A stretch of DNA of 64,000 bases from a virus (lineage: Duplodnaviria > Heunggongvirae > Uroviricota > Caudoviricetes). Both the position numbers and the translations under genes were made by a program. Positions within the stretch are counted from its first letter, which is position 1; each line of letters starts with the position of its first letter. The notes under the pieces are model-generated. The model was given only the letters and a program-made list of their open reading frames with translations. It was not told where the DNA came from and made no database searches. This document shows positions 1-64,000 of this stretch, in pieces. The stretch lies in the IMG/VR virus record IMGVR_UViG_3300008987_000001. One strand, given 5' to 3'.

Positions 1-2059
1 AACCATTACAGAAGTCGGAGAAGGATACGTTCAGACAAGCGAAGGCTCCAAAGTTCCGACAACCGGGTGGAAGTATTTAATTAATCAGACGGTGTTTGAT
101 GGGAACGCCGGGGCTGATGTGAGTTGTGATATAACGAGCATCGGGGGGCGGTTATTTCTGAATGGAATCACATACACGAATTCAACAACGTACGGAGTAA
201 GTACGGTTGACACACTCTGTAATATTAATTATTGTATCTTTCATACCACAAAGGCAATTACATCAAATCATGGTGCAAATTTAGTTTTAGGTAATTCGGC
301 AATTGTTTTGGGAAAATCTCAGGTAATCTCAATAAATTACGATTCTGGGTGCGTATGCGCAAATACATTAATATCTGGAGATTCTGCGACGTATTTATTG
401 ATGATAAATACGGGGAGTGAACTTAATATATATTATTGTGGTCTTTTTGGTGGTACATATGCCATTACGGATTATACACCAGAAACACTGGCGGTTATAC
501 GGTCTTGTTACATCGATTCAACATGTACAACTGGCGCTTATGGTTACAACATAACTCTCACATCATGCACCAACAATGCTGCAACACCCGTGTATAATTT
601 GACAAGTGGGGGAAGTATTGAGGAATGGGATGGTCAGGCATTACCCAGTATTGATGATGCAACAGGCGGGCAAGTGCTGGCGTTAAAGTCTGACAAATCG
701 GCACTGGAGTTTAACTCAGTTGTAACTATTGGTGATATAGGTAATATTACAATTGTTGGGCCAGAGAGCGGTGGAACTTCAAAGTCGGAGTTTGAAGGTG
801 CTCCTGACAATTCTGTTGCAGGATTTTCGTCTGTTTTGTTACGAGGCAGAGCCCTTGCAACCGAAACCCCGGCATTTATATCGTTCTATAACAGAACCGT
901 GGCAGGAGCCAGTACAAAAATTGCAGGCGTTACTGCTGTTGCCGATGAAAATAGTTATGTAAAGGGTCACCTTTCATTTAGAACCACCGCATCATCAGAG
1001 GCTGAACGTGCAACCATTTCAGAATTGGGAATTAATCTGCTGGCCGGTAGTTATCTATTAAACGGTGTGGCACTTGCAGCATCAGATGTTGGGGCGGCAT
1101 CTTCGACAACTGCAACCACGAGTATTTATGTTGATAAAGCAGCGACTGGCGCTGGGACTGGTGTTGATTGGACAAACGCATTTACAACCATTCAGGCGGC
1201 AATTACCTCTCTTCCGGCGATTATAAACCACGCGGTTACTATCTATGTTAGGAAAGGGTCTAGTGCCTATTCAGAGTCTCCGGTCCTTCAGCGTGTGGTT
1301 GCAGGAGGATCAATTACAATTCGGGGGGAGTTTGTGTGGTATGGGACAAATGCAAGCTCTAAAACCGGTAAAATCGATTTGAATGCTGCTGATCCGGGGT
1401 ATGCAGACAAGGCAAGTATTGCATCAGGAGACAAGGTTTTAATTGTTGTATACTCCGGGACGGCTGAAGCCTCTGCACCGGCTGCATCATATGAAGATAC
1501 GGTTGCTTCAGTGTCAGGAGACGAAATCACCCTGACAACCAATACCGGAGTAGCATTTACCACTGCGGCTACGTATGTGATTGCAAAAACCGCAATTGCA
1601 GGTGACATATCTGTAAATAACACCAATGGAGTTACGATCGAAGGCCTCGATATTTCCGGTGCAATTGGAATTTCCCTGTCTAATGCCAGGAATTGTGTAA
1701 TAAATGGGAATTTTATCACCGTTACGTCAAAAGGAATTTATGCTGCTGATATGGTTGCAGCAACAGCAACCCGGAATAACATAACATCAACTACTAATAA
1801 TGCAATGGGTCTCCAAATCATCCGGATGTCTAATGTCTCAACTAACTTAAACAGGATATCGTTGACTGGCACTGGAACCAGAGGGATTTATGCGCAGTTT
1901 CTTGCATACGCGACGTTCTGGTATAATCACATCGACGACGCAGTGACTGGCGTTCAGGTCGCCACAAATGCAGTCATCAATGAGGCCAGTAAAAACCTGA
2001 ATGACGCGACCACTCCGAAATCTCCTGCATCCAGCAGCGATGGGGCATATATTTCATGA
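1..2059 (+). CDS. Receptor-binding / tail-fibre-like protein with parallel beta-helix-type repeats; 5'-partial (reading frame open to window edge, the GTG at 92 is only the first in-frame start)
   Basis: Frame 2 has no stop between nt 2 and 2059. Gly/Ser/Thr/Asn-rich repeats (e.g. NITSTTNNAMGLQIIRMSNVSTNLNRISLTGTGTRGIYA) typical of right-handed beta-helix fibres. Shares a WDG.ALPS...ALEF.SV module with the fibre at 2513-4453. Confidence 0.5.
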   Translation, partial: TITEVGEGYVQTSEGSKVPTTGWKYLINQTVFDGNAGADVSCDITSIGGRLFLNGITYTNSTTYGVSTVDTLCNINYCIFHTTKAITSNHGANLVLGNSAIVLGKSQVISINYDSGCVCANTLISGDSATYLLMINTGSELNIYYCGLFGGTYAITDYTPETLAVIRSCYIDSTCTTGAYGYNITLTSCTNNAATPVYNLTSGGSIEEWDGQALPSIDDATGGQVLALKSDKSALEFNSVVTIGDIGNITIVGPESGGTSKSEFEGAPDNSVAGFSSVLLRGRALATETPAFISFYNRTVAGASTKIAGVTAVADENSYVKGHLSFRTTASSEAERATISELGINLLAGSYLLNGVALAASDVGAASSTTATTSIYVDKAATGAGTGVDWTNAFTTIQAAITSLPAIINHAVTIYVRKGSSAYSESPVLQRVVAGGSITIRGEFVWYGTNASSKTGKIDLNAADPGYADKASIASGDKVLIVVYSGTAEASAPAASYEDTVASVSGDEITLTTNTGVAFTTAATYVIAKTAIAGDISVNNTNGVTIEGLDISGAIGISLSNARNCVINGNFITVTSKGIYAADMVAATATRNNITSTTNNAMGLQIIRMSNVSTNLNRISLTGTGTRGIYAQFLAYATFWYNHIDDAVTGVQVATNAVINEASKNLNDATTPKSPASSSDGAYIS

Positions 2060-2068
2060 GGTGAAAAA

Positions 2069-2341
2069 ATGTTTATTATTTTTGATAAAACAACAAAAAT
2101 TATTTATTCGCGTGGTTCTGGGACTCCTGAAGAATCCGGGAACAAATTGTATTTGGACGGTAAACCAATCTGCAACAATTTGTCTGTGTGCGGATGGAAA
2201 TACATTGCAGATCAAAAGATTGAACAGGATAGTGAGGGGGATTGCATTTTCGACGCGGATTACTATGAGACTGTAACCCCTACTGACAGATTGGCAGATA
2301 TTGAAGCAGCACTGTTAGATCTTGCAGAGGCGATATTATGA
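2069..2341 (+). CDS. Small acidic protein, putative fibre chaperone/assembly factor (paralog of 7168-7497)
   Basis: GAGGTGA RBS 5 nt upstream of the ATG. C-terminus DRLADIEAALLDLAEAIL resembles the C-terminus ERLDAVELAILELV of ORF 7168-7497. Sits immediately after a fibre gene. Confidence 0.35.
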   Translation: MFIIFDKTTKIIYSRGSGTPEESGNKLYLDGKPICNNLSVCGWKYIADQKIEQDSEGDCIFDADYYETVTPTDRLADIEAALLDLAEAIL

Positions 2342-2469
2342 GCGAACATTGGAAAAACATCATATTTTCGCGGTATGATGCAGATGCAATTGATGCAGAA
2401 AAAGTTAGGTCATACGTGCCGAAACTGATTACGCAGGATGAGTGTGATTGGATTTTAGGGGCTGTGTGA
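2338..2469 (+). CDS. Unannotated 43-aa micro-ORF (MSEHWKNIIFSRYDADAIDAEKVRSYVPKLITQDECDWILGAV), paralog of 7497-7631
   Basis: ATGA start/stop overlap with the upstream gene. Shares the SRYDA...KITQDECD.I.G pattern with the second micro-ORF. Confidence 0.35.
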   Translation: MSEHWKNIIFSRYDADAIDAEKVRSYVPKLITQDECDWILGAV

Positions 2470-2476
2470 TCATGAC

Positions 2477-2484
2477 ATATATAA
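2477..2484 (+). promoter_or_regulatory. TATA-like box (ATATATAA) with a downstream GGTGA RBS before the 2513 fibre gene
   Basis: Member of the recurrent CTTATATA-type motif found upstream of many genes in this window. AGGTGA lies at 2501-2506, 7 nt before the ATG. Confidence 0.4.
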
Positions 2485-2512
2485 ATCACATTTTTAAACA
2501 AGGTGATACACC

Positions 2513-4453
2513 ATGACAACATATAGAGTGTGGAATGGAACATCGTGGGAATATATCGATAATCAAAATTATGATGCACGATATTTACTACGTAGTGAGT
2601 TGGGTGCAGCAGAAGGTACTTCTTCATTAGATTCATCTGGACACATACCTACTGAACAATTACCAAGTAGTATTACCGGGGCGGTGAGTTATCAGGGAAC
2701 CTTTGATCCAACAAGTGGATCCCCAACTCCTGCAGCCCAAGGATATTACTATGTAAGTGATGGAGTAGGCACAATTGATACTACATCCTTTGCAACTGGT
2801 GATTGGCTTGTATATCGTGATGATACTACATGGGATAAAATTGCCAATAGTAGTGCTAGTATTACATGGTCTAATATATCTGATAAACCTGCAGGTTATA
2901 CACCGGAATCACATGGTAATGAAGCACATGATGTAGTTTATGCCGTGACAAGTGATATCACATATGAGACGCTTAACACAAATGGAGATGTGGGGGTTAG
3001 TGCAGGACAACTCGCCATTGGTAATCATACCCATAGTGATTTACAACCAATTGATGGAGATCTCACAGCAATCGCTGCATTAAGTGGAAGTGCAGGATTA
3101 CTTCGCAAGACTGCATCTAACACATGGACACTTGATACTAACACATATATTACATCATTAACTAAAGCACCCGATTCAACCTTATGGGATGGTACTGCAT
3201 TACCATCATTTACCGACAATGAGTTGAAGTATATAAGATTGAATGCCGGTGGTGATGCTCTTGAATTTAGCAGTGTTTCCATTGCAATAAATGCCACACA
3301 ATGGGATGGAGTAGCACGTCCAGTATTAACTGATAATGCACTAAAATATCTACGTGTTAATACTGATGCAAGTGCCCTTGAATTTGCAACTGTAAGTGGG
3401 GGAGATGGAACTTGGGGTAGCATTACTGGAACCATATCAGATCAAACTGATTTATATAGTGAATTTGCAACAGTTGATGATAGCAGGTTTACTGATGCCA
3501 GAACACCAACTGCTCATAATCTAATTGATACAACCGGGCACTCTGTTAGTGGACTTACCATTGGGCATTTCCTGAAAGCGACTGGAGCAACAACCTATGC
3601 ATTTGGTGCTCATGGTTTAACTGCCAGTGATGTAGGTGCTCAACCAGTAGATGATGAATTAACGTCACTTGCCGGATTATCACTTACTGGGAATGGTGGA
3701 AAGGTTATATCTGTTAAATCTGATGTTTCTGGATTTGAATTAACAACTCCTGCAACTGGTGGAGATATCACATCTGATGGAAACTGGGTTGCTGCAGGTG
3801 ATCTCATTGTTGGAACTGGTGAAAATACTGCAGCGATTTTAACAAAAGGAACTGAAGGACAGGTTCTCAAAGTTGGATCATCAACTCTTGAATGGGGTGC
3901 AGAAACAACGTATTCTCTTCCAACTGCCGCATCAGATACTCTTGGTGGAGTAAAAATTGGAACAGGTATATCAATTGCTGCCGGAGTAATTACACCAGAT
4001 ATTAATGGACTCACATTACTTGATGAGGCTCCAGCAGATGGAGATTATTTTGCAATATATGATACATCCGGGACTGCACTCAAAAAGGTTGCTGCATCTA
4101 ATGTGGGTGGATCGTCTGGTGGGGGTATTACATGGAATGAAGTCACAGGCACTACACAGGCTGCTGCCGTTGATAATGGATATATCTGTAACAATGCAGC
4201 ATTGGTGACTGTAACGTTACCATCTACCTGTGCATTAGGAAAGACCATCAGAGTTGCTGGTAAGGGTGCTGGGGGATGGAAAATTGCCCAAAATGCAAGT
4301 CAGCAAATCCATTTCGGTGATCAGTCTACAACATCTGGAACTGGTGGATCTATATCGTCCGGGTACAAGTACGATGCGATAGAACTGATATGTATTACTG
4401 CTGACACGACATTCCTTGTCATATCCGCAGTTGGAACGATGGATGTGGTCTAA
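2513..4453 (+). CDS. Tail-fibre / receptor-binding protein (GNHTHS HxH motif, repeated WDG..LP..D..LKY...ALEF modules)
   Basis: 646 aa, Gly/Thr/Ser-rich. HxH motif as in long-tail-fibre tips. Internally repeated ~40-aa module shared with ORF 1-2059. Confidence 0.5.
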   Translation: MTTYRVWNGTSWEYIDNQNYDARYLLRSELGAAEGTSSLDSSGHIPTEQLPSSITGAVSYQGTFDPTSGSPTPAAQGYYYVSDGVGTIDTTSFATGDWLVYRDDTTWDKIANSSASITWSNISDKPAGYTPESHGNEAHDVVYAVTSDITYETLNTNGDVGVSAGQLAIGNHTHSDLQPIDGDLTAIAALSGSAGLLRKTASNTWTLDTNTYITSLTKAPDSTLWDGTALPSFTDNELKYIRLNAGGDALEFSSVSIAINATQWDGVARPVLTDNALKYLRVNTDASALEFATVSGGDGTWGSITGTISDQTDLYSEFATVDDSRFTDARTPTAHNLIDTTGHSVSGLTIGHFLKATGATTYAFGAHGLTASDVGAQPVDDELTSLAGLSLTGNGGKVISVKSDVSGFELTTPATGGDITSDGNWVAAGDLIVGTGENTAAILTKGTEGQVLKVGSSTLEWGAETTYSLPTAASDTLGGVKIGTGISIAAGVITPDINGLTLLDEAPADGDYFAIYDTSGTALKKVAASNVGGSSGGGITWNEVTGTTQAAAVDNGYICNNAALVTVTLPSTCALGKTIRVAGKGAGGWKIAQNASQQIHFGDQSTTSGTGGSISSGYKYDAIELICITADTTFLVISAVGTMDVV

Positions 4454-5413
4454 ATGGCCAAACAATCTGCTTTTTACGAACCGCCATCTGATTCCCAGAC
4501 GTATTACCGCTCAACGGGATACTGGTCAATTGGTATTGGTATTGATCGGGGTATTATCGCGGGTGGAACCACTGGATCCGTGAGCAATGTCATTGACTAC
4601 ATCACCATATCACTTGCAGGGAACGCTACTGACTTTGGTGATCTGACAGTTGCACGAAGTCAACTTGGCGGGGCAGCATCATCAACTAGGGGTATAATTT
4701 TTGGAGGAACAACTGGATCGGTAAGCGATGTAATTGACTATGTAACAATTGCTACAGTTGGTAACGCGACAGATTTCGGAGATTTGGATGCTGCACGGCG
4801 TGGTGTATCTGGGTGTTCAAATGAGACAAGAGGATTGCAGGTTGGAGGATATACCACTGAAGCAGTCAATGTAATTACCTATGTTACTATAGCAACAACG
4901 GGTAATGCAACCGATTTCGGAGATTTAAGTGCAGTAAAATATTTTACATCAAGTTTGGCATCATCTACAAGGGGGATTGCTGCGGGTGGATATGATGCAG
5001 TAGATGTTATTGAGTATGTGACTATTGCTACAACCGGAAACGTGACGAATTTTGGTGATCTATCTACTGGAAGAGATTTGTGTGCAGGGTGTAGTTCATC
5101 AGTTCGCGGATTGATTATTGGTGGATTGAATAGTGGAGACACGTATCTGGATAGCATTGAGTATGTAACAATTGCTACAACAGGCAATGCTGCGTCTTTT
5201 GGAAGTTTGAGTGCTACACGCGGGTATTCTGCAGCAACATCAAACGCATTACGTGGAATCATTGCAGGTGGATTGAATTCAAGTGCAGAATATCTGAATG
5301 TAATTGAGTATGTAACAATTGCTACAACAGGCAGTTCAACTGATTTTGGCGATTTGACAGTATCAAGAAGCATCTCTGCTGGATTATCAGATTGTCATGG
5401 TGGGCTCGTATGA
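4454..5413 (+). CDS. Repeat protein: six ~48-aa blade-like repeats (core GG..S.VIDY[IV]TIATTGNATDFGDL), possible Kelch-like beta-propeller; C-terminus SDCHGGLV
   Basis: ATG abuts the stop codon of the fibre gene. Six full repeats are visible in the translation. Tandem paralog follows. Confidence 0.55.
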   Translation: MAKQSAFYEPPSDSQTYYRSTGYWSIGIGIDRGIIAGGTTGSVSNVIDYITISLAGNATDFGDLTVARSQLGGAASSTRGIIFGGTTGSVSDVIDYVTIATVGNATDFGDLDAARRGVSGCSNETRGLQVGGYTTEAVNVITYVTIATTGNATDFGDLSAVKYFTSSLASSTRGIAAGGYDAVDVIEYVTIATTGNVTNFGDLSTGRDLCAGCSSSVRGLIIGGLNSGDTYLDSIEYVTIATTGNAASFGSLSATRGYSAATSNALRGIIAGGLNSSAEYLNVIEYVTIATTGSSTDFGDLTVSRSISAGLSDCHGGLV

Positions 5414-6330
5414 ATAAGCAATCCATAACGTATGAGGCAAATGCAGGGATACCATTGAAACGTAAGAACGGGCAATGGGGATTGACCGGGGGTATTGGCA
5501 GAGGCATCTTTGCAGGAGGATATGTATCTGCATATTCTAATGTCATTGATTACATTACGATTGCGACAACTGGCAACGCGACAGATTTCGGAGATTTGAC
5601 TGTCGCTAAGATGTTTTTAGGGTGTCCATCTTCATCAACACGGGGGTGTTTTGGTAGTGGCGATCCAAGCAATGTAATTGATTATATTACGATTGCGACA
5701 ACCGGTAATGCTACAGATTTTGGTGATTTAAGTGTATCACGATATGGACTTACTGCATGTTCCAACGAAACTCGTGGATGTTTCGCTGGTGGAAATGGGC
5801 CAAGTAACGTAATTGATTACATAACTATCGCAGTAAAAGGCAATGCTACAGATTTTGGAGATTTAACTCGATCAAACCTATATTTAGCAGGATGTGGATC
5901 GTCAACTCGTGGGGTGTTTGGTGGTGGGCATACAACAGTAAATGTCATTGATTATATTACGATTGCCACTACTGGGAATGCAGTGGATTTTGGAGATTTG
6001 ACAGTTGGTAGAGCAATAATGCAAGCGTGCTCATCATCTACCAGAGGTGTTTGGTTAGGTGGTACTAATGGATCATATCTTAACACGATCGATTACATTA
6101 CCATAGCATCTATTGGCAATGCGACCGATTTCGGAGACTTGCCCGCAACAACATTGAGTAATGATGGTGCAGCAACATCGAATGGGATTCGGGGAGTTGC
6201 ATATTTTCGCACACTTACTGGATATACTAGGTTACAATATGTAACTATAGCAATTACTGGAAACAGTTCTAATTTTGGAGAATTATCAGTAACACGATAT
6301 GGACTTGGTGCCTGCTCTGATTGTCATGGA
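4550..6330. repeat. About 12 degenerate tandem DNA repeats of ~144 bp underlying the two repeat-protein genes
   Basis: Reiterated nucleotide core gt/aattga(c/t)ta(c/t)at(a/t)ac(g/c)attgc(g/t)ac(a/t)ac(t/c)gg(c/t)aa(c/t)gc(g/t)aca/tgatttcggagatttga. Confidence 0.5.
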
Positions 6331-6342
6331 GGACTGGTCTAA
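5410..6342 (+). CDS. Second repeat protein (paralog of 4454-5413); probable ATG at 5410 overlapping the upstream stop (ATGA). The ORF track starts at a TTG at 5392.
   Basis: Same 48-aa repeat and the same C-terminal CSDCHGGLV. Confidence 0.55.
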   Translation: MNKQSITYEANAGIPLKRKNGQWGLTGGIGRGIFAGGYVSAYSNVIDYITIATTGNATDFGDLTVAKMFLGCPSSSTRGCFGSGDPSNVIDYITIATTGNATDFGDLSVSRYGLTACSNETRGCFAGGNGPSNVIDYITIAVKGNATDFGDLTRSNLYLAGCGSSTRGVFGGGHTTVNVIDYITIATTGNAVDFGDLTVGRAIMQACSSSTRGVWLGGTNGSYLNTIDYITIASIGNATDFGDLPATTLSNDGAATSNGIRGVAYFRTLTGYTRLQYVTIAITGNSSNFGELSVTRYGLGACSDCHGGLV

Positions 6343-6380
6343 ACATGACATTATATGTAGGCAATGGAGAAGTGTAAACA

Positions 6381-7199
6381 ATGAATAGTTTAGCTATTGT
6401 AGAAGAGACTGCGATGAAGTCATTGGCATCTCCCGAATATTCCGGGATGTTAGCCAAAATCGAGGAATCTGCACTGGAGATAAACCAAACTACCCAGATT
6501 TTTCAAAAGACTCAAAGTCAGTTCATGGATAACATGATGACAGTGTCTCACCCAACTCCATTTCGGAATTTACGGCAGATACTAGCTGAAATGAAAAAAT
6601 CACGGCAGGCAATGGGTGAGGCATACTTTAACATCGAAAAGAAGAAGATCAAGATTCGAAAACTCCAGAAACAACTCGAATCATATACGGATCCGCTTGA
6701 CCGGGAAGAGGTTGAACTCAAGATCCGTGAGGCTGAATGGCAGATTGAATGTATCATGGAAAATGTGGGTGGTGCAATCAGAAAACTGGCAAATTATACT
6801 GCCCAGTTTAATCTCATTAAGGGCCAGTTAACTGATTTATCCGAACAGACCTTCGAGGAGGAAGAGGAACGATACCACATTATGAAAGCCTTTGAACAGG
6901 GCATTTGTGCTGCCCGGAGTCATGGTGGATATATTGACGAAGGGAACCAGATTTATTTTACCCAGATTGGTATCAATGGAACGGTTGCACAGGTAGAGAT
7001 GACCAATTATCTGAACTGGGAAGCAACACAACTGCACAATCAACGTGAGATAACTCATGAGGACCAGATGATGTGGCTGAACGCCATGGCTGATAAGTTC
7101 AAAGGGTGTTCGAAAGCGTATGCAGAATACAAAGGGATGGATTTGAATACAGATTATGCACTATTAGGTGATCAGCGTGAGAAAACTACTCAAGTATAA
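6381..7199 (+). CDS. Hypothetical protein, coiled-coil-rich (fibre/baseplate-associated?)
   Basis: GGAG RBS 9 nt upstream. Long charged heptad-like stretches. Lies inside the fibre cassette. Confidence 0.35.
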   Translation: MNSLAIVEETAMKSLASPEYSGMLAKIEESALEINQTTQIFQKTQSQFMDNMMTVSHPTPFRNLRQILAEMKKSRQAMGEAYFNIEKKKIKIRKLQKQLESYTDPLDREEVELKIREAEWQIECIMENVGGAIRKLANYTAQFNLIKGQLTDLSEQTFEEEEERYHIMKAFEQGICAARSHGGYIDEGNQIYFTQIGINGTVAQVEMTNYLNWEATQLHNQREITHEDQMMWLNAMADKFKGCSKAYAEYKGMDLNTDYALLGDQREKTTQV

Positions 7200-7497
7200 A
7201 TTAATTAATGGACGGGTTCCGGATTACATTGAGGACGGTGGCTATTTTGCAGATGGAGACTGGCTCATCGGAGTTTCCAAACCTCTTGATGAGATTGAAG
7301 TGCCAACTGGAACCACATGGGTATCGCAGGCAGAACTCGAATCAATGATAACTGCGGCAAACGAAAATCTCGAAGAAGGCATGGAACCTCTAACCCGTGA
7401 GATATTTGAGGACGATAAGAGGATGTATCGGTATTACGGGCTTACAAAGGATGAACGGCTCGATGCGGTCGAACTTGCCATACTGGAGTTGGTCTGA
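7168..7497 (+). CDS. Small acidic protein, paralog of 2069-2341 (putative fibre chaperone)
   Basis: C-terminal similarity RL.A.ELA.L.L to ORF 2069-2341. Confidence 0.35.
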   Translation: MISVRKLLKYKLINGRVPDYIEDGGYFADGDWLIGVSKPLDEIEVPTGTTWVSQAELESMITAANENLEEGMEPLTREIFEDDKRMYRYYGLTKDERLDAVELAILELV

Positions 7498-7631
7498 TGC
7501 CTGAACCATGGGTGACAATTTTACAGTCACGGTATGATGCAAAAGTGATTAATGAAACATATGTAAAGTCGTTTGTGGTGAAAGGAAAGATCACACAGGA
7601 TGAGTGTGATGAGATTATCGGTACGAGTTAG
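7497..7631 (+). CDS. Unannotated 44-aa micro-ORF (MPEPWVTILQSRYDAKVINETYVKSFVVKGKITQDECDEIIGTS)
   Basis: TGATG overlap with the upstream stop. Paralog of 2338-2469. Confidence 0.35.
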   Translation: MPEPWVTILQSRYDAKVINETYVKSFVVKGKITQDECDEIIGTS

Positions 7632-7680
7632 GATTTGAAAAGTTAACGTCATTAAACTTATATAGAAGTAGAACATATAT

Positions 7681-7745
7681 TATGGTGCCCAACGGCGAAA
7701 ATGCATAGGGAGGAATCTTTTCCTTCTTTCATTTTTGTCAAGAGT
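7681..7745 (+). repeat. Intergenic structured repeat, copy A (TATGGTGCCCAAC box, hairpin GGAGGAA/TTCCTTC, T tract, TCAAGAG)
   Basis: See findings. Partial 3' copies at 8033-8056 and 8143-8166. Confidence 0.5.
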
Positions 7746-8136
7746 AAATGTAATGTCTTGCTCTATTTTTAATCGTCCCACTCTAATTCATCGTTAATTT
7801 GGAAAATCAGCCAAATGGTGAAGGCGCTGACAACCGCTGCAATTAAAAAAGATATTATCATGGCTTCAACAATCATAGTTTAGTCTTGTGTATCCATAGA
7901 ATGTTCATTGCGATAAGCAGTCCTATTTCAAAATAAAAAATGTCAGGGATCATGTTAATCTTTTAATTGTCCACCACACTATTGTTCCGGCTGCAAATCC
8001 ATAAATAAACCATTAGATGTCCATAATTAATAATTCCTCATTTTTGTCAAGAGTAAAATTGTTTTTATCGTAAATTTGTGGCCCACCATAAAATGCATAT
8101 ATACAATACTATTATGAATGCCATAAATAGTATCAT

Positions 8137-8895
8137 TTAGTAGTTCCTCACTTTTGCAAAGAAGTACTTTGGCACTTTGAATATATTGTAGTTCCAAGTA
8201 TAGTCTGACCCTTCAATGTTAAATAGAACATACCCGTTATCTGGGCGCTTTTGGCTTTTGGTCATGATATAGCCATCCATGCCTTTCCAGCACGGTGTTG
8301 TCATAGCGATGTAGTTTGGCCCACCGGCATATTTGAATGTGTGACTATGTGATTTGATGTATATATCTGCATCGTCGCCATCGAGCCTCAACTGATCAAT
8401 TGAACCAATCATACTGCTGAAGGCCCCATCATTACGGGAACTGTATGGTCCATAATGCTGCACGTTCATCTTAATGTTATCAAACAGTATGTCACCAAAG
8501 TAATCGTACCATTCTCCACGAAGCATTGTACAAACAATTTCATCAGCACTTGGGTTATCATTGGTGTGATATGTTGAGCCCTGCGTGAATATATAACGCT
8601 TCGTATTGATCATTGAAAGTAACTGCTTCGCAATATCACATTGAACCATCATGTCAGTAACGAGGATATCCTTGCCCTTACTCTTACTATTGAGACCATC
8701 TACAATATCACCATTGCAAATTACGGCATCAACTTCACCTACACTCATTACCATGTTTTCCCATTGCTCATAAAGGAATTCCTGGACTTTGGATTGTGTG
8801 AGGTGTAAATCGCGATCTGCATTATAATAATTACGTGGCAGCATACCACTTGATCCCCCACAATGCAAATCACTAACAACTAGTACTTTCTTCAT
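8137..8895 (-). CDS. Calcineurin-like metallophosphoesterase (Mre11/SbcD- or lambda-PPase-like)
   Basis: VVSDLHCG ... NGDIVDG ... GSTYHTND motif series (D.H / GD..D / GNH-like). Confidence 0.55.
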   Translation of the reverse strand: MKKVLVVSDLHCGGSSGMLPRNYYNADRDLHLTQSKVQEFLYEQWENMVMSVGEVDAVICNGDIVDGLNSKSKGKDILVTDMMVQCDIAKQLLSMINTKRYIFTQGSTYHTNDNPSADEIVCTMLRGEWYDYFGDILFDNIKMNVQHYGPYSSRNDGAFSSMIGSIDQLRLDGDDADIYIKSHSHTFKYAGGPNYIAMTTPCWKGMDGYIMTKSQKRPDNGYVLFNIEGSDYTWNYNIFKVPKYFFAKVRNY

Positions 8896-9418
8896 GAGTG
8901 ATGATACCTCATTAATATATTACCAATTAATATCACAACATCAGAATAACTAATGCAATACATCTCACACTACCTCATCATCAACAATCCATAACCACTG
9001 TATGCCATACTCTGGGAATGATGAGATTTTACCATCCTCATTGATTACTTTGAATACTGCTCTATACATGCCACCAGTGTCGGTTTCCCCAGTTGCCCAT
9101 GCATATTCAACAAGTCCTTCAGATTCACTCACTATGCTACATGGTTGATCTTCAATAGCCCATGTTTCTGCATTAACTCCACGCATAGAGAATGTAACTG
9201 ACATTCCATCGAGATCGTATGGTTCAACTCCTTGGGTATCAATGTTCCACTCTTCAATGGAATACTGCAATGGAATGGTGTCACCTTTCTTGTATCTAAT
9301 GGTAACCGTCATATTATATACAAGTGATTACATTATATATAAATGTTTAGAAAGAGATTATATATTGCAAGTAATGAATTGAGTAGTTAAAAGTTATAAT
9401 ATCAGAACAATACACTAC

Positions 9419-9949
9419 TTATTTTTTTCGTCTCTTGTTTATTCTTTTGGTCAGTGGATCCATTCCATTTAACTGTTCAATCTTGTTAATTACTTTTCGT
9501 TGTCGCGTTGGCATGTATCGCAGACGTATCATGTTATCTATGTATGTGCGAAGATTAAAGTCTGGATCTTTCTTCTTGATATCGTCGATTAACAGGCAAT
9601 AGAACTTTGCAATCCGTTCTTCATTAAAGTTGTTCTCTACTACTGCAATGGATAATCGTTTCATGTAATACTCTAGGGAGAACATTGGGAGGGTGTGCTG
9701 ATAGCGTTGATACATACGGGTCTTGAAGTCACGAAGTATCTCATAGGATAGGTACTTTTTAACTATTTCAAGTTCTTCTGGGGTAGGTTCTAATCGTGAT
9801 AATGCACGATCAATAAGAATATTTTCGTATTCTGCATATTTCCAAGGATAAAAATGTTGGTCGAGTAGTTTATTGACGAATTGTTCTGGGATGATACCTT
9901 TTGCGACCATATCATACACATATTCGTCTTTAATGTTAACCATACTCAC
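9419..9949 (-). CDS. Hypothetical protein
   Basis: 176-aa ORF in an operon-like array. No recognisable motif. Confidence 0.3.
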   Translation of the reverse strand: MSMVNIKDEYVYDMVAKGIIPEQFVNKLLDQHFYPWKYAEYENILIDRALSRLEPTPEELEIVKKYLSYEILRDFKTRMYQRYQHTLPMFSLEYYMKRLSIAVVENNFNEERIAKFYCLLIDDIKKKDPDFNLRTYIDNMIRLRYMPTRQRKVINKIEQLNGMDPLTKRINKRRKK

Positions 9950-9954
9950 GACTG

Positions 9955-11196
9955 TTATGCCCCCTCATAGCATAGCATACCTTTGGTAATTGTACTCACC
10001 ATATTATACTTCTTCATTTCCTCAATCTTATCATGGACCTGTGAGATGCTCATTTGACAAGTGTGGCATATATCATTGAGCGTTGATACTTTGATATACC
10101 ATCGTGATGGGTCACTCTCATCCTGAAATCCATAATCCTTAATTAGTTCTACGACTTGAATGAGATCTGGGCCCCTGTCAATATCCATTCTCCATTTATA
10201 CTCCTGCATAATAAGGTCATATAGTGCTTTGTCTTCCACATCCATTACCATGGTTGGTTCAACATGTCCCTTTGCTAGATGATATCCAAGGATCAATCGA
10301 TCATAACATGTATACATGTATGGAGCAATATCCAAGTCGGTATACATCTCAAATACACTGTAGTCATATTCGATCTTGTTTACTCTATCAAAGGTCGATG
10401 ACCAATCATTAATGGTTTCTGTCAATAATGTGGTTTTTTCCATATCTGGTCTTTTATTTCTTGAATCCCATATTGCTTTGCCAAGTTTCTTTTTTTGTTC
10501 TTTATTTGGAATATTAAGAAGGAAGCAGAGCCGACGACCAAGTCCATCTGCAAGATCGAACTTTGCTGGCTGAATTCCTCCCCAAAGAGTAAAGTATGTT
10601 TTATATGATATTGTAGGTCCACCAACTACGTCCTTGGCCAGATTCCCGTGATCCAGACCATTGAGTAACTGGGTTCCGAATTGTGTGTTAAAGTTTGATT
10701 TGAGTGCATCCATTAACGCTCTGAACTCATCAATAAGGATGAAATCCTGTGAATGCTTACGTGCTTCTCCTTCCCTCTCCACATACCTACCTTGCTGTGG
10801 AACATAAGAGCCTACGAATGTTGCTTCATTCATATTACTCTTCATGTTCATTGAATGGTTGGCATTGGCAAAGATCGCATACTCATCGCCACCCATTTGT
10901 GACAAAAAATATGATTTCATTCCACCGGGAGGTGCTACAAACACAATGTGTAGCCGTAAGTTAGGCAAACGTTTAGATTCCCAGTATACTTTACGGCCCT
11001 GATTCATTAGATTGAATGCATGCATTGCATAACTACATACATAGTATGGTGCATAGGTCTCGTAAGCGAGCGTTTCACGGGACTTCAACTCATCGAGAAC
11101 CATTTGCATGATATCAGGGTTATCTTCCAAAAAAATCGACCTCGGGATAAAGGTTGGTATTGAAGATATATATAAGTGATGGATCGTGTGATTCAT
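9955..11196 (-). CDS. P-loop-NTPase-like protein with a deviant Walker A (APPGGMKS) and Walker B (FILIDEF)
   Basis: Motif inspection only. Function unknown (helicase/packaging-like?). Confidence 0.3.
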   Translation of the reverse strand: MNHTIHHLYISSIPTFIPRSIFLEDNPDIMQMVLDELKSRETLAYETYAPYYVCSYAMHAFNLMNQGRKVYWESKRLPNLRLHIVFVAPPGGMKSYFLSQMGGDEYAIFANANHSMNMKSNMNEATFVGSYVPQQGRYVEREGEARKHSQDFILIDEFRALMDALKSNFNTQFGTQLLNGLDHGNLAKDVVGGPTISYKTYFTLWGGIQPAKFDLADGLGRRLCFLLNIPNKEQKKKLGKAIWDSRNKRPDMEKTTLLTETINDWSSTFDRVNKIEYDYSVFEMYTDLDIAPYMYTCYDRLILGYHLAKGHVEPTMVMDVEDKALYDLIMQEYKWRMDIDRGPDLIQVVELIKDYGFQDESDPSRWYIKVSTLNDICHTCQMSISQVHDKIEEMKKYNMVSTITKGMLCYEGA

Positions 11197-11250
11197 TATA
11201 TAAAAGTGGAGAGTAAAGATTTTACAATTTTGAAAAATAGAAGTGAGGTA

Positions 11251-12159
11251 TTATACGGTGGATTGGATGGGTGTAGCACTGGTTATTGGCATGTTTCCTA
11301 CCAATGGGAGACCATTGCTACCAACTGGAATAAAGTATGTATCACCGGCACGTTCCTTCATCATTTCAATGGTATACCATTCGATATATGAAGGTGTAAT
11401 ACTGTTACTGATGATACAATTTGCATCAGCGATACCATTTGCTTCCGCAACCTTACGCTGTGCTTCCATCTGTTCTTTCTGGACTTCAAAGGACTTCTGT
11501 TGAATCTGCTGTTCCATTTGCTGTTTTGCTTCAATAGCATCAATCACTTTCTGGGGTAATGTAGTTGAGCGCAACAATACCGTTTCAACTATGATACCAC
11601 GTTCTAACAATGGAACTTCAATAGCACGCTGAATCTTTGAACTGATGTTTGTACGGTCACCAGAGTAGATAGATTTTGCATCATAAGTGGCAATTACATC
11701 ACGAATAGCAGAACGCACTTCCGGATCAATGATAACATCTTTGTATCCAAGTCCAATTGTTTTGTAGATTTCTGGGGCTTTAGATGGATCAATACGATAG
11801 TTAAGTGACATATCACATGCACAAGATAGCCCTTCGGCGGTTAATACTTGTGCTTGCTGTGTATCAACCTGAGTTTTTACATCAAATGGAATAATACCAG
11901 TGATAAATGGTGTCACAACGTGGATACCTGCTTGGAGTGGCTGATCATTAACGGTACCAAATATGTTTACTACACCTACTTCGCCGGGATTAATGATAAC
12001 AAAGCAATTGGTGATAAATAGCAGAATCAATCCACCAATTCCAATAAGAAACAGTTTCATAGCAAGGTCTTTGGAGCCGTCAAAAAGTGCCATAAATCCA
12101 AGACCAATTCCTAAGATTAACATAAGAACCGCAATTATTTCAAGTATAAATAACAACAT
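11251..12159 (-). CDS. SPFH / band-7 (prohibitin-stomatin-like) membrane protein
   Basis: Two N-terminal TM helices followed by an SPFH-like core and a Q/E-rich coiled coil (AIEAKQQMEQQIQQKSFEVQKEQMEAQRKVAEA). Confidence 0.55.
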   Translation of the reverse strand: MLLFILEIIAVLMLILGIGLGFMALFDGSKDLAMKLFLIGIGGLILLFITNCFVIINPGEVGVVNIFGTVNDQPLQAGIHVVTPFITGIIPFDVKTQVDTQQAQVLTAEGLSCACDMSLNYRIDPSKAPEIYKTIGLGYKDVIIDPEVRSAIRDVIATYDAKSIYSGDRTNISSKIQRAIEVPLLERGIIVETVLLRSTTLPQKVIDAIEAKQQMEQQIQQKSFEVQKEQMEAQRKVAEANGIADANCIISNSITPSYIEWYTIEMMKERAGDTYFIPVGSNGLPLVGNMPITSATPIQSTV

Positions 12160-12495
12160 ATTAAATCATGAGTTGTATATAATAACAACTCGACATTATA
12201 ATAAGTTAAAATAGTAAATAAAGGTATCTGAACATTGAAATTTACAAAATTAAATGGATGAAATTTTATTGTAGTGATCCTTTGCATCAGTTGTACACAA
12301 GTTCATACGAGTGATCTTGTTACGTACCGATCCTTTGTCTCGATACATTATCTGTGCAATGTCTGGGGCAGTGCATCGATTAATCAAGTATAGTTTTGAT
12401 AATAATTGTTCATCTTCTTTTGTCCACTTCATACATATATATTGGATTTATTGAGTTATATAATGTGTGATTGGTTAATTTCTAAAAAAATAGTG

Positions 12496-13185
12496 TTATA
12501 CCATCCAGTCATTTGATGTGCCCTTTATCATGTCTTTGATTCGTCGTTCCTTAACTTTTCCAATGCCTTTGATACATGATAAATCAGCACTTGCGATGTA
12601 TGTTAAATCTGTACCATATGCATCGCGGATTGCACGCCACTGGACCAGTGTAATGTTTAAGAATCGTGCCATCAGTGCATCACAATTTCGATGTGCAACT
12701 AAATCCAAGTTACCTTCACACACCTTCATGCCTACCTTGATAGATCTCTTGAGCCCATTATATTTATCTGTATCAATGAGAACCCGAATATTGTAACGAG
12801 TCATGACACTTGCAATAATCCCATCGAACACATCAGGATCAATGTGCATCTTCTTATACTTCTTCATCTTGTTAACATAGTCAGTAACTGACCCAGTAAT
12901 GAGAAGCACTACAACGCTATCTGTTTCATGGGTAATAAGCCTTGAACATTGTGCGGGGAATCTGCCGGGTTTACCCTTCGATCCCATAACACTCCCATAG
13001 AGGTCGCCAATATCTTTCCTTTCAATAATGACCTTTGTATTTTTGTCATTTTCGCAACAAATGAGGATGTCGCCTTCCTTGAGGGCTTTCTGTTCAATGG
13101 TAAGTTTTGGAAACTGTTTAATTATCCAGTTACGGAGTTCCTGTGGTTCACGTGTATCAAGTGTGATGATCAAATAGTCACCCAC
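12496..13185 (-). CDS. Short-form XPF/Mus81-type ERCC4 nuclease with C-terminal helix-hairpin-helix
   Basis: GDIL-x10-VIIERKDIGDL matches the GDxn-ERKxxxD signature. C-terminal LSCIKGIGKVKERRI is an HhH. 229 aa like crenarchaeal short XPF. Confidence 0.55.
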   Translation of the reverse strand: MGDYLIITLDTREPQELRNWIIKQFPKLTIEQKALKEGDILICCENDKNTKVIIERKDIGDLYGSVMGSKGKPGRFPAQCSRLITHETDSVVVLLITGSVTDYVNKMKKYKKMHIDPDVFDGIIASVMTRYNIRVLIDTDKYNGLKRSIKVGMKVCEGNLDLVAHRNCDALMARFLNITLVQWRAIRDAYGTDLTYIASADLSCIKGIGKVKERRIKDMIKGTSNDWMV

Positions 13186-13500
13186 TTATATATTGCTTGA
13201 CAAGTGCCAATTGATCGAACTGACTCATCCAATCTACCCACAATCCCATATCTTGTAACCATCTAACCAGATCAATAAGAATTACTGGTGGTGCATATCC
13301 ATCCAAAAGATATTGCCTATGATATACAATGTCTACATCGATTTCATCTGAAATCCACATGCCATTCTCGAAGTGTCCAACATATTGATCTATAAAATCA
13401 TTCACACACATGGAACAGGTTTTTTGTTTAAAATAGTTTGAAGATTCAGTAATAATGTGTAATACATATATGGGAGAATCCATATAACGTATTTGGGTTG

Positions 13501-13513
13501 CTTATATATAAGG
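13501..13513 (-). promoter_or_regulatory. TATA-like box CTTATATATAAGG about 20-30 nt upstream of ORF 13178-13483
   Basis: Recurrent motif; see findings. Confidence 0.4.
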
Positions 13514-13514
13514 G

Positions 13515-13985
13515 TTATGGGTAATGTTGATCGGTAGTATATAATGATGATACATAACTTTCATATAATTCATGTGGATCAAATATTGTGTATCTTGTTA
13601 TAACTTTTTCGATTCCAGCATTAATAAGTAACTTGGTACATTGGAAACATGGCCTTGGAATTATTTCACGCATGCCTTTAACATCCCACCCATATAAATA
13701 CATAACACACCCATATGATAGTCTCCCCGCTTGAATCAGAGCATTAGCTTCGCCGTGATTCGATTTACAAAGTAGATAATCGCTTCCTTGTGGAATATTT
13801 AACTCATCACGTAAGCACTTACCGTACACATCACAATGTATTTTACCAGTTGGTACTCCATTATAACCAGTACTCAATATATGACGATGGGAATCGACGA
13901 TAACAGCACCATAACGTCTCCTTAAACAAGTTGATTGTCGGGCACATGCTTCGGCCACTTCAAGGAAGAATTGACTATCATTCAT
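13515..13985 (-). CDS. dCMP deaminase (zinc-dependent cytidine/deoxycytidylate deaminase family)
   Basis: HGEANAL ... PCFQC zinc-ligand motifs. 156 aa. Confidence 0.7.
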   Translation of the reverse strand: MNDSQFFLEVAEACARQSTCLRRRYGAVIVDSHRHILSTGYNGVPTGKIHCDVYGKCLRDELNIPQGSDYLLCKSNHGEANALIQAGRLSYGCVMYLYGWDVKGMREIIPRPCFQCTKLLINAGIEKVITRYTIFDPHELYESYVSSLYTTDQHYP

Positions 13986-14061
13986 CGAGATATATGCGTT
14001 ATGCCAATATAAAATATTATCGTTACATTTAAAAATATAAAAGTGTATAGGTCATTCAAAC

Positions 14062-14538
14062 TTATTGATATTTCTCAACTTCTTCGTCGATCCATTGATA
14101 AATGCCCTGCTGATCTACCTGACTATCGTTGAAGTCTTTTGGTGACATATCCAGCCCCTCATTCCAATGATTCCCTGGTATATAACTTGGGTGATACTGA
14201 AGATGCCAATATGATACATTATTCACATTCACACCCATCATACGATTAAAGTAACATAACTTACGATGCCACCATGAATTCGTTGCAATGAGATACATCA
14301 TCCATTTAATCAGGTTGTTAAAGGCAATGTAATTTGGATTCTCTGGATCATTCTCATAACATCGTACATTACCAAGGATCTCCTTCAGAATAAATAGATC
14401 AGTTGCCCTGTAATACTTGTCATACTTCTCTTGTGACTGGGCACATGAATCCAATTCACGAAGTAAATCATCAGATATAGTAATTGTTGAGAGGAATTTG
14501 ACTATGGGATCAATAGATACATCATTATCATCATTCAC
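14062..14538 (-). CDS. Hypothetical protein
   Basis: 158-aa ORF with no recognisable motif. Confidence 0.3.
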   Translation of the reverse strand: MNDDNDVSIDPIVKFLSTITISDDLLRELDSCAQSQEKYDKYYRATDLFILKEILGNVRCYENDPENPNYIAFNNLIKWMMYLIATNSWWHRKLCYFNRMMGVNVNNVSYWHLQYHPSYIPGNHWNEGLDMSPKDFNDSQVDQQGIYQWIDEEVEKYQ

Positions 14539-14754
14539 AAGTCTTCACCTTGGCATCTACAAATATAGTAAGATTTACACTATCTGGTGCAGTTATGTCT
14601 ATATTATTTATAATAACTGTACGCTCAACTTTGTCAAAAATATGATCTATATAAAATGTATTTATGAGATTCTCACCAATATATAAATTTACAATCTTCT
14701 CATCTGGTATAATTTCATATCTTGTTTTCATTACAACTCTCCATTATATACTAT

Positions 14755-15453
14755 TCAAAATCTCCAGCCGAACATTGCATTACAAAATTTGCCACGTTTC
14801 TTTGGGAACCAATTATTCGGATTAAATGTTTCATCATCTTTCCAGTGATCAGCATTATTTGCAATAAATATCAGGCACATATTGATAGTGCGTCTAACAA
14901 ACATATCAGTTTTATATCTCTTGATTGCAATTCTAAATGCCCCATCAATCCATACTTTCGATCTCAATCGCTTATCATTGACCTTCCACCATCGATACAG
15001 ACCTTCCAATATCGCTGAATGCTCCTGATCAACAGTTTTGACTTTCCGTAACTTATCAACGTTAGATACAAGAAATGAGACCATGCCACCAAGTCGTTCA
15101 AAATAAGCACTATCATTACGATATACTGCAATGGCCATAAGAGCAGCATTCTCTACATTTTTAATGGCTTTCTCATCCTTTGCCTTGTCATTGTATACAC
15201 CGGTGAGATACTTTGCACTCATACCTCTCCAGTTATTGAGCATGGCCATGAGAAAGTCCTCACCCTTAACATACCCACCATCACCGGGTTCACAAATCGC
15301 CCATTTCTCATTTACAGGAAGTTCCGACAGTTCATCGAGTAAGCCCCCAGTTTTGTCCACATCACCTTCGATAATGCCCCTAATTTTATCCTTGGTAGTA
15401 ATGTGAAATAGAAAGGCTTCCTTCTCTACCCATTTACCATCAGAAAACTTCAT
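14755..15453 (-). CDS. Hypothetical protein (232 aa)
   Basis: Long ORF, no recognisable motif. Confidence 0.3.
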   Translation of the reverse strand: MKFSDGKWVEKEAFLFHITTKDKIRGIIEGDVDKTGGLLDELSELPVNEKWAICEPGDGGYVKGEDFLMAMLNNWRGMSAKYLTGVYNDKAKDEKAIKNVENAALMAIAVYRNDSAYFERLGGMVSFLVSNVDKLRKVKTVDQEHSAILEGLYRWWKVNDKRLRSKVWIDGAFRIAIKRYKTDMFVRRTINMCLIFIANNADHWKDDETFNPNNWFPKKRGKFCNAMFGWRF

Positions 15454-15544
15454 CTAATATAAACCTCTCGCATTGATTTATATATAAGATTGAAGATGTA
15501 TATATAAGTTTTGTTAAAAAAAGAATGTTATGGGAATGCTACAA

Positions 15545-15832
15545 TTACTCACTTACCCCATACTTATCAAACACCCTATCTAATTTCATTAGCATCACTT
15601 GTTCAATCTCACCAGTATCTATTCCATACATAAGTTCGATCTGCTTAAGTAGTAAGTATACATCGCTTATCTCTTCAGTGATCTCGCTATTAGTGCGCTT
15701 ATATCCATTCTCATAGTTTAATATTGCTTTATTTAGTTCACCAACTTCCTCACCAAGTTTTACCACCTGATGAAGTCTGCCAAAATGTTCAATGATCTTA
15801 TACAATTTGCTGGTTACGGATGGAATAGTCAT
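15545..15832 (-). CDS. MazG-like nucleoside triphosphate pyrophosphohydrolase
   Basis: EEVGELNKAI (E-E-x-x-E-L motif) in a 95-aa all-alpha protein. Confidence 0.5.
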   Translation of the reverse strand: MTIPSVTSKLYKIIEHFGRLHQVVKLGEEVGELNKAILNYENGYKRTNSEITEEISDVYLLLKQIELMYGIDTGEIEQVMLMKLDRVFDKYGVSE

Positions 15833-16043
15833 GTTAATAATTGGTTAGGTTACGATGGATCAAGTCCTCAAATATCATCTCGATATGCACATCATTTCGA
15901 TCAGATACACGTTTAGCATGCTCATACAATGAAAAAAGGTCATCTCGGTACTCCGGAGTGTGATATGTGTATAATGCCATTAGTATGGACTCCTCCCAGA
16001 GGCTATACAATATACAATTCATTACCTTATATAATAGTGGTGT

Positions 16044-16454
16044 TCAGATGTATTCAAACACCTTGAGAATTATTGCAGCAACAGCACTGGCCAGACTAAC
16101 AAGAACTGCTGCAATCTTTGCTTTTGCTCCATTTGACATCTCACTCTGTTGTTTAATGAGTTCAATTTCCTGACATTGAGCAGCATCAGCCGCATGCATC
16201 TGTTCTTTTATCTCGCCCTTTAACTCTGACATTTCAGTACGTAGATTTGCCATCTCTGTTCGTGATAACATAATATCAGCATGAGATGCATTCATCTCCT
16301 GCCTGAATGTATTGAGGTCTTCCCGAAGTGCTGCTATATCACCACAGACCTTATCATTTTCACGTTTCGCATTCTCATCTACACCCTTTATGGTATCACT
16401 AACCATATCAATGAGATCTTTCCATGATGGTTGTTCAGGCATTTTTAACTCCAA
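16044..16454 (-). CDS. Coiled-coil protein with C-terminal transmembrane anchor
   Basis: Charged heptads then AKIAAVLVSLASAVAAIILKVF. Confidence 0.35.
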   Translation of the reverse strand: MELKMPEQPSWKDLIDMVSDTIKGVDENAKRENDKVCGDIAALREDLNTFRQEMNASHADIMLSRTEMANLRTEMSELKGEIKEQMHAADAAQCQEIELIKQQSEMSNGAKAKIAAVLVSLASAVAAIILKVFEYI

Positions 16455-16516
16455 CCGAGTGCATTTTTATTTTATTAAATGGATAATTATCAACCATACA
16501 TTTCACACCAATTCAA

Positions 16517-17560
16517 TCATGTAATCGCAGTTATTACCTCACGAGCGACATGATAAAACACTTCCTTGCCATCCCACAGACCCTTAATCACCCTACTATC
16601 AACTCGAATGGATTCACCTTTACTACTAACCAATTTTGTCATACAGTGGTATCGTTCATCACGAATCATGTCACCAAGCACCTGTATAATACTTGAACAA
16701 TCACCTACCTCATGGACAATAGTAATTGACTGACCAATCAGATTCCCATTAGGATAGCCAAGCCTCATTCTCACCGCATCATTTATTGCAAGTATACTAC
16801 CTTCAAGACCCACAACAAAAATCATATCGGTCATTTTATTAAAAAGAGTGCGAAAGTTTTCACGTTCAAGATCCAACTGTTGTTGTGATGATTCAAGTGA
16901 TGAGATTGTATGCATTAAACTATCATTTGAAGTTCTCAATTCTTCTCCATGAACTTCAAGATCCATGACCTTTGCTTCTAATTCCTGCTCAACTTCGAAT
17001 CTATATAATACATGCCCGAGATGTTTTCCAAGGGTTCTTAATATATCACATACATCATCAGAGATTTCAATATCATTAAATGCCCCAATATTGATACAAC
17101 CCTTTACTGCATTATTATACAGAATTGGAACAGATATTAGTGTTTTAATACCACCGAGCAATGATGCAGTTTCCTGATACTTCTGATCATAATGCTTAAC
17201 ATAAACTGGTTTTCCAAACTGAAATAATTCACGGAGTTCCGGACGCTCTATACATATTCGATTCAACGTTTCAATAGCATGAACAGGAACAAACTTTGTT
17301 GCCACGACCTCTGCTCTACGTTCATGAATTAAGTAGATGCCCCCAATATCAAAATTGACAAAATCTATTGCTGCTTCTAGTATACCCTGAACCAACTCTT
17401 TTTGAGTCTTTGATTCATTCGCCTTGACAATAATCCCATTAAATACTTTAAGACGACGATGTTCACGAGATATAACAGAATCCTTCTCATACAATTGATG
17501 AGACAGGCTTTTTATATTATTTATTTGTTCCGCAATCGCCATCGACATTAGCAAAGACAT
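16517..17560 (-). CDS. GAF + PAS sensor-domain protein lacking an obvious output domain
   Basis: N-terminal GAF-like region and a C-terminal PAS-like segment (MTDMIFVVGLEGSILAINDAVRMRLGYPNGNLIGQSITIVHE...). Confidence 0.5.
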   Translation of the reverse strand: MSLLMSMAIAEQINNIKSLSHQLYEKDSVISREHRRLKVFNGIIVKANESKTQKELVQGILEAAIDFVNFDIGGIYLIHERRAEVVATKFVPVHAIETLNRICIERPELRELFQFGKPVYVKHYDQKYQETASLLGGIKTLISVPILYNNAVKGCINIGAFNDIEISDDVCDILRTLGKHLGHVLYRFEVEQELEAKVMDLEVHGEELRTSNDSLMHTISSLESSQQQLDLERENFRTLFNKMTDMIFVVGLEGSILAINDAVRMRLGYPNGNLIGQSITIVHEVGDCSSIIQVLGDMIRDERYHCMTKLVSSKGESIRVDSRVIKGLWDGKEVFYHVAREVITAIT

Positions 17561-17632
17561 ACCGATTTGCAGTATATAAAATGTATGGGTTCACTGTTAC
17601 ACACAATAATTATATAGAAGGAGGATCAATCT

Positions 17633-17697
17633 TATGGTGCCCAAACGGTAAGAATAACCAGGGGAAGAAATCCTTCTCCTGTTGTTTTTATCAAGCA
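17633..17697 (+). repeat. Intergenic structured repeat, copy B (TTATGGTGCCCAAACGG ... hairpin ... TTGTTTTTATCAAGCAT), antisense to both flanking genes
   Basis: See findings. Confidence 0.5.
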
Positions 17698-17758
17698 TCC
17701 AAGGTGGGCCTGTTTTAATCTGTTATTTGCGTAAAAAAAGAAAATATTAGTAGAATCA

Positions 17759-18508
17759 TTATGCTATCTGTTTTGTAACAGTTCCAATTATTTGATTTCG
17801 TTTTCTATTACAAAGTTCGGTCAACTTTTCAAATCTCTGATCGTAATTTAACCCGGCTTCTATTAATCCAGAATCCATCCGTTGTAAGTATTCAATTAAT
17901 TGAAGTTCCGTAGATGATGCAAAGTCTCTTTGGTTTCCACCAAAATCCATAGCACGCTTTCCGAATACAATTAAGTTTAACATATCCGCTTCTTCGGTAA
18001 ATGCATAGTATGGATTCTTTTTATTTGCTTCAAATTCAGGGACTATCTTTTCTTTTACGGATTCTACAAGGAATTTATATCCATTTGCTGCCATAATTCT
18101 CTGAATATCCCATGCTTCTTTCCGCTCCACTCCATTTTCATATGCTTTGATAACTTCGAGCTCAAATTCTGGAGAAAGCCACATTGCAAATTTCATTGCA
18201 ACATACTTATGTGCATATGTACCACCACCGTATCTACCACGCTTTGTTTTGATTGCTAGGTAGAACCGTCTTGGATCTAATTCCCACCTCTGGGTGGTAT
18301 TTACATCATCATGATTTAGCATAGATTCTACCACAGTTAAAAATTCTTTCGTCTGTGGAGTTTTCATCCAAACGTCAATTCTGCGTCCTGGAAAAAATGA
18401 TACCATATCATTTAAGTTGAAATATCCATCTGGATCAATGTGGATCCTATTGATAAAATTTTGATACTCAACTTGAACTTCTAGTGCTTTCTTCAAGTTC
18501 ATATACAT
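17759..18508 (-). CDS. KilA-N (APSES-type) DNA-binding domain protein
   Basis: N-terminal DPDGYFNLNDMVSFFPGRRIDVWMKTPQTKEFL resembles the KilA-N core (GY.N.. .C...G.....W......L). Confidence 0.45.
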   Translation of the reverse strand: MYMNLKKALEVQVEYQNFINRIHIDPDGYFNLNDMVSFFPGRRIDVWMKTPQTKEFLTVVESMLNHDDVNTTQRWELDPRRFYLAIKTKRGRYGGGTYAHKYVAMKFAMWLSPEFELEVIKAYENGVERKEAWDIQRIMAANGYKFLVESVKEKIVPEFEANKKNPYYAFTEEADMLNLIVFGKRAMDFGGNQRDFASSTELQLIEYLQRMDSGLIEAGLNYDQRFEKLTELCNRKRNQIIGTVTKQIA

Positions 18509-18571
18509 GAAGAAAAATTACCTATATTTAAAAGTAGTGTGTAAATAGTATTTAAAAAATATATTTACTAA

Positions 18572-18946
18572 CTAGTCTCTAAACATCCAAGTCATGTCGT
18601 ACGATCTGCCGTCCAAGTAATCCTCGCAGAATTGGGCTGCTTCTACTGGTTCGTAGCCTTTGCAACTGAATATGTCGATGAAGGTGCGGCCATCAAACTC
18701 ACTGAAATGCATGGTTATTGATGATGTGTGGATGAATTGCATGGCGCTATAACCGACCAGATCGCCTTCGCCAAAACGTTCAATGTAGGGCTCACCATGT
18801 GGTTCCATGTCAATATATTCAACCAGATCGAGGACAAAATCTCGAATGAATGATGCATCTGTTATCTTATCAAGATCGCAATCGTGAATGGTGAGCATTG
18901 TTGAAAGGCCCCAATGTCCTTCGTCATAAAACTGTTTGGTAATCAT
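18572..18946 (-). CDS. S-adenosylmethionine decarboxylase proenzyme (small pyruvoyl-dependent SpeH/SpeD-like class)
   Basis: LTIHDCD near the N-terminus and GYSAMQFIHTSSITMHFSEF...FIDIFSCKGY match the LAESHISIHTWPE...VDVFTCG pattern. 124 aa. Confidence 0.5.
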   Translation of the reverse strand: MITKQFYDEGHWGLSTMLTIHDCDLDKITDASFIRDFVLDLVEYIDMEPHGEPYIERFGEGDLVGYSAMQFIHTSSITMHFSEFDGRTFIDIFSCKGYEPVEAAQFCEDYLDGRSYDMTWMFRD

Positions 18947-18994
18947 TAGGACGAATTATATCCACATATATATAAAAGTAATGTGTGTTATGAT

Positions 18995-19252
18995 CTAATT
19001 ATATTTTTTATGCGTATCATAGATCATTTTCCATGTAGCGTACTCATCATGCATTCCAATGGCATTGAATATGAAGTAGCCACCAAACAAAATCAGGTAT
19101 GAGATATTTGCAGTGCAGATCCCAAGGGTTAGCCAGCCAATGTTACCAAGTATTGAGATGTAGAAACCCGTGAATCGCATCTCATGACGGGATACACATG
19201 CCATACCAAGAATACTGATGGCTGACAATACCAGTTCGATCATCAGAACCAC
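18995..19252 (-). CDS. Small membrane protein (2-3 TM), holin-like?
   Basis: Hydrophobic 85-aa ORF. An adjacent 61-aa two-TM ORF lies at 19243-19428. Confidence 0.25.
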   Translation of the reverse strand: MVLMIELVLSAISILGMACVSRHEMRFTGFYISILGNIGWLTLGICTANISYLILFGGYFIFNAIGMHDEYATWKMIYDTHKKYN

Positions 19253-19654
19253 ACAGCATATTTATGGAGGATGTAGAGGTTTCGCATAAATGAATAGATA
19301 ATAAGAGCGAGCCAAAATATCCCAGGAATAAGCATGGCTCCGCATAATGCTGCGAGGAATATAATCAGGGCAACTTCCATACAAGACAGCCCAAAAGAAA
19401 TGATGATGGTTAAAATATGATCAAGCATGAATGATCCACTCCTTTACATTTTATATAACCCGCATTTACACCGACCCGTCTCAACGTGTTCTTTACATGG
19501 ACATACATTATCAGGGATGCGTTCAACCTTACATGGGCAATATGCAGCACCATACTTCTTATAATTACGACGAAGTGCTTCAATTATGCGCAATACCCGT
19601 GCCCCATCATCATTTAGTGCCCAGTCAGTCACCTTAAAATTGAAAAAATCATAT

Positions 19655-22600
19655 TCAATATCGTCTGTATCCATTATTACACACCGTAAAATCTCTTGTA
19701 AATGCAAAGTAGCCTAAATTAGTTGACTTGCAAATCTTTAGGGTCATGTCCATAAGACCGCGAGGATCTGGTTTCTGCTCACCGAGGTAAATGTTGCAAA
19801 TGTTTCCACCGTCGAGTATCGGGAAGAATGCCTGCTCAATACGAATCTTTTCAGCGATTTGAATATCAGCATCTACCGGGACGTGCGTACCATTTGTATA
19901 GTAAATTGGCAAATCGCGTGATCCGGTCTCGGCATACTTTTTAATGGCAGCACGAACATCGCCTTTAACAAACTTATGAGCATCGCCATAGTTAAGTAGA
20001 TCAAGCACCGCGAACCTTTGTGCTGTCGTTTCTGCTGGAGTTCTTGAAAATGATAACTTAATATCTTGTTCGGTGGTCATTTTTTTGCAATATTTATTGA
20101 GTTCATTGCATATCTTCAATGTAAACATATGTGCTCCATTATCAGAATACAATGGTTTACCAAGCATAATCTCGCATACCTCATTCATACCAACGATTCC
20201 GATAGTGAATACGTAATCTGATAGGTCTAGGAATGGTGGAATTAATTTTCCAGTGATAGAATCTCGTTTTATATGTGTTGGAAATGGGAGCATGCCATTA
20301 TCTATACACTCGGTTATCCAACCGCGTTTAATTTTAAAAATCTCAATGGCTAATTGAATGTTTTGTTTGCACAATTCTATGAAAGTATCTATGTTACCAG
20401 TGGATTCATATGCATATCGTGGCATGTTGAGCGTTATTACCTGCGCAGAACCCATGGTAAAGTGCTTTCCATCTCTAAAGTATAGTTTGTTATCGAAATC
20501 TGGATCTCCTTCCTCGCCGCTTGAAAACGAAAATGCGCAATTCGAAGATACCATTCCTTGGGCAGTAATAAATAAATGATCTGTTACTTCTACTGGATCA
20601 TATACATCCCCATCATACGGAGATGTTTCTATCTTAACAATTGGTGATTCCCATTTACACTCTTTATTAATACACGCGAAGAAAGATTTAACTTCTTCTT
20701 GTTTATTAAGGGTTAATATATGTCTAGTTTTTCTGTTTGGTCGTTTATCTTCAACGATTGAATACTTAAAATCATATCCAAGGCTACCTGTCAATAACAA
20801 TACCCCTTCAGCTAATGGTTTTGAAATTGTATTCATTTCAATACGAAGAATTTTTGATTTTGTTCCATTCTTACGAAGGCATCCATCGCCACGATAATAT
20901 CCATTTATAAATGCCCATTTACATTTAATTGGGGCATTAAGAATGAATGTCGGAACTGTCATATCGCGACCTTTCATCGCAACACCAATTTCAATAAACC
21001 AATCATGAATCTTATTGCTGTGAATGAATACCGATGTTCCAGCACCCTTATTTACAGACTGTAATTTGGCATCATATCCAAACACATTTTTGATTATAGA
21101 AACGGTTTTATTTATTAAATCAACCTCATGTGATCCATAGCACCACATTAAATGTCTATTTGTTCCATTTGGACTGATCGTGCTACTTCCTTCTGCAGCA
21201 AATAAACCAAGTAAATAACAAAATTCAACATCATTTTGTTCTGATAAAAACTTTGGTATTTTACCATTCGTTGGTAATTCACAATTTATAAAGGCTACAT
21301 CGCCAATAGATAAATTCTTTAATTCTAATATTCCACGATTCTTTATCGGAATTTTATGATCAAATGTACCACATATTCTTCTTCCACCATCTATTTTAAT
21401 AGTATACACATATTCGTTTATATGGTGTATCATAACATGACTGAATCCATGATGTCCAGATGGTGTAACAACAACATCATCATGTTTGAGTTCTGATATT
21501 GGTATGATACGAACCATTCCATTGTCAACAATCTGAATTAACGTATCTGGTAACAACGAACACTGCATGCACGAAATGCCTTTTCCGGCCCCACGATACT
21601 GTGGAATCATGTTATCAAAATATGGGGTTCCAAATTTACTTGCTAATTGAAATGCTGAAAGATATAATTCCCGAATACTTGGGTAATCACCAGACACCCC
21701 ATGCTCATCCTCATATTCCATCTTTGCTATGTATTCGGGTTCGAACGCAATCTCTGGTTTTGGGAAGTAAAATGGTTTGCCTGCGTAATCACCTGCGAGC
21801 ATCACATCCATAAATGCCTTGAATAGCAAACGATTCTCGCGTTCGAACTCTCCATAAGTTTCTGGACCAACATTGCCCTTATAAATCGCAGGCTTGTCGT
21901 TCCACATTTCAGGTATTGAAGGCGATAACTGTACGGAACTGAAAATCTGCTGGCCGCCTCTCGAAGTAAGCATCTGCGTCATTTCAAAGATAAAACATTG
22001 CATATTCTGTTTAATTTCTTTATATGTACAATCTTTGAAATATGGTGACAAAAAGCACAGGAAATTATAGAATCCCTCGCCCCCGGCAAAGTTAACTTGC
22101 CCACTGCCTAAAGTCTTTGATGCGTGGAGTATTGCAACTTCTGGGCGCATTGCCGGTCCTGCAACTGATGTGTGCTCTCCTGTACCATCTCCTGTGAATC
22201 CATAATAAAATACATACCGTAGATCCCAATCAGCACAAAAGTATCTACTTGTGATGTATTCTAAATCATGAATGTGTAAATTACCATTAAGGTGTGCTTC
22301 AGATAAATGCTCTGGGAGCATTAAAAGTGCTTGTTCCTTTGCCAGTTGATCGGCTTTTCTTTTGTGTACGGTTTCTGGGGAACGTTGTAAATTGGCGTTA
22401 TCTCCCTTTCCACCACCAATATCAGTCATTCTCGCATCATACACTGGCATCCCAACACGAGTATATTTGCGCCGACATTCATTCATATCACGTTCTAAAA
22501 ACTTGGTATTAACAAACTCCCTAATAAGTGGGCCTGTTACTGGATCGATTTTTAGAACACTTAATGTATTATATACATCATCAACTATATCTTCAATTGC

Positions 22601-22696
22601 TTTTCCGGTGCACCCAGTTTCTTTACGCACAGAATCGATAACTTTATTTCTATCAAATGATTCAATAGATCCATCATCCTTCCTTACTCTTACCAA
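19655..22696 (-). CDS. Ribonucleotide reductase catalytic body with N-terminal ATP cone, interrupted by an intein; lacks its own glycyl-radical C-terminus (see 22923-23228)
   Basis: ATP-cone motif VRKDDGSIESFDRNKVIDSV. Extein is 672 aa after removing the 341-aa intein. A glutaredoxin and an NrdD-type GRD are encoded directly upstream on the same strand. Confidence 0.6.
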   Translation of the reverse strand: MVRVRKDDGSIESFDRNKVIDSVRKETGCTGKAIEDIVDDVYNTLSVLKIDPVTGPLIREFVNTKFLERDMNECRRKYTRVGMPVYDARMTDIGGGKGDNANLQRSPETVHKRKADQLAKEQALLMLPEHLSEAHLNGNLHIHDLEYITSRYFCADWDLRYVFYYGFTGDGTGEHTSVAGPAMRPEVAILHASKTLGSGQVNFAGGEGFYNFLCFLSPYFKDCTYKEIKQNMQCFIFEMTQMLTSRGGQQIFSSVQLSPSIPEMWNDKPAIYKGNVGPETYGEFERENRLLFKAFMDVMLAGDYAGKPFYFPKPEIAFEPEYIAKMEYEDEHGVSGDYPSIRELYLSAFQLASKFGTPYFDNMIPQYRGAGKGISCMQCSLLPDTLIQIVDNGMVRIIPISELKHDDVVVTPSGHHGFSHVMIHHINEYVYTIKIDGGRRICGTFDHKIPIKNRGILELKNLSIGDVAFINCELPTNGKIPKFLSEQNDVEFCYLLGLFAAEGSSTISPNGTNRHLMWCYGSHEVDLINKTVSIIKNVFGYDAKLQSVNKGAGTSVFIHSNKIHDWFIEIGVAMKGRDMTVPTFILNAPIKCKWAFINGYYRGDGCLRKNGTKSKILRIEMNTISKPLAEGVLLLTGSLGYDFKYSIVEDKRPNRKTRHILTLNKQEEVKSFFACINKECKWESPIVKIETSPYDGDVYDPVEVTDHLFITAQGMVSSNCAFSFSSGEEGDPDFDNKLYFRDGKHFTMGSAQVITLNMPRYAYESTGNIDTFIELCKQNIQLAIEIFKIKRGWITECIDNGMLPFPTHIKRDSITGKLIPPFLDLSDYVFTIGIVGMNEVCEIMLGKPLYSDNGAHMFTLKICNELNKYCKKMTTEQDIKLSFSRTPAETTAQRFAVLDLLNYGDAHKFVKGDVRAAIKKYAETGSRDLPIYYTNGTHVPVDADIQIAEKIRIEQAFFPILDGGNICNIYLGEQKPDPRGLMDMTLKICKSTNLGYFAFTRDFTVCNNGYRRY
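20540..21562 (-). mobile_element. Intein with LAGLIDADG homing-endonuclease domain inside the RNR gene (aa 379-719)
   Basis: N-terminal Cys (CSLLPDTLIQIVDNG block A). LAGLIDADG motifs FCYLLGLFAAEGS and KWAFINGYYRGDGC. C-terminal GMVSSN followed by +1 Cys. Confidence 0.6.
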
Positions 22697-22911
22697 ATTC
22701 CCAACTCCTTGATAGCACCAGACTTGTCATAGTATTCCCCATCAATATCAACGATTGGTGCTTCTACTAATGTTACAGATTTCATCAATAATTCCATTCT
22801 AACATCATCATCCTCAAGATCGCGTGTTATATATTTTATGTCTTTCGATTTTAATAAATTCTTTAAATCGTCACAGTTTGGACAAATTGGTAATGTATAT
22901 ATAATAATCAT
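22690..22911 (-). CDS. Glutaredoxin / NrdH-like redoxin
   Basis: CPNC active-site motif at residues 10-13. About 73 aa thioredoxin fold with PIVDIDGEYY. Confidence 0.55.
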   Translation of the reverse strand: MIIIYTLPICPNCDDLKNLLKSKDIKYITRDLEDDDVRMELLMKSVTLVEAPIVDIDGEYYDKSGAIKELGIW

Positions 22912-22922
22912 ACTATTTCCAT

Positions 22923-23228
22923 TTATAATGAATCATAACGAACGCGGCGTTTTAACTCTTCAACCTTAGCAGAATTCCAAGATCCATTTCCTACTGGACT
23001 ATAGTATCCTGTTATTCGTGATAATACCTGCACATCATGCGCACCACATTCCGGGCACATAAATTCACCACATTCCTCACAGACTTTTATACCATCAACA
23101 ACACCATGACTACATGAACCTGTATCTTGTGAACACATCGTTTCTGGAACCCGTTTACATTCTGGACAACAACCATCTATCAGGTCAGTGTCTGCTAAAA
23201 TAAGTTTACATGTCTGACACTTGAACAT
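22923..23228 (-). CDS. Stand-alone NrdD-type Zn-ribbon + glycyl-radical domain (probable ATG at 23228; the ORF track starts at a TTG at 23243)
   Basis: CxxC pairs (CQTC, CCPEC, CEEC, CPECGAHD) followed by VLSRITGYYSPVGNGSWNSAKVEELKRRVRY. The same layout as the C-terminus of anaerobic RNR as I remember it (RRVCGYLGSPDARPFNAGKQEEVKRRVKH). Confidence 0.6.
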   Translation of the reverse strand: MFKCQTCKLILADTDLIDGCCPECKRVPETMCSQDTGSCSHGVVDGIKVCEECGEFMCPECGAHDVQVLSRITGYYSPVGNGSWNSAKVEELKRRVRYDSL

Positions 23229-23250
23229 ATCATACAGGTGCAATTTGCTA

Positions 23251-23261
23251 ATATATAAGTG
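23251..23261 (-). promoter_or_regulatory. TATA-like box (CACTTATATAT in gene orientation) about 25 nt upstream of the GRD ATG
   Basis: Recurrent motif. Spacing fits an archaeal leaderless transcript. Confidence 0.4.
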
Positions 23262-23285
23262 TAGCGAAGGACGCCCACGACCATC

Positions 23286-23353
23286 ATGCTTGACAAAAGA
23301 AAAGGAAGAAGAAGATCTTCAACCTTTGTATTCTTTAGTCGGGGGGTACCATA
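23286..23353 (-). repeat. Intergenic structured repeat, copy E (between the PCNA gene and the GRD gene)
   Basis: TTATGGTACCCCCC ... GAAGATCTTC palindrome ... TTTTCTTTTGTCAAGCATG. Confidence 0.5.
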
Positions 23354-23395
23354 ATATACAATTTATCAATATATAAGGATTGTGTAGAACGAAGA

Positions 23396-24172
23396 TCATG
23401 TCTCCTTATCGATCATTGGGGCTACTAAGTATGCTAGGTTTAACCATGTGCATTCATATTCCACTTTAAATGGGGTATCATTACCAAGTATGATGTTACA
23501 TCCACTGAAATGCTTTGGGGCTGTAAAGATATCAGTAATGTAGTCTCCATGGATTCTGGTGCTATAGGATCCATCGACTTCTACTTCTACATGGTATGCC
23601 CGGTTATTATCGGTTGCATCATTTATAGTGAGGGTGTGATCTTGTAAGGTGATATCGTATTTGTTTTTGGAATTAACCATAGTGAGGATCTTTTTAATGT
23701 GTTCTGATGTGAGCGGTATGATTACATGTTCCCATTTTACTTCAGGGCCTTCGCGATCACGACGGTCCACATTAGGATCTGATAATGACGCGCAGTTGTA
23801 TACAAGTCCATCATCATGAAATACCAAGGAATTGTTGTTGTGATATATCTGCACCACATCAGATTTAATCCCTTTGATGTTTACTAGGTCGATTGCAATG
23901 GATAGGGGTGTTGCAATGGTTGTTTTATAATTCAGGACAATGAATGCAACATTTGCTGTATCAGTTGAATGTATGATAATTCCATCTTCAGTAAAGTGTA
24001 TTTTTGTAGATGATATGATACCCAGTGCATTGATAAATGATTGGAATTGTGAGAGTTCACAAATGAGTGTACCAAGTGATTTCATGTAAGTAATGTACGT
24101 TGCACTAGTATATTTATTTATTCGACAATTCCAACCATATGATATCTTCCTTGGTAGGCTTACCATACCCAC
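23396..24172 (-). CDS. PCNA-like DNA sliding clamp
   Basis: 258 aa with the two-domain pattern (IHFTEDGIIIHSTDTANVAFIVL...; second half ...ITLQDHTLTINDATDNNRAYHVEVEV...). Confidence 0.55.
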   Translation of the reverse strand: MGMVSLPRKISYGWNCRINKYTSATYITYMKSLGTLICELSQFQSFINALGIISSTKIHFTEDGIIIHSTDTANVAFIVLNYKTTIATPLSIAIDLVNIKGIKSDVVQIYHNNNSLVFHDDGLVYNCASLSDPNVDRRDREGPEVKWEHVIIPLTSEHIKKILTMVNSKNKYDITLQDHTLTINDATDNNRAYHVEVEVDGSYSTRIHGDYITDIFTAPKHFSGCNIILGNDTPFKVEYECTWLNLAYLVAPMIDKET

Positions 24173-24727
24173 AGTGAAGGCAGTATGATATACCCAACTT
24201 AAAATCTGGAAACATATATTGATGACAGCGTGGGCACTTCAACTTTGCCATAGAGTTATATACTTTATGGCTCTTGTATAAAAAAGTATAGGGTTACTTT
24301 ATTAGATAGTTAGTAAGGCTTGCAATCCTTCTTCGTCAAATATATTTGTGGATTCAACTGTAATCATGAGATCATAAGTGACACCTGTTGCATAGATACA
24401 TCCTTCAGCAACATGAGGATATGTAGCATCATAGTCATTCATGAGTTCAACAATTGACTGTTTAATTTCATTAAGATCCCGAGCAAAAAAGTGATCAGTA
24501 AAGGAATGATCTTCACCAATAACTGTATAATTTATACGATAGACACCAATCAAAACATCACCAACAATATATATAATACCATTATTAATCACTCACCACT
24601 AATACTTTTGATGGGCCGACTACTGCCACTTGTATCGTGTTGTATGGCTCTATACATTTACATTCAACTCCTTCTCTACTAATCAATGCTTCAACCAAAT
24701 CATACGTCGAAACTGCTGTCAGATCCA

Positions 24728-25450
24728 TTATTGTAACCACCTCTTTAGATAATTACCATCACGCTTGTAGTATATATGGGCATCAACATTGATGTCTTCG
24801 TAAAAGCCGACCTCACATTGGCACCTTGCTGCTATTGCAGTATGAAGGAAATGTATAGCATAGATGTTAGCACCCATACCCAGTAACACATCACGTGATC
24901 GCCAGAGTGTAAACATATTCAATTTACCATCAACTATCTCACATTTGAGCCACTGGAGACAGGGAGGACTTCTGATGTTTGTATAATTCTCATCATATGG
25001 GCGCCATGTAATTGCACAGGCACGGCGAGTTGATTTGGAAGCATTAAGTCGCTTTACTATCTCATCAATCTGATCAATTTTATACTGACGAGTATAATAT
25101 CGCTTGACCCCATCAGATGAGATACGCTCTTCATTACGTAAGACTTCATATTCACACAGTCGTTCAAAATAGGTGTAAACGAAGTCATCTGACGTATTTT
25201 TAACTTCCCGAGTATCTTGTCCTAGTATTTCATCAACATAACTGTCAAGTGATTGTATGCCCATTGGATAATAATCTGCTAACTTGGCAATGTCTCTGGA
25301 TGGGTCAGAAACGTGCAATACTAATGTGTCCTTTGATCTCCAGACCAATTCTTCATCTTCGGTTTCAAACTCGCGGTGATTCCAAATAATGTATTGAATG
25401 GCTTGTTTATATGCTTCAGCCAATGTAGGTGTCTCAATCCCTTTAACCAT
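24728..25450 (-). CDS. Thymidylate synthase (ThyA) superfamily enzyme: thymidylate synthase or dUMP/dCMP hydroxymethyltransferase
   Basis: SPPCLQW (active-site Cys) and RSRDVLLGMGANIYA align with ThyA LPPCH ... QRSxDxxLGxPFNIASY. Only 240 aa and lacks the canonical ThyA N-terminal LLWFL region. Confidence 0.55.
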   Translation of the reverse strand: MVKGIETPTLAEAYKQAIQYIIWNHREFETEDEELVWRSKDTLVLHVSDPSRDIAKLADYYPMGIQSLDSYVDEILGQDTREVKNTSDDFVYTYFERLCEYEVLRNEERISSDGVKRYYTRQYKIDQIDEIVKRLNASKSTRRACAITWRPYDENYTNIRSPPCLQWLKCEIVDGKLNMFTLWRSRDVLLGMGANIYAIHFLHTAIAARCQCEVGFYEDINVDAHIYYKRDGNYLKRWLQ

Positions 25451-26260
25451 CTAAATAGTCTCCTCAATTATGTTATATTATACTTATCTTATTAATTCGT
25501 CCAGATCTTCTTGGAGATCGATAAGGTGCATTCGAAATAACTCAAGATCCACATCATTTACATCTGGATCATGAGATGCTTCATAAATTATACGGTGCAT
25601 TCGTTCCTTAAACTTAACATAATCCTCATCTGCCATACAGCGATAAGTTTCTATAATCATAGAAAGTAGTGAGTTTTACAATTATATATAATTGATGGGA
25701 AGATTATATGTTATGATCCCCTTTGATCTTCTCAATTCGTTCATCGATGTAATCAAGCACATCGTAATATGTTTCAGATATTATATACAATGTCTCGATC
25801 TTTTCACGAGGATCAATATCAGATCGTAAGAGGAAGGATTCAACATCAGCAAAGGTCTTGATTTTATACAATCCCATGGCTTCTTTATATGTCCCGAGTC
25901 GTTCGAAGTCTATCATTATATTTCCAGACAGGTAAAATATTCACAGTTGAACTCTTTACTTACGGGTAAATTATGAATTTCACACCACCCATCATCATTG
26001 AATGGCGCACAGTATAAACAGTTAGTACAGATAGGATCAATGTTATCAGAGCACATTGTGTAAAAAGTTATCTATCCATTATATATACGTTGTGAATGGT
26101 ACAACCTTTATACAATGATCTATTTCCTCAACTGTATATCCACAATGTGCACAATACAAAAAATGAATAATTGGATCTTTATGTGTAAATGACAATACCA
26201 TTTCATCATTGCACTTTGGACAAATGTATATAATCATGGTTATTACTTAATATTTCAATC

Positions 26261-26776
26261 TTAATTATATAGATTTAACCCTATACAATAGCAATCTTCC
26301 CAACTATCAGGAATATCCGTTGTATGATATGCTTTTGTTACTTCAGTATATTCGCATTCTAAACATGCCCATTCACACAATGCTCTCATTCCATCTGGAT
26401 AGAATCTATAACAATCAACCGGATATTTATGTTCTTCCCATACAGCGGGTGCAACAATACAAAAACACCCATTGCATTTAAGAACACGTTGAATTTCTCT
26501 GAATGTTAACCATGGATATTTTGCATGTTCAATCACGCTTGCACATATTACAATGTCGATGCTCGATGTTTCAATCTCATTCCAGTGATATGGATCCTTA
26601 ACTACTATATCTACATTTGGTCCATCTTCAATATCCATCCCAATATACTTACAATTTGTAAATAAATGTTTATGACTTCCATTTATATCGCACGAACCTA
26701 TTTCAAGGACCACATCATTATCACCCACATAATCCTTTGCGAAGTTACTAACTATGTCATATGAACTCTGATGCAT
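26261..26776 (-). CDS. SAM-dependent methyltransferase (class I)
   Basis: VLEIGSCDINGS motif I. Confidence 0.45.
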   Translation of the reverse strand: MHQSSYDIVSNFAKDYVGDNDVVLEIGSCDINGSHKHLFTNCKYIGMDIEDGPNVDIVVKDPYHWNEIETSSIDIVICASVIEHAKYPWLTFREIQRVLKCNGCFCIVAPAVWEEHKYPVDCYRFYPDGMRALCEWACLECEYTEVTKAYHTTDIPDSWEDCYCIGLNLYN

Positions 26777-26807
26777 TAATATATAATGAGGATTAAGTGA
26801 TATATAA

Positions 26808-27410
26808 ATGTATTTATGTGGTTTTTGTGGAAATGAAATAGATTTGCATCACAGAGATCAATTATGTTCATGTGGTGTCCCATTTAGACAAGGAATAATA
26901 TACAAACATGTGATAAATTATAACAATCTATCTATATACAATACATCATCAACTGATATTATACATCAAAAATTTAAAGATCTCCAACAATACACTTGCT
27001 CAGAATATTATGATGATGCAACAGATCATGAAGTTATGCATCAAGATTTATGTAACTTAACATTCGAAAATGAATCATTCGACATGGTAATTACACAAGA
27101 TATTATCGAACATGTAATTGATCCATTTAAAGCACTCAATGAAATAAATAGAGTATTGAGACCTAATGGATTTCATTTATGGACAATTCCAATTGACGAA
27201 GATATTGAAACAGCATCATGTACATATGAACTTTATCATGGAGATCCATTAAGGGAATGTGGTATAAAGGTATATACACTATTTGGATTTGATATAATTG
27301 ATATGATACCAAACACATCAATAATTGAAAAATATATTATATTTGAAAAAGTAGAAAATTTAAATTACAATTTATATATTTTAAAAACTATAAAAACTCC
27401 TTGTGAATGA
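26808..27410 (+). CDS. SAM-dependent methyltransferase (Methyltransf_11/23-like)
   Basis: DMVITQDIIEHVIDPFKALNEINRVLRPNGFHLWTIP. Confidence 0.45.
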   Translation: MYLCGFCGNEIDLHHRDQLCSCGVPFRQGIIYKHVINYNNLSIYNTSSTDIIHQKFKDLQQYTCSEYYDDATDHEVMHQDLCNLTFENESFDMVITQDIIEHVIDPFKALNEINRVLRPNGFHLWTIPIDEDIETASCTYELYHGDPLRECGIKVYTLFGFDIIDMIPNTSIIEKYIIFEKVENLNYNLYILKTIKTPCE

Positions 27411-28401
27411 TGTCCTGGCATACTCCATCCAATGCTCTATTTATTGCATCATTGCGACAAAACTGTGGGCAGTCATTGTTGGGTACAGTATTAAACACTT
27501 CATACATTTGCTCACTTTTTAGCACATCAGTAATACTTTGCTCATTTAGATTACCAATGTGATATGCTTTGTTTTGTCTATGGTGGATACATGCCCACAT
27601 TTGATTATCTGCAGTAATGACCGTGTTAAAGTACATGCCATGACACCGTGTATAGGGACGTTCAATCTCACCTACATGATCATACTTGTGGGTTGATGCA
27701 CGGATATTCAGTTTTGGGAATAAATCTTGTCCTTGCTTTATATATTCACTTACATCATTACATTCGCCAGTGAATGGTCGTAATTGAGCAAAATCAACAT
27801 GTAGACTATCAGCACGCTCAAAGAAATCCATGATGCCTGATAAAGTAGATTCACCAGTCAAGTATCCAAGACCAACAGATGTAATAGATTCGCTCACTGC
27901 ACGTAGTTGCATTAACTCATCAACATTATCAATTACATGCCAAAACTCTTCTTCCTCCATGCCATGGGTTAACTTATACATTGCAGGTGTTCCAGCATCT
28001 AATGATACTCTAAAGTATGTACAGCAATCAAGTATAGCACATCGAACATAATCATTGCACATAGCAAGTCCATTAGAGTTAAGTCCAATACTGATACCTG
28101 CATTCTTGAACATGTATAGTGCTTTGACAAAGTGAGGACTCATCATTGGCTCTCCCCCACCACTAATAACCACTGACTGAACATTCAAATTGCTCATTTG
28201 ATCAACAATTGAAGTGATTTGTTCAAGAGTTAACTCTGCGCCATTCTCCTTTACTCCCACACATTTTGGACATCGATTGTTACACTTGTTAGTTAAATCT
28301 AACTCGAATGATATGAGGGTTTCATGACCATGCACATAATTGTGGATTTTATCCTGATACTGTAGGATTTTCTCATTGGCATTGAAGTTGTTTAATTTCA
28401 T
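27388..28401 (-). CDS. Radical-SAM enzyme (probably sugar-modifying; not NrdG-like)
   Basis: CNNRCPKC = CxxxCxxC at residues 39-46. 337 aa, embedded in the glycan cluster. Confidence 0.55.
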   Translation of the reverse strand: MKLNNFNANEKILQYQDKIHNYVHGHETLISFELDLTNKCNNRCPKCVGVKENGAELTLEQITSIVDQMSNLNVQSVVISGGGEPMMSPHFVKALYMFKNAGISIGLNSNGLAMCNDYVRCAILDCCTYFRVSLDAGTPAMYKLTHGMEEEEFWHVIDNVDELMQLRAVSESITSVGLGYLTGESTLSGIMDFFERADSLHVDFAQLRPFTGECNDVSEYIKQGQDLFPKLNIRASTHKYDHVGEIERPYTRCHGMYFNTVITADNQMWACIHHRQNKAYHIGNLNEQSITDVLKSEQMYEVFNTVPNNDCPQFCRNDAINRALDGVCQDIIHKEFL

Positions 28402-28934
28402 GAAAAATACACCGCATTGTCAAAATTTGGCCATGCTTTATCCTTTTCACTTAATTGCGGGGATGTTTCAAACTCAATACATGATAAGGGATTCACTCCA
28501 CGCTCATGAGTTGGCGCATACACATTATCCACCTTATATATAATCTCGGTATCATCCTCAAGAATATGAATGCCATGAGCAAATCCTCTTGGAACCCATA
28601 GAAGGGGTCCATCAGCAGTTAGTTTATATGAGCCGATTTCACCAAATGTTTTGGAATATTGTCGCATGTCCATGAAGTAATCAGTAAGGGAGCCACGTGT
28701 GCAACGAACCAACTTCCCCTGATCATATGGGTAGCGCTGATAATGCATACCACGGAATACACCTGCTTGTGAACGTGAATGATTTTCCTGGATGAAGTCA
28801 AGTCGAATTCCATTATTTAGGAATTCCTTCTCGACATATGATTCCATGAACCACCCACGATCATCACCAATCCGCTTTGGATAAATGATCTTAATATCAG
28901 GCAACTCTTCATGCCTATAAAAAGTGAAAGCCAT
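28398..28934 (-). CDS. rmlC: dTDP-4-dehydrorhamnose 3,5-epimerase (RmlC-type cupin)
   Basis: FRGMHYQ ... LWVPRGFAHGI cupin motifs. 178 aa. Confidence 0.6.
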   Translation of the reverse strand: MAFTFYRHEELPDIKIIYPKRIGDDRGWFMESYVEKEFLNNGIRLDFIQENHSRSQAGVFRGMHYQRYPYDQGKLVRCTRGSLTDYFMDMRQYSKTFGEIGSYKLTADGPLLWVPRGFAHGIHILEDDTEIIYKVDNVYAPTHERGVNPLSCIEFETSPQLSEKDKAWPNFDNAVYFS

Positions 28935-28955
28935 TATATAGTATATAAGTTAGAT

Positions 28956-30101
28956 CTATATAATTCTTCGTATCCAGTTAAGTCTTGTAACAATCTGTTT
29001 ATTTAATACTCGTTGATTAAAATTATTTAGAATATGCTCTTTACATTTATTTCCAAGCATTCTGGCGTATTGTTTATCATTCACCAATGATAGCATGTGC
29101 ATTGAAGCATGACCAATTATTGGATCTGCCCATAAAGATACTGGGTTATATAAACATTGTGATGTCATTGTTTTTATCATATTATAATCGACAAGCAATG
29201 CACATGAACTATCAGTAAATTCCATGGATCCTCCATAAGATGTGACAATAACAGGTTTCCCAAGATACATGGCTTCCATCATTCCAATACCCAGACCTTC
29301 AGATCGATGTAATGATACATAACAATCAGATGCATTTATAAGACCTAAAAATTCTGATTTATCTACAACACCTCGTATATACTTTATATTATTGTAACGC
29401 TTTATGTAATGTATAAATGGTGCTTCTTCAAATGCGAACATTTCACCAAACATTGATTTTATCACTAATTGCACATCTGCTCTATTCCCAAAAGCACTTA
29501 TGAACGAATCAACTACAGCATAAGGATTCTTTCTATCAATAGATCCATAATAATCAAAAGAATAAAAGAATGTAAATTTATTTGAATCCAGTCCATATTT
29601 TTTGTATATTGTGGGTGGTGAGCAAACATCAATTATATTTGTCTCTGGTGCATATGCAAGTTTATGTATTGGGATCCCACGGTGATCAAACTTTTTGAAT
29701 ACATCATAACAGAATTGTGAAAAGCACCATATCTCATCTACATAATTATATGCATCGGTCCATGGGAAATAATCTTCAAGTTCCCAGAACCATACTCCGA
29801 TTGTATACTCATCCTCAGAAATTTGATGGTGATTCACTATACTTATAGCAGATTCAGCCCCGCCAAGAATAACATTTATAGGATAATGATTTGGTTCAAT
29901 AAATGTTAATGTTGATTTAAATGGAGTTACGGTATGTGGAATATCATTATCAATGAGAGATTTATGAAGCACCCTTGCAATTTCCCCCATTCCATTATCA
30001 TGAAGAACTCCAGCGTATAAATCAACTCCGAATGAATTCCATTTATGTTTATTAAAAATAGAATTAGAAATTACAGAAATTGATTTATTTAAATGTAGCA
30101 T
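28956..30101 (-). CDS. Glycosyltransferase, GT-B fold (GT4-like)
   Basis: EGLGIGMMEAMYLGKPVIVTSYGGSMEF (E-x7-E motif region). Confidence 0.5.
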   Translation of the reverse strand: MLHLNKSISVISNSIFNKHKWNSFGVDLYAGVLHDNGMGEIARVLHKSLIDNDIPHTVTPFKSTLTFIEPNHYPINVILGGAESAISIVNHHQISEDEYTIGVWFWELEDYFPWTDAYNYVDEIWCFSQFCYDVFKKFDHRGIPIHKLAYAPETNIIDVCSPPTIYKKYGLDSNKFTFFYSFDYYGSIDRKNPYAVVDSFISAFGNRADVQLVIKSMFGEMFAFEEAPFIHYIKRYNNIKYIRGVVDKSEFLGLINASDCYVSLHRSEGLGIGMMEAMYLGKPVIVTSYGGSMEFTDSSCALLVDYNMIKTMTSQCLYNPVSLWADPIIGHASMHMLSLVNDKQYARMLGNKCKEHILNNFNQRVLNKQIVTRLNWIRRII

Positions 30102-31080
30102 TTATGAATCCACCCCACTTATTAATAAAATAACAACGTTCATTGTATTCTATGAGTTGCTTTTCAAGCGTTGTGTCATATCCACGGGTCTTTGATTCGT
30201 AATGATATAACTTGGCATATGGCGTATATAAAACCTTATAATTTGCCTGATTCACTTTCATGCACAGATCAATATCATTATATGCAATTGGTAAATTATC
30301 ATCCATTCCACCAAGATCCAAATATAATTCACGCTTTATTGCAACACATGCTCCAGTAACCGCTGGATATATCATTGGCTCATTTGTCCGAGGATAAATG
30401 TCACACTTATGAGAATTTACATGCATAAATCCACCAATCACTTCACTATATACAACCCCACAGTGCTGTATAGTATGGTCAGCAAATAACAATTTAGCAC
30501 CAGTCATTCCAATAGTTGGATCGTCTATCATTGGACCAACCAATTGTTCAATCCATGTAGGTTCAATAATTTCAGTATCATTATTCAGCATGATAATATA
30601 TTCACCAGAACAATGAGGTATCACGGCATTATGAATTGCTGCATAATTATACTCCAATGGATAATCAAATACCAGTATGTTATATGGGCAGTTATCAAGC
30701 CAATCAACGGTATATTCATCACTCTGATTATTCACCACTATAATTTCATAATTGTTATGGGTTGATGACGTTACTATAGATCCAATACACTTGTTTAGAT
30801 CTTTAAGATGATCTCTTGTTGGAATAACAATAGTGACTAGTGTATCATTTAGATCATATGATGGTACATTTTCAAATTTATACAACTCGCAATTCATAGG
30901 TATACTTCTAACTTTATATGCAATGTGATTCGAGATGTCAATCCATTCTTGTTTTTTAAATAATGGTCCAAGTAATCCTAATACAAATCCTCCAATTAAC
31001 ATTTTATTTTTCTGTGAAAATATATAATGTGTAAAGTACAATGACAATACTCCGTTAATATAATTCAACTTACTTATCAT
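30085..31080 (-). CDS. Glycosyltransferase family 2 (GT-A), N-terminal TM
   Basis: VTIVIPTRDHLKDLNKCIGSI ... IIMLNNDTEII (DxD). Confidence 0.5.
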   Translation of the reverse strand: MISKLNYINGVLSLYFTHYIFSQKNKMLIGGFVLGLLGPLFKKQEWIDISNHIAYKVRSIPMNCELYKFENVPSYDLNDTLVTIVIPTRDHLKDLNKCIGSIVTSSTHNNYEIIVVNNQSDEYTVDWLDNCPYNILVFDYPLEYNYAAIHNAVIPHCSGEYIIMLNNDTEIIEPTWIEQLVGPMIDDPTIGMTGAKLLFADHTIQHCGVVYSEVIGGFMHVNSHKCDIYPRTNEPMIYPAVTGACVAIKRELYLDLGGMDDNLPIAYNDIDLCMKVNQANYKVLYTPYAKLYHYESKTRGYDTTLEKQLIEYNERCYFINKWGGFINATFK

Positions 31081-31921
31081 GATTTATATAGTCCTTTAAT
31101 GCTCGTTCCCAATATGGTGTATATATAATATGCGATGCCATTGATGTATTACATTGTCCATTCGGTGACTCAAATGGTTCAATTTCTATAGATAAATTTG
31201 CTAATTCTTTTATTTTACAAGCAAACTCATACCAGGAACAAGATCCGGCATTATTTAAATGAAATGTTCCTCTAAAATTATTACGTACAAGTAAATTCAA
31301 CGCACCAGTTGCATCCCGACAATACGTTGGACTCATAATAATATTATCTGGTATCGAAAGATCATCTATAGCATGCAACACTTTCTCTATGAAATTTGGA
31401 CCCTTGTTACTTGATCCTTTGAGACCGAAGAGACTGGACACTCTCCCAATAATATAATTGTCAGTGACATCCATTATGGCTTGTTCACCACACACCTTAC
31501 TCCTCCCATATTCATTGAGAGGTGCTACAGGATCGTCCTCATAATATGGAGAGCCTTTCCTTCCATCAAATACATAGTCAGTGGAGAAGTGAATAAATGT
31601 AGCATCAATATCATTACAAGTGTATGCCATGGACTTTGGCACCTCACAGTTCATTAGGTGTGCTAACCGTGGGTTATTCTCACACCCATCAACATCATGA
31701 TATGCTGTACAATTAATCACAATGGATGGCCCCACTTCACTTATATATTTATATACAACTTCAGCATCCCTGACATCAAGATCGTGGTGACTTGGAGCAA
31801 TTGCATCAAATGCCTTGACAATCTCACACCCCAATTGTCCCGAACCACCAAATACCAAAACACGTGACATTATATAATAGTTAGTTTTCGTATATATAAA
31901 TCTAATTGTTATACAACCCAC
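31070..31921 (-). CDS. rmlD: dTDP-4-dehydrorhamnose reductase (RmlD-type short-chain reductase)
   Basis: VLVFGGSGQLG Rossmann motif. Family-typical length 283 aa. Confidence 0.55.
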   Translation of the reverse strand: MGCITIRFIYTKTNYYIMSRVLVFGGSGQLGCEIVKAFDAIAPSHHDLDVRDAEVVYKYISEVGPSIVINCTAYHDVDGCENNPRLAHLMNCEVPKSMAYTCNDIDATFIHFSTDYVFDGRKGSPYYEDDPVAPLNEYGRSKVCGEQAIMDVTDNYIIGRVSSLFGLKGSSNKGPNFIEKVLHAIDDLSIPDNIIMSPTYCRDATGALNLLVRNNFRGTFHLNNAGSCSWYEFACKIKELANLSIEIEPFESPNGQCNTSMASHIIYTPYWERALKDYINHDK

Positions 31922-31950
31922 TTATATATTATGCTGGATAATGTGTTAAG

Positions 31951-32385
31951 GTGAAACGAAACCCAGTGGTTGATGCAGTGCTCACTCCTGACATGCGTAA
32001 GTGGTTGTTACATGGCATTAAACCATCAACATTTGATAATGAAATCAACACTACACCTGCTCAAGTTATTAGACCATCGACCCACCGATCCGGCTATATG
32101 GTCGTGAAGGCCACAGTCGCCAGTGAAACAGCAAAGGCATATAATTTGAAAGTGGAGTTAGATCAAAATAAGTATCAAGTTCGATTCCCATTCAACCCAT
32201 CACTATACATTTGGATGCCAAAGAAATGCTGTAACAAAATAGATCACAACTATTGGGAAGTATTAAGTCTCTTTGCAAATGAAAATTTAAATAAAGCAAT
32301 GATACAGTTAAAAAAGAAGTTGATCGAGTCCTATCACTTTGAATCCACTGATATAATAAAGATCAATGGAATTCACTTACTTTAA
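31951..32385 (+). CDS. Hypothetical protein (probable leaderless GTG start 26 nt after a TATA box at 31920-31929)
   Basis: ACTTATATATT box upstream. Confidence 0.3.
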   Translation: MKRNPVVDAVLTPDMRKWLLHGIKPSTFDNEINTTPAQVIRPSTHRSGYMVVKATVASETAKAYNLKVELDQNKYQVRFPFNPSLYIWMPKKCCNKIDHNYWEVLSLFANENLNKAMIQLKKKLIESYHFESTDIIKINGIHLL

Positions 32386-32736
32386 GAATCCTGATATAAA
32401 GGAAGGAGTACTCACCATATCACTTGGCATTGGTTCAGTCTTATCAACCACAACACTCTTCTTCTTCTTTGGATACTCATTAATTGATTTATATGACACT
32501 GTACCCTTAATCTTTCTTGTAATGTACTCGGTATCACATGACCCAATGTAAATTAATTTCTTTCCTGATGTACGGATATCCATTGCAACACTCTTAAGCA
32601 TCGTAGGATCTTCCCCAACATACACAATGGTATCATACTGCACAATATCTGAAATGAAAGTCTCTCTATTATACTTTAGATATTTCCCTTCAATCTCACG
32701 GCTGACATCCTTACCAATGATTGCGATCATATGCAA
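32377..32736 (-). CDS. Hypothetical protein
   Basis: 119-aa ORF. Confidence 0.3.
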   Translation of the reverse strand: MHMIAIIGKDVSREIEGKYLKYNRETFISDIVQYDTIVYVGEDPTMLKSVAMDIRTSGKKLIYIGSCDTEYITRKIKGTVSYKSINEYPKKKKSVVVDKTEPMPSDMVSTPSFISGFLK

Positions 32737-32785
32737 TGATCCATCCTACCAATATATAATAGTTTTATATACTATGGGATCCAAT

Positions 32786-32856
32786 ATTATAGTCCCCCCA
32801 AAACACAAAGAACATGAGAAGGAAGATCATCTTCTTTCTGTGTTTTTTGTTAAGAG
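32786..32856 (+). repeat. Intergenic structured repeat, copy D
   Basis: TTATAGTCCCCCCAAAAC ... GAAGGAAGAT-C-ATCTTCTTTC hairpin ... TGTTTTTTGTTAAGAG. The overlapping 83-aa ORF 32627-32878 is probably spurious. Confidence 0.5.
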
Positions 32857-33106
32857 ATGCTGGCGGGTTGCGTTATAATTATCTTCTTTTGTTCCAGTTG
32901 GATGGCTTACAACTTGTTTAATATTTACTATAAGTTAATCATTACTTATACTGTAACAACTAATATATACTTATAAATCAATTATATTATACCAATAGGA
33001 TATGAATGGTTGCAGCCACCCATATCAGAAGAAATAGAAACGACATACATATGTTGTCTTTTCTTCGATATAAATGTTGTGATTGTGATCCTATTGCGAG
33101 GTATAG

Positions 33107-33907
33107 ATGACAGACATAAATGAAATTGTTAGTACGTTCTCTGGTAAAGATATCAGAGTAATAGAGTGTGATTCAGAACTATGGTTACCCATTGTAGATA
33201 TTGCCAACGCTATTGGATATGGCAACGATCAATTGACTAGATTGATAAGGAATAATAGTGAACTTTTTGAAGGATTTAACCGAACGACAAGCACTGTCGC
33301 CCGGCAAGATAAACCACCAGTGACACTTTCATGCGTTAATGAACAAGGTTTATACATGCTGCTTTCCAAGATAAGCCTTAACCAAGTTCAAGACCCAACA
33401 GTTAAACAAAACATAATCACATTCAACCGATGGATGGTTAATGAAATCAGACGTATACGTGAAGAGCGTTCTGTGAAACTTACACCAATGCAAACCCCCG
33501 GAGAAGTTCTTAAGGATGAAATGTCAATTGCCATGATGATTCAAGAATACCTTGGACTTGACAAAACCTTACTCATGGTAACTGCCATCACGCGAACAGA
33601 GAAACAGACTGGTACATCCCTAGTTGAGTATAAAAATCTGTTACCACCGGTAGTTGGGCCAGTAGCGATCCTAACTGCAACTGAAATTGGTAAACAGATA
33701 GATATGCAAGCATCGAAGGTTAACATCAAGTTAGCAGAACTCGGGCTTCATGAAAAGAAAGGTGGTATATGGACACTTACTGAAGCAGGTAAAGAGTATG
33801 GTGCCCCGTTCTATGAAAATGTGAATCATGGTTCTGGTTCCACTTGGCAGGGTGTTATTAACAAATGGTCTCCAAAAGTTATTGAATTGATTAAGGATAG
33901 CGTATAA
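33107..33907 (+). CDS. Bro-N domain protein (phage antirepressor-like)
   Basis: FSGKDIRVIECDSELWLPIVDIANAIGYGNDQLTRLI matches the Bro-N core. GAGGT RBS. Confidence 0.55.
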   Translation: MTDINEIVSTFSGKDIRVIECDSELWLPIVDIANAIGYGNDQLTRLIRNNSELFEGFNRTTSTVARQDKPPVTLSCVNEQGLYMLLSKISLNQVQDPTVKQNIITFNRWMVNEIRRIREERSVKLTPMQTPGEVLKDEMSIAMMIQEYLGLDKTLLMVTAITRTEKQTGTSLVEYKNLLPPVVGPVAILTATEIGKQIDMQASKVNIKLAELGLHEKKGGIWTLTEAGKEYGAPFYENVNHGSGSTWQGVINKWSPKVIELIKDSV

Positions 33908-34769
33908 TAAGTTATATATACTGTCAATACCAATGTTATGATCTAATTGGTGACAAGATACTTTTCAGCATCAACATTTTTCATTGGGCAGGTCACCAGG
34001 CCCAAAACAATTATGTTTAATAACATCCAAACCAAATTTTAAACTTAATATACATCCATAACAATGAACTGATCATTTTGTGCATATGCTTTCTGCACAT
34101 TTACCACGTATAAAAAAGTGGTTGCCTTAACAACAGTCATGGTCACAGAATATCATCGAGCCCTAATACTACATTTATCCGGTTTCTCAACTTGATAAGG
34201 TCATGTTTACTGATTTGAAAATTATAAGTATCGAGCCTAACGAAATATACACGTTATGAGTCTTCAGTTTCAATACTAAATACAGCACAATCAGCAGTAT
34301 TCTGGGGCCACGGATCTTCTACTAATTTAATCATTGTATCACCAGCATTCATAATTACTAATATCTTCTTCTGCTTTGCATCCTTCGCAGCATATAATTA
34401 CAACCACTCCAATACCAGTGAACCATACTTTGTAATATATCTTACCACAATGTCGTGCTTTAAATTCATCAGCACGTTGCTGTTCTATATCATTTAAATT
34501 TAATCCAGTTGACATAACATACTCCTCACGTTGTAATATTAATTAGATTTTGGATCATTTCAGCCTTTTCCCATTCATGACATAAGAATGGTGGCACTTC
34601 TGCTTCCATAAATACACATATGACTGTATTTGGTTTATCTCCCCATTCAAGGAAGTATAAACATCGCTCATCACAGTATTGTTCCATGATAAATAGTGCG
34701 TGGAAGAGTCGAACTTCCCTCAATTGGGCCAAAACCAATTATGGTTACCGATACACTAACGCACTACAG

Positions 34770-34800
34770 TCCCAATTGAAGGACTCGAACCTTCGAACCT
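34770..34800 (-). ncRNA. tRNA-like 3' fragment (T arm GAAGG-TTCGAGT-CCTTC + acceptor 3' strand) without an identifiable 5' half
   Basis: Reverse complement reads GGTTCGAAGGTTCGAGTCCTTCAATTGGGA. Confidence 0.3.
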
Positions 34801-35185
34801 ATAATGCTCGTGGGGGTTTTGATCATTGCATTATAGCACATGGTTTCACAGGGTAATACAGTGAGTAATTCACCATACACACTCCATGTGGTCAGGCCAT
34901 CTGACTTAAACTGGGTTGGTGATTTGATACACTGGTGATTTAGGTGAAACCCTTGGTGGGAATTTAACCCACATACTTGCGTCTATCACCAGTTCTGTGA
35001 CGTTGCTGCAGTATTCTTTCACATGCTTAATTACAAGGGCATGTGGATTGTCAATGTGATTCCTTGTCTATGCTCCTACGGGTGGAATCAACCCTGCGAG
35101 TCACAGCCATAGACCGCCGTATCCCGCCGAGTCGTTTCACGGGATAATTACACACTCCAACTGAATGGACTAGCGACAGTGTGGA

Positions 35186-35266
35186 TAATCGGTGCAGGAA
35201 TCGAACCTGCGACCCAATTCGGGATGACCTTTTCAGTCACGACTTTACCAATTCATCCAACCGATT
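35186..35266 (-). tRNA. tRNA-like gene, 81 nt, class-II architecture (perfect 7-bp acceptor stem AATCGGT/ACCGATT, T arm GCAGG-TTCGATT-CCTGC, variable-arm hairpin CCC-GAATT-GGG); anticodon not confidently assigned
   Basis: Hand folding of the reverse complement. Followed by a TCCA trailer. Confidence 0.5.
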
Positions 35267-35527
35267 ATTGCATTTTTTATCTGTCACTACCTAGGATAAC
35301 AGTCCTGTTATGCTTCAGGATAACCGACGGTTGGAATTGAACCAACTTTGCACCCTACTTGTCTCATCGATTACATATTATGGTGTGACCCATAAACATG
35401 TCAGACCTATCGTGGTTAGGCCAAGTTTGGTTTCGACCAACACCGTTGATCCCCTGTTTTCCTTCAGGGAGGCTTCTGGAGGTTGTTTTCACCTCTTTTA
35501 AGTTTGTTTATACCAGCCACGATCTGG

Positions 35528-35608
35528 ATGACAGCAACCGGATTCGAACCGGTGAAGGACTAACCACAGGATTTTGAGTCGTGCCTCGTTTCCACTTGAG
35601 TATACTGT
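35528..35608 (-). tRNA. tRNA, class II, probably tRNA-Leu(CAA): acceptor GACAGTA/TGCTGTC, 3-bp D stem CTC/GAG, anticodon loop CTCAAAA, T arm ACCGG-TTCGAAT-CCGGT
   Basis: Hand folding of the reverse complement. 81 nt. Followed by a TCCA trailer. Confidence 0.55.
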
Positions 35609-35827
35609 CGGGTGTTTATAATGTATTTGCATCGACATAAAGATATACATGGTTTGACCCATAGTATACCTCCCACACATTTTCGCAAACTACATATATC
35701 AGTCACAATGACATATCACTGTGCTATATACATATAAGTTGTATAGACATAAATGTGTATCGGTTACAATAGTGGTCAGGCCATGCCACAGCACCCAACC
35801 AAAAGGAGGAACTAACATGAACACCAC

Positions 35828-35900
35828 CTGCCTTGACAAAATAGAAAGGAAGAAGATCCTCCTTTCATACTATATGTCGTTTAGGGGGGTACCCAATATG
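35828..35900 (-). repeat. Intergenic structured repeat, copy G, directly upstream of the tRNA cluster
   Basis: TTGGGTACCCCCCCTAAAC ... AAAGGAGGATCTTCTTCCTTTC ... TATTTTGTCAAGGCAGG. Confidence 0.45.
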
Positions 35901-35934
35901 TATGTAGCAACTTATATATAATGGTGATGTTATA

Positions 35935-36357
35935 ATGATTTTATATATGAAGATATACTGCCCACATACAATTGGGAGCACTAAACCAGTTGTTTGTGAT
36001 CATGGGATGATACATGACACACGCTGTCCGTTTTGGCAACAGGATGGTCAATATGTCCATGTAGAGAATCTTATGGATAGTCCAATGGTGCTAGAGAGTG
36101 CTCTATGTAAATATATACCCAATATAATTCGTGATTTTGAAGTTGTGGGTAACTATAGATGGTACTGCACACAGTGGCCTGGAATCCGTGAGAAGGGGTA
36201 TGTGTGTATGTTGCAGGATGGACTAGGTAACAAGTTCACTGTGAGTGAAGTGGTATCACGTTATGCAAAGGATGAAGATTGTAATGAAATGATTAAGGAG
36301 GTGACAATTACTAATGATGGAGAAGGAGAGATCCAAGGATATAACATGTACCATTAA
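35935..36357 (+). CDS. Hypothetical protein
   Basis: TATA box AACTTATATATAA at 35910-35922. Confidence 0.3.
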   Translation: MILYMKIYCPHTIGSTKPVVCDHGMIHDTRCPFWQQDGQYVHVENLMDSPMVLESALCKYIPNIIRDFEVVGNYRWYCTQWPGIREKGYVCMLQDGLGNKFTVSEVVSRYAKDEDCNEMIKEVTITNDGEGEIQGYNMYH

Positions 36358-36594
36358 AGGTACGGTGTATGATATTGATGAAGTATATTTTGAGCACATA
36401 ATGAGGCAGTTAGGTGAGTTCTTATGTGAGCGCTATAAGCATGTTGATGTCGTAAGTCCATTGGAAGTTATGAGTCAGATTGCTTACATTGATGATCTCA
36501 CAATTCATGCCAAAATGTACATGGCATTCTGGATAGGTAAGCATAGCGAAAATTTAGAATATGAAGGATATATTTTGGCATGTATGAATAACGA

Positions 36595-38994
36595 TTAGAA
36601 CCAAGCCTCCAGTGTATTTTGGCCATTGATTGCTGATTCCCAGTTAAGGCCAATGCTCCACATATAACTTTCCATTTTATCCTTTATACATTTATCTGCC
36701 ATAAGTTTCCAATCAACATCATGAATTATTTTCGAAGTATCAAATCCATCATCAATACAGATTACTCGATCTTCTTTGAGATATACTAAACGGGGCTTCT
36801 CTCCTTCCTGGATAATATATCCATACTCATTCTTTGCATATTCTTTACCATCTAGCCATGAATTCTTCTTATCATATTTCAACTTACGTAGTTCCTTTGG
36901 TAATGATATATCATATATATCTACTTCACCATTTCGAACTCGTTGGTATAGATTCTTTACATGGTTTGTAGCCTTATTCACATCACCTTCAATAATTGCA
37001 GTTTCTAGGAAGTATAGTAGGCATTCCTTTATTATTTTCGGATTATCAGAACGTTTGATTTCAAGACCCATGAACTTTAATTCACTGCATTCAGTTCCTT
37101 CTTCCCAAATTAAGTGTCCTGCATACTTCTTTTTCCCAGTCTTGTTTCGATCTGTTGTTTTGGATTTGAATAATAGACGTCTAAATAACTTCTCCGCTTT
37201 GAGTTTGAAATGAACAGACGAACCTTTTTCATCTGACCACTTTACCAGTTCTTCATTAAGGTATTTTTCTAACTCTAAACATTCGGAGCCAGTAAAAACC
37301 TCAGATATGAAAACGGAGTCAGTATCTCCGTAGATTATCGATTTGGAGCGATTAGAACAAAGTTTCTGTATATGCCTATTGAGGTCTTGTCCAGTTTGGG
37401 TAATGAATTCAGCTTTCTCACGATCATATAATCGAGCAGATGGAGCCCCCATAATACCAAACACACTATTTACAAGACTCTTTGCAGAACTGTCGCGTGC
37501 TCCTGCTCCCAATAGTCCTTGTTTTTTCTGTTCTCTATACATCTCGCGAAGATCCATAAGCTTCTTGGTTGATTTTGCCACAACTCCATCTATATCGGGC
37601 GAAACAGAAAATCCAACGATCACATGTGGATAAAGGGCATTTAAATCCACTGTAGAAACCCATTCGTGAATTCCGAACGTTGGCTCGACTACAAGGGCAC
37701 CCTTGAACTTATCTTTTTCTCCTCCATACTTCTTACGGGGCATTGGCTTAATTCCTTCATGCATGACATACATTTCAATAACAAGTGAATTATGTAAACC
37801 ATCCATTATTTTATTCCCTGCAATCGATCTTGTAGTCTCAAAGAAATTATACAGACCAAGTTTCTTATCAATTACTTGTAGTGCTATAACATCATTCTTA
37901 CAATATTCAATGAATTCATCAAATCGTTCTTCATTGATAATCTGATCGAGGATTGGTGCAATATCTTTATAACTAAATGCAGCATCTTCTAATAATTCTT
38001 CATCAGATATAACTGATTTGAGTCCATTAGATTCGCGTTGTCCCTTTCCAATATTATATTTCTTAAATGCTTCCATCTCATCAAGAACTGCTCTACCAGG
38101 AATATATGAGCGAAACTTTCCATAAGTTGGATCATATTTAATTGAACAAGATCCATATCGTGGAATTCCTTTAAGATTTGTTCCAATATTAATAGAACGG
38201 TTAATTAAGTATGGTATATCATACTGATCTGAATTCCAAGCAGCTAAAATGTCTGGATTTATTTCATGCACATATGCGCAGAATAATTTAAACAACTCTT
38301 TTTCAGTCTCACAACATATTTGGCATGGGTCACCAGTCTCGCCAATTTGATAAGTAAATACTGCAATCTTTTCAGTATACGAATCCATGACTTGAATACT
38401 TACTACTGGATACTCTACATCCTTTGCATTTGGAAATATACCTTCCGGAGCACGAGTTTCAATATCAAAATATACAATACGTGGATCCATTACATGTTCT
38501 ATGTCAATTGGAGAAGGAATTCCATCTATAAGTGTATATGCATAACGGATTTTATGATCTACAAGAAATCGTTTATCAAACAAAACATCACTTTCATCAG
38601 TCCATGAATAGATATCACGGACTTTTGATACATCACTTGGTATCTTGACATTTACACGTTGAATTTCTCTACCTTTCGCATCAATTATTATTTCTGGATC
38701 TACATTTGTAATTAGTTCATGTATACGATGAGATTCATTAACAGGACAATAGAAGTATGGATTATATTGAAATGAATGTGTAACAGTCTCAAACTTATCA
38801 TTATAATTTCGCGAATACAAATCTACATATGGGACTCCATATTGTAAATGGTATCCACTTTCCATGACAACCCATATTTGATCATCAGACATGTATACTA
38901 TATACAACTGCAATGTATAAAAAAGATGTGAGTTATACCCACATGATACCAAGGAAGAACCCAATAATAAGTCCAATGATAACCATGAGGACAC
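36595..38994 (-). CDS. polB: Family B DNA polymerase
   Basis: Exo I FDIET. Motif A DLNALYP. Motif C IIYGDTDSVFI. 799 aa. Confidence 0.8.
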   Translation of the reverse strand: MSSWLSLDLLLGSSLVSCGYNSHLFYTLQLYIVYMSDDQIWVVMESGYHLQYGVPYVDLYSRNYNDKFETVTHSFQYNPYFYCPVNESHRIHELITNVDPEIIIDAKGREIQRVNVKIPSDVSKVRDIYSWTDESDVLFDKRFLVDHKIRYAYTLIDGIPSPIDIEHVMDPRIVYFDIETRAPEGIFPNAKDVEYPVVSIQVMDSYTEKIAVFTYQIGETGDPCQICCETEKELFKLFCAYVHEINPDILAAWNSDQYDIPYLINRSINIGTNLKGIPRYGSCSIKYDPTYGKFRSYIPGRAVLDEMEAFKKYNIGKGQRESNGLKSVISDEELLEDAAFSYKDIAPILDQIINEERFDEFIEYCKNDVIALQVIDKKLGLYNFFETTRSIAGNKIMDGLHNSLVIEMYVMHEGIKPMPRKKYGGEKDKFKGALVVEPTFGIHEWVSTVDLNALYPHVIVGFSVSPDIDGVVAKSTKKLMDLREMYREQKKQGLLGAGARDSSAKSLVNSVFGIMGAPSARLYDREKAEFITQTGQDLNRHIQKLCSNRSKSIIYGDTDSVFISEVFTGSECLELEKYLNEELVKWSDEKGSSVHFKLKAEKLFRRLLFKSKTTDRNKTGKKKYAGHLIWEEGTECSELKFMGLEIKRSDNPKIIKECLLYFLETAIIEGDVNKATNHVKNLYQRVRNGEVDIYDISLPKELRKLKYDKKNSWLDGKEYAKNEYGYIIQEGEKPRLVYLKEDRVICIDDGFDTSKIIHDVDWKLMADKCIKDKMESYMWSIGLNWESAINGQNTLEAWF

Positions 38995-39226
38995 TTAACA
39001 TCGTAGACATATAATTGAGATCATTGGTATCATGACATAGACATTTACAGGGAGATGGATCGTGCCATGCAATTAACTTACCGGTCATAACAGGTTCATC
39101 AACACTAACAAATTTATATATAGGTTTTAAGTGAGGTCCATCAATGACATCTACACTCACCTTATTGAACTGACCATCAAACCACTCACCATTTACAAAG
39201 TATCCATCATCATATTGCTTTACCAT
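38933..39226 (-). CDS. Small membrane protein (C-terminal TM)
   Basis: TATA box 24-34 nt upstream. Hydrophobic tail MSTMLSVLMVIIGLIIGFFLGIMWV. Confidence 0.3.
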   Translation of the reverse strand: MVKQYDDGYFVNGEWFDGQFNKVSVDVIDGPHLKPIYKFVSVDEPVMTGKLIAWHDPSPCKCLCHDTNDLNYMSTMLSVLMVIIGLIIGFFLGIMWV

Positions 39227-39282
39227 GTAACGTAATGGTTTGATGCAATTATATATAAGTGTAATGCTAAAAAAGTATGGGA

Positions 39283-40185
39283 TTAGTTTCTAATGATTGA
39301 CTGTCCTGAAATTTCAGCCAACCCCTTTGACTCACCATGTGTTTGATTCACTGGTTCTTCAAACTCAATAATTGATTCTTTGACTGTTTCGTTGACACGC
39401 TCTGCGCTGATGGTTGTAATGGATTGATTGTCCGTTTCAGCCTCAATCACATCATCAAATGCATCAGCAATACTTGTATATTTAGATACAACTTTTGCAT
39501 GGACTTCTGTTTCATCACCTTTAATTGCTGTACGAATGATCGTATTCATGGTTTCAGATGTATCAAGATTCATTGTGGTTGCGTTCTTATCAAATCCTTT
39601 CTTGGATGTCACAATCTTTGATTGATAGAGGTATCCTTTTTCTGGGATATCAGCAGCACCAGATAGATGTACATCCCCATCGTTGAGTCCTACTTCTGAC
39701 TGGTATGCTCCACCAGCATGTAATATAACACCTGTGCGTCCTTCAAATGACTCACTGTATGGATAGGATCCACTTGTTGCTCCACTTCCAATGGTCAAAT
39801 CTCCCTGATCACACATGTTTTCTGGTTCATTTGGCTGAATATTGATCATACCTGCTGTGTCTTCAGCATTGATCATGTAATCACCAGTAACGGTAGTGAG
39901 TCCTGCAATGTAATTTGATGATGTCTGATCAATCACCACTTCTCTTTCAAGAGTTGTATGTCCTGATGTCAACACACTTGCCTGACTTCCATCATATGTA
40001 TAGGACGTTTGATTATTACCAAATACTGGCCACTGTAATCCATCTCCAGATGTTTCCAATGATGTAGCATGACTATAGGTTAATGAACCTGATGCTGATA
40101 CATCTATGGTGGTGGTTGATACAGCAGGAGCAGTTCCTACCAGTATACAAATAATAATTATGCAAAAAATAAATTTCCGGATCAT
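39283..40185 (-). CDS. Secreted/structural protein with N-terminal signal peptide, Ser/Thr-rich
   Basis: MIRKFIFCIIIICILVGTAPAVSTT signal-like N-terminus. Confidence 0.35.
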   Translation of the reverse strand: MIRKFIFCIIIICILVGTAPAVSTTTIDVSASGSLTYSHATSLETSGDGLQWPVFGNNQTSYTYDGSQASVLTSGHTTLEREVVIDQTSSNYIAGLTTVTGDYMINAEDTAGMINIQPNEPENMCDQGDLTIGSGATSGSYPYSESFEGRTGVILHAGGAYQSEVGLNDGDVHLSGAADIPEKGYLYQSKIVTSKKGFDKNATTMNLDTSETMNTIIRTAIKGDETEVHAKVVSKYTSIADAFDDVIEAETDNQSITTISAERVNETVKESIIEFEEPVNQTHGESKGLAEISGQSIIRN

Positions 40186-41147
40186 ATGATCACTTACTTA
40201 AGAAGTTGCACATATTTTTAATCTTACGAATTGCCCGAGTATGGATTGCTGCAGATTCTTTCTTCTTCTTTTCCCAAGCCTTCATGAAGTCTGGATTATC
40301 CTCGATCATTTTACCAGTCATAGCGTCATATATACAACACACTAGTATATAATGATTATGTGATCCAATATAGTATAATCATTCCTAATATGGATAAACT
40401 ATGTTATCCAATTTGTAACTACATTATATCGCTGCGTTCTGATTTGCATATAACTTGTACACTTCTTACACCTGCCTTTTATACGAATCATACCTTCATC
40501 ATGGAGTGGTTCAAAATCAATAGGAATGTATCCATCACAAAATGAACAGCGAGTATAGATACAATTCCCATCACGTTCAAGAACAATCTTATGCATGACC
40601 TCTCCAATGTGCTAATGTCGCTACATTAAAGTTACATTCATGAAACTTATCATATAATGCACCCTGTTCTTCCATGAGTTTAAACCACTCAAGCATTTCC
40701 ATAACCTCTATATCACGCGAAGATACCGCATCACAATAATTTACTTTCCACATATTACACAACCTTTATTAAACTCCCAATTATCAGGGGGCATGATCTT
40801 GGAAATGTTGTAACTTCACTGATGTCCCGATAATGGAGATCTGTATCAAGTACACCACAGTGAAATATACTTGAATTCTTTCTCTGATGTTCCAAACATG
40901 ATACACAATTTTCGATTTCTATTTCAAGAATGCGAGTTTGTTTGAAAGTATTGACATCTAGTTCCATGTGCAACTCATCGGTATTGCACTTATATAAGTC
41001 ACATGGGATCATCAGATCGCAGCAATAATATCCCACTTCATCAACAAATTTCAATCTCTTTTCAAACGCTTCCTGATTAGCAATACAATAAGAATCCTGT
41101 GGTTCAAAGTATCGACAAGTTGAGCACGATGGCATAGTATGATCCAC

Positions 41148-41615
41148 CTACCGATAATCTACCCATACGCATTGAATTGGATAAATTGCATTACTAAATA
41201 CTATAATGGCACTTGGAAATGGTGCAGAGTTTGTATGACCAGAAAATTTCAGTCGTCCTTTCAAGAATCGTATCTGCGCTGCCTTGGACACATAATCAAA
41301 CCAAGAAATTGTCTCTGGTCTTGCTGGAAGTAACATAACAGATGTAACATTGTTGTTTATCCACTCATCATGGGCTTTCTGAATCCATGCTTTTGAATCA
41401 CTATATGGTGGATTTATATAGCAAGTTTCGCCAGTCCATTCTTGTATAAGCCCATTTGTTTCAGACGTATAATACTTATCACATAAATGATTAGTATCAT
41501 CCGCACATGGATCCAAGGTGAATTTAAACTCTGAATTCAATTTAGCATATAATTCTGGGGGCGTACGCCAATCCTGGGCATTACTCGTCATTAATGGTTG
41601 AAGAGTGTCCTTCAT
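41148..41615 (-). CDS. Phage-type DNA N6-adenine methyltransferase (Dam-like, NPPY motif)
   Basis: DWRTPPELYAKLNSEFKFTLDPCA ... YINPPYSD. Confidence 0.55.
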   Translation of the reverse strand: MKDTLQPLMTSNAQDWRTPPELYAKLNSEFKFTLDPCADDTNHLCDKYYTSETNGLIQEWTGETCYINPPYSDSKAWIQKAHDEWINNNVTSVMLLPARPETISWFDYVSKAAQIRFLKGRLKFSGHTNSAPFPSAIIVFSNAIYPIQCVWVDYR

Positions 41616-43218
41616 CAGTATATGTATACAACTGATGGTATAAAATAGGTGGGTTAGTTAGAATCTTCTTCTTTGATCCAACGTGACAAACTAACTTGCT
41701 GATCGGTTGTAAAAAGTTCTGGTAAATAATCAATTAAACTCTTCTGCATATTAGATCACATCATCCATTCTAAATACTTCATCTTCTGGTAACTCACAGA
41801 ATGCTGCAATATCACGATCACTTTCGAATTTACAGTCGTGCCCGTTCGAGTTGAATATTCGCTTTGGTGGATCAAAGTACTTACAATACATGGGGCTCCC
41901 AAGTGAACGACCTCCACTATGATATGGGCACTCATGGCATGAATCGAAAGTCTTGATCATTGCAACACGTTTCATTGCCCACCATTCAATCTTATGCACC
42001 CATTATCTTTCCAAGCACCACAACGATACTCGCATTTAATTTTACTTGGGAGTAATATCATGTAGCCATTCTCACACCCAATGAAATACGGGTTACTTGG
42101 CATGTATGGACAGATAAATATCTCACTCGCCATGCATTGCTCCTTTGATCCATTTGGTTCTATACAATGATTGCAGATACATTTCAACCACTTCAATATG
42201 TATGTCAAAATCGTCAATGGATACATCATCATGCAATATTTCCAGTAATAATTGTTTATTCCATTCAATGTTCTCAAACATCTTCTTCATTACATTACTT
42301 CGATTCATAAATATCTCCTAATATATGATAGCCACTCTGGTAATTGTATATTTACGTTGTTCTTGGATTTACCCAATTGTAGTCCAAGATAGAACCCAAC
42401 TGCCATGAAAAGTAGTGATAGAATAACCATCATGATGAACCTACTTTATATCCAAGTATAATACCAAGCACAAATGATCCCATCAATACAATCACAATCC
42501 ACCACATGTTATGACCTTTGGTTGAGCATCCCTACAACAAATGTCACTATCACAATGAATGTCGGGAATATCAATTGCCAATACTCCATATTGAGATTCA
42601 TCCATGCATTTACTATAAACATCGCACACTGAATGTATAATAATATGAACATGGGCCCACCACTTGCAGTAGCAGAATTGTTCGTATTATATACATAGGA
42701 GACTGCTGGAACAACTTCTTCAGTCATCAGAATAAGTGGATCTGATAAGTATATAAATAATTCGACAAAAAATAGTTATGCGGTTGCCTGTTCTGGCTCA
42801 ACCACTTCAATGGTATTCAGATCTGCTGCTTGATCTTCGCCCTCTTTCATGAGGCCAATGCGAAGTTCTTCAAGTTTATCAACCATTGACTTCATCTGAT
42901 TATCGGTAATGGCTTGCATCATGGCAATGGATCTATAGTATTCAAGTTCCATGTCCTTCTTTTTCTGTGCATCGGTTACCGACTCCAGATCCTGAATAGA
43001 AGTAAAAAGGTAGTTCATACACGTTAACAGAGCGAGGCCCTCTTCGTTGTTAAATTCAATAGATACCAATACAATTCACCTATTTGATAAGTAGTGTAGT
43101 CTTTGTGTGTATATAAAGGTTATGGATGATATCATATCAAGTGGTATAATATTATGATATAAGCATCAACAATATATTTTCTTTTTAAACTAAAGATATA
43201 TCTGTGACCTAATGATAT

Positions 43219-44007
43219 TTATCCCACTCGATAGTTTACCAACCCATTATATTCAGCAATCTCTTCAAGAGTACAAATGGTGCAGAAATTAGTTGAATAT
43301 CCTACTTGAAAGGTATCAACATCGATTCCACACAGTGGTTTGAATTCCCCGGTTTCAAGTGCATTTTTAATTTTGTCAATTCTCCTTTGGATTGTAGATT
43401 TCCTTGATGGATTAAATGATACAACACGCTGAAGTCTTGGATTAATCACTGTGTATATCCGTTTATACGGCTTGAGCACTTCTATACTATCAAGTAGTAT
43501 ATCATAGAATCCAAACTCCAATTGTAATTTTGATTTGTTTATGCTTTTAGTTGTCTTATACTCGATAACATTTATGGTATCTTCATCTAATATGTCAATC
43601 CTATCGATGATACCACGCAGTTGATTCCCATAATCAATAATTTGGTATTCAGTAGCAATTGGTGACCAGAATTCAGGTGATTTGTTGTATCGTTCAATCT
43701 CCAGATTTATTGTCCACTCAAGCATTGGTCGTTCTTCTTCAATGAAATCCGGATGAATAAATGACATCCACTTATCAGTTGGATACTCGTGCGCAACTTG
43801 CATAAATATTTCAAAGAATCGATGATACCGTGACCCAACACTTGATGCATGGGACGTCTCGTATGGTAGGCACTTATCAACATACTGCTTGCGATACTTG
43901 ATTTCACAAAAATCCATCAGAACTAGGCGTGATTTACTCAAATGATCAGAAGAGTTGGCCCAATCTTCTTCAGTAAAAATAGGGAGTTCTATAATTGGTC
44001 TACTCAT
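43219..44007 (-). CDS. Cas4/RecB-like PD-(D/E)xK nuclease with C-terminal Cys cluster
   Basis: IDRIDIL ... VIEYKTTKS (D ... ExK) and C-terminal C-x7-C-x2-C. Confidence 0.5.
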   Translation of the reverse strand: MSRPIIELPIFTEEDWANSSDHLSKSRLVLMDFCEIKYRKQYVDKCLPYETSHASSVGSRYHRFFEIFMQVAHEYPTDKWMSFIHPDFIEEERPMLEWTINLEIERYNKSPEFWSPIATEYQIIDYGNQLRGIIDRIDILDEDTINVIEYKTTKSINKSKLQLEFGFYDILLDSIEVLKPYKRIYTVINPRLQRVVSFNPSRKSTIQRRIDKIKNALETGEFKPLCGIDVDTFQVGYSTNFCTICTLEEIAEYNGLVNYRVG

Positions 44008-44009
44008 AC

Positions 44010-44861
44010 TTATACTTCAGCAATGACATCCCTGGCACGCTTTCCAGTGATATTGTATACACCATCAGGATACTTATCAGGGATCTTGGAGCCTTCGACC
44101 TTCGCAATAAAGACCTTCTTGTTGTTCTCGAATTTTGATTCTGCGTGTATTACCACATCAGTCTCCTCCATGACACTACCAATCCACTTTGGCACATCGA
44201 CCTTCTTAGTTACGGTCCCATCATTATCAATGATCTCATCCTTGGTAGAGTACATTGTATAGATAACACCTTTCTTTGCAATATCCATAGCCTTCATATG
44301 GATGTCATCTATGTACTGCCTACGTTCTCTCCACAGTGATCGGTTTGCAATGCCTTGATATGGCTTGAGGTTGTTCTTGGAACGCATTACAAGTTCCATG
44401 ATACCACTCATAACTTCAGTGCCATCGAACATAACCCAGTCTGGTGCAAACTTACTTCTTGACTGCTCAAGGATCGATAGAATGAATGCATGAGTCACAG
44501 CACTACTCTCAAGGTATCGCTGTTCATTAGACTTGTCAAGATACTTGATTGCATTAATAACCTTAATCTCAAGATTCCCAGCCTTCACATACGTTGCATC
44601 CTTTGGTCGTGTACTCTTGTTATCAAAGGAGAATACAAGGATCTTATCACCTTTATGTGGAATACCATAGGAGATGGTCGTCTTCCCATCATTCTTGTGA
44701 CCATAGATAGTGAAGATCTCCTTCTTCTCACCAACATCCTCTGCCTCATCAAAGTCAAATGAGTAATCAGAGGAAGAATCAACATCATTACTTTCTAACT
44801 GTACGTCAGGTTTAAATTGTTCTACAACTGCTTCAGGTTCTTCCCAAGTCAAAAAGATCAA
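44010..44861 (-). CDS. P-loop ATPase (RecA/Sak4-like?)
   Basis: Walker A GHKNDGKTT after an acidic N-terminus. Confidence 0.4.
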   Translation of the reverse strand: MIFLTWEEPEAVVEQFKPDVQLESNDVDSSSDYSFDFDEAEDVGEKKEIFTIYGHKNDGKTTISYGIPHKGDKILVFSFDNKSTRPKDATYVKAGNLEIKVINAIKYLDKSNEQRYLESSAVTHAFILSILEQSRSKFAPDWVMFDGTEVMSGIMELVMRSKNNLKPYQGIANRSLWRERRQYIDDIHMKAMDIAKKGVIYTMYSTKDEIIDNDGTVTKKVDVPKWIGSVMEETDVVIHAESKFENNKKVFIAKVEGSKIPDKYPDGVYNITGKRARDVIAEV

Positions 44862-44973
44862 CTCTCGATAGTTTTTTAGACATAAATGTAGGTTTTACAA
44901 TTATATATAAGTAATGGGTGGGTAAATATAGCAAATGAAATCATATATATCTTAATAAAATAAATATACCCCT

Positions 44974-45384
44974 ATGTATTACGGATACTGTGACGGTGGT
45001 AGCCAATGTAGCAATACACATGCTGCCTGTGCATGGATCATAACTGATGAGAATGAAAAGGTGCTCCATAGCAATTCTACTTATTTAGGGGGCGTTTCAT
45101 CGAATGCCGCAGAATATCATGCATTGATACTGTTATTAACTTCTGCGTGGGCTGGTGGTATCAAAGAACTAACTGTCTATCAGGACTCTGAATTGGTATC
45201 ACGCCAAATGACTGGTCAGTATCAGGTAAAGGCTGAACATCTCAAACCATTATATGCAACAGCAAAGCATCTCGCCAATCAATTCGACACCATTGTATTC
45301 AAGAATGTACCACGAGAACACCACATAATCAGTAAATGTGACGCATTATGTAATGTGGTAATAATGTTATATAAAAAAGAATAA
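44974..45384 (+). CDS. rnhA: Ribonuclease H (type 1)
   Basis: CDGGS ... SNAAEYHAL ... YQDSELV ... KCDALCN motif series (D-E-D-D). Confidence 0.6.
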   Translation: MYYGYCDGGSQCSNTHAACAWIITDENEKVLHSNSTYLGGVSSNAAEYHALILLLTSAWAGGIKELTVYQDSELVSRQMTGQYQVKAEHLKPLYATAKHLANQFDTIVFKNVPREHHIISKCDALCNVVIMLYKKE

Positions 45385-46330
45385 TTCTTTATTTTTCTTG
45401 GGTTACTTTAATTGGTGGTTTAACTTCTTTTGGTGACTCAACTTCTTTTTTTTCTTCCCAATTTGATGCACACCAATGATCTTGTGGAAAACCATCCCAC
45501 CATTCTGATGGATCACGTGGAATTGCCGTGCACCTAAAACGTCTTACATTTCCACCCATGAAACAGTGGATACAATTCCCACAATTTTTCTCTCTCTTAA
45601 CTACTGCCATAAGTTGCATTGCGTGAAAATTTACAATATAAAAAAGGGATGTATGCTTTTAGTATCTAGGCATTATATTAACGTATGTTCCGTTGATCCA
45701 TACGCGATGCCATTCACTGTTACTAAACCGTTTGATCTTGTTTACCATCTCATTATGTTCATGGATATCTGTAGTTTTACCTTCACGTACCCACCGATTA
45801 TCAAGATCACGCTTCTTGAATACTACAGTTCTAGTCGTATCATCATCCATTGGGGTATGAATAACAACAGTATCAACCCCAGTAATTTCAACATTATCGA
45901 GTTTCATAATAAGCACGCCTTTGTTATAATAATTACTCTTTCTGCATTAAGTAGTCTGGTAACATCTCATACAATTGGAATACATTCATGTGGTACATTT
46001 CAGCAACAGAACGAAAAGATAGGGCAAGATTTTTTAACTCAATATCGAGTTCGTTAAATCGTCCCATAGTTACATACTCACGCTGTTGTGCTTGAAGTCA
46101 TAGATTATTGCCTTTGCGATATCAATCACGCAATACATGAATACTGCTCCAACAATTGCTGACCACATACTAAATCCTTCAGCCTTGTCAATCATCGCAG
46201 CGAGAAGGATAGACATCATAATTCCTGTTCCGGACAGGATAGTTGTTAGTTCCATACAAATAATGGGTTGTATAAGTATATAATAATAGTGTATAACACA
46301 TATTATGTATCAATCTATAAAATGGTGGGT

Positions 46331-47500
46331 TTAAATGAGGCCCTTTGCACGGAGCCGTTCCATGACCTTATCATGCTCACTGTCGAATGCCTTGATAACA
46401 CCCCACAACTCATAGTATGGGACCATGATCTTGTTACCATCTTCATCGAGCACTGGATTCTTATTGTTATCGGTCTTTGCGAATGACTTCTTACATCCAA
46501 CTACAATAACATCATCACCAGTCTGAATGTTATCAGAGATGTATGCCACGGTATTCTCATAGGAACTTCCAAGGTTGATACCATTCACAACATCAACATT
46601 CCCAATACGAAGTTTGGCCTTCAGATATTTGTTCCCGCTGTATGAAGTCTGTTCATTAATGTCAACCTTCTGAACATTTCCAGAGGTAATGAACTTGGTG
46701 TACACATTCTTACGATTCCCATCAACAACCTCGATCACCGGAGTAGATACAACCTCTATGAGATCCATCCATAGATCTGTGGAAGGGAGCACTCTCATGG
46801 CCACATCATATGACTTCTGATAGATATCATTGCCTTCGTATGCATCCTTACTCACGGTAAAGTACTCACCATTTTCACGACCATACACAGTTGACTTCTT
46901 TCCAATGTCAGGATGATTTACAATCTCTTTGTCCCACGACATAGAGGCCATCTTGAACTCTGCCTTTGCATCACCATTAATTCCAGTAATGATCATTGGG
47001 ATTGAAACTTTAAATGCATCAGGGATATCCTTACCAAAGTTTGGATTTGCTTCCTCTACATTGTTTCCATCCTTGTCCTTACGCTTGATCATTGGTTCGT
47101 TATCAAGGGGGATTGGATACACATTACCATTCTTGCTGGTTGCTTCCCGAACTTTGCTAGCCTTTACTGCACCCTTTGGATCCTTCTTATATTCTTCACG
47201 AAGTTGCCATTTCTTATATGAGTTTCTATCATCTGGTGGACTGACTCCAAGGATAATTGCATTAACCGTGCTGATGAGTCCCTTTTCAGCCTGGTCCTTT
47301 GCATAAGCAAGCCCACTTAATCTAAACAGTTTTCCAATGTTATTCCCAACAATCTTCTCGACTTCAGCATCAATTTCATCTGCTTCATATATACCAGTGA
47401 GTTCAGCCTTAACTTCGGCGGCAAATTTCTCCACCTTTGCCTTGACTTCGGATGGATCTTTCTTTAGTTTTTCTGCTAATTTATCGTAATCAAATGCCAT
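46331..47500 (-). CDS. Hypothetical protein (389 aa), possibly structural or ssDNA-binding
   Basis: Long ORF with an acidic coiled N-terminus. No firm motif. Confidence 0.3.
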   Translation of the reverse strand: MAFDYDKLAEKLKKDPSEVKAKVEKFAAEVKAELTGIYEADEIDAEVEKIVGNNIGKLFRLSGLAYAKDQAEKGLISTVNAIILGVSPPDDRNSYKKWQLREEYKKDPKGAVKASKVREATSKNGNVYPIPLDNEPMIKRKDKDGNNVEEANPNFGKDIPDAFKVSIPMIITGINGDAKAEFKMASMSWDKEIVNHPDIGKKSTVYGRENGEYFTVSKDAYEGNDIYQKSYDVAMRVLPSTDLWMDLIEVVSTPVIEVVDGNRKNVYTKFITSGNVQKVDINEQTSYSGNKYLKAKLRIGNVDVVNGINLGSSYENTVAYISDNIQTGDDVIVVGCKKSFAKTDNNKNPVLDEDGNKIMVPYYELWGVIKAFDSEHDKVMERLRAKGLI

Positions 47501-47834
47501 GGTAGGTTACCTACTAGTTTTTTGTGGACCCAATAAGGTGAGTTACCATTGTATATAAGTATTGCGGGAGAATATCCGCTATTAAAATCAAAAAAGAGGT
47601 CAGGTAATTAAACCTTGTGATCAACTGCATACCAATCGCATGCTGGTCGCCGTGCTCTACATATCACCTCATGCTTATCACAATAAATAATTGGCTCTAA
47701 ATCATCATCACATGTATACAATTTCATATGCAACTCATGAGCAAACTTACATTGGTCACATACAACATCATTAAATAAGAACACATGAGTAATACCACCT
47801 ACTGTCAAAATCTTACCACTTGACATTTTTCCAC

Positions 47835-48257
47835 CTACTTATCAATCCTGATTTTGAGTCCATCTTTTTTGAGTTGTTCTGCCTGAGTTAAGGCATCATA
47901 TACTCCATTAGGATTCGGATACTCTGGGATCACATATTTACATGATCGTTTTATATAATAAGATTTGTTGTGCTTCTTATATCTGAACACCTTATGTTCC
48001 TGTAAAGTAAGGATCTCGTATAGATAGTGACGGGCCAAGTGTCGTGAAATACTGAATACATCCACAAAATCAGTAGTTTGATACACTCCATCTTCTACCC
48101 ATTCCTCGTTATAAAACTTGATAAACTTGTGATAAAGTGATGGTGCATAATGTATACAAGTTGGTTGAACTATTTCGGTAATTGCTTTGCGCTTCCTCTT
48201 GCACATATCATCTTCCCGAAATTTACATATCTCACAATTCTTTTCAGACGCACTCAT
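47835..48257 (-). CDS. Cys-rich zinc-binding protein
   Basis: CEICKF ... CIHY and further Cys/His clusters. Confidence 0.3.
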   Translation of the reverse strand: MSASEKNCEICKFREDDMCKRKRKAITEIVQPTCIHYAPSLYHKFIKFYNEEWVEDGVYQTTDFVDVFSISRHLARHYLYEILTLQEHKVFRYKKHNKSYYIKRSCKYVIPEYPNPNGVYDALTQAEQLKKDGLKIRIDK

Positions 48258-48335
48258 TATTATATAGGATGTTATTCAACTATATAAAGGTTTATATATA
48301 CACACAAATTATATATAACATTAGGAACATATCTT

Positions 48336-48403
48336 ATGGTCCCCCCAAACAACAAGAACACACCAAGGAAGATATTTTCCTTCCTTTGTTTTTGTTAAGC
48401 ATC
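48336..48403 (+). repeat. Intergenic structured repeat, copy C
   Basis: TTATGGTCCCCCCAAAC ... AAGGAAG-ATATTTTC-CTTCCTT ... TGTTTTTGTTAAGCATC. Confidence 0.5.
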
Positions 48404-49517
48404 AGGGCTGTTTTTGTTTAAGTGGTTCGCAATTTACGCAGTAATATTCGCCGGCGACAAGGTATATCCGGTCCTCGTTCGTTAATAGTCGTTTACAAGT
48501 TCGACATTTGACGAATGACAGTTTGTCCAGAACCCTCATTAATATATCAATCATTTAAGGAATTCCAATTTTATATAGGCATATTACTAACAATTATATA
48601 TCTATGCTTTTCGTTTTCGTTGTTTGATGTCACGGACCAATTTGCTGTCTATCCAGGTTTTATTGGTGTCATCTGTATAGCATTTGAATCCACGGCTGCA
48701 TACGGTGTGGAAGTAATTGCGCGACACTTCAATGCTTGGAAATTCTGAAAGGAATGCATTATATACTGCGTATTCAACGAGGTGGCGTTCTCCGAGAATT
48801 TCTGACAGATCCATCACAAAGTCGCGGATCTTAACAGACTTGTATCCTATATTGACATATTGTGAGGCTTCCTCGGCTTGCTCCCTATAAAAATCGGCTA
48901 TATTCTCCATGGTATATTATATATAGGGATAACTCTTCCATTATATAAAGTTATCGGATACCAATATATAAAGGTGTGTGAATAGTGTGTGGGTGTGAAT
49001 TGTTATGAAAGGGTTGAATTGATAAAAAAGGATATAGTCTATGTAATTATTGGCACTACATGGCACATATGATCGAGGCCCCAGCGTTTAGATCCATCAG
49101 TGTATTGGTGGACCCGTGCCTTAAATTGGATGTTGGTGCCACTCGGGGTTTCGCGCAGTAACTCTAGGGTGTTCGGGCTAACATCGGTTATATAAGCATG
49201 ATTGGTAATGATACCTTCGATATTGCTCCGAATGTTTTCGACAAGTACGAAGGTCTTGCCTTGTTTATAATGGAGGTTCCCAACTTTGCGGAATCGCCCA
49301 ACGAAGACATTTACACCCTTGAGTTCGGCCAGATTGTCCCGCCGCTTAAATGCCCGGTATTCAACCCCATGGGCCACCGATCCGCATGATGAGAGCACCC
49401 AGTTAAATAATACTCGTCCTCAAGTGTTGATTTGCCGCACTTCGTGCATTTAATGAATGGTAATTGCATAATAGATATAGGGCGGCCACGGATATAAATG
49501 CTACGATATACAATTGA

Positions 49518-49586
49518 GTGCTTGATAAAACAAAGGGAAGGAAGAAGATCCTTACCCATTCGTTCTACTTTGTTGGCACAGTTATA
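49518..49586 (-). repeat. Intergenic structured repeat, copy F (the overlapping ORF 49311-49559 is probably spurious)
   Basis: CTGTGCCAACAAAG ... GGGTAAGGATCTTCTTCCTTCCC ... TTTGTTTTATCAAGCACTC. Confidence 0.45.
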
Positions 49587-50427
49587 TATGTGTTACCTGT
49601 ATATAATTGTTACGTGTTAAGCCAAGTGGATAAATTGTAAACAATAGTCATCTTTGAAGACTCTTGGCCATGGTGGGGGTAACAAATGACATGTGCTGGT
49701 TGATGAGTCATACGCTTCACATAACTGACAACGGCCTGATACTTTAGGAATCTCGGTTATGTGGTTGGATATTCCACCACGTTTAAATATAATCCCAGTT
49801 TCATTGGCATCTATAACACATGAACTTTTAAAGGCCACATCATCTGGGTTATATTGGGGTGGTGGGATTACCTTTTTACGTCTTGTATTACGCCTTGCAT
49901 TATCACAAGTTTTGCAGATCCAATCGTGCTTCTTAAAGTTGCTTGGATAGATGTTGTCTAGTGTAAGTGGTTGCTTACAAACTCTACAATTGTGTGTCAT
50001 GAATAATACTTACCTTACTGTTTTTCTATGAACCATAATGACAATGCATTCCCAACATTGCGAATTTTTTCTGACATTTCACATAATACAAATGGTCTAT
50101 TGTCATATGGATGCGAGTCTTTACCAAATTCTAATGCAATTTCCCATAATTTATCTGCTAATTTTATAAGTTCGTTTACATCATATTGTGTAATATCAGT
50201 ATAATTCATGTATAATACTTGTAATCAGCCTTGAGGAGTTCTTTTGCTAGGAATTTCATAGAGAATGTAACTTGGACCTCTGTTTCATTATAAGTTATGG
50301 TCTCGGTTAGTTCTTTGGATATGATTTCCAGGAGGAATTCTTTGGGGTAGGTATGGGTGGAGTCAAGGCCCCAGATGTTACCAAAGCGGGTTCGTTGTAC
50401 TTTTAGAACTTTCTCTTCATTGTTCAT

Positions 50428-50564
50428 GATGTAGACCTCTTGAGGTATGCAAGGAGTTCATTGTTTTGACGAATGATGTGGTTGTTCTGTTCTATTATGA
50501 GGGCCAATAGATCCTCATCATACTTTGGAGTTTCATTGAATGTGTTATGAGTTGTATATTCCAT
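50428..50564 (-). CDS. Unannotated 46-aa micro-ORF (MEYTTHNTFNETPKYDEDLLALIIEQNNHIIRQNNELLAYLKRSTS) coupled by ATGA to ORF 50206-50427
   Basis: TATA-like boxes at 50566-50578 and 50588-50598 upstream. Stop overlaps the next start. Confidence 0.3.
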
Positions 50565-50657
50565 TTATATATAATTGTGGATGGTAATATATAAAGGTTA
50601 CTTATGATCTAATCAAGATGAAATGTAAGTAAACAATATAAAGAAAGGTTATACTCT

Positions 50658-51224
50658 TTATAGGTTACTTATGATTCTTGAGATGTTACTGTGTATGGGG
50701 GTTGAGGTGGTGTCTATCATGAGGACATTGAGATTGAATAGTTTAAATATTAGATCGTAACGGGATTGGATGCATTGGATCTGGCTGATTGATAGGTGGT
50801 GTTCTTCACTTCTTTCTGATAATCTGTGATGTATAATTGATGGTTCGGCATATACATAGATTACGAGGGCTGGTGGAAACACTGCTAACTGACTACTGTA
50901 TACTTGGTTTATTGCGCAGAATGGTGGCCAGTGATGTTTGGTTTCAATCTCTATTGATTGGTATACAAGGCTACATATGAAAGATCTGTCGCTTATGAGA
51001 TGGGTTGTGAGTGGAAATTCAATGTCTTTATATAATAAATATCTATCGTGGGCAAATAGGTCAATCTGTTTAAATACATCATTGGTTTCTTTGATTTGCT
51101 TGATGAAGGTATCATTGTGGGGTTCTTTGATGTAAGTGGCTGGATATTGTTGTTTTAGGTGTTCTAGGATAGTAGATTTTCCTGAACCATCACACCCACA
51201 AATGTTAATAATGCATGGATCCAT
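50658..51224 (-). CDS. Thymidylate (dTMP)/deoxynucleoside kinase-like P-loop kinase; probable start at the internal Met (51224). The ORF track extends to 51296 across a TATA-like box.
   Basis: MDPCIINICGCDGSGKST Walker A typical of thymidylate kinases. Confidence 0.5.
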   Translation of the reverse strand: MDPCIINICGCDGSGKSTILEHLKQQYPATYIKEPHNDTFIKQIKETNDVFKQIDLFAHDRYLLYKDIEFPLTTHLISDRSFICSLVYQSIEIETKHHWPPFCAINQVYSSQLAVFPPALVIYVYAEPSIIHHRLSERSEEHHLSISQIQCIQSRYDLIFKLFNLNVLMIDTTSTPIHSNISRIISNL

Positions 51225-51302
51225 TAGTAATGGTTGGGTGTTAATGTATATATAAGGTTGGGTAAAAATAGATGTGGTTAATATATCCCCTGCCAAGGAT
51301 TA

Positions 51303-51668
51303 TTAACCTGATGCTTGGATTGTTCTAATAGACTTTTTAATTATTTCATGGCGATCGATGTATTCTTCTTTGAGATCGCGAGCAATTTTTGTTGGGCTGG
51401 CCTTTAACTGGTAGATGTTTTCAGGTCTACCAAAGACACCAGGTTCTTTCAGTTTCATTGAAACATCGACCCAGTCATGGTGCTCAAGGGTTCGCAGGGC
51501 TGCTGACACGTATGGCTGGCGGAGTTGTAAGGCTCGTTCGATGTCCCATTGTGAGACTGGGGTGTCTTGGTTCTTCATAAGAAATGCAAGTACAGATGCT
51601 TCCTTGGATTTCAGACCGAGAGTTTTCAGTGCCTCGGTTATATCACTGGGGCTAGTATATTGCTTCAT
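51303..51668 (-). CDS. Winged-helix transcription regulator (TrmB/MarR-like)
   Basis: LGLKSKEASVLAFLMKNQDTPVSQWDIERALQLRQPYVSAALRTLEHHDWV. Confidence 0.4.
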   Translation of the reverse strand: MKQYTSPSDITEALKTLGLKSKEASVLAFLMKNQDTPVSQWDIERALQLRQPYVSAALRTLEHHDWVDVSMKLKEPGVFGRPENIYQLKASPTKIARDLKEEYIDRHEIIKKSIRTIQASG

Positions 51669-54411
51669 ACAATCTAATAGTCAACTGCGTGGTATATAAA
51701 TGTTTCTACTTGGGATTTGAGAAACGTGCTTTACGCAATTATATAATTCGTATTATAAATTTGATAAGGGTGTTTATAGATATGGGTAATATACATTTAA
51801 AGGTGTCGAATTGATATTTGGACAAAGTGGAGTGGATAGTTAATACACAGTGAGATATATGGTGTGCGCAGAGGGTTATAACCAATCAATAAAGGTGATC
51901 TTGTTTGTGTCGGGCATAAAGTGTATGTGCAATGTAGTCAACTTTTCACGGATATCTTCAATATAACTAGACAATTCGGTTATAAGCATACTAGTTACTT
52001 GTCCTTCGATATTAATCAATGGTGGATTTGGTGTTAAATATATCTCCGTTGGTACGTTTAGATATTCAAGATCTCGTGTAATATATGGTGTGTTGTCATC
52101 TGTACACCATTCAATTTTAAATTTCATAATATATTGACTCCAATTGTTTATGATCAGGGAACTTTTTCTAACCAACAGCCGTTGATACTTGTTCCATAGT
52201 TTAAAATACCTTTACGATTGAATTTAAAAAGCGATGCATAAATTTGCTTATCAACTACATTATATGTTTTACAGATATACTCTAAATGAGATGGTATCCA
52301 TACAACATTATATAATCCAGCATCGATATATAAACTTAATAAATATTGTTCTGCATCTGGATTCATTTTATGTAACCCCACATTTTAGTATAATCACGTT
52401 CAAATAAATCACAAGGAATTGTTAAATCACAACTAAATATATTTGCACTTTCATGATATTCAATACGTCGCTTAACAACTTCTGGATTTATTAAACAAAG
52501 ATTATCCAAGTTACTTGTAAAATGCTTACAAATGGAACATGAATGTTTTTCAACACTTGGTCGTATAGAGGGTGTGAATGGCATATTATCATCAATATGC
52601 TCTTCTCCTCCAAAATGCCACATTCCCATGGTTACACCCCCATTAAATTTTGTGAAAGTTCTAATGAATGTTGTCGTTCCAATAGTTTTAATCGTTCGTT
52701 TAATTCATTTACATTTGTTGCCAATTCTCTAAATGCGGGTGCTATTTGTGTGTTAATATGTTCAACTATTTGGTTAATGGATTTTGTATGTGGGTCTTCG
52801 TATTTTCCACCAATTTTAAATCCAAATAATTGTTCAATTATATCGAACTCTTCCACATATTTACCTTTTTCAAAGTGTCCCATGGTTATACCTCTATATC
52901 TTTAAACATATTTGGATTTAATACTATTAAACTACTTCCTTGGGTATAAACTCGTCCACATGAACATTTGGTATTTTCACGACAGATAAATATACGGGTT
53001 TCACATTTTGAACAGGTAACAGTATATGGTTCAACCCATACCATCTCATAAGGTATTTGTGCAACCTTCATCCAATCATTGATGTTTTTAAATTTCATAA
53101 TCGATCTACCCTACTTAATACAGGAACATCTCGCCATCAGATACACAGTGGATTAAGATTGGTTTATTAACAAGTCGAATTAATAGATCTTTAAGCCACA
53201 TTGTTGCGTGATATGTAGCATCTCCCTTTGCATCATCCATAGTTATATCATCAAACATATAATCCGTGTATATAAATTGTGGACTGATGTCTATGTAATC
53301 ACTTGAACCACGATATCGAGGTGTTTGTACCACTGCATATGTCGGTCCACTATATACTAAATAGAATTGATTATCATCAACTGATATAGCATTGTTGTCA
53401 GGAGTAATTAGGTATGTCATAATGTAATTCCTTTGTTATTACTTTCATCACATTTCATCATCTCTGGCATAAGTATATGTTACTACTTTATTACAGTTTA
53501 TGCATCTTGGTTCTTCACCATATACATGGATTGCATCAACGATTCCACAGGTAGGACACGTATAGACTCGATGTGCTGACTGAGCACCACGAGCCAAAGT
53601 TTGAAATAAATCATGATTAGTGATCATATACATAATAATGATTTAATTTCTTCATATCCTTCCATTTGCCATGCAAATGAATCTACTACACGACGACCCT
53701 TTTTAGTAAATTGCCATTTGTTATACCGACGATTATGACTCATCCCATCACCGAGGTAAAATTCTCCAGATGGTTCAAGGATGTTTTGAGTAGTAAGCAT
53801 AGTTATACGTTGTGGTGGAAACACGTGGTTAATGTCCCGTGTATAAAACGGGTTATTACCAACAGTTCTGTATAACTTTACTAACTCATCTTTATAATTG
53901 TCAAGCTTCTTTCTACATCTTCCCATGGTTATATATTAGGTGGGATTGAATTTATACTTGATCATTCATCAGTATCATCCTTATCATTACCATAGAAATA
54001 CTTACAATGTATTGATTTATCATCGATTCCAGAGTGGAATTTGCATGCTCTACATAATCGCAATGGAACATGTAATTCTGCTAAAACACACCAAATAAAT
54101 GGTTCAATTGGTTCAGCATGATATATTGTATTAGTTGTCATACATTATCACATTTCATTTGGCAAAAATCATCTGGATCTTCATCAATGTATATATCTCT
54201 GCCAATTGCAAGGCATCTCCCAACTGGTTCATTTTCATCATTATCATAAATTTTATAATGTAAACAATTAATACATATCATTCTACATCATCCTTTAATA
54301 TCCATTCTAAAATAGATAATTGTCCTCTTAATACTTTGATATCTGATTTCTTTTGGACATTGCCATATAATAGTGCAAATTTAATAAGTTCTAATTTGGG
54401 TTTCATAATGA

Positions 54412-54906
54412 TCACTCATTCCACTCTATATACTTGCCATCGGGGGTTACTCGTTCATTAAAGAATGTTAAGTATTCTTCATGAGGTAATGGGGTGTTGG
54501 TTGTGGTGATATGTTCATGTTCATGTAGGGCAAATTCTTTACAGGCGTCAATCCACTGTTTAACTTCTTCACTATCATTCTGCCATTCCATCTTGCGAAT
54601 CATTTGATTAATGCTATGATTCATTCGCTTAAAGAATGAAAGATAGATCTCGTAATTTGGATCACCAGTGTTAAGTGTTACTTGGATTGGTTTGTTTACT
54701 TCATCAGTGGCCATAAACTCATCGTAATCAACAGTCCAGCCACCTAGAGGGTTAGAATACCAAGCGAGTTGATTTCTAATCTTTTGTTTCATATCCCAGA
54801 GTGTACGTGCATCATTTGAGATTCGAGTGTTGTATATGCCCCAATATGCACACCATCCTTCATGAAAGAATGGACATGGATTGTGATCACAAAAGTAATT
54901 ACGCAT
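54412..54906 (-). CDS. Hypothetical protein (164 aa)
   Basis: ORF only. Confidence 0.25.
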   Translation of the reverse strand: MRNYFCDHNPCPFFHEGWCAYWGIYNTRISNDARTLWDMKQKIRNQLAWYSNPLGGWTVDYDEFMATDEVNKPIQVTLNTGDPNYEIYLSFFKRMNHSINQMIRKMEWQNDSEEVKQWIDACKEFALHEHEHITTTNTPLPHEEYLTFFNERVTPDGKYIEWNE

Positions 54907-56846
54907 GATTATCTATTCCCACTTTAAACTCCACTTTGAATGATTTTTACAACCATGATATTCATCAATTGATAATGGTATGATATACCTGCTACATATG
55001 CATGGATGAACACCTAATCCATCAGAATATAAACAGGTGTCACATGTAACCAGACCCTCTTTATAATTGATAATCCATTTAATAAATGATTCTAACATAA
55101 TATATCACCTTCATGGTAATGGATCCTCATATAGATAATCAACTCGATCAGTTAATATGTTAATTTGTTTTTCCAACTCGGTAATACGCTTGTTTAATTT
55201 ATTAAGTTGTGTGGATACCTGCTCAAAATTTTTATCTACTATTTGCAGTGCTTCACTCATTTTCACTTCTAAAGCCATTGCTTCAAACATATTAATTACA
55301 CCACCACTGTACATTCTGCATCTATAATTTTATCTCCATCCATTTTAAGGCAGTAATGAATCTCAAATTTTTCACCATCTTTAATTGTGATTGGATCCTT
55401 TGCAATAAATCTAATACAATTTTCCATTATATACCTCGGAGGATGCCAGTTGTTTTGTCATATACCACTTTTGCCACACTATTATTCCATGCATGGAACT
55501 CATCTTCCTTGCCAACAATATACCCAGTAACAAATGATGGAAGTGATACATGTGTACCATCTGCAAAATACCGATCATAACCATCTGATGCCATACGATG
55601 CGTAGAGTATACTTCCATGTATGGTTGATCATCATTATGTCCAAATTGGTAATATATGCTCCAACCACATTGTAAAATGTGAGTGTATTGCTTGAGTTCG
55701 AAGGTTGTCATGTCAAATTTAATCTTCCAATGACTGAATTGTTCTGTTAATTTGTCATGGAAGTAACATGCGATGTGATAATCTTCGTCAGTTGAGATGG
55801 GGTTTATTGATTGCTCATTAGTCACGATTTTCACACCTAACAACACCATTATCAATAATCATTTAACACCAAATAATACACAATATGAATCATCTACCAA
55901 ATGTAACTTATCTAAATATTCATATCCTAGTGCAATTGGTTCAGAATATGCACTACAAATATCACCATTTTCAAGATATCCATGATCACAATGTTGACCA
56001 GTCAATGGACAAAATACCATGATGCATCACCCCAATGGACATTTCAATGGTTGAATCGTGATATCATCAATGATCATTGCTCTGAATAGTATAGTTGATT
56101 CTTCAAGCATTGCCATGTATGGACGTCGTGATGCCTTACAATAGTAAATGATACCTGGAACATTGCTTTCTTTTCCACTATACATTCGTTCACTTCCTAA
56201 ATGATCACAGAGTTTGCAACAAGTATCAATCATATATACCTCTCAACGTTTAATAGATGCCCCATTATTGCTGTACGTTTTTGTTTCTTTAAGTCTTTTA
56301 TTTTTAACTCAATCAACTTAACAATTTCAACATCAGATAGGTCATCCATTTGTAATATTTTCACAACAGATACTTTAATTCCATCTACAATGATTGATAC
56401 TTCTTGAGCAAAATGAGTTTTTGTAATTACTAAAACAAGATTCGGCCATTTAGATTGTAAATATTCAACGAGTTTTTCACGATGTATCTGTGTATGATAC
56501 TGCGCTTCCAACCTACGATATTCAGGGGTATCAAATAATGACATTATGTGGGCTCCTTAATGTTTAGATGTGTTCCATCACTATGTTAGATACTCTTCCA
56601 ATTTTAAACATATCATAGGTAAAATGATAATTTGGATCAATTGTGTAAATATAATACATATCCTCCCCGTAAATTGGAAAATGTGCAATTGATGCTTTTA
56701 TCGCAGCAGTGGTTCTAAATAATTTAGCATCTAAAATATTTTTAGAGAAATTATTACTACCTTTACTATAATATTGTTCACCGTTATAATCAATATATAA
56801 TATGTATCGATGTAATTGCGAATCATTAACCATGATATTACACTCC

Positions 56847-57326
56847 TTAACGTTCAGTTGTACTCCACCTTTCTGGATATGGACAATTCATTGGCTCTAC
56901 TGTTGGATCCTCAATGATAGTGTAGGTAAATGTGATAAATTGCCTATGATCATCAATTGATGGATATTGCAGAGGCTTCTTACAATAATGACATTCCTTG
57001 TAATCATCCTTGTAATGAGTGTATAGGTAACAACCCACACACCCGTGATTTCCATCTACACGTTTTATAGTGCTCTTGGCATTTTTCAATCGTTTTTCAA
57101 GTTCGTCATTTGAGATTGTGCCATATTTAGGGCTAGCACATTTGATTATTGGTATATTATCTAAACATTCTTCGGGCATATAATCATCTGCAGAATTAAG
57201 TAAATTTTCCCAATCTTTACGTTTAATCACTTCAAATTTCGGACTTCCACTTATTATAGGTATGTTATATTCTCCATCACACATAATTAGATCTCCTTTA
57301 ATAGTGGATATCCCTGTTCTTTCCAT
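56847..57326 (-). CDS. Cys/His-rich zinc-binding protein
   Basis: GCVGCYLYTHYKDDYKECHYCKK. Confidence 0.3.
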   Translation of the reverse strand: MERTGISTIKGDLIMCDGEYNIPIISGSPKFEVIKRKDWENLLNSADDYMPEECLDNIPIIKCASPKYGTISNDELEKRLKNAKSTIKRVDGNHGCVGCYLYTHYKDDYKECHYCKKPLQYPSIDDHRQFITFTYTIIEDPTVEPMNCPYPERWSTTER

Positions 57327-58110
57327 TTTTGATCTACATAACTGATCACATCATCGGGGATTTTTGTTTCATCTTCTACATAACGAGTCCTACAGATATA
57401 TTTCAATCTAAAAAGTGTTTTTGTCTCAAAATCTTCAGTCTCATCATTAGATATACAAATAGTAAACAATTCATCTACATCTTTAGGGTGCTTCCATATC
57501 AACCGTGTAAATTGTTTGTATCGTGAATCAAAGGATTCAGTAATCACATACCAATAAGAATATTTACGTTTAGGCATAATACATCACTCTAATTCTCCTA
57601 TACAATCATGTTTAGGTTTATGCATCCAATCAGACCATGGAAGTGATTCAGGGAGTAGTAAACTCAATATATGTGGATAGATTTTTTCTCTGAAACATTT
57701 AGAACAGATATCAGGTTCAAAGTAATATATCGAACTATCATCCGGCCACGATTCACCATGTTCATAAGAGATAGTTACATCACGAATTAACACTGGCATT
57801 GATGAATATCTGGTTTCTTTGTATATGTTTTCGCCACAAATATCACACGCGGTAAGTGTTTTTTCCTTTGCAGTTTTAGTAACTTCTATATAATGATCCA
57901 TAATTCATTCCTTATATATCTGATAAATGTTATAATCAACAAATAATCCAATTATGATACCAATTAATAATCCAAACCACGGTAATCCAATATTCGATAA
58001 TACAATTTCTAACATCAATCCTATACCAATAACTGATGCAACAAATACAAGTAACATTGTAAAAATTGTATATACTATAAAACTATAATCATCACACATA
58101 GTATACACCG

Positions 58111-59127
58111 TTAAACATATTGATCTACCTCATAAATATAATCATACTTTTTTGCTTTATACATAGACCAGTCGATGTTATCTTTAATCATTGAACGAAA
58201 TATCGTACTACTTACATGTGGATATTCTGTCATTAAATACATGATATCGCAAGTTAATCCCATATCACGATAGATGCTTGCAAGGTTCTTTTCATATGTT
58301 AGATCATTCTGATCACGGATACCCCGAACAAGTGTTATGTCTCCACCATTTTGACACTGAAATGTTTTAATTAAGTCTGTAAGTGATCCTGTAAACACAA
58401 CTATCCGGTGAAATGGTAAGGCTCTACGAAGTTCTTTAATATCAGTGCCTTCTGGAACTGCTACTATTAATTGATCAAAGTGTTTATCGGCTTGCTCTAA
58501 TACTGATAGATGACCAATGTGGAATGGATTAAATGAACCAGCATACACACCAATATGGGGTTTATAAGATTGAAAGAATTCAATGTTATGTTGAAATATC
58601 TGATTATCCAGTTGAAGATCTGTTACACCATCTCGAATTAGGTTACGTAAGAAATCATTACGATTTGAAACTAACTCACCCCATGGAACAAATTGATATT
58701 CCTTAAGAATTCTAATCCCATCTGAAATTGATCTACCCCCATCATGGATGAAATACCATAAGTCGAGAGTTCGGATAACTTGAACTGCTTCCCAGATAGA
58801 ATCATCTACTTTACAGGTATATGTTTTAGGATCAGTATAATGAATTAATGATTTGATAATTGACTTATCATCCTCATTCATTTGTGGGCATAGCGTATCT
58901 ACTAGGTCTGCTGATCGTGCTTCGTTATTAGATTTTCTCGGATCGTATATTGCATCGTGTAAATCTACTGCAATACGAATAAGATGCCAATAGCGTTCAG
59001 ATACATTCCATTCATGGGACATAAGCATAGTATTCATAAATGATACATGCATGATGTTATGATAGTATCTATGTGGTTCATGATAACGATCTATAACATC
59101 AGGGACATCTTTTAATGTAACTATCAT
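58111..59127 (-). CDS. HD-domain phosphohydrolase fused to a nicotinamide/nicotinate mononucleotide adenylyltransferase (NMNAT/NadD-like) domain
   Basis: N-terminal H...HD (IMHVSF ... AVDLHDAIYD). C-terminal VYAGSFNPFHIGHLSVL, the GxFxPxHxGH nucleotidyltransferase motif. Confidence 0.5.
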   Translation of the reverse strand: MIVTLKDVPDVIDRYHEPHRYYHNIMHVSFMNTMLMSHEWNVSERYWHLIRIAVDLHDAIYDPRKSNNEARSADLVDTLCPQMNEDDKSIIKSLIHYTDPKTYTCKVDDSIWEAVQVIRTLDLWYFIHDGGRSISDGIRILKEYQFVPWGELVSNRNDFLRNLIRDGVTDLQLDNQIFQHNIEFFQSYKPHIGVYAGSFNPFHIGHLSVLEQADKHFDQLIVAVPEGTDIKELRRALPFHRIVVFTGSLTDLIKTFQCQNGGDITLVRGIRDQNDLTYEKNLASIYRDMGLTCDIMYLMTEYPHVSSTIFRSMIKDNIDWSMYKAKKYDYIYEVDQYV

Positions 59128-60219
59128 ATCATCATTCCATAAAATACGGATCCAATATCATTTTCAATTCATCATATTTCATGTGGAAACGACATGGGCA
59201 TTTTTGTACAATTGGATGTGTCAATGGATATGACCAGAGTTCCTTTGCAGTTCGTTCTCCATATATTACATAATCCATGGCAGCCATTGTACAACTATAA
59301 TTATCATTTGTCCATACACAGGTGTTACAGGGTCGATGATATCGTTCTGCAATAGGCAATATCTCAATCATAATATTACATCCTATCAATTAATAAGAAT
59401 AATATGAGCATCAATGTAGCACCAATGGCAATACCAAGTCCAAATGCACTACCTACGGCACCATATACATTGACACCCTCACATAACCACACACCAGTAT
59501 CTGTCAAGTGACAATAGTAACAACTATCACTGACACTGGTATAAATTGGATTTGTAATATTCATAAGGTAGCCACCCCGAGTTTAATCAATGATATCATA
59601 ATGATGAATGTCATGCAACATACTAACCAAAATCGGCGGGGATCCCACCATTCGAGGGTGATATCAGTGAGTGAATCTAATATACATGCCACACTATATA
59701 ATGGACTTGATAGTTAAAAAAGGTTAGTATACAAGATCAGATATAGTTCTTCACTTTACCATCTTCAATATCATAGCGTTTATTGTCTATTGTAATGTCT
59801 CCTGTTGCATCTTGATACATATCACGGATAAGTTCATTGATATAATCTTCATCAAGATCATCATCAATAGTATAGTTCACGTACATTTCAATTAATACAT
59901 GTTTAAGTGTCATGATTGGATACCTTCTTTAAGTTTAATTATCTCATCAATTGTGGTGTAATACTTGCACTTTGGATAATCAATTGGGTAGGCTGGTAGC
60001 ATTGCTTTTCCTGGCCAGTGTGCAAGTGTCGGCATTCTATGTGCTCTACATGAATAATCTGGACATCTATCATATAATATGCAATTATTACAGCACTCCG
60101 ATGGCTCAATAATGGTATAGCCTTCGGGTATTGGGTTAATAGATAGATCGAGGTGTGAAGGATCTACATACTTATACTTCCCTGATTGTGGGGGTGTAAA
60201 GATGTAGTTTAGGATCTTA

Positions 60220-61599
60220 TCAAACATATGACATTATCCTATTACGAATAGTATCTAAATCCTCTTCGATTAGTAATTTACCATTTTCATAGACTAATGG
60301 TAAATTAAACTTACCAGGTTTACTTTCCTTCCCAATAGTAGTTTTGTTTACATCTATCCACTCATTGTTTCGTTTGATGCAACTTGCTTTGATTGCCCAA
60401 CGATTCGTATCACGATTATGTTTTTGGAGTAATGATCCACCACTACCAAAGATAATGTTACTTGGTGCAAAGTGATGAATACTCACTACCTCATGGAGTA
60501 TTTGACTTATCGTATGGGCATCTATACCATCACCATAGATGACGCCGACACGTGAATTTAATACTTTGTAACCACGTTCATTTTTACTCCCACCATATGC
60601 ATCCCATAGATAGTTGAGAATTTTTACAGATACTTTAACTGGATTCCCAGTATCTGGCCTGATTACGCACTTGTCCCGACGATTAAGGATCAATTCTTTG
60701 AGATCGTTGCAGAAATATTGCTTCACTGCATGTTCCCAGTCATACGAATCACATACTAGACTAATTACTGTTGCATTACCAAATCGCTTATCAGATTCTT
60801 CAATTATATGTCTATAGGCTTCGCATTCATGTTCTTGACCCCAACTAGTAATTGTGCTATGTTCTGCAGCAATAACCGATCCACCACAAACATCACTATT
60901 GTAATACCAACGGGCTTTTTCTATAGATGGAATATTATCTGTACCTTGGAAGATTAATAAATGACCTAGCCCACATAATTCGGCACTGGTTAAACTTGAT
61001 GCACCACGAAGTCCAAAGTCATTTAAGTGAAATGGACTTACCTGTTCACCTGCTACATCTGCATACTTTTTGATTCGTTTGTATATATCATAAGATATGG
61101 TTGCAGTATTGGACATAGCATAACAATGCATGAGTAATGACTCTACGTAATTAGTTAACCATGGAACTTGTTCATCTGTATTCTCAATTGCCAACACTGG
61201 AGTTCCTGGTTTAACTATAGTTCCTTCTGGTAATGCATAAATACGCAGGGGTAATGATCCACTATGTTCATTAATAATGTGATTCCAACCATCACGATTG
61301 AAAAAGTTATTACTGCCCATAGAATTTATTACATGTTCAGCCTCTGATACCATTTCACGAGTTAGATAGGTGTGTATAAAATTGTAATGTTTTAATATGA
61401 ATTGTAATCCACACCATACAATGTCCTCATACTGTGCTCCAACACGCGGTTCCATGTAACTATACACTACTTGAGTATCTGGGGGATACTGAAAATAGTG
61501 GGTTGCTTTGTAATAATCAGTTAGAGTTATAAAATTTCTATCTCTCATACGTCTCATCAACTTGTGATTGTGTAAGGGATTACATAGAGTATTACTCAT
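60220..61599 (-). CDS. Nicotinamide phosphoribosyltransferase (NAMPT/NadV family)
   Basis: N-terminal LTDYYKATHYFQYP ... VYSYMEPR typical of NAMPT/PncB. 459 aa. Confidence 0.55.
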   Translation of the reverse strand: MSNTLCNPLHNHKLMRRMRDRNFITLTDYYKATHYFQYPPDTQVVYSYMEPRVGAQYEDIVWCGLQFILKHYNFIHTYLTREMVSEAEHVINSMGSNNFFNRDGWNHIINEHSGSLPLRIYALPEGTIVKPGTPVLAIENTDEQVPWLTNYVESLLMHCYAMSNTATISYDIYKRIKKYADVAGEQVSPFHLNDFGLRGASSLTSAELCGLGHLLIFQGTDNIPSIEKARWYYNSDVCGGSVIAAEHSTITSWGQEHECEAYRHIIEESDKRFGNATVISLVCDSYDWEHAVKQYFCNDLKELILNRRDKCVIRPDTGNPVKVSVKILNYLWDAYGGSKNERGYKVLNSRVGVIYGDGIDAHTISQILHEVVSIHHFAPSNIIFGSGGSLLQKHNRDTNRWAIKASCIKRNNEWIDVNKTTIGKESKPGKFNLPLVYENGKLLIEEDLDTIRNRIMSYV

Positions 61600-62123
61600 T
61601 TATACAGTTCCTTATCATAATGATTGCAAATAATTTGCTCTAATAAATTTCTACTATCAGTAGTGAAGTGCATTTTATCCTTGTTCTTTATATAATAGTC
61701 ATACACACTTATCCATCCTCCAGTTGGATTTGTACCTTGTGCTCTACCTGCACCGCGCCAATCGCATAACATTTCATGAATATATACTAATGGTATGTCA
61801 AGATATCGAACTTCACCTTTATCAGTTACCATAGTCCAATATTGCCAATGATGTTTGTTGGTATGTTGATGGTGAAGCCATGCAAGATCAAATGCTAAAT
61901 CTCCAGTTTGAGCAGCATCATAATAACCAGAGTTATCACGTACAAATTTACCCTTACCGTTTTTTAGGTAAAAGTATCGAGCATATGCTTTGATACTTGA
62001 AAGAGTGAATTTGTTAATGTCATGGACTAACCCACGCCAATATAATTTTTCCTTGAAACAGTAATACATTACCCAAAACTTATGTTTAGTTAAATATGAT
62101 AGATATTTAACATAGTGATTCAT
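61596..62123 (-). CDS. Hypothetical protein translationally coupled to NAMPT
   Basis: Four-nucleotide overlap with the NAMPT start. Confidence 0.3.
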   Translation of the reverse strand: MNHYVKYLSYLTKHKFWVMYYCFKEKLYWRGLVHDINKFTLSSIKAYARYFYLKNGKGKFVRDNSGYYDAAQTGDLAFDLAWLHHQHTNKHHWQYWTMVTDKGEVRYLDIPLVYIHEMLCDWRGAGRAQGTNPTGGWISVYDYYIKNKDKMHFTTDSRNLLEQIICNHYDKELYK

Positions 62124-64000
62124 ATATAAAAATGGATGTTAAAGTAATTATATGTTACGGAATGTAAAGATATGATTTAAGGATTTCACTAACCAATCAA
62201 TCACCCTTGTTGGATATTCGCTTGCAAAATTGCACTGGTAATGATTCATATTGTTTATCATTCAGAATATTCTCTTCGATGTGTTTGAGAACATTTGCTT
62301 TGCATTCATCCAATACTTCCCATTTAATGGGATTGTAAGTTATTAATGTATGATCAAATGCATTTTGATGATATACAGTTGTGTTGCAAATAACGAGTTT
62401 TCGAATACTATCTTCACTAGTATTTATTTTACCTTTTATCATAATATAACTAGTAAAATTATTAGATTCAATCATTAATTCAATGTATTCATCATTATAT
62501 ATTATTTTACTACATTTTATGGATAATCTACTATCTCCATTATCATACATGATGTTAAGTTGATTATAGATACGCTCAATATACTCCATATCGGATTTAA
62601 CCTGTGGTGGAATGATATCTTTTGGTGATTCTGTTACTTTCTTTTTAAAAATATTAAACATGATAAGTCCTCATAAATTAATTAATCACCTAGACTTGCT
62701 TAATCAATGGCATTATTTAATGGACACCATTCAGGTATTTCATTTAATGGATCTACTCCTCTACCCGGATACATACTATAGGGAATATATGCACCTTTAA
62801 TGAATTGTCCATCGTATCCTACCCCTTTATGTCTACACACTCTGCCAAACTCACAATACTTACAATCATAACAGGATGAAATTTGTAATAGTTTAATCAT
62901 GCTGCATTACATACTCCATAGATAATACATTAATATGCTAAATGCTATAGTTAATGTGATGATTATTCCAAATAAACGAATAATATCATCCATAGCGTCG
63001 ATCCCTGACATTCTTTGCATCATTGATTCGTTTAGCGATCTCATTGATACGTTGGATATCCTCAGGAGTTAGATCACCTATACTTGATTCATCCACAGCA
63101 TCACATGATAAATCATCATTCATTTATTTCATCCCTAAACAATCATCAGTCCAATCATCATTGATGACACGATTGTAATCATCATATGCACACTCACAGG
63201 TTGCTACATGTTTACATCGATCACAAAGATAATTTACTTTAGTTGTATCATCTAACATGATTAACTCTCTTTACATTCAATGCAACATTGTTTCATATAT
63301 TCAAAAGGAGTAGTAAGATCTATCCCTCTGGGATCAATTCCACTCTTACGAAATGTTTCTGCCATACGCCAATCTTTAGATATTCTATCAATCATTTCAA
63401 CTAATTGTTTTCGTGAATATTTATATTTAGACATGTTTAACACCCATTAATGTTATTACTCATAACTCATTACACATCCCATTTTTAAGATATCATTTCC
63501 TTTTAAGGTTCGCACAACACCTGTATAATTACATCTTACATATACCCCCGGACCATCTCGAAAATAATTACTAGCATTATAAAACCGTTCAACACAATAA
63601 ATACAATCTTCACATACATTCAAAACATCAATCATTATACACCACACTTGTGGATCATATTCTTACTTCTTACGTAATTTGGCACTACCTTACCACACCT
63701 TTCACATCTATGATGTCCATCCATTCCATCGGACCAAAATATTTCACTAAATGTTGGAGACCGTGGATGATAATAACAGTTAAATGGATCACATTGCATG
63801 GTGTACTCCTAATGATGCTATAACTTTATCAATGAATCGATCATTTCTCCATGCCATAATAAAATTAAATAAAAATAATAATATATTCATTATTGTACAT
63901 CCAATAATTAGTCCTTCAGATAACCACATTATTATTATACTCCTAACATTTTTTGCATTTCTTCATCAGTATAACGGGCTTTACATGGTGTAGTTGGATA

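Follow-up and report, generated by a model that had tools for sequence, protein, structure and literature searches.

Results

The window, a 64-kb stretch of DNA from a metagenome contig, carries a four-gene unit on its minus strand. In gene order, the unit encodes a stand-alone glycyl-radical domain (GRD) protein, an NrdH-like redoxin with a CPNC active site, the body of an NrdD ribonucleotide reductase (RNR) and a ferredoxin:thioredoxin reductase (FTR)-like protein. The GRD gene comes first, and the order is the reverse of the domain order in fused NrdD. An earlier note on this DNA had reported the GRD, redoxin and body ORFs; all were present on the minus strand, and the arrangement it described is confirmed. 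A candidate archaeal TATA box, TTATATATTA, lies on the same strand at 23249..23258, ~26 nt upstream of the GRD ATG. The TTATATA core is found at a constant distance from the ATG in 5 viral relatives, with diverged flanks. The box is a presumed promoter element, and its spacing suggests that the transcript has little or no leader and that the GRD gene is the first after the promoter.

The small ORF was listed as 22923-23243, encoding 106 aa from a TTG start. The true start is most likely the ATG at 23228, which gives a protein of 101 aa (22923..23228, minus strand), because all homologues begin MFKC, the JGI gene call P0405 on the 133-kb contig is 101 aa long and the conserved TTATATA box is placed just upstream of it. 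The protein matched Pfam NRDD at profile positions 508-562 of 562 (E 6.5e-14, above the gathering score) and TIGR02487 at positions 525-581 of 581; it also aligned with residues 697-737 of Prevotella copri NrdD, whose structure is solved, including the radical Gly711. These significant profile matches bear out the earlier proposal that the small ORF is the NrdD C-terminal glycyl-radical domain. The N-terminus carries an extra CxxC...CxxC zinc ribbon and then a conserved C/C/H cluster. The protein also contains the canonical NrdD CxxC-x4-CxxC knuckle and SRITG(74)YY, followed by WNSAK..EL..R..RY. Across 11 homologues, 38 alignment columns were invariant, including all Cys and the Gly. A profile search with the GRD against 1.84 billion representatives returned 369 matches; the best 105 of these were all proteins of 48-208 aa, and full-length NrdDs appeared only from E ~3e-7.

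The redoxin gene (22690..22911, minus strand) lies between the GRD and body genes, as reported earlier, and encodes a 73-aa glutaredoxin-fold protein (Pfam Glutaredoxin, E 3.9e-10). Matches to TIGR02196 and TIGR02194 fell under their cutoffs. The redoxin stop codon overlaps the TTG start of the body gene, and AAGGAG is found 8 nt ahead of that TTG.

The body ORF (19655-22696, minus strand) encodes a 1013-aa precursor. Pfam matches were to ATP-cone (aa 3-79, E 5.7e-6), NRDD (E 7.6e-119), LAGLIDADG_3 and Intein_splicing; the NRDD match stops at profile position 516 of 562. No glycyl-radical motif was found at the C-terminus of the body (...FTRDFTVCNNGYRRY), in agreement with the earlier note, which had also recognised the ATP cone. 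Pfam, TIGR02487 and alignment with intein-free homologues place the N-extein at aa 1-379 (21560..22696, minus strand). It includes the ATP-cone (~22460-22690), the presumed conserved barrel (βA) cysteine in SRYFC(154) and the first Cys of the QCC finger loop. The intein spans 340 aa (aa 380-719; 20540..21559, minus strand; LAGLIDADG_3 E 6.6e-13, Intein_splicing E 7e-7) and contains a LAGLIDADG homing-endonuclease domain, Ser1, a TxxH block (TFDH), a C-terminal Asn and a +1 Cys. It splits the catalytic QCCA finger loop between its two Cys (QC|CA), with boundaries set by the intein-free homologues L007 (...GISCMQCCAFSF) and P0162 (93% identity; GISCMQCCA). The C-extein comprises aa 720-1013 and the stop codon (19655..20539, minus strand). 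It ends ...GYFAFTRDFTVCNNGYRRY, the exact point at which fused NrdD3 proteins start their zinc ribbon and GRD. The body after predicted splicing would be 673 aa, one residue more than the 672 aa given earlier, where the boundary was one residue off. Homologue alignment showed three different insertion sites in this NrdD gene family, which is an intein hotspot.

The FTR-like gene (19444..19674, minus strand) was absent from the earlier account. It encodes a 76-aa protein resembling the catalytic subunit of ferredoxin:thioredoxin reductase (FDR-like; Pfam FeThRed_B, E 7.6e-8) with the motif CPC-x11-CPC-x8-CKC. In alignment with the FTR catalytic chains 7pwe, 4tpu and 1dj7, all three CxC motifs were in register. 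The first 20 nt of the gene are shared with the end of the body gene.

The body scored 393 bits against TIGR02487 (cutoff 326). An AF2 model of body plus GRD (pLDDT 77.9, pTM 0.75) had strong structural matches to class III RNRs only; the best matches were all class III at E ~1e-31, and class I enzymes reached ~1e-9. Model confidence was moderate in the GRD (63-82) and poor in the finger loop (~56-59). The class III assignment of the earlier note therefore held against class I and class II. On the fused Methanothrix NrdD P0206, the viral body covers residues 19-701 and the small protein residues 715-756; by alignment, the two together are collinear with a fused NrdD. The predicted spliced finger loop reads GISCMQCCA, and the QCCR/A finger-loop motif is assigned to NrdD3 (PMC9669993). 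The QCCA loop together with the flanking NrdH-like and FTR-like genes points to the NrdD3 subtype, and an earlier suggestion of a thioredoxin-dependent NrdD was thus right in kind.

The same gene order was found in relatives. At all related viral or mobile-element loci that are covered by enough sequence, and which stem from several independent assemblies, GRD, redoxin and body come in this order: L001-L007, L009, L094 and L095, where the FDR-like gene comes next (seen downstream of the body in L001-L003, L005, L007, L094 and L095), and the divergent L103 group. The GRD gene was in the same operon as the body in 11/11 body-containing viral loci. The earlier note knew of no precedent in viruses; the cassette in fact recurs in uncultivated viruses or mobile elements of two or more divergent groups, and no published description of it was found. 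On four IMG/VR contigs (L096-L099), a stand-alone GRD gene adjoins primase, helicase, methylase or terminase genes, and no gene for a body, redoxin or FDR was found within ~5 kb of it. These contigs are partial (10-37 kb), and a body could therefore lie elsewhere on them. L096 and L097 have a host-like GC content, and their GRDs share 58-60% identity with those encoded on Methanomicrobiales chromosomes.

The split was also seen in cells. Among the matches listed, 117 of the 120 closest body homologues lacked a GRD, including 726-729-aa proteins named Methanoregula or Methanomicrobiales NrdD by their sources. Relatives of the GRD were encoded at 485 genome loci, of which the best 80 were all Methanomicrobiales; none of these 80 had a body within 6 kb of the stand-alone GRD gene, and no GRD was found within 8 kb of the cellular body. 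The Methanomicrobiales chromosomal NrdD (726-729 aa) and the orphan small 'NRDD' ORF (~85-160 aa) share the viral split point (...GYFAFTRDxTV|), with identities to the viral proteins of 51-52% for the body and about 42-48% for the GRD. The small proteins are alike in architecture over the full profile, and a CPNC redoxin gene, whose product is 34% identical (E 1e-16) to the viral redoxin, lies directly upstream of the cellular body. Unlike the virus, where all genes are in one operon, the cellular GRD gene adjoins deoxyhypusine synthase, pyrF and CbiZ genes (two loci examined, L082 and L040), and no FTR-like gene adjoins the body in L090. Compared locus by locus rather than within one closed genome, the body and GRD genes are separate and unlinked in the Methanomicrobiales chromosomes examined.

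Discussion

Taken together, these comparisons suggest that the four-gene unit belongs to an uncultivated tailed archaeal virus and encodes a complete NrdD3-type class III (anaerobic) RNR whose catalytic subunit is made of two polypeptides; we put the probability of this reading at roughly 0.75. The earlier note had placed the glycyl-radical domain on a separate polypeptide encoded upstream of the body, and both the profile matches and the collinearity agree. It had also called the enzyme permuted. The gene order is as stated, but a rearranged fused gene is not indicated: since body and GRD genes are already separate in Methanomicrobiales, 'permuted' overstates the case, and the virus clusters two separate genes. 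On the best reading, the virus has brought two genes together in one operon and has retained the cellular pairing of the NrdH and body genes. Points against the main reading are the limited model confidence in the GRD and finger loop, the lack of an NrdG-type activase in the window and a neighbour-joining tree that placed fused Methanothrix-type NrdDs between the viral and the Methanomicrobiales split clades. The history of the split may involve one event, two events or re-fusion.

In the proposed mechanism, the 673-aa ATP-cone and barrel protein would be completed by the 101-aa protein as its missing piece. The small protein would dock on the barrel, for which it may use the additional zinc ribbon at its N-terminus, and an NrdG-type radical-SAM activase would convert Gly74 to a glycyl radical. 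The Gly loop would then enter the barrel, where it would turn the finger-loop Cys into a thiyl radical. Once a turnover is complete, the CPNC NrdH-like protein would reduce the active-site disulfide again and would in turn receive electrons from reduced ferredoxin through the [4Fe-4S] FTR-like protein. For Methanosarcina barkeri NrdD3, Wei et al. (2015, Biochemistry 54:7019) reportedly demonstrated the route from ferredoxin through FTR-like to NrdH-like protein. Two-chain assembly, the small-subunit radical, intein splicing and the electron route are all predictions from sequence. NrdD structures show a mobile GRD module that becomes disordered when the enzyme is inhibited (PMC11226230), and this makes action from a separate chain plausible. 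No NrdG-type activase was found in the window, where only two ORFs have a CxxxCxxC motif: one is a methyltransferase, and the other is a radical-SAM/SPASM protein in a sugar cluster with generic radical-SAM similarity only. The activase would thus be supplied by the host or by the unsampled half of the 133-kb genome.

The viral enzyme resembles the M. barkeri NrdD3 type in its NRDD/TIGR02487 family, QCCA finger loop, NrdH-like redoxin and FTR-like Fe-S disulfide reductase, and shows ~50% identity to fused Methanothrix-type relatives. In characterised and fused NrdD3 enzymes the zinc ribbon and glycyl-radical loop form the C-terminal end of a single chain, whereas in the virus this domain is a protein of its own, encoded upstream of the body and extended at its N-terminus by a further zinc ribbon. 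The virus also differs in having a finger-loop intein and no nrdG nearby. Split RNRs are known from Pseudomonas aeruginosa (NrdJa/NrdJb, class II) and Aeromonas phage Aeh1 (NrdA-a/NrdA-b, mobE insertion), and the same sources describe phage nrdD genes interrupted by introns or homing endonucleases, and RNR genes as hotspots for inteins and homing endonucleases (PMC9669993, PMC3045599, PMC3653736). These systems likewise build a catalytic subunit from two polypeptides needing assembly. However, their pieces are adjacent in N-to-C order, and the phage splits arise from a visible mobile element at the break. The viral NrdD split falls exactly at the barrel/GRD boundary, and its junction is free of any such element; the gene for the C-terminal piece precedes that for the body, separated from it by the redoxin gene, and the cellular genes are unlinked.

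The small protein also recalls GrcA/YfiD of E. coli and Y06I of phage T4, a viral precedent: each is a small stand-alone protein, essentially a glycyl-radical loop, with presumed activation by the cognate radical-SAM enzyme and action in trans on a large barrel. A 2026 review knows spare-part proteins only for formate lyases (PMC13450708). The small protein might accordingly be mainly a spare part or takeover factor that supplies a host GRD-less NrdD body or oxygen-damaged enzyme, which we consider a tentative and rather unlikely alternative. The four contigs with a GRD gene alone, two of them with host-like GC content and GRDs close to those of Methanomicrobiales, fit this role, as does the T4 autonomous glycyl-radical cofactor for pyruvate formate-lyase (PFL) (Y06I; Wagner et al. 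2001, cited in PMC13450708). However, the virus encodes its own body in this window, the invariable presence of the GRD gene in the operons of body-containing viral loci fits a dedicated partner, and the GRD-only contigs are incomplete. The viral GRD is homologous to the NrdD GRD (Pfam NRDD) and not to that of PFL, and zinc ribbons are absent in GrcA. The PFL rescued by GrcA normally has a GRD of its own, whereas the viral partner body has none, nor does any body in the clade; the small protein is therefore probably an obligatory subunit. It is conceivable, if speculative, that this subunit is exchangeable as GrcA is, since the oxygen-labile radical would sit on a cheap 11-kDa protein.

It is improbable that the genes are decaying remnants, a truncated, intein-invaded and non-working NrdD with a leftover C-terminal fragment. 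The body does lack a domain essential in every characterised NrdD, its catalytic loop is interrupted and the activase was not found in the 64 kb. However, all four ORFs are intact across relatives saturated at synonymous sites, with a GRD dN/dS of 0.12-0.14, and the catalytic Cys, zinc ligands and radical Gly are invariant. The intein retains its splicing residues; inteins are typically located in the active sites of working proteins. The same split in all Methanomicrobiales sequences examined argues for function.

Joining of the two polypeptides into a conventional fused NrdD by protein or RNA trans-splicing is less probable still. The gene family is prone to inteins, and passages of PMC2677866 describe split inteins and fractured genes for metagenomic RNR genes, but Pfam gave no intein-domain match at the body C-terminus (...CNNGYRRY) or the GRD N-terminus (MFKCQTC...), the first 50 residues of the small protein form the conserved zinc ribbon rather than an intein half, and in cells the two genes are not linked and have different neighbours. 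An assembly or gene-calling artefact that hides a GRD located 3' of the body or fused to it, suggested by the unusual order alone in a metagenome contig, can be dismissed, as could the mis-assembly raised earlier: order and gene boundaries recur across independent samples and assemblers (JGI, Logan, ENA, NCBI, IMG/VR) at 47-93% protein identity, body ORFs stop at a common point in all relatives, and tblastn located no GRD downstream of bodies.

No published description of a two-piece NrdD, viral or from Methanomicrobiales, was found in the literature searched, and both states appear to be undescribed. If the two-polypeptide reading is true, the small protein is a candidate for the first glycyl-radical subunit, other than those of pyruvate formate-lyase, to exist as a stand-alone protein. 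Far from being peculiar to viruses, the split is standard in the Methanomicrobiales methanogens examined.

Operon organization

The locus forms a four-gene unit, all on the minus strand, with the 5' to 3' order small glycyl-radical domain (GRD) ORF, redoxin, NrdD body and ferredoxin:thioredoxin reductase (FTR)-like ORF. The GRD ORF (22923-23228, minus strand) starts at an ATG and encodes 101 aa, and the redoxin (22690-22911, minus strand) is a 73-aa protein with a CPNC motif and a Pfam Glutaredoxin match (E 3.9e-10). The body ORF (19655-22696, minus strand; 1013 aa) begins at a TTG that is preceded by AAGGAG and overlaps the redoxin stop codon. The ATG of the FTR-like ORF (19444-19674, minus strand; 76 aa) lies 20 nt inside the 3' end of the body gene. 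An earlier note on this DNA, written by a model from sequence alone, had listed the first three genes, all of which are present, and had missed the fourth.

A 106-aa form of the small ORF, read from a TTG start, is almost certainly too long: homologues all begin MFKC, and JGI annotated a 101-aa product (P0405) on the 133-kb parent contig. Exact-sequence look-up of the 106-aa form and of P0161 returned no record. A candidate promoter, TTATATATTA (23249-23258, minus strand), was located about 26 nt upstream of the ATG at 23228. Its TTATATA core occurs at the same distance from the ATG in five viral relatives, in which the surrounding sequence has diverged. We infer that the element is an archaeal TATA box producing a leaderless transcript.

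The FTR-like gene is followed immediately, on its own strand, by two small ORFs (18995-19428) whose products, of 85 and 61 aa, are strongly hydrophobic and gave no family matches. Equivalent small ORFs come after the FTR-like gene in two of the related loci, L001 and L007.

Class and subtype of the reductase body

Pfam identified ATP-cone, NRDD (PF13597, E 7.6e-119), LAGLIDADG and intein splicing domains in the body, which also passed the NrdD equivalog model TIGR02487 (393 bits vs a cutoff of 326). An AF2 model of the body and GRD concatenated, built on a 136-row alignment, reached a pLDDT of 77.9 and a pTM of 0.75; a single-sequence model of the same concatenation (pLDDT 31.6) was discarded. 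Foldseek searches against the PDB returned strong matches solely to class III ribonucleotide reductases (RNRs), those of S. thermophilus, P. copri, T. maritima and T4 (E 5e-31 to 1e-18), followed by class I α subunits at E ~1e-9. The body thus contains an RNR/GRE ten-stranded barrel homologous to NrdD by PF13597, TIGR02487 and the matches of the AF2 model. The class III identity proposed in the earlier note was borne out, and because the strong structural matches were to class III only, a class I or class II identity, which would have told against the note's reading, is ruled out. In the model the radical Gly falls between two short strands and a C-terminal helix comes after it; confidence in the finger loop is low.

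The NrdD3 clade is marked by a QCCR/A finger loop without the Met and Glu of other subtypes (PMC9669993). After predicted splicing the body would read GISCMQ-C|C-AFSF, a loop that is invariant in homologues and retains the finger-loop Cys that is the candidate for the thiyl radical. The predicted spliced loop, MQCCA, fits the NrdD3 pattern (QCCR/A, no upstream Met). Gene context agreed with that of NrdD3: a CPNC glutaredoxin-fold gene lies directly upstream and a FeThRed_B gene directly downstream, both overlapping the body gene. The FTR-like protein scored 32.8 bits against FeThRed_B (PF02943; cutoff 22), and its motif CPC-x11-CPC-x8-CKC is in register with the FTR catalytic chains 7pwe, 4tpu and 1dj7. 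It therefore carries the Cys signature of an FTR catalytic subunit and is predicted to bind a [4Fe-4S] cluster adjacent to a redox-active disulfide. On the basis of the QCCA loop and the flanking NrdH-like and FTR-like genes, the enzyme was assigned to the NrdD3 type.

A separately encoded glycyl-radical domain

The barrel polypeptide has no GRD, that is, neither the Zn(Cys)4 site nor the RxxGY loop. Its NRDD match ends at profile position 516 of 562, and its C-terminus reads ...FTRDFTVC-NNGYRRY, the point from which fused NrdD3 proteins go on (...FTxDMTVCxxC...CPxCGS...SR[IV]TGY). The small ORF supplied the remainder, matching NRDD over positions 508-562 (E 6.5e-14, which passes the gathering score) and TIGR02487 over positions 525-581 of 581, with the loop SRITGYY. 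Its profile aligned to the solved Prevotella copri NrdD over residues 697-737; in that enzyme the glycyl-radical domain spans residues 676-739 and includes a Zn site and radical Gly711 (PMC11226230). When compared with a fused Methanothrix NrdD (P0206, 757 aa), the two proteins were collinear, the body covering residues 19-701 and the small ORF residues 715-756. The NrdD domain set is complete only in trans, because the GRD sits on the separate 101-aa protein. The profile matches and the collinearity with P0206 uphold the earlier note's claim of a GRD encoded upstream on its own polypeptide.

A Pfam scan of the small ORF gave no PFL-type Gly_radical match, its matches being NRDD and a sub-threshold double zinc ribbon. 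GrcA/YfiD, in contrast, carry a PFL-type glycyl-radical domain. Judged by these matches, the small protein is an analogue of GrcA/YfiD and not a member of that family. Neither Pfam nor NCBIfam has a dedicated model for it; it matched only NrdD models, at scores below the NCBIfam equivalog cutoffs.

Residues ~29-50 of the small protein (...DTGSCSHGVVDGIKVCEEC) were aligned by HMMER to the last barrel strand and first zinc knuckle of T. maritima NrdD (...ADMGVMYFAFNTKISVCEDG), and the body retains a lone Cys (FTVCNNGY) where fused proteins place their first CxxC. Together these could record a partial duplication where the protein was split, or be coincidental.

In every characterised NrdD known to us or found described, the radical glycine loop is fused to the catalytic barrel. 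Apart from a possible remark in Wei et al. 2014/2015, full-text searches turned up no account of a class III RNR whose GRD is encoded on its own. Split RNRs of other kinds (NrdJa/b, Aeh1 NrdA-a/b and phage nrdD with introns or homing endonucleases) keep N-to-C order and adjacency, and in the phage cases a mobile element at the break accounts for the split (PMC9669993, PMC3045599, PMC3653736). The known autonomous glycyl-radical proteins, GrcA/YfiD and T4 Y06I, both serve pyruvate formate-lyase, and a June 2026 review names formate lyases as the sole glycyl-radical enzymes with such proteins (PMC13450708). The enzyme family, subtype and chemistry are known; what is new is the quaternary organization, which reaches well beyond this virus. 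A radical-loop subunit that is separate and conserved in nature would be an exception to the fused NrdD, one in which the loop acts from another chain. The review's question about spare-part proteins outside pyruvate formate-lyase (PMC13450708) is now testable with small, expressible candidates.

Conservation of the cassette in viral relatives

Close homologues of the small protein were stand-alone only (97-101 aa). Ten related loci (L001-L007, L009, L094 and L095), taken from JGI, Logan, ENA, NCBI and IMG/VR assemblies, showed the order GRD, redoxin, body (671-676 aa, longer with an intein) and FTR-like gene. A divergent group represented by L103, with a body 54% identical, carried primase, GRD (102 aa), redoxin (80 aa) and body (683 aa) genes and no FTR-like gene. 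Bodies in both groups end at one point, all without a GRD. The small gene is under purifying selection, with a dN/dS of 0.12-0.14 and synonymous sites near saturation, and all Cys and the radical Gly are invariant among small-protein homologues.

Conserved order, common end point, purifying selection and invariant residues together exclude both mis-assembly and decay. An assembly error would not place the genes in the same order across independent assemblies, and a pseudogene is ruled out by the dN/dS values and the invariant Cys and Gly. Trans-splicing of the two products into a fused NrdD was likewise rejected.

For cultured phages, nucleotide search of the 4-kb locus against 50,697 phage records found no match, and the small ORF matched, among phage proteins, only the C-termini of ordinary fused phage NrdDs (32-34% identity).

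Four further IMG/VR contigs encoded a GRD of 106-146 aa (L096:4893-5333, L097:4908-5309, L098:4500-4820 and L099:4989-5312). No body, redoxin or FTR-like gene was present within ~5 kb of the GRD on these partial contigs, where the neighbours were prim-pol/D5-like primase, C5 DNA methylase, terminase and helicase genes. Two of the GRDs, those of L096 and L097, were 58-60% identical to Methanomicrobiales chromosomal GRDs, and their contigs have 56-57% GC. The four contigs hint that viruses may give a host body just the radical subunit, these viruses perhaps supplying that subunit alone.

Two observations were made beside these GRD-only genes. An HNH-endonuclease ORF (L096:5267-5893) lies directly 3' of the L096 GRD gene and ends ...GWNAAKAQELKDRTRYDVGVQE, which repeats the C-terminal motif of the GRD; the arrangement suggests that a homing endonuclease inserted here and copied the 3' end of the gene it targeted. 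In L099, the stop codon of the GRD gene is overlapped by the gene for a 294-aa protein (5309-6193) with the radical-SAM motif CxxxCxxC; the related L098 lacks this gene at that position. The 294-aa protein gave a weak radical-SAM core match only, with no NrdG-like match in Pfam or NCBIfam.

Chromosomal relatives in Methanomicrobiales

The small-protein profile was searched against 1.84 billion representative proteins at E ≤ 1e-3. This yielded 369 matches, the best 105 of which were all 48-208 aa and mostly spanned the whole profile; full-length NrdDs first appeared at E ~3e-7. A scan of one genome per GTDB species, seeded with 11 close sequences, found 485 loci encoding a GRD relative. The best 80 of the 485 were all from Methanomicrobiales, including Methanoregula, Methanolinea, Methanospirillum and Methanofollis and one closed chromosome (OY970361.1), and in none of these 80 did tblastn detect an NrdD body within 6 kb of the GRD. 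At two loci, L082 and L040, the GRD gene lies beside deoxyhypusine synthase, pyrF and a CbiZ/Cys-rich protein. The last was considered as an activase and rejected, being CbiZ plus a Cys-rich domain.

The bodies gave the complementary picture. Among the 120 closest listed homologues of the spliced viral body, the GRD was missing in 117, which include proteins of 726-729 aa annotated at source as Methanoregula or Methanomicrobiales 'anaerobic ribonucleoside-triphosphate reductase' (51-52% identity, ending ...GYFAFTRDITVSLKQFHEMRP). The remaining three were fused, Methanothrix-type proteins of 757-783 aa. On a Methanomicrobiales contig of 1.6 Mb, a gene for an 89-aa CPNC redoxin, 34% identical to the viral redoxin (E 1e-16), lies upstream of the body gene and overlaps it, and no GRD was found within 8 kb downstream of the body. 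The two-gene state thus appears to be the norm in Methanomicrobiales. The NrdH-body gene pair is common to virus and cells; what sets the virus apart is that its operon also takes in the GRD gene, upstream, and an FTR-like gene, downstream. In an NJ tree, the fused Methanothrix-type proteins fell between the two split clades, viral and cellular.

These results bear on the annotation of methanogens, specifically on dNTP synthesis in the abundant order Methanomicrobiales: the 726-729-aa 'NrdD' proteins examined have no radical domain and alone would not amount to a complete enzyme. They also recast part of the earlier note, which was supported in part overall and whose underlying observation was confirmed. 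The order GRD, redoxin, body that it described as permuted is real; since GRD and body are already separate in cells, the arrangement is better described as clustered from separate genes.

Three stand-alone GRDs (P0048, P0053 and P0062) contain a 12-aa insertion right after the radical Gly, SRVTG-LKMKIRSYFHRD-LSDVAGWN. Five others (P0093, P0101, P0110, P0111 and P0114) are truncated at that position and show a similar read-through. An intervening sequence may be present at the Gly codon in these representatives.

Proposed mechanism and activation

We place the probability that the locus encodes a functional two-subunit NrdD3 reductase at about 0.75. In such an enzyme the radical would be carried by the small subunit and the barrel by the separate body. 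Electrons would pass from ferredoxin through a ferredoxin:disulfide reductase to the NrdH-like protein, the route that Wei et al. are said to have worked out for Methanosarcina barkeri in 2015. The lack of a GRD in all partner bodies, together with the GRD-only viral contigs, lends indirect support to a possible GrcA/YfiD-like restoration of activity in trans to an oxygen-cleaved or GRD-less partner. With activase, GRD and barrel mixable separately, activation should be easier to dissect. For virus biology, the mechanism would mean that archaeal viruses bring along a dNTP module that is self-contained and driven by ferredoxin, or only the radical subunit of that module.

A CxxxCxxC scan of all ORFs in the 64-kb window of the 133-kb contig revealed no NrdG-type radical-SAM protein. 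The motif occurred in two ORFs, one encoding a methyltransferase and the other, within the sugar-modification cluster, a radical-SAM/SPASM protein; the latter reached 34 bits against NrdG2, vs a cutoff of 131, and has generic radical-SAM similarity only. No NrdG was found within ±10 kb of the locus in relatives, where a 241-aa radical-SAM protein in L006 was set aside as MoaA-like or generic. The activase would be supplied by the host or encoded in the half of the genome that lies outside the window.

A broader reading is more tentative, and we consider it somewhat less probable than its negation. The 101-aa protein would belong to a large unrecognised family of autonomous class III RNR glycyl-radical subunits (at least ~100 clusters at 50% identity) in Methanomicrobiales and viruses, the first stand-alone glycyl-radical proteins beyond the formate lyases. 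Viruses would exploit this modularity by carrying the whole cassette or the radical subunit alone, and could recharge or hijack the host's GRD-less reductase during infection; an oxygen-damaged part would be cheaply replaceable.

Inteins at catalytic positions

The intein comprises aa 380-719 of the body (340 aa; 20540-21559, minus strand), leaving 673 aa after removal. Its bounds were taken from alignment to intein-free homologues, namely P0162 (93% identical, 673 aa) and the L001 and L007 bodies. It begins S380-LLPDT... (Ser1), contains a TFDH block B and ends ...GMVSSN719 with a terminal Asn, followed by C720 at +1; the penultimate residue is Ser, not His. Pfam matches were LAGLIDADG_3 (E 6.6e-13) and Intein_splicing (E 7e-7). 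These features are those of a class 1 intein with a LAGLIDADG homing endonuclease, and splicing is predicted. In-silico excision restored GISCMQ-CC-AFSF, the QCCA loop of intein-free P0162 and L007 (...GISCMQCCAFSF), which places the intein between the two cysteines of the catalytic finger loop. The 341-aa intein beginning at a Cys, as in the earlier note's reading, was abandoned: its excision would remove one Cys of the invariant pair.

Homologous viral bodies carried inteins at three different sites. In addition to that in the window, the L006 body (8799-12128) has an intein at SRQF|C, the Cys probably being the conserved barrel (βA) Cys, and the L004 body (10524-13628) has one at RGGQ|S...HN|TVFSS. 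This family of bodies is an intein hotspot at catalytic positions. Together with the homing-endonuclease traces at the GRD gene, the three sites make a rich case of mobile-element targeting.

Genome context

The family-B DNA polymerase of the window (36595-38994) found its best cultured-virus matches in haloarchaeal HF1/HRTV-type tailed viruses, at ~25% identity. Tail-like proteins, an ERCC4 nuclease, a PD-(D/E)XK nuclease and a dTDP-rhamnose/glycosyltransferase cluster are also encoded, and relatives are catalogued in IMG/VR. The genome is best read as that of an uncultivated tailed archaeal virus. The GC content of the window is 36%, vs 53-69% in the Methanomicrobiales loci examined.

Five auxiliary genes are unusual for an archaeal virus: those for a GAF-PAS sensor-like protein (16517-17560), a pyruvoyl-type AdoMet decarboxylase (18572-18946), a thymidylate-synthase-family protein (24728-25450), a thymidylate/deoxynucleoside kinase (50658-51296) and nicotinamide phosphoribosyltransferase (NAMPT; 60220-61599). 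The thymidylate-synthase-family protein, a partial match, is possibly a dCMP/dUMP-modifying enzyme. The sugar cluster (26261-31921, minus strand) encodes RmlD-like and RmlC-like dTDP-sugar enzymes, GT1 and GT2 glycosyltransferases, the radical-SAM/SPASM protein and a SAM methyltransferase. Relatives share the cluster in syntenic order, and it is probably a virion or DNA glycan-modification module.

What the first reader, a model, noticed from the sequence alone, without database searches (positions are those of the whole stretch)
20540..21562. LAGLIDADG intein inserted in the RNR catalytic body
- aa 379-719 of the RNR ORF form a classical intein: an N-terminal Cys in a CSLLPDTLI block, two LAGLIDADG motifs (LLGLFAAEGS, FINGYYRGDGC), and a C-terminal …SSN followed by Cys.
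- Removing it leaves an extein of plausible RNR length.
- Inteins in RNR genes mark highly conserved catalytic sites and mobile homing endonucleases.
Basis: partly seen in the sequence, partly recalled or inferred. Interest (0 to 1): 0.6.

Follow-up and report, generated by a model that had tools for sequence, protein, structure and literature searches.

The report
Homing-endonuclease intein in viral anaerobic RNR
A self-splicing, mobile protein insert (an intein with a LAGLIDADG homing endonuclease) sits between the two catalytic-loop cysteines of a virus-encoded anaerobic ribonucleotide reductase.

Summary
The finding is real. The 1013-aa ORF at 19655..22696 (-) is a class III anaerobic ribonucleotide reductase (NrdD, NrdD3-type with a QCCA finger loop). 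It is interrupted in frame by a LAGLIDADG intein.

The N-terminal boundary is off by one codon. A 93%-identical intein-less allele (673 aa) reads GISCMQCCAFSFS, and the insertion is exactly 340 aa / 1020 nt. The intein is therefore Ser380..Asn719 (nt 20540..21559). Ser, not Cys, is residue 1, and Cys720 is the +1 nucleophile. The corrected junction (CMQC/CAFSFS) restores the motif exactly.

- **Fold:** the AlphaFold model (pLDDT 92.5) matches solved intein endonucleases (TliVMA, E 1.4e-20).
- **Catalytic residues:** all class 1 splicing residues except the dispensable penultimate His are present, as are both endonuclease acidic residues.
- **Recent mobility:**
  - an occupied and an empty allele have 98% identical exteins, with a co-converted junction;
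  - dN/dS is 0.08 on the endonuclease domain;
  - intein GC3 is 0.21 against 0.33-0.36 in the exteins.

Clostridium phage c-st NrdD carries an unrelated intein at the same Cys|Cys site. Verdict: a new member of a known kind, of modest interest.

The parts
19655..22696 (-). nrdD precursor ORF (1013 aa plus stop): ATP-cone, NrdD barrel, and the in-frame intein
   Evidence: ORF list. Pfam NRDD E 7.6e-119 and ATP-cone. NCBIfam TIGR02487 NrdD scores 393 bits against a cutoff of 326.
21560..22696 (-). N-extein, aa 1-379, ending ...GKGISCMQC. Cys379 is the first Cys of the finger-loop QCCA motif.
   Evidence: The TIGR02487 match ends at residue 379. Codon alignment with the empty alleles P0002 and P0006.
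20540..21559 (-). Intein, 340 aa, Ser380..Asn719 (SLLPDT...GMVSSN)
   Evidence: Exactly 1020 nt are absent from the empty alleles. AF2 plus Foldseek match intein endonucleases. GC is 0.326 and GC3 0.206, against 0.39-0.41 and 0.33-0.36 in the exteins.
21542..21559 (-). Block A: S1-L-L-P-D5-T6. Ser1 is the step-1 nucleophile.
   Evidence: Position 1 aligns with Cys1 or Ser1 of 17 related inteins. The D5/T6 register is canonical only if Ser is residue 1.
21353..21370 (-). Block B: G-T65-F-D-H68-K (Thr B:7 and His B:10; precursor T444 and H447)
   Evidence: T65 and H68 are invariant in alignment A2. Their roles are given in PMC4031507.
20660..21262 (-). LAGLIDADG homing-endonuclease domain (about intein residues 100-300)
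   Evidence: Pfam LAGLIDADG_3 has two stretches. The AF2 secondary structure shows alpha-beta-beta-alpha-beta-beta-alpha twice. Foldseek hits I-DmoI and I-Tsp061I. dN/dS is 0.08 against P0008.
21185..21214 (-). LAGLIDADG motif 1: LLGLFAAEGS (catalytic Glu, intein E123)
   Evidence: Coordinates. G118, A122, E123 and G124 are invariant in A2.
20879..20911 (-). LAGLIDADG motif 2: FINGYYRGDGC (catalytic Asp, intein D225)
   Evidence: Coordinates. G220, Y221, R223, G224, D225 and G226 are invariant in A2.
20585..20608 (-). Block F: DVYDPVEV (Asp F:4 is intein D321)
   Evidence: V319, Y320 and D321 are invariant in A2. Coordinates.
20537..20557 (-). Block G plus the +1 residue: GMVSSN|C. Asn719 cyclises, Ser718 replaces the usual penultimate His, and Cys720 is the +1 nucleophile.
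   Evidence: N340 is invariant. Cys720 aligns with the second Cys of QCCA, SCCR or MGCR, which is the finger-loop catalytic Cys.
19655..20539 (-). C-extein, aa 720-1013 plus stop (CAFSFSSGEEG...FTVCNNGYRRY*). It ends before the Zn-ribbon and glycyl-radical domain.
   Evidence: The Pfam NRDD match reaches only profile position 516 of 562. Alignment to P0002.
22923..23243 (-). Context: stand-alone glycyl-radical domain ORF (106 aa; CxxC...CxxC...SRITGYY), the missing C-terminus of NrdD
   Evidence: Pfam NRDD profile positions 508-562, E 6.5e-14. TIGR02487 positions 525-581. It lies in the same position in L001-L003.
22690..22911 (-). Context: glutaredoxin/NrdH-like redoxin, overlapping the nrdD start
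   Evidence: Pfam Glutaredoxin E 3.9e-10. NCBIfam GlrX_YruB and GlrX_NrdH matches, all below their cutoffs.
19444..19707 (-). Context: ORF resembling the ferredoxin:thioredoxin reductase catalytic subunit (CPC...CPC...CKC), overlapping the nrdD stop
   Evidence: Pfam FeThRed_B E 7.6e-8, 32.8 bits against a cutoff of 22. The same gene follows nrdD in L001-L003 and in phage c-st.

Best explanation
This is a class 1 intein of 340 aa (Ser380..Asn719) with a nested two-motif LAGLIDADG homing endonuclease. It is inserted in frame between the two adjacent cysteines of the finger-loop motif QC|CA of a virus-encoded class III (NrdD3-type) ribonucleotide reductase.

Inferred splicing mechanism:
1. The 1013-aa precursor is translated. 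NrdD cannot be active at this stage, because the insert splits the loop that carries the catalytic cysteine.
2. The HINT domain folds, and Ser380 attacks the Cys379-Ser380 peptide bond (N-O acyl shift, helped by Thr444 and His447).
3. Cys720 takes over the N-extein by transesterification.
4. Asn719 cyclises and releases the intein.
5. An S-N shift joins Cys379 to Cys720. This recreates ...GISCMQCCAFSFS..., the sequence of intein-less alleles.

Inferred mobility: the freed intein acts as a site-specific DNA endonuclease. It cuts intein-less nrdD alleles around ...ATG CAA TGT^TGC GCA TTT... in co-infecting relatives. Repair from the intein-bearing copy then inserts the intein, together with a few flanking codons (homing).

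Shown here: the insertion boundaries, the fold, the catalytic residues, purifying selection, presence/absence polymorphism and the co-converted flanks. Inferred: actual splicing and actual DNA cleavage.
For: Boundaries
- The empty allele P0002 (93% aa identity) is 673 aa against 1013 aa here, and reads GISCMQCCAFSFS.
- The DNA alignment shows one 1020-nt gap, between TGT (Cys379) and TGC (Cys720).
- C376, Q378, C379 and C380 are invariant in 11 intein-less homologs.
- CxQCC is uninterrupted in 111 of 121 proteins examined.
- The TIGR02487 NrdD match stops at residue 379.
- Related inteins at the same site read QC|C-L-P... Their Cys1 aligns with Ser380 here.
- Ser1 is conserved in five inteins down to 54% identity, with a synonymous change (TCG and TCA).

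Intein identity
- Pfam LAGLIDADG_3, Hom_end and Intein_splicing all match.
- PDB hits are PI-PkoII and VMA inteins.
- The AF2 model has pLDDT 92.5.
- Foldseek gives TliVMA intein E 1.4e-20 with TM 0.77, then PhoVMA, PI-PkoII, PI-PfuI and PI-SceI.
- T65, H68, E123, D225, D321 and N340 are invariant across the family. These are the residues listed as catalytic in PMC4031507.

Insertion site
- QCCR/A is the NrdD3 finger-loop motif, and its second Cys aligns with the single Cys of the T4 MGCR motif (PMC9669993; PMC4493059).

Mobility
- P0006 (empty) and P0008 (occupied) have exteins 98.1% identical at the nucleotide level.
- 12 of their 36 differing codons lie within 40 codons of the junction (P = 6e-4).
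- Codons -1, +1, +2 and +4 of P0008 differ from P0006 and match the window's allele.
- dN/dS is 0.12 for the intein and 0.08 for the endonuclease domain. Intein pS is 0.56, lower than the saturated extein pS of 0.76.
- Intein GC3 is 0.206, against 0.33 and 0.36 in the exteins.
Against: - No experiment: neither splicing nor cleavage was observed.
- The penultimate residue is Ser, not the usual His. The whole family lacks this His. Such inteins are known to splice, but sometimes slowly (PMC4031507).
- The Pfam Intein_splicing score (33.4 bits) is just under its gathering cutoff of 35.8.
- Block F position 13 is not a clear His; His is two residues away.
- The co-conversion evidence rests on one allele pair, and the actual donor is unknown.
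- Equating Cys720 with the radical Cys rests on motif alignment from the literature. My own PDB alignments did not cover this loop.
Confidence: 0.87

Rival explanations
1. The intein is Cys379..Asn719 (341 aa) with Cys1 as nucleophile, and splicing yields a single-Cys finger loop (...CMQ-CAFSFS...).
For: A Cys lies immediately upstream of Ser380, and Cys1 is the commonest intein start. A single-Cys finger loop (MGCR) does exist in other class III RNRs.
Against: - The insertion relative to two empty alleles is 340 aa / 1020 nt, not 341 aa.
- Both Cys are invariant in the clade.
- The block A register (D5, T6) and the alignment to 17 relatives place Ser at position 1.
- Relatives at this site have three Cys in total (QC|C...N|C).
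- The NrdD profile match includes residue 379.
Confidence: 0.03
2. The intein is splicing-competent, but its endonuclease is no longer active. The element persists only by vertical inheritance, because precise loss from an essential catalytic loop is hard.
For: - This is a stage of the intein life cycle as generally described (own knowledge). Decayed endonucleases do occur in this very family: P0123's a-site intein lacks both motifs, and P0128 and P0130 have Asn in place of the acidic residue.
- The intein and exteins of the window and P0008 have similar amino-acid divergence, about 81% against 82% identity.
Against: - Both catalytic acidic residues are intact (E123, D225), and both motifs are invariant among the close relatives.
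- dN/dS on the endonuclease domain is 0.08, lower than on the splicing domain.
- The intein's synonymous divergence is lower than that of the exteins.
- Occupied and empty alleles have 98% identical exteins, and the flank is co-converted.
Confidence: 0.2
3. The insert is a dead, non-splicing remnant, and nrdD here is a pseudogene or an inactive protein.
For: The penultimate His is missing (Ser718). The NrdD body lacks its glycyl-radical domain, and no NrdG-like activase gene was found in the 64-kb window.
Against: - The 1013-codon frame is open.
- Every obligatory splicing residue is present and conserved.
- Both the intein and the exteins are under strong purifying selection.
- The glycyl-radical domain is present as a conserved separate gene, in the same operon order in at least four contigs.
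- Inteins lacking the penultimate His are known to splice (PMC4031507).
Confidence: 0.04

Closest known systems
Intein in the NrdD of Clostridium botulinum phage c-st (CST076, NC_007581; reported as a putative intein in PMC3653736)
   Same: - The host enzyme is the same: phage-encoded class III RNR.
- The insertion point is the same, between the two Cys of the double-Cys finger-loop motif: ALASC|CFDGQQ...GIITHN|CRLTSS.
- It also carries a two-motif LAGLIDADG endonuclease.
- The gene neighbourhood is similar: a glutaredoxin upstream and an FTR-like ORF downstream.
   Different: - The intein itself is barely related: best BLASTP E 0.02, over motif regions only.
- It starts with Cys1 and ends with the canonical His-Asn.
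- Its host NrdD is SCCR type (T. maritima-like), only about 24% identical, and keeps a fused glycyl-radical domain with NrdG adjacent.
Uncharacterised metagenomic NrdD finger-loop inteins (P0005, P0008, P0024, P0121-P0131, P0003, P0025, P0043)
   Same: - They are true homologs: 27-81% identity over the full length.
- They share the same blocks and the same lack of a penultimate His.
- They occupy the same loop of NrdD3-type proteins, in both viral-type split NrdDs and NrdDs that keep the fused C-terminal glycyl-radical domain.
   Different: - Many sit one codon upstream (Q|CC, the 'a' site) rather than at C|C (the 'b' site).
- Most start with Cys1.
- Some have decayed endonuclease motifs.
- None has been named or studied, as far as the tools show.
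Thermococcus litoralis and Pyrococcus horikoshii VMA inteins (PDB 7qsu, 7qss, 7qst); PI-PkoII (2cw7); PI-PfuI (1dq3); PI-SceI (1vde)
   Same: They share the overall architecture, a HINT splicing domain with a nested two-motif LAGLIDADG endonuclease. They are the best structural matches: E 1e-20 to 1e-14, TM up to 0.77. PI-PfuI also resides in an RNR (own knowledge).
   Different: - Sequence identity is only 12-18%.
- The host proteins differ: V-ATPase A, DNA polymerase, class II RNR.
- All of them start with Cys1 (own knowledge).
- The larger ones carry extra DNA-recognition regions; this intein, at 340 aa, is compact.

Membership tests
Class 1 intein (HINT domain, four-step splicing) | In-frame insertion whose removal restores the conserved host sequence | tested here: met
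   Removing Ser380..Asn719 gives 673 aa with ...CMQCCAFSFS..., identical at the junction to the empty allele P0002.
Class 1 intein (HINT domain, four-step splicing) | Cys or Ser nucleophile at intein position 1 | tested here: met
   Ser380. It aligns with Cys1 or Ser1 of 17 relatives. The requirement is stated in PMC4031507.
Class 1 intein (HINT domain, four-step splicing) | Block B Thr (B:7) and His (B:10) | tested here: met
   The sequence is GT65FDH68. Both residues are invariant in A2.
Class 1 intein (HINT domain, four-step splicing) | Block F Asp (F:4) | tested here: met
   The residue is D321 in V-Y-D321-P, invariant in A2.
Class 1 intein (HINT domain, four-step splicing) | C-terminal Asn followed by a Cys, Ser or Thr at +1 | tested here: met
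   The sequence reads ...VSSN719|C720. N340 is invariant.
Class 1 intein (HINT domain, four-step splicing) | Penultimate His (G:6), common but not obligatory | tested here: not met
   The residue is Ser718. The whole family has S, G or R here. Inteins lacking His G:6 are described as still splicing (PMC4031507), so this does not exclude membership.
Class 1 intein (HINT domain, four-step splicing) | HINT fold | tested here: met
   The AF2 model has pLDDT 92.5 and pTM 0.91. Foldseek matches full-length solved inteins with probability 1.00. The Pfam Intein_splicing score (33.4 bits) is slightly below its cutoff of 35.8.
Class 1 intein (HINT domain, four-step splicing) | Demonstrated protein splicing | not testable with these tools
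   This needs expression of the precursor and detection of the ligated extein.
LAGLIDADG homing endonuclease (monomeric, two-motif, intein-encoded) | Two LAGLIDADG motifs, each with a catalytic acidic residue | tested here: met
   The motifs are LLGLFAAE123GS and FINGYYRGD225GC. Both acidic residues are invariant among the 8 aligned inteins.
LAGLIDADG homing endonuclease (monomeric, two-motif, intein-encoded) | Profile and fold match | tested here: met
   Pfam LAGLIDADG_3 scores 53.2 bits against a cutoff of 22.5, and Hom_end 22.1 against 21.1. Foldseek hits I-DmoI, I-Tsp061I and I-SceI.
LAGLIDADG homing endonuclease (monomeric, two-motif, intein-encoded) | Site-specific cleavage of the empty allele, and homing | not testable with these tools
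   Only indirect evidence is available: presence/absence polymorphism, co-converted junction codons, low dN/dS, and lower dS than the host gene.
Class III RNR catalytic subunit NrdD, NrdD3 subtype (the host protein) | NrdD equivalog profile above its trusted cutoff | tested here: met
   TIGR02487 scores 393.3 bits against a cutoff of 326.35, in two stretches that flank the intein.
Class III RNR catalytic subunit NrdD, NrdD3 subtype (the host protein) | QCCR/A finger-loop motif without Met (PMC9669993) | tested here: met
   The spliced sequence is C-M-Q-C-C-A. The active-site Glu that the same definition requires to be absent was not checked.
Class III RNR catalytic subunit NrdD, NrdD3 subtype (the host protein) | C-terminal Zn-ribbon and glycyl-radical domain on the same polypeptide | tested here: not met
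   The ORF ends at profile position 516 of 562. The remainder is encoded by the separate ORF at 22923..23243.

The most novel reading that the evidence does not exclude
The intein may act as a redox-gated maturation switch for an oxygen-sensitive enzyme. Both residues that flank it are the finger-loop cysteines (Cys379 at -1, Cys720 at +1), and residue 1 is a redox-inert Ser. Oxidation could then block transesterification: a Cys379-Cys720 disulfide, or a disulfide to the beta-A Cys154. The viral NrdD would be completed only under reducing, anoxic conditions. The adjacent glutaredoxin-like and FTR-like proteins could reduce both the precursor and the mature enzyme. Nothing here tests this; it is only not excluded. 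Redox-trapped inteins are known in other proteins (own knowledge; compare PMC6195587, listed).
Probability: 0.08. Interest if true: 0.6.

Novelty: new member of a known kind. Interest (0 to 1): 0.3.

Why it matters
- **Annotation:** the gene must be read as precursor, intein and extein, with the splice junction at Cys379|Ser380 and Asn719|Cys720. The mature enzyme then has the intact QCCA finger loop. An automatic or by-eye Cys1 call would predict a protein that lacks an invariant cysteine.
- **Biology:** this adds a well-supported, apparently recently mobile intein to the known set in ribonucleotide reductases. The same Cys|Cys position of NrdD has been colonised independently in a Clostridium phage and in a clade of uncultivated, probably methanogen-infecting viruses. 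That fits the rule that inteins target the most constrained catalytic residues.
- **Practical use:** a compact 340-aa intein with Ser1 and Cys+1, plus its endonuclease, could be a source of new splicing or meganuclease scaffolds. That is only a possibility, not a demonstrated use.

Tried and rejected
- **Megablast of 19400-23300 against GenBank phages:** no match. tblastn finds only distant NrdDs, the best being Methanobacterium virus PhiF1 at 33%. It finds no close intein either; the best hits are 24-32% over the LAGLIDADG region in unrelated phage genes.
- **Word-indexed protein search with the intein:** one hit only. It did not return the alleles already listed, probably a limit of its word index. 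The exhaustive representative search was needed instead.
- **Contig look-up for the window's own protein (P0001):** not on record, so no sample metadata was obtained.
- **Primary papers on NrdD2 and NrdD3 (PMC4246965, PMC4697749):** not held. The motif equivalences were taken from PMC4493059 and PMC9669993 instead.
- **Direct sequence alignment of the finger loop to solved NrdDs:** the HMMER local alignments did not align the CC motif to the corresponding cysteines of any solved NrdD. The identification of Cys720 with the radical Cys therefore rests on the literature motif alignment.
- **Search for an NrdG activase in the window:** only one CxxxCxxC ORF was found (27388..28401), and it is a radical SAM/SPASM protein, not NrdG-like.
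- **Considered and rejected:**
  - a group I intron or free-standing endonuclease gene (the frame is continuous and a HINT fold is present; Rfam finds only tRNAs);
  - a class 2 intein (it needs Ala1);
  - a class 3 intein (it needs Cys at F:4; here it is Asp);
  - a BIL domain (it lacks the +1 nucleophile; here it is Cys).
Full report
**1. What is at the coordinates**

The region lies inside one long ORF on the minus strand, 19655..22696, 1013 aa, with a TTG start. Reader residues 379-719 correspond to nt 20540..21562. The quoted strings are all present: CSLLPDTLI, LLGLFAAEGS, FINGYYRGDGC and ...VSSN followed by Cys.

Profile searches on the whole ORF give:
- Pfam NRDD, E 7.6e-119, in two stretches;
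- an N-terminal ATP-cone;
- LAGLIDADG_3, Hom_end and Intein_splicing in the middle;
- NCBIfam's NrdD equivalog TIGR02487 at 393 bits against a cutoff of 326, again in two stretches, the first ending at residue 379.

The host is therefore a class III (anaerobic, glycyl-radical) ribonucleotide reductase catalytic subunit.

**2. Is the insert an intein?**

Sequence evidence for the insert alone:
- LAGLIDADG_3, E 3.6e-14, 53 bits against a cutoff of 22.5.
- Hom_end, 22.1 bits against 21.1.
- Intein_splicing, E 4.7e-8; at 33.4 bits it is just below the 35.8 cutoff.
- Sequence hits in the PDB to PI-PkoII and archaeal V-ATPase inteins.

Structural evidence:
- An AlphaFold2 model built on eight family members is confident: pLDDT 92.5, pTM 0.91. 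It has beta-rich N- and C-terminal parts flanking two alpha-beta-beta-alpha-beta-beta-alpha units.
- Foldseek against the PDB returns only intein endonucleases at the top: TliVMA 7qsu (E 1.4e-20, TM 0.77), PhoVMA, PI-PkoII, PI-PfuI and PI-SceI. Free-standing LAGLIDADG enzymes such as I-DmoI follow.

The residues that PMC4031507 lists as running class 1 splicing are present and invariant in the family alignment:
- Thr65 and His68 (block B);
- Asp321 (block F, position 4);
- the terminal Asn340, followed by Cys at +1.

The two endonuclease acidic residues, Glu123 and Asp225, are also invariant. The one departure is Ser instead of His at the penultimate position. The whole family shares this, and the same review describes it as tolerated.

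**3. Where exactly are the splice junctions?**

A search with the spliced host sequence found the window's own protein (P0001). It also found close relatives both with and without the insert.

- P0002 is 93% identical, 673 aa long, and reads ...GKGISCMQCCAFSFSSGEEG....
- The window reads ...GKGISCMQC-SLLPDT...GMVSSN-CAFSFSSGEEG...
- 1013 minus 673 is 340, not 341.
- At the DNA level, the window and P0008 carry one 1020-nt block that is absent from P0002 and P0006. It lies between TGT (Cys379) and TGC (Cys720).

That cysteine is conserved:
- It is invariant in 11 aligned intein-less homologs (C376, Q378, C379 and C380 in P0002 numbering).
- CxQCC is uninterrupted in 111 of the 121 proteins examined.

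Three further observations fix Ser380 as residue 1:
- The block A register (Asp5, Thr6) is canonical only with Ser at position 1.
- Homologous inteins at the same site read QC|CLP..., so their Cys1 aligns with Ser380 here and the extein Cys precedes it.
- Ser1 is kept in five inteins down to 54% identity, with a synonymous codon change, TCG against TCA.

The intein is therefore Ser380..Asn719, nt 20540..21559.

**4. What the insertion site is**

- PMC9669993 classifies class III RNRs by their finger-loop motif: MGCR (one Cys, T4), MCCR or SCCR (two Cys), and QCCR/A for the NrdD3 clade.
- PMC4493059 aligns T. maritima 328-SCCR-331 with T4 288-MGCR-291.
- On that alignment, Cys720 (the second Cys, and the splicing +1 nucleophile) corresponds to the finger-loop catalytic cysteine.
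- In the related N. bacilliformis SCCR enzyme, one of the two loop Cys forms the disulfide with the beta-A Cys.

The intein thus splits the catalytic loop between its two cysteines. This equivalence is taken from the literature, because my own alignments to solved NrdDs did not cover the loop.

**5. Relatives of the intein**

An exhaustive search of 1.8 billion representatives gave 1072 hits at E <= 1e-3 and 7 at E <= 1e-30. The nine best are all NrdD proteins interrupted in this same loop.

They use two adjacent positions:
- **'b' site, C|C:** the window, P0005, P0008, P0024, P0121, P0122, P0124, P0125, P0127.
- **'a' site, Q|CC:** P0003, P0025, P0043, P0126, P0128, P0130, P0131.

The a- and b-site inteins are homologous over their whole length, at 27-37% identity.

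In deposited genomes, the NrdD of Clostridium phage c-st has an intein at exactly the b position: ALASC|CFDGQQ...ITHN|CRLTSS. That intein is barely similar in sequence. NrdD is already recognised as a frequent target of introns and inteins in phages (PMC3653736; PMC12880540).

**6. Evidence for recent mobility**

- **Polymorphism.** P0006 (empty, L002) and P0008 (occupied, L003) have exteins 98.1% identical at the nucleotide level.
- **Clustering of differences.** Of their 36 differing codons, 12 lie within 40 codons of the junction, where 4.3 are expected (P = 6e-4). Four lie within 4 codons (P = 9e-4).
- **Co-conversion.** At codons -1, +1, +2 and +4, P0008 carries the same codons as the window's intein-bearing allele. 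This is what co-conversion during homing would produce.
- **Selection.** Between the window and P0008, intein dN/dS is 0.12, and 0.08 on the endonuclease domain. The intein's synonymous difference (pS 0.56) is lower than that of the exteins (0.76, saturated).
- **Composition.** The intein is AT-richer than its host gene: GC 0.326 and GC3 0.206, against GC 0.39-0.41 and GC3 0.33-0.36.

Together these favour an endonuclease that is, or recently was, active. One allele pair is not proof, however.

**7. Mechanism (inferred)**

1. The precursor is translated.
2. Ser380 makes an N-O acyl shift.
3. Cys720 takes the N-extein by transesterification.
4. Asn719 cyclises and releases the intein.
5. An S-N shift gives ...CMQC-CAFSFS...
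6. The excised intein then acts as a LAGLIDADG endonuclease on empty nrdD alleles.

The enzyme cannot be active before splicing, because the catalytic loop is interrupted.

**8. Context**

The nrdD gene sits in an operon-like block, all on the minus strand:
- a 106-aa ORF (22923..23243) that carries the Zn-ribbon and glycyl-radical motif missing from the NrdD body (NRDD profile positions 508-562; SRITGYY);
- a glutaredoxin/NrdH-like ORF (22690..22911);
- nrdD itself;
- an ORF resembling the ferredoxin:thioredoxin reductase catalytic subunit (19444..19707).

The same order recurs in L001-L003.

The rest of the window looks viral:
- family B DNA polymerase;
- a thymidylate-synthase-like gene;
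- a PD-(D/E)XK nuclease;
- KilA-N and Bro-N proteins;
- NAMPT;
- three tRNAs;
- weak PHROG hits, one of them to a minor tail protein.

The nearest cellular NrdDs, at 51-52% identity, are from methanogens: Methanoregula, Methanothrix and Methanomicrobiales. The host is therefore probably a methanogenic archaeon. This is inference only.

**9. Verdict**

This is a new member of a known kind: an intein-encoded LAGLIDADG endonuclease at a catalytic cysteine of an RNR, at a site already occupied by an unrelated intein in a sequenced phage. Interest is modest. The more unusual observations lie around it and are listed separately: the split glycyl-radical domain, the two adjacent insertion sites, and a relative with two inteins separated by a single Cys.

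Noticed in passing
window 22923..23243 (-) together with 19655..22696 (-): NrdD is split.
- The 1013-aa body ends at ...FTVCNNGYRRY, before the Zn-ribbon and glycyl-radical domain.
- A separate 106-aa ORF, two genes upstream, carries CxxC...CxxC...SRITGYY (NRDD profile positions 508-562).
- The order GRD, Grx, NrdD, FTR-like is conserved in L001-L003.
- Ten stand-alone homologs of about 100 aa exist.
- The Methanoregula NrdD P0071 (728 aa) also lacks the domain, with no such ORF adjacent.

A free-standing glycyl-radical subunit for an RNR may be the most unusual thing in this region.
   Followed up: partly
L007 3001..8814 (protein P0123, 1937 aa): A related NrdD carries four inteins. Two of them (aa 988-1284 and 1286-1636) occupy the two adjacent finger-loop sites at once, separated by a single extein residue (Cys1285)...CYQ|CIPANT...LLSSN|C|CVTEET...MLSSN|CAYNF. 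That Cys would be the +1 nucleophile of one intein and the -1 residue of the next. The upstream intein has lost its LAGLIDADG motifs.
   Followed up: partly
proteins P0003, P0025, P0043, P0126-P0131 compared with the window intein (window 20540..21559): Homologous inteins use two insertion points one codon apart: Q|CC and C|C. Site does not follow similarity. P0127 (C|C) is closest to P0128 and P0130 (Q|CC), and P0123's Q|CC intein is closest to C|C inteins. This suggests repeated one-codon site shifts, made possible by the repeated Cys codon. It rests on identity clustering only, with no proper phylogeny.
   Followed up: partly
proteins P0004, P0013, P0014, P0019, P0021, P0026, P0122, P0123, P0130: The same NrdD clade has at least three further intein sites:
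- before the invariant beta-A Cys (RRF|C...HN|CADYDL; P0014, P0123);
- at QTQK|S...HN|SGG (P0013);
- at RGGQ|S...HN|T (P0004, P0019, P0021, P0026, P0122, P0123, and a short version in P0130).

This small viral enzyme family is an intein hot spot.
   Followed up: no
window 19444..19707 (-) and 22690..22911 (-): An ORF resembling the ferredoxin:thioredoxin reductase catalytic subunit (CPC...CPC...CKC) and a glutaredoxin/NrdH-like ORF flank nrdD and overlap its ends. This is the partner set reported for the Methanosarcina barkeri NrdD3 system (paper title seen; the paper itself is not held). Phage c-st has the same pair around its intein-bearing nrdD.
   Followed up: partly
window 35182..35267 (-): ARAGORN calls an 86-nt tRNA-Phe with the unusual anticodon AAA, next to tRNA-Gln(TTG) and tRNA-Leu(CAA). 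Rfam confirms three tRNAs, and this one scores lowest, at 39.7 bits.
   Followed up: no
window 18572..18946 (-), 60220..61599 (-), 27388..28401 (-), 28398..31921 (-): Auxiliary metabolic genes in a virus-like genome:
- an S-adenosylmethionine decarboxylase-like protein;
- a NAMPT-type nicotinamide phosphoribosyltransferase;
- a radical SAM/SPASM protein;
- a dTDP-rhamnose pathway and glycosyltransferase cluster.

No NrdG-like activase was found in the window.
   Followed up: no

Follow-up and report, generated by a model that had tools for sequence, protein, structure and literature searches.

Compact thymidylate synthase (TS) architectures are found in housekeeping ThyA, dCMP hydroxymethylases and flavin-dependent hydroxylases, so that compactness alone predicts nothing about the reaction catalyzed by a given homologue. 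A useful first filter for TS homologues is provided by three residues, equivalent to Leu143, Asp169 and Asn177 of the E. coli enzyme. The residue at position 143 correlates with the formation of a hydroxymethyl or a methyl product, an acidic side chain (Asp or Glu) being present in all characterized hydroxymethylases (i.e., T4 gp42, SPO1-like enzymes, PaMx11 gp51 and MilA), and the D169N substitution occurs in every 5-hydroxy-dCMP synthase tested, these hydroxylases combining D169N with a bound flavin (PMC13326640). The dUMP hydroxymethylases (SPO1 gp29-like enzymes and PaMx11 gp51) contain 348–383 aa including a long C-terminal extension, and carry Asp at positions 143 and 169, Asn at position 177 and another Asn directly after the catalytic Cys. 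In PaMx11, the gp51 gene belongs to a cluster with gp46 and gp47, which are hypermodification enzymes (PMC11472151). The 5-hydroxy-dCMP synthases and T4 gp42 are compact proteins of ~240 aa with Asp at position 177, the dCMP signature, and Glu or Asp at position 143; their genes are located near PolB and beside glycosyltransferase and sugar-activation genes.

The methanogen-type ThyA (TIGR03283) are also short (200–257 aa), with an N-terminal β-strand followed by a helix, a TEDxE loop at the site of the classical Arg21 loop, a polar residue at position 143, Asp at 169, Asn at 177 and no C-terminal tail. Archaeal ThyA have received hardly any biochemical characterization (PMC9931769, PMC9012536), and we found no literature on MJ0757, TIGR03283 or "methanogen-type thymidylate synthase". 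Here we compare these systems with a ThyA homologue encoded within a 64,000-nucleotide stretch of DNA, hereafter the window, from a large uncultured virus whose replication machinery is of archaeal style. Our analysis favors, with a probability of roughly 75%, a virus-borne compact archaeal ("methanogen")-type thymidylate synthase which would form ordinary dTMP and no exotic base.

A virus-encoded ThyA homologue of the methanogen type

The gene (24728..25450, minus strand) encodes a protein of 240 aa. It starts with ATG, preceded 7–12 nt upstream by a GAGGAG ribosome-binding site, and its TAA stop codon overlaps the ATG of a downstream 47-aa ORF (TAATG). In agreement with the original prediction, the protein is a member of the ThyA superfamily, with a Pfam PF00303 (Thymidylat_synt) match of 60.6 bits for a gathering cut-off of 24.3 (E=1.8e-16). 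This match is confined to aa 102–229, in the C-terminal half, and the protein had accordingly been thought to lack the N-terminal folate-binding region of canonical ThyA. However, aa 5–232 align to positions 3–198 of the 201 positions of the TIGR03283 profile (E=1.2e-44, 152.2 bits), and the AlphaFold model (pLDDT 93) adopts a TS fold that superposes on complete TS-fold proteins; the N-terminal half is thus divergent, not missing. The whole architecture of TIGR03283 is present, i.e., a compact protein collinear over its full length with the N-terminal strand and helix, the TEDxE loop, the PPCLQ motif and no counterpart of the classical C-terminal tail of ~45 residues that closes over the folate. 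The size of 240 aa hence reflects the normal build of the methanogen-type family, whose cellular Methanomicrobiales members contain 224–257 aa. The compactness of T4 and SPO1 hydroxymethylases had been put forward as a parallel, and it holds for T4 gp42 (246 aa) but not for the SPO1-like homologue (383 aa) or PaMx11 gp51 (348 aa).

Regarding the assignment to TIGR03283, the score of 152.2 bits falls short of the equivalog cut-off of 174.55 bits, which speaks against a dTMP-forming enzyme. The related proteins P0014 and P0018 score 153 and 147 bits, the protein of virus PhiF1 187 bits and cellular Methanomicrobiales proteins 193–210 bits. This shortfall would suit a dUMP hydroxymethylase (5-hmdUMP synthase), in which water would quench the exocyclic methylene, and 5-hmdU would enter DNA and perhaps be glycosylated by the adjacent glycosyltransferases. 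The same reading, which we consider unlikely, could draw on the missing tail, since in classical TS it closes the active site for hydride transfer. Yet the absence of the tail, like a polar residue at position 143, is common to the methanogen housekeeping ThyA, which must make dTMP, and the viral protein has no equivalent of the ~130-aa C-terminal extension of the known dUMP hydroxymethylases.

In a neighbor-joining tree whose deep nodes have bootstrap values below 60%, the viral family (100% bootstrap), joined by P0018 (93%), falls inside the short methanogen-type group, whereas the SPO1 and PaMx11 dUMP hydroxymethylases (in a clade of their own, 98%), T4 gp42 and the classical TS are all placed outside. 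Clustering with bona fide ThyA, together with unmodified virion DNA, had been named beforehand as the observation that would argue against a hydroxymethylase. The protein does group with the housekeeping ThyA of archaea, apart from gp42 and gp29, but as this ThyA type has hardly been studied biochemically, the hydroxymethylase option is only weakened.

The closest cellular relatives are Methanomicrobiales ThyA, with 30–37% identity over the full length. Since the species-genome scan relied on a single pattern that skewed matches towards Methanomicrobiales, this cellular distribution is no census. Peptide patterns of the close family found no relative in 185,579 species genomes, and megablast of a 20-kb segment surrounding the gene gave zero matches among cultured phages. 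One cluster of the protein at 90% identity is present on 121 contigs, and relatives occur in the JGI samples 3300025689, 3300044712 and 3300037067. Within the 64-kb window, neither a second TS-superfamily gene nor a ThyX motif was found.

The viral enzyme is encoded by a virus and does not come from a methanogen. In a motif comparison that took in 12 cellular ThyA sequences, it shares with the Methanomicrobiales proteins the motifs TEDxE, FxYTYxxRL, TRRAxAITW, PPCLQ, RSxD, GANxYA and AHIY. Among 77 columns conserved in both the viral and the cellular families, 49 are identical, including every known catalytic residue, and 28 differ, as illustrated by WRSRD and LLGMG in the viral proteins versus FRSND and LSALG in methanogens. 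At the positions of L172/G173 and D205, the viral form is that of classical TS, from which methanogen ThyA differ.

Active-site residues and the reaction product

Our alignment reproduces the published states of positions 143, 169 and 177 for all five reference enzymes. Cys164, within SPPCLQW, aligns to E. coli C146, R142/R143 to R126/R127, R184-S185-R186-D187 to R166-D169, and H225/Y227 to H207/Y209, while N195, in the segment G193-A194-N195-I196-Y197-A198, corresponds to N177; Tyr94 is a further key residue. The catalytic Cys and the RSRD…GANIYA segment highlighted in the original prediction are therefore confirmed. The Cys, the Arg pair, RSxD and His-x-Tyr are all invariant in the family, and across 17 family members and 34 wider homologues Asn195 never varies, Asp being found at this position in T4 gp42 and RB69 gp48. 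This invariance supports the earlier proposal of a substrate that is probably of the dUMP type. Like the classical ThyA of E. coli and L. casei, the protein has the D-x-x-L-G motif in addition to the residues above; it differs from them by Ser in place of Leu143, Leu in place of His147 and Trp in place of Gln165.

The positions of L143, D169 and N177 are occupied by S161, D187 and N195, invariant in the viral family, and cellular methanogen ThyA belong to the same class (S, N or H at 143, D at 169 and N at 177). No acidic residue at position 143, no D169N and no N177D occur in the viral family. Asp or Glu is present at position 143 in the compact homologues PhiF1, P0026 and P0039. As in dUMP hydroxymethylases, Asn is thus found at 177 and Asp at 169, and Asn195 would suit a hydroxymethylase acting on dUMP. 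The small polar Ser161, in place of Leu, does not obviously enforce water exclusion, which also favors hydroxymethylation. By contrast, characterized hydroxymethylases possess Asp or Glu at position 143, and the dUMP enzymes an Asn after the catalytic Cys where the viral protein has Leu; the invariant Ser is instead shared with some cellular methanogen ThyA. It is worth recording that the rule concerning L143 was established outside the methanogen-type ThyA, and that Ser is neither bulky nor water-excluding, an observation that counts against a dTMP-forming enzyme.

The resemblance to flavin-dependent C5 hydroxylases has also to be weighed. The 5-hydroxy-dCMP synthases and T4 gp42 share the compact size of the viral protein. 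The hhalign alignment to RB69 gp48 runs end to end at 99% probability (E=3e-18), and the N-terminal strand and C-terminal ending correspond. An enzyme akin to RB69 gp48, DLP3 gp80 or HY126 (9iqc) but acting on dUMP would yield a 5-hydroxyuracil that could be glycosylated. Such a hydroxylase is very unlikely here, given that Asp187 is invariant where D169N is diagnostic and that neither N177D nor L143E is present. Moreover, the classical D-x-x-L-G pterin motif is intact, as opposed to N-C-A-V-V in RB69 gp48, and identity to the latter (~21%) is lower than to methanogen ThyA.

Structure comparison gives no separation of methylases from hydroxymethylases or hydroxylases. The best structural match to the model is 9iqc, and the Foldseek TM-score normalized to the query peaks with MilA (0.77). 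The latter could suggest a substrate outside the DNA-precursor pathway, i.e., a ribonucleotide (UMP or CMP) as for MilA, or an inactive relic, and both seem extremely improbable. In classical TS, the counterparts of His225 and Tyr227 (His207 and Tyr209) bind the deoxyribose 3'-OH, and these residues are conserved. The catalytic residues are all invariant although members of the family are down to 60% identical, which speaks against decay, and the conserved genomic context is one of DNA replication and dNTP synthesis.

In the N-terminal half, Glu31 is aligned where E. coli has Arg21, and a β-hairpin predicted around aa 101–125 is an addition that most compact homologues do not have. The alignment of this half differs between two MAFFT runs, making the mapping of E. 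coli Glu58 and Trp80 unreliable, and Glu74 can be proposed only tentatively as the equivalent of Glu58.

Gene neighborhood and nucleotide supply

The ThyA gene is translationally coupled to the 47-aa ORF (24585..24728, minus strand), which matches phrog_5765, of unknown function (E=1.4e-9), and also follows the ThyA gene in L001–L004. The other genes given below with coordinates are likewise on the minus strand. A PCNA-like sliding clamp (23396..24172) has Archaeoglobus fulgidus PCNA (1rwz) as best PDB sequence match, over its full length (E=8e-4), followed by other archaeal PCNAs. A gene of 220–231 aa occupies the position of the clamp in L001–L004, L036, L039 and L041, and as the clamp is called at 231 aa in relatives, its real start is probably internal to the ORF. 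Beyond lies an anaerobic ribonucleotide reductase, NrdD, in two pieces. Its C-terminal zinc-ribbon/glycyl-radical part, with the motif RITGYY, is a separate ORF (22923..23243; PF13597 positions 508–562 of 562, E=6.5e-14), and a glutaredoxin (22690..22911; PF00462, E=3.9e-10) separates it from the NrdD body (19655..22696). NrdD is split likewise in L001, L036 and L037. The body was identified by BLASTP against the 676-aa NrdD of L001, and it contains an intein-like insertion of ~340 aa (aa 380–719), its aa 1–379 and 720–1013 aligning to the contiguous residues 1–676.

A dCMP deaminase, a MazG enzyme and a dTMP kinase had been described as adjacent to the ThyA gene. All three types of gene are present but distant: the dCMP deaminase (13515..13985; PF00383, E=5.1e-15) lies 10.7 kb away, the 95-aa MazG-like nucleoside triphosphate pyrophosphohydrolase (15545..15832; phrog_2245, E=1.9e-19, with an EExGE...EExxD motif) 8.9 kb away, and the thymidylate-kinase-like dNMP kinase (50658..51296; PF02223, E=8.9e-13; PF01712, E=8.6e-8) 25 kb away. 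The true neighbors are the PCNA-like clamp, the split NrdD with its glutaredoxin, and a glycosyltransferase/dTDP-sugar cluster. The clamp and the ribonucleotide reductase are conserved beside the gene in relatives down to ~38% identity, in which an AdoMet decarboxylase, a dCMP or dCTP deaminase and an ERCC4 nuclease are found further along. The stretch corresponding to the deaminase holds a dCMP deaminase in L036 and L041, and a gene of the dCTP deaminase/dUTPase family in L037.

The MazG-like enzyme and the kinase were initially taken to fit a pathway for a modified base. Together with the deaminase, they do make up the set of accessory genes known from hmU phages (PMC8989533), and viruses with the known dUMP hydroxymethylases likewise encode a dCMP deaminase and a kinase for dNMPs. 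However, thymidylate synthase, Tmk, Dcd and MazG are equally common in tailed viruses of archaea, as their usual genes for nucleotide supply (PMC8651126). The choice initially offered between a thymidylate synthase and a hydroxymethylase thus retains its superfamily and its dUMP-type substrate, but the arguments drawn from compactness and from the gene set no longer favor the hydroxymethylase.

The sugar cluster lies beside the ThyA gene and between it and PolB. Its position is reminiscent of the T4 β-gt gene, which adjoins gene 42, as well as of the RB69 locus, and is for this reason compatible with both a hydroxymethylase and a hydroxylase. Nevertheless, this island is a variable insert, which differs between L001 and L002 despite identical ThyA proteins and which L041 lacks in the interval from PolB to ThyA. 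Furthermore, Pfam searches of ~70 ORFs of the 64-kb window revealed no HMUDK, aGPT-Pplase or TET/JBP family member, and with Pfam and PHROGs no hypermodification gene (5-HMUDK, aGPT-Pplase or dTTP-excluding enzymes) was found among the scanned ORFs of these 64 kb of a ~133-kb contig. The window yielded no recognizable family of DNA glycosyltransferases. Its glycosyltransferases and its Tmk-like and MazG-like proteins have no detectable similarity to genes in the stretches from gene 41 to gene 45 of RB69 and T4, which argues neither way. That the cluster beside the gene resembles the modification clusters of RB69 and T4 is, for its part, an observation to be held against a dTMP-forming enzyme. 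Overall, it is quite improbable that the enzyme makes 5-hydroxymethyl-dUMP or 5-hydroxy-dUMP, subsequently decorated in DNA by the glycosyltransferase/dTDP-deoxysugar/methyltransferase island. Were it the case, a virus using an archaeal-type replisome would carry a glycosylated substitute for thymidine, and the methanogen-type ThyA group would include a branch of hydroxymethylases or hydroxylases.

Proposed reaction and significance

For the favored dTMP-forming thymidylate synthase, we propose that Cys164 would attack C6 of dUMP, the nucleotide being gripped by Arg184, Ser185, His225 and Tyr227 together with Arg142' and Arg143' of the partner subunit in a presumed dimer, while Asn195 would read the O4/N3 face of the uracil. 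A methylene-tetrahydropterin, either methylene-THF or an archaeal analogue, would be the one-carbon donor, contacted by Asp187-x-x-Leu190-Gly191, and reduction would convert the exocyclic methylene into the methyl group of dTMP. No DHFR-like gene for the recycling of an oxidized pterin was found in the 64-kb window, which weighs against this reading.

This reaction would take place in a dNTP-supply line serving a genome of 63% A+T. The ribonucleotide reductase would provide deoxynucleotides, the dCMP deaminase dUMP, and the ThyA protein dTMP, which the Tmk-like kinase would phosphorylate to dTDP, with the MazG-like enzyme possibly policing the nucleotide pool. If so, the gene would belong to routine viral nucleotide metabolism. 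It would make a modest addition to what is known of this family, namely a compact archaeal ThyA in large, widespread and uncultured viruses that also encode PolB, PCNA and an ERCC4 nuclease (contigs of 130–136 kb). Moreover, since the viral enzyme retains the classical D-x-x-L-G motif that is altered in methanogens, it could be a tractable and possibly folate-using representative with which to assay this type of ThyA.

A probable compact ThyA of the methanogen type

The protein under study is predicted, with a probability of about 0.75, to be a compact ThyA of archaeal type, synthesizing dTMP as part of a dNTP-supply module encoded by the virus. Its gene was found where originally predicted, at 24728-25450 on the minus strand, with an ATG start and a GAGGAG ribosome-binding site; it encodes 240 aa, and its stop codon and the start codon of a downstream 47-aa ORF overlap. 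The motifs quoted earlier are also present and match catalytic residues of the E. coli enzyme: Cys164 (SPPCLQW) aligns to C146, R184-S185-R186-D187 (RSRD) to R166-D169, Asn195 (GANIYA) to N177, His225/Tyr227 to H207/Y209 and Arg142/Arg143 to R126/R127. All are unchanged in 17/17 family members (divergence down to 60% identity).

Four PHROG 'thymidylate synthase' families match the protein, its top family match being NCBIfam TIGR03283, methanogen-type thymidylate synthase (E=1.2e-44). Since this alignment covers aa 5-232 (profile positions 3-198 of 201), the N-terminal half, previously described as lacking, is not missing; it is the divergent form typical of the family, and the earlier description stands only insofar as the Pfam Thymidylat_synt match (E=1.8e-16) is confined to aa 102-229. 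The AlphaFold model (34 homologues, pLDDT 93) superposes on complete TS-fold proteins. Unlike classical ThyA, the protein has no C-terminal tail of ~45 residues, and its Glu31 aligns at Arg21 of the E. coli enzyme. Regarding its supposed likeness to compact hydroxymethylases, this holds for T4 gp42 (246 aa) but not for an SPO1-like gp29 homologue (383 aa) or PaMx11 gp51 (348 aa).

The nearest cellular relatives found are Methanomicrobiales ThyAs (30-37% identity over the full length), which have 224-257 aa and share its motif set. Against TIGR03283 the window protein scores 152 bits, below the curated 174.55, its relatives P0014, P0018 and P0019 141-153, three cellular Methanomicrobiales enzymes 193-210 and methanogen virus PhiF1 187. 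Among 5.8 billion proteins, a word-indexed search returned only 16 clusters at >=60% identity, all metagenomic; the window protein is a virus-borne addition to a known ThyA type, members of some of these clusters being already named 'thymidylate synthase (methanogen type)' by JGI. When 1.8 billion representatives were searched exhaustively with a profile, the family formed one 50%-identity cluster, followed by P0018 and then by a broad set of proteins, mostly of 200-260 aa; none of these aligned to the first 78 residues of E. coli ThyA. In a neighbour-joining tree (100 bootstraps, deep nodes weak), the window family (100%) and P0018 (93%) fall inside a compact group alongside cellular methanogen enzymes, with dUMP hydroxymethylases (98%), T4 gp42 and E. 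coli ThyA outside it. Between the viral family and the cellular ThyAs, 49 of 77 jointly conserved columns are identical, all catalytic positions among them; in the 28 that differ, L190/G191 and D223 agree with classical TS (L172/G173, D205) rather than with the methanogen enzymes, which hints at a folate-like cofactor.

Residues determining the product

The residue rules of the superfamily (E. coli numbering) have been summarized and extended in a 2026 study, in which Asn at 177 denotes dUMP and Asp dCMP, a bulky hydrophobic residue at 143 correlates with a methyl product and Asp/Glu with a hydroxymethyl one, and D169N marks newly found flavin-dependent 5-hydroxy-dCMP synthases (PMC13326640). 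Our alignment reproduced the published 143/169/177 states of every reference enzyme: L/D/N in E. coli ThyA, D/D/D in T4 gp42, D/D/N in SPO1-like and PaMx11 enzymes and E/N/D in RB69 gp48. The window family is invariantly S/D/N (S161/D187/N195), and cellular Methanomicrobiales ThyAs carry S, N or H at 143 with D169 and N177; judged by sequence, the triad of the window protein is the housekeeping archaeal ThyA pattern. The Ser assignment is robust, because the HMMER alignment to L. casei TS has no gap between position 143 and the catalytic Cys.

It is improbable that the window protein is a hydroxymethylase: the acidic residue at 143 present in every characterized non-methylating homologue is absent from the whole window family, although the compact clade has no assayed enzyme in the literature (PMC9931769, PMC9012536), the protein falls just below the TIGR03283 equivalog cut-off and Ser at 143 is not proven to exclude water. 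A flavin-dependent hydroxylase is very improbable, D169N being absent from the protein. Regarding fold, the best structural match of the AlphaFold model is the 5-hydroxy-dCMP synthase structure 9iqc, followed by MilA (21.4), classical TS (17.6-18.7) and T4 dCMP hydroxymethylase (17.2), and the alignment of the compact-family profile to RB69 gp48, also a 5-hydroxy-dCMP synthase, spans the full length (99% probability, E=3e-18). This compact architecture is common to enzymes of three chemistries and the fold therefore cannot decide the product, so that the assignment of dTMP synthesis is based on the residue triad and context.

Glu or Asp at 143 with D169 and N177, the dUMP hydroxymethylase triad, occurs in ORF59 of Methanobacterium virus PhiF1 (L007, 4986-5618), in proteins P0024, P0026, P0029, P0030 and P0039 and in others, which score above or near the cut-off of the methanogen-type ThyA model. 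Either the L143 rule would not hold for compact enzymes, or 5-hmdUMP would be made by some 'methanogen-type ThyAs', among them that of PhiF1, a cultured virus.

Gene neighbourhood and nucleotide supply

The dCMP deaminase (13515-13985), MazG-like NTPase (15545-15832) and Tmk-like kinase (50658-51296) genes, thought to adjoin ThyA, proved to be 9-25 kb off. In archaeal tailed viruses, the combination of thymidylate synthase, Tmk, deaminase and MazG is a common set for nucleotide supply (PMC8651126). One side of ThyA carries a PCNA-like clamp (23396-24172; best PDB match A. fulgidus PCNA), a split anaerobic ribonucleotide reductase (RNR) and glutaredoxin; the other, two methyltransferases, a radical-SAM/SPASM enzyme, RmlC, GT1 and GT2 glycosyltransferases and RmlD, with PolB beyond. 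ThyA, the PCNA-like gene and an RNR (NrdD or class II) recur in the relatives' loci L001-L004, L036, L037, L039 and L041 (ThyA identity down to ~38%), the PCNA-like gene being absent from the L037 gene calls. AdoMet decarboxylase and dCMP/dCTP deaminase recur further along where the fetched stretch reaches (L036, L037, L041); L001 and L002 reach the decarboxylase only, and neither gene is seen in L039. L036, L037 and L039 also have an ERCC4 nuclease. No second TS-family gene or ThyX motif was found in the 64-kb window, and no 5-HMUDK, aGPT-Pplase or TET/JBP by Pfam (~70 window ORFs) or PHROGs (ten ORFs).

The AdoMet-decarboxylase-family protein (116-126 aa), conserved near RNR and deaminase genes in the relatives examined (window 18572-18946, minus; L001 18895-19269; L036 15658-16038; L041 14089-14439), may serve polyamine synthesis or another pyruvoyl-dependent decarboxylation.

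The PolB-ThyA interval holds a hypervariable sugar island (window 26261-31921; L001 3632-9420; L002 4122-8293; L036 4779-9195; L037 3074-9448) with RmlC, RmlD (and RmlA in relatives), GT1/GT2, radical-SAM/SPASM and several SAM methyltransferase genes. Its content differs between L001 and L002 despite identical ThyA proteins, and it is missing between PolB and ThyA in L041; it thus acts as a variable island and not as a ThyA partner. Its target may be a glycan on virion proteins, the host surface or DNA.

The anaerobic RNR is split and permuted, an arrangement kept across relatives (window 19655-23243, minus; L001 12222-14775; L036 12510-15168; L037 11320-13869). The zinc ribbon and glycyl-radical motif (RITGYY) of the NrdD C-terminus are encoded by a separate ORF of 99-143 aa upstream of the NrdD body, which stops just short of that domain. 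In L001, L036 and the window, glutaredoxin separates the two pieces; the 65-aa ORF in its position in L037 has no Pfam match, and no NrdG-like activase was recognized among the window ORFs scanned. Window NrdD (19655-22696, minus) has an insertion of ~340 aa (aa 380-719), absent from the 676-aa L001 orthologue, that is intein-like because it starts with Cys and ends in SSN followed by Cys. In L003 and L004 it is instead the RNA ligase that contains an intein (Intein_splicing and LAGLIDADG). Both have a class II (B12-type) RNR at the position of the window NrdD, so that the RNR class has been exchanged among very closely related viruses. Downstream of this RNR an IS605 OrfB/TnpB (Cas12f-like) gene is inserted (L003 14804-15922; L004 14655-15773).

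Replication genes and the nature of the virus

Other window genes include an NAD salvage pair on the minus strand, NAMPT (60220-61599) and an NMNAT-like cytidylyltransferase-domain protein (58111-59127), adjoined by a DUF5662 protein (61596-62123, minus). Also on this strand are a GAF-PAS sensor-like protein kept in relatives (16517-17560), an SPFH/Band 7 protein (11251-12159) and a phage-type Dam N6-adenine methyltransferase (41148-41615); an RNase H-like (RVT_3) protein lies on the plus strand (44974-45384). Three tRNA genes were called (34693-35609, minus), Gln-TTG, Leu-CAA and a 'tRNA-Phe' of 86 nt whose AAA anticodon is unusual and which may be a miscall, intron-containing or otherwise atypical.

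The replication set, comprising the PCNA-like clamp, the family B polymerase (36595-38994; best cultured matches haloarchaeal tailed viruses, 25% identity) and the ERCC4 (XPF/Hef-type) nuclease (12496-13185), is archaeal-style. The exact ThyA protein occurs on a 133-kb JGI contig and relatives on contigs of 135-136 kb. Together, these features suggest a large uncultured archaeal tailed virus, the genome of which (63% A+T) would be served by the proposed dNTP-supply module.

Follow-up and report, generated by a model that had tools for sequence, protein, structure and literature searches.

The RNA-gene array and its surroundings

On the minus strand of the window (the whole 64,000-nt stretch of DNA analysed here), a co-oriented array of RNA genes runs from 35735 to 34693, divergent from the plus-strand genes at 35935–36598. 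We consider it probable that this is an RNA-gene cluster with two normal tRNAs, several tRNA-like genes that are damaged or unusual, and a single conserved structured RNA, carried by a large PolB-encoding tailed virus. The GC content is 44–46% over 34700–35600, against about 35% in the surrounding DNA. The features are given below in their order on the minus strand, with the basis of each call in parentheses.

35722–35735, minus: conserved 14-nt motif ATATGTATATAGCA upstream of the RNA array, candidate promoter element (exact copies in relatives)
35642–35670, minus: alpha hairpin 1, long stem, loop GG-GUCAAA-CC (fold)
35529–35609, minus: tRNA-Leu(CAA), class II, A73, no encoded CCA (ARAGORN 113.3; Rfam RF00005, 48 bits)
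35410–35522, minus: Z RNA, a 113-nt structured RNA in the spacer after tRNA-Leu (covariance model R1, homologues)
35374–35400, minus: alpha hairpin 2, loop GG-GUCACA-CC (repeat D4)
35322–35371, minus: truncated tRNA-like minihelix (read from the sequence)
35182–35267, minus: class-II tRNA-like gene, perfect acceptor stem, A73, abnormal anticodon loop (ARAGORN 'Phe-AAA' 104.6; Rfam, 39.7 bits)
35041–35181, minus: decayed duplicate segment with repeat copy 2 (35134–35159) and a degenerate class-II variable/T-arm copy (35084–35099) (self-BLAST)
34948–35040, minus: 93-nt tRNA-like element (ARAGORN, at a relaxed threshold only)
34769–34915, minus: 147-nt five-arm tRNA-like cloverleaf abutting tRNA-Gln (unconstrained minimum-free-energy fold)
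34693–34766, minus: tRNA-Gln(UUG), canonical (ARAGORN 118.4; Rfam, 52.4 bits)
34526–34687 and 34254–34352, minus: small neighbouring ORFs (ORF list)
34339–34515, minus: 58-aa protein gene with GAGGAG ahead, downstream of the RNA array (ORF list, tblastn)
33999–34019, minus: tRNA-Gln anticodon-arm-like fragment, remnant of a duplicated tRNA (direct repeat D3, 86% identical to 34727–34747)

The minus strand of the island carries four copies of the T-arm motif GGTTCRANTCC (34781, 35197, 35333 and 35540), and a fifth lies outside it, at 9221. The expectation for 64 kb is just 0.18 matches, and none of 100 shuffles reached five, which agrees with the proposal in the initial annotation that minus-strand T arms mark tRNA-like elements. 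ARAGORN returned three minus-strand tRNAs, and Rfam agreed on all of them: Leu(CAA), Gln(UUG) and a class-II gene with an abnormal loop. With an RF00005 cloverleaf above the gathering threshold of 29 bits as the criterion for a canonical tRNA, the genes at 34694–34765 (52.4 bits), 35529–35609 (48 bits) and 35186–35266 (39.7 bits) were accepted, and 34769–34915, 34948–35040 and 35322–35371 are not filed as tRNAs because they gave no RF00005 match at E ≤ 10. The two 81-nt class-II tRNAs of the initial annotation were thereby recovered at 35529–35609 and 35182/6–35266/7, both with TCCA after A73 as the trailer, and the first of them is tRNA-Leu(CAA), as had been suspected; the third canonical gene, tRNA-Gln(UUG), had been missed. 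Leu(CAA) and Gln(UUG) have a 7-nt anticodon loop, U33 and a sense anticodon that suits the tRNA body, and these are the only canonical units among the seven or so of the array. Four further tRNA-derived elements are interspersed among the three called tRNAs, and the presence of three tRNAs and tRNA-derived units on one strand within 920 nt defines a viral tRNA gene array.

The array may be transcribed as one or a few precursors, in which host RNase P and RNase Z would cut at each acceptor/T-arm module. Since no CCA is encoded, the 3′ ends would have to be completed by the host CCA-adding enzyme. The two canonical tRNAs would add decoding capacity for UUG and CAA, and Z would be released as a stable small RNA. 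Codon usage offers no clear rationale for this choice of tRNAs, TTG making up 15% of the Leu codons and CAA 54% of the Gln codons.

The motif ATATGTATATAGCA is a candidate promoter element. Among 108 loci, exact copies were confined to L082, L083 and L086, the close contigs with Z, where the motif lies upstream of Z on the same strand; L008/L056, which also carry Z, had no exact copy. An inverted near-copy lies on the plus strand at 35896–35909, ahead of the divergent ORF at 35935 (inverted pair I2). A scan for sigma-70 promoters was uninformative, with 11 sites found and 10.3 expected. The two occurrences of the alpha-hairpin motif GGGTCAHACC in the window are both in the island; the motif is found three times in L082 and once in L001, in a non-coding region upstream of PolB.

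The region had been described as a 2-kb non-coding island, but the 3′ third of the island (33908–34690) contains small minus-strand protein genes, one of them conserved. The 58-aa ORF matched a called 57-aa gene of L001/L003 by tblastn (37% identity, E 5.5e-9), and GC skew of the minus-strand type extends over 34100–34700. Exact-protein look-ups of the window proteins gave no match. Contrary to the earlier statement that no plus-strand ORF of at least 60 aa lies here, mechanical ORFs are present at 34620–34856, 35310–35501 and 35721–35921; none of these, overlapping RNA genes as they do, is a credible gene.

Arrays of tRNA genes lie near PolB in at least 15 related viral contigs. The tRNA-Leu(CAA) of the window is 75–80% identical to the one directly downstream of PolB in L040–L043; a tRNA-Leu(CAA) also follows PolB in L031, and in L053 an array containing this tRNA follows a PolB fragment. 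In L001 and L002, which are close relatives by PolB, no tRNAs lie near that gene. In L056, homologues of the plus-strand ORFs at 35935–36598 adjoin an 18-tRNA array on the opposite strand, with Z inside it at the syntenic position. The host is probably an archaeon, since relatives carry a class-I tRNA-Tyr (L008 and L038) and perfect hBHBh′ tRNA introns (tRNA-Gln of L018 and tRNA-Thr of L053). The best of the annotated PolB relatives are tailed viruses of haloarchaea, and a Methanospirillum MAG name is attached to one homologue.

The region is thus a viral tRNA array in partial decay, a feature of a kind already known, accompanied by one candidate new RNA family. The archaeal virus HGTV-1 has 34 tRNA genes, including three putative pseudogenes, two of undetermined type and one with an intron (PMC13532342; also PMC8651126). 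HGTV-1 (Hagravirus capitaneum), the Hafunaviridae and the Druskaviridae resemble our case in having a co-oriented tRNA cluster in a large PolB-encoding archaeal tailed virus, and in such clusters regular tRNAs are likewise mixed with pseudogenes and tRNAs of undetermined type (PMC13532342, PMC8651126). The PolB of HF1/HF2-type viruses is distantly related to that of the window, at about 24–25% identity. Unlike these clusters, the array described here combines a minority of canonical units with a conserved non-tRNA RNA, and its genome is AT-rich and belongs to a lineage for which the phage GenBank set contains no close relative and IMG/VR only a few.

Z, a candidate RNA family

Z consists of a closing helix, P1 (UCGUGG/CCACGA), and three hairpins, GAGGU-GAAAACA-ACCUC, CCCUG-AAGGAAAA-CAGGG and GAUCAAC-GGU-GUUGGUC, with the conserved core GAGGUG...CCUGAAGGAAAACAGG...AACGGUGUU. 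Homologues were found in four other contigs (L008/L056, L082, L083 and L086), and the covariance model R1 scored the five members at 70–139 bits (E 1e-16 to 1e-36). In an alignment that was itself fitted to the model and comprises five sequences from three lineages, 98.3% of the cells are paired and seven pairs show compensatory changes, which fall in five of the six P1 pairs and in two other helices. None of 500 shuffles reached the covariation score, and controls with slid partners were just 29–49% paired. The core is about 93% identical across contigs in which the closing helix is entirely different; the window and L082 are 92% identical over 166 nt. Based on these data, Z is a candidate new RNA family with covariation support for four helices, and the coordinates, covariance model and five members make it a concrete one.

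In Rfam 15, Z had no match at E ≤ 10; the best scores were 9–13 bits against gathering thresholds of 34–75 bits, on the wrong strand or over part of the model. A further search with the hairpin GAGGTGAAAACAACCTC returned chance-level matches only, and no mention of the hairpin sequence turned up in the literature. The possibility that Z is a peptide gene was rejected, as the termini are unconserved, the L008 frame enters tRNA-Asn and P1 covaries. In addition, the ORF translations and the alignment show the invariant hairpin GAGGUGAAAACAACCUC in one reading frame in the window and in another in L082, an argument against coding constraint.

A precedent for the layout is the tRNA region of bacteriophage T4, which encodes the small stable RNAs C and D (species 1 and 2). 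These are non-tRNA species of no known function, matured from tRNA precursors by tRNA-processing enzymes. As in T4, a non-tRNA small RNA lies within a viral tRNA cluster, with processing of Z being our supposition; in contrast to the present case, T4 has a bacterial host, and the likeness drawn here is one of layout. Tentatively, Z could found a new class of structured small RNAs that are encoded in the tRNA arrays of archaeal viruses and matured by tRNA-processing enzymes. Together with the tRNA-like RNAs of about 50–62 nt that lack an anticodon arm (window, L082 and L001), it might form a non-decoding toolkit that titrates host tRNA-binding or defence proteins or mimics a host RNA.

Aberrant tRNA-like elements

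The anticodon loop of the class-II gene at 35182–35267 can be drawn either as 7 nt, UGAAAAG with G33, or as the 9-nt loop CUGAAAAGG. An 'AAA' anticodon on a class-II A73 body combines neither U33 in a 7-nt loop nor an anticodon consistent with the body, and the gene is therefore filed as tRNA-like. Its copy in L082 is identical except for the anticodon arm (GUGGUUGAAAGGUCAU against GUGACUGAAAAGGUCAU). The minihelix at 35322–35371 has the acceptor AUCGAUG/CGUCGGU, with two G-U pairs, and the T arm GUUGG-UUCAAUU-CCAAC, without a D or an anticodon arm; its counterpart in L082 is about 62 nt long, has the compensatory T stem GUGGG/CCCAC and possesses a D arm, with the anticodon arm absent. In the decayed segment, self-BLAST aligned 35212–35197 with 35099–35084 at 87.5%, and the fold of 35041–35181 is no better than that of shuffles (z −0.58). 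The trailer of the class-II tRNA weakly resembles the trailer and start of Z behind tRNA-Leu (66% over 44 nt). The 93-nt element retains the acceptor GCCCUUG/CAAGGGU and the T arm GUGGG-UUAAAUU-CCCAC, and its D and anticodon region is degenerate (fold z −1.8).

For the T-arm motif at 34781, only a T arm and the 3′ strand of an acceptor had been recognised. The 147-nt element around it (34769–34915) has a full 7-bp acceptor stem (CCCAGUU/AAUUGGG), a D-like hairpin and the T arm GAAGG-UUCGAGU-CCUUC. Two oversized arms complete the fold: one of 54 nt, closed by CACAUGG/CCAUGUG and containing repeat copy 1 (34843–34886), and one of 38 nt with a 9-bp stem and a 20-nt loop. The de novo fold has a z of −3.27, and one of 200 shuffles was as good. 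The suggestion in the initial annotation that the remaining elements may be pseudo-tRNAs fits well, as some are best read as pseudo- or aberrant tRNAs. They share with mascRNA and the viral tRNA-like structures of RF01684 the retained 'top half' of acceptor and T arm and an anticodon domain that is non-standard or missing. The mascRNA model gave a weak match (19.3 bits) to a related element in L024; the window elements differ in having no significant Rfam match, and processing or stability of that kind is putative for them.

Most simply, the aberrant elements would be decaying copies of a once larger array, reflecting decay rather than function, since a relative retains 18 tRNAs and Z at the syntenic site. 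The array would then have turned over from about 18 genes and Z in that relative to two working genes and wreckage in the window. The elements may still serve as processing punctuation. Two observations speak against pure decay: the body of the class-II tRNA-like gene is 100% identical in L082 while the anticodon arm differs, and the pairing of the truncated minihelix is preserved by G-U transitions and a compensatory T-stem change relative to L082. The invariant body and the preserved pairing hint at selection on non-decoding tRNA-like RNAs.

Two other accounts of these elements have to be weighed against decay. They could be functional but disrupted tRNA genes, with non-canonical or multiple introns, inserts or expanded anticodon loops, that decode after processing; introns had also been among the initial suggestions. 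Relatives do carry intron-containing tRNAs with perfect BHB motifs (an 85-nt intron in L018 Gln and a 60-nt intron in L053 Thr); for some of its viral tRNAs the lineage relies on BHB splicing by the host. The His and Gly tRNAs of L024 reach ARAGORN scores of 118.5 and 119.1 after removal of inserts of 53 and 56 nt at the D/anticodon junction. As the 54-nt arm of the 147-nt element sits at the same junction, some elements could be interrupted but functional genes, and in the window as well as in L082 the class-II element allows the reading Y32-U33-GAA-A37, in a loop of 9 or 8 nt. ARAGORN in intron mode (0–500 nt) nevertheless found no intron tRNAs. When every interval of 8–459 nt was removed and the resulting 758,682 constructs were submitted to ARAGORN, the survivors were marginal and near the reporting threshold: 19 junctions in 34769–34915, 15 spanning 35371–35732 and two singletons. 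Among the junction-spanning candidates that do not incorporate a known tRNA, the 147-nt element was the strongest and recurred most often, yet its best score was 102.9, against 113–118 for genuine tRNAs and 118–119 for the L024 controls. Double deletions (358,399 constructs) reached 112.8 at best, with a non-canonical product having a 9-bp stem and C33. A scan for the hBHBh′ motif at exon–intron junctions, a 4-bp helix between two 3-nt bulges, gave 215 hits in the island against 159 ± 16 in shuffles, and the best hit is not conserved in L082; a striking 16-bp BHB-like pairing between 35329 and 35254 is broken there. This negative is meaningful because the same scan recovered the introns of L018 (H4, a7, b6) and L053 (H4, a5, b3). 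The window thus shares with archaeal BHB-intron tRNAs an insert-like arm and relatives that carry such introns, but has neither a BHB motif nor a clean spliced product, and we regard disrupted yet decoding genes as unlikely.

The other account takes the tRNA-like elements and Z as functional non-decoding RNAs of host takeover, the former being decoys for tRNA-targeting defence nucleases or tRNA-binding enzymes and Z a mimic of a host RNA, for example of a CRISPR repeat hairpin and handle. It draws on the perfectly conserved tRNA-like body with its variable anticodon arm, the recurrence of elements of about 62 nt without an anticodon arm in L082 and L001, the frequency of orphan T-arm motifs in relatives, and the constancy of the Z core despite unrelated closing helices. 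The Z hairpin GAUCAACGGUGUUGAUC followed by GAAAC has what we take to be the layout of a CRISPR repeat hairpin and handle. On the other side, the function is putative only, a scan of the genome collection with the Z core revealed no locus with multiple copies of CRISPR type, the hairpin has no literature match, and the conservation between the window and L082 may reflect recent common ancestry. We consider such a role quite improbable, and decay remains the preferred reading; should the tRNA-like remnants and Z turn out to have functions, viruses of methanogen-type archaea would have their first described non-decoding RNA effectors.

Attachment-site and origin readings

The initial annotation had also raised the idea of a former integration site and of a replication origin. 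tRNA genes are integration targets of many archaeal proviruses (PMC8651126), and the fragments of T arm and acceptor 3′ strand could accordingly be attP cores or remnants of integration into host tRNAs. The segment 35322–35346 is indeed a T arm with an acceptor 3′ strand, and its L082 counterpart is different but equally well formed, as if it tracked another host tRNA. However, no integrase or recombinase domain was detected among the 38 window ORFs, the matching 5′ acceptor strand lies 35 nt upstream of the fragment, and the fragment is part of a co-oriented array syntenic with the full array of L056. A present or past attachment site is consequently very unlikely.

The direct repeat GTTTCACRGGRTAAT...TACACACTCCA is real, and exactly two copies are present in the window, at 34843–34886 and 35134–35159 and not, as first given, at 34843–34890 and 35127–35152. 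Copy 1 equals copy 2 plus an 18-nt hairpin insert. The half-motifs are not rare singly (16 and 20 of 100 shuffles match as often), and the repeat pattern was not found in IMG/VR. An origin with ORB-like iterons would account for a short repeat that loosely resembles mini-ORB boxes and lies in an intergenic region between divergent genes. Archaeal origins have multiple, usually inverted repeats flanking an AT-rich unwinding element, with orc1/cdc6 adjacent and a switch in strand composition. In the window, by contrast, the two copies are both direct, one being split by 18 nt; no part of the region is richer in GC than the one that contains them, and no AT-rich unwinding element separates them. 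Copy 1 is embedded in the stable fold of a tRNA-like arm. Pfam domains revealed no Orc1/Cdc6 among the 38 ORFs of the window (64 kb of a genome of roughly 133 kb), and GC skew tracks the coding strand only, without a switch at 34–36 kb. These results leave an origin at this site scarcely credible.

The direct repeat is a duplicated piece of RNA modules and not a protein-binding origin repeat. With this false lead removed, the proper annotation of the region is an array of RNA genes, three of them tRNAs, and the labels of origin and attachment site are dropped. TGGCCTRACC and GGGTCAHACC were also considered as protein-binding iterons and rejected: their overall counts across the loci are near chance, and it is only their clustering that stands out.

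tRNA genes and tRNA-like elements of the island

The island at 33908-35935 is a genuine feature of a known kind, a largely decayed viral tRNA gene array of an archaeal tailed virus, whose transcription, processing and function we infer. Two independent callers, ARAGORN and Rfam, agree on three minus-strand tRNAs, one of which the initial annotation had overlooked. The two class-II genes that it described are each followed by the proposed A-TCCA trailer, and the T-arm signatures are genuine and non-random, with four minus-strand matches to GGTTCRANTCC in the island against 0.18 expected in the whole 64-kb window. GC content is 44-46% in the RNA block (34700-35600) compared with roughly 35% for the genome.

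Features in and beside the island
34339-34515 (-), 58-aa ORF, GAGGAG upstream; homologue in the closest relative by family-B DNA polymerase (PolB), 37% identity, E 5.5e-9
34693-34766 (-), tRNA-Gln(UUG); Rfam 52.4 bits, ARAGORN 118.4; the overlooked gene
34915 to 34769 (-), 147-nt element; folds without constraints into a five-arm cloverleaf at minimum free energy, z -3.27
35040 to 34948 (-), 93-nt element; good acceptor stem and T arm, degenerate interior
35181 to 35041 (-), decayed stretch; repeat copy 2 and a degenerate class-II variable/T-arm copy
35182-35267 (-), second class-II tRNA; Rfam 39.7 bits, ARAGORN 104.6 as 'Phe-AAA'
35371 to 35322 (-), 50-nt minihelix; acceptor stem and T arm only
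35529-35609 (-), tRNA-Leu(CAA); Rfam 48 bits, ARAGORN 113.3
36595-38994 (-), PolB

In the second class-II tRNA the acceptor stem is perfect and A73 is present; its anticodon loop, UGAAAAG, carries G33. In a relative, tRNA-Ser(UGA) at L056:3812-3898 has C33 for the near-universal U33 (loop CCUGAAA); atypical anticodon loops may be widespread among these viruses. The 147-nt element, whose 3' end lies 3 nt from tRNA-Gln, combines an acceptor stem (CCCAGUU/AAUUGGG), a D-like hairpin and a normal T arm with a 54-nt arm, closed by a perfect helix (CACAUGG/CCAUGUG) and containing repeat copy 1, and a further arm of 38 nt (9-bp stem, 20-nt loop). ARAGORN calls the 93-nt element at a relaxed threshold only. 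A long hairpin with the loop GGGUCAHACC occurs twice in the array. Further evidence of rearranged tRNA fragments comes from 35755-35771 (plus strand), where the D-arm region of tRNA-Gln recurs inverted and 88% identical to 34740-34756, and from an imperfect palindrome of 138 nt (35648-35785) upstream of tRNA-Leu.

The description of the island as non-coding fails for the 3' third, where the conserved 58-aa ORF lies and the composition of 34100-34700 resembles minus-strand coding sequence. The statement that the plus strand has no ORF of at least 60 aa is literally wrong, since three mechanical ORFs qualify; their overlap with RNA genes makes them implausible. A 10-bp palindromic hairpin, GAAAGGAGGATCTTCTTCCTTTC (35844-35866, also 35802-35865), in the divergent region that separates the RNA array from the ORF at 35935, precedes a minus-strand T-run and scored as terminator-like. 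A TATA-like motif, AAsTTATATATAMTG, occurs on the plus strand at both island borders, once after the Bro-N gene stop (33909-33923) and once 12 nt upstream of the ATG at 35935 (35909-35923).

Introns in the island and in related arrays

Because relatives carry intron-containing tRNAs, the proposal that some island elements do so was examined, and no approach supported it. ARAGORN in intron mode found no intron-containing tRNA in the island. Removal of each 8-459-nt interval followed by rescanning with ARAGORN (758,682 constructs) gave a few marginal candidates not derived from known tRNAs, with independent fold support for the 147-nt element alone, at scores of at most 102.9, essentially the reporting threshold. 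Among 358,399 double deletions the best score was 112.8, yet that construct had a 9-bp 'anticodon stem' and C33. A scan for the bulge-helix-bulge (BHB) motif of archaeal intron junctions gave 215 weak matches in the island versus 159±16 in shuffles; the sole striking one, a pairing at 35329/35254, does not survive the substitutions found in L082, a close relative.

The same scripts recovered the BHB introns of two related loci, L018 and L053, and rescued tRNA-His and tRNA-Gly of a third, L024, to 118.5 and 119.1, so the negative result in the window is meaningful. Default ARAGORN overlooks both BHB-containing genes, tRNA-Gln(UUG) at L018:552-709 (85-nt intron) and tRNA-Thr(UGU) at L053:842-974 (60-nt intron). 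Each intron occupies the canonical 37/38 position with a perfect hBHBh' motif, which indicates that these viruses depend on the host archaeal splicing endonuclease. L024 has four clustered T-arm-bearing elements (4424-4548, 4747-4877, 4307-4372 and 4880-4961), none called by default; two become tRNA-His(GUG) and tRNA-Gly(UCC) once freed of an insert of 53 or 56 nt. The inserts share a 3' motif, ACGG(T/A)TACTTC, with about seven occurrences nearby. They are without a clean BHB and lie at the D-arm/anticodon-arm junction, as does the 54-nt arm of the 147-nt element, which may belong to such a non-BHB insert class.

A small RNA within viral tRNA arrays

The most interesting by-products of the analysis are recurrent tRNA-like elements without an anticodon arm and Z, a conserved, covariation-supported small RNA embedded in viral tRNA arrays. 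Z runs for 113 nt from 35522 to 35410 on the minus strand, a strand fixed by its G-U pairs, and folds into three hairpins plus a closing helix. The first match, between the tRNA-Leu/minihelix spacer and a 131-nt gap separating tRNA-Ser(GCU) from tRNA-Asn in the L008/L056 array, came from comparing the island by BLAST with PolB-relative loci; pattern scans of metagenome and genome collections added copies in contigs L082, L083 and L086. With two sequences as its basis, a covariance model gave each of the five copies 70-139 bits; across related loci totalling about 1 Mb it found no further convincing match. Rfam 15 contained no match.

Pairing holds in 98.3% of cells, seven pairs show compensatory changes, and no shuffle reached the covariation score; when the 3' partners were shifted, pairing was only 29-49%. 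The closing helix of L083/L086 (CCUGUC/GACAGG) is entirely different from UCGUGG/CCACGA, and the core is more than 90% identical. A peptide gene was rejected: the flanks of the sole shared frame are unconserved, the reading frame across the invariant hairpin GAGGUGAAAACAACCUC differs between the window and L082, and in L008 the frame continues into tRNA-Asn. A class-II tRNA precedes Z by 6 nt in the window and 8 nt in L056; the L083 and L086 copies are intergenic and solitary. The window, L082, L083 and L086 share a 14-nt motif, ATATGTATATAGCA, which is located upstream of Z or of its array, on the same strand, and is absent elsewhere among 108 loci.

Array turnover, alternative readings and host

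Homologues of the plus-strand ORFs at 35935-36598 adjoin the L056 array (18 canonical tRNAs and Z) on the opposite strand, which places the window's array at a syntenic site; it looks like a reduced, rearranged version of that array. Contig L082 (3.1 kb), which matches parts of 35150-35800 at about 92% identity, has extra hairpin copies in place of tRNA-Leu, and its class-II element is identical to the window's save for the anticodon arm. Its minihelix counterpart (L082:179-240, minus strand) measures about 62 nt and has a D arm, a compensatorily changed T stem and no anticodon arm. These differences show rapid turnover. A similar element of about 62 nt without an anticodon arm lies upstream of PolB at L001:9566-9627; in both, the acceptor stem is 7 bp, the interior is 30 nt and starts UAA, and the T arm is canonical. 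The window's minihelix is a shorter version. Orphan T-arm motifs are common in relatives. The patterns of the aberrant elements fit decay of redundant tRNA genes, for which the pseudogenes and undetermined tRNAs of HGTV-1 are a precedent (PMC13532342). The retained 'top halves' could still have a non-decoding role, for instance as processing punctuation or as decoys.

The initial annotation also proposed a replication origin and/or a former integration site, pointing to a direct repeat. The repeat exists in exactly two copies, 34843-34886 and 35134-35159 (the latter 7 nt from the position first assigned), copy 1 being copy 2 with an 18-nt hairpin insert. An origin is barely conceivable: both copies are direct and lie in the most GC-rich segment, one within a stable RNA fold; the pattern was not found in IMG/VR; cumulative GC skew has no inflection at the island, local skew tracking gene orientation; and the 38 window ORFs include no Orc1/Cdc6 or Rep domain. 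They include no integrase domain either, which makes an attachment site very unlikely.

Haloarchaeal tailed viruses supply the best annotated PolB relatives, with identities of about 24-25%; closer ones are unannotated, on 64-136-kb metagenomic contigs, and one homologue has a Methanospirillum MAG name. tRNA arrays adjoin PolB in many relatives: tRNA-Leu(CAA) is directly downstream of it in L040-L043 (copies 75-80% identical to the window's), lies within 1.1 kb in L031, and belongs to an array following a PolB fragment in L053. Class-I tRNA-Tyr (72-74 nt) occurs in L008 and L038. An archaeal host is suggested by these PolB-adjacent arrays, the class-I tRNA-Tyr and the hBHBh' introns of L018 and L053. 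The L008/L056 contig (L100, JBAZHE010000013.1), a 34.5-kb viral contig bearing PolB as well as the 18-tRNA array, was deposited within a 'Patescibacteria group bacterium' MAG, probably through a binning error, given its class-I tRNA-Tyr and PolB affinities.

The window also encodes NAMPT, thymidylate synthase, thymidylate kinase, rhamnose-pathway and glycosyltransferase genes, and Bro-N and KilA-N proteins. Its anaerobic ribonucleotide reductase NrdD (19655-22696, minus strand) contains an intein with a LAGLIDADG homing endonuclease, and inteins also occur in several PolB homologues of relatives (P0004, P0005, P0012, P0022 and others). A GAF-PAS sensor-domain protein (16517-17560, minus strand) is unusual viral cargo.
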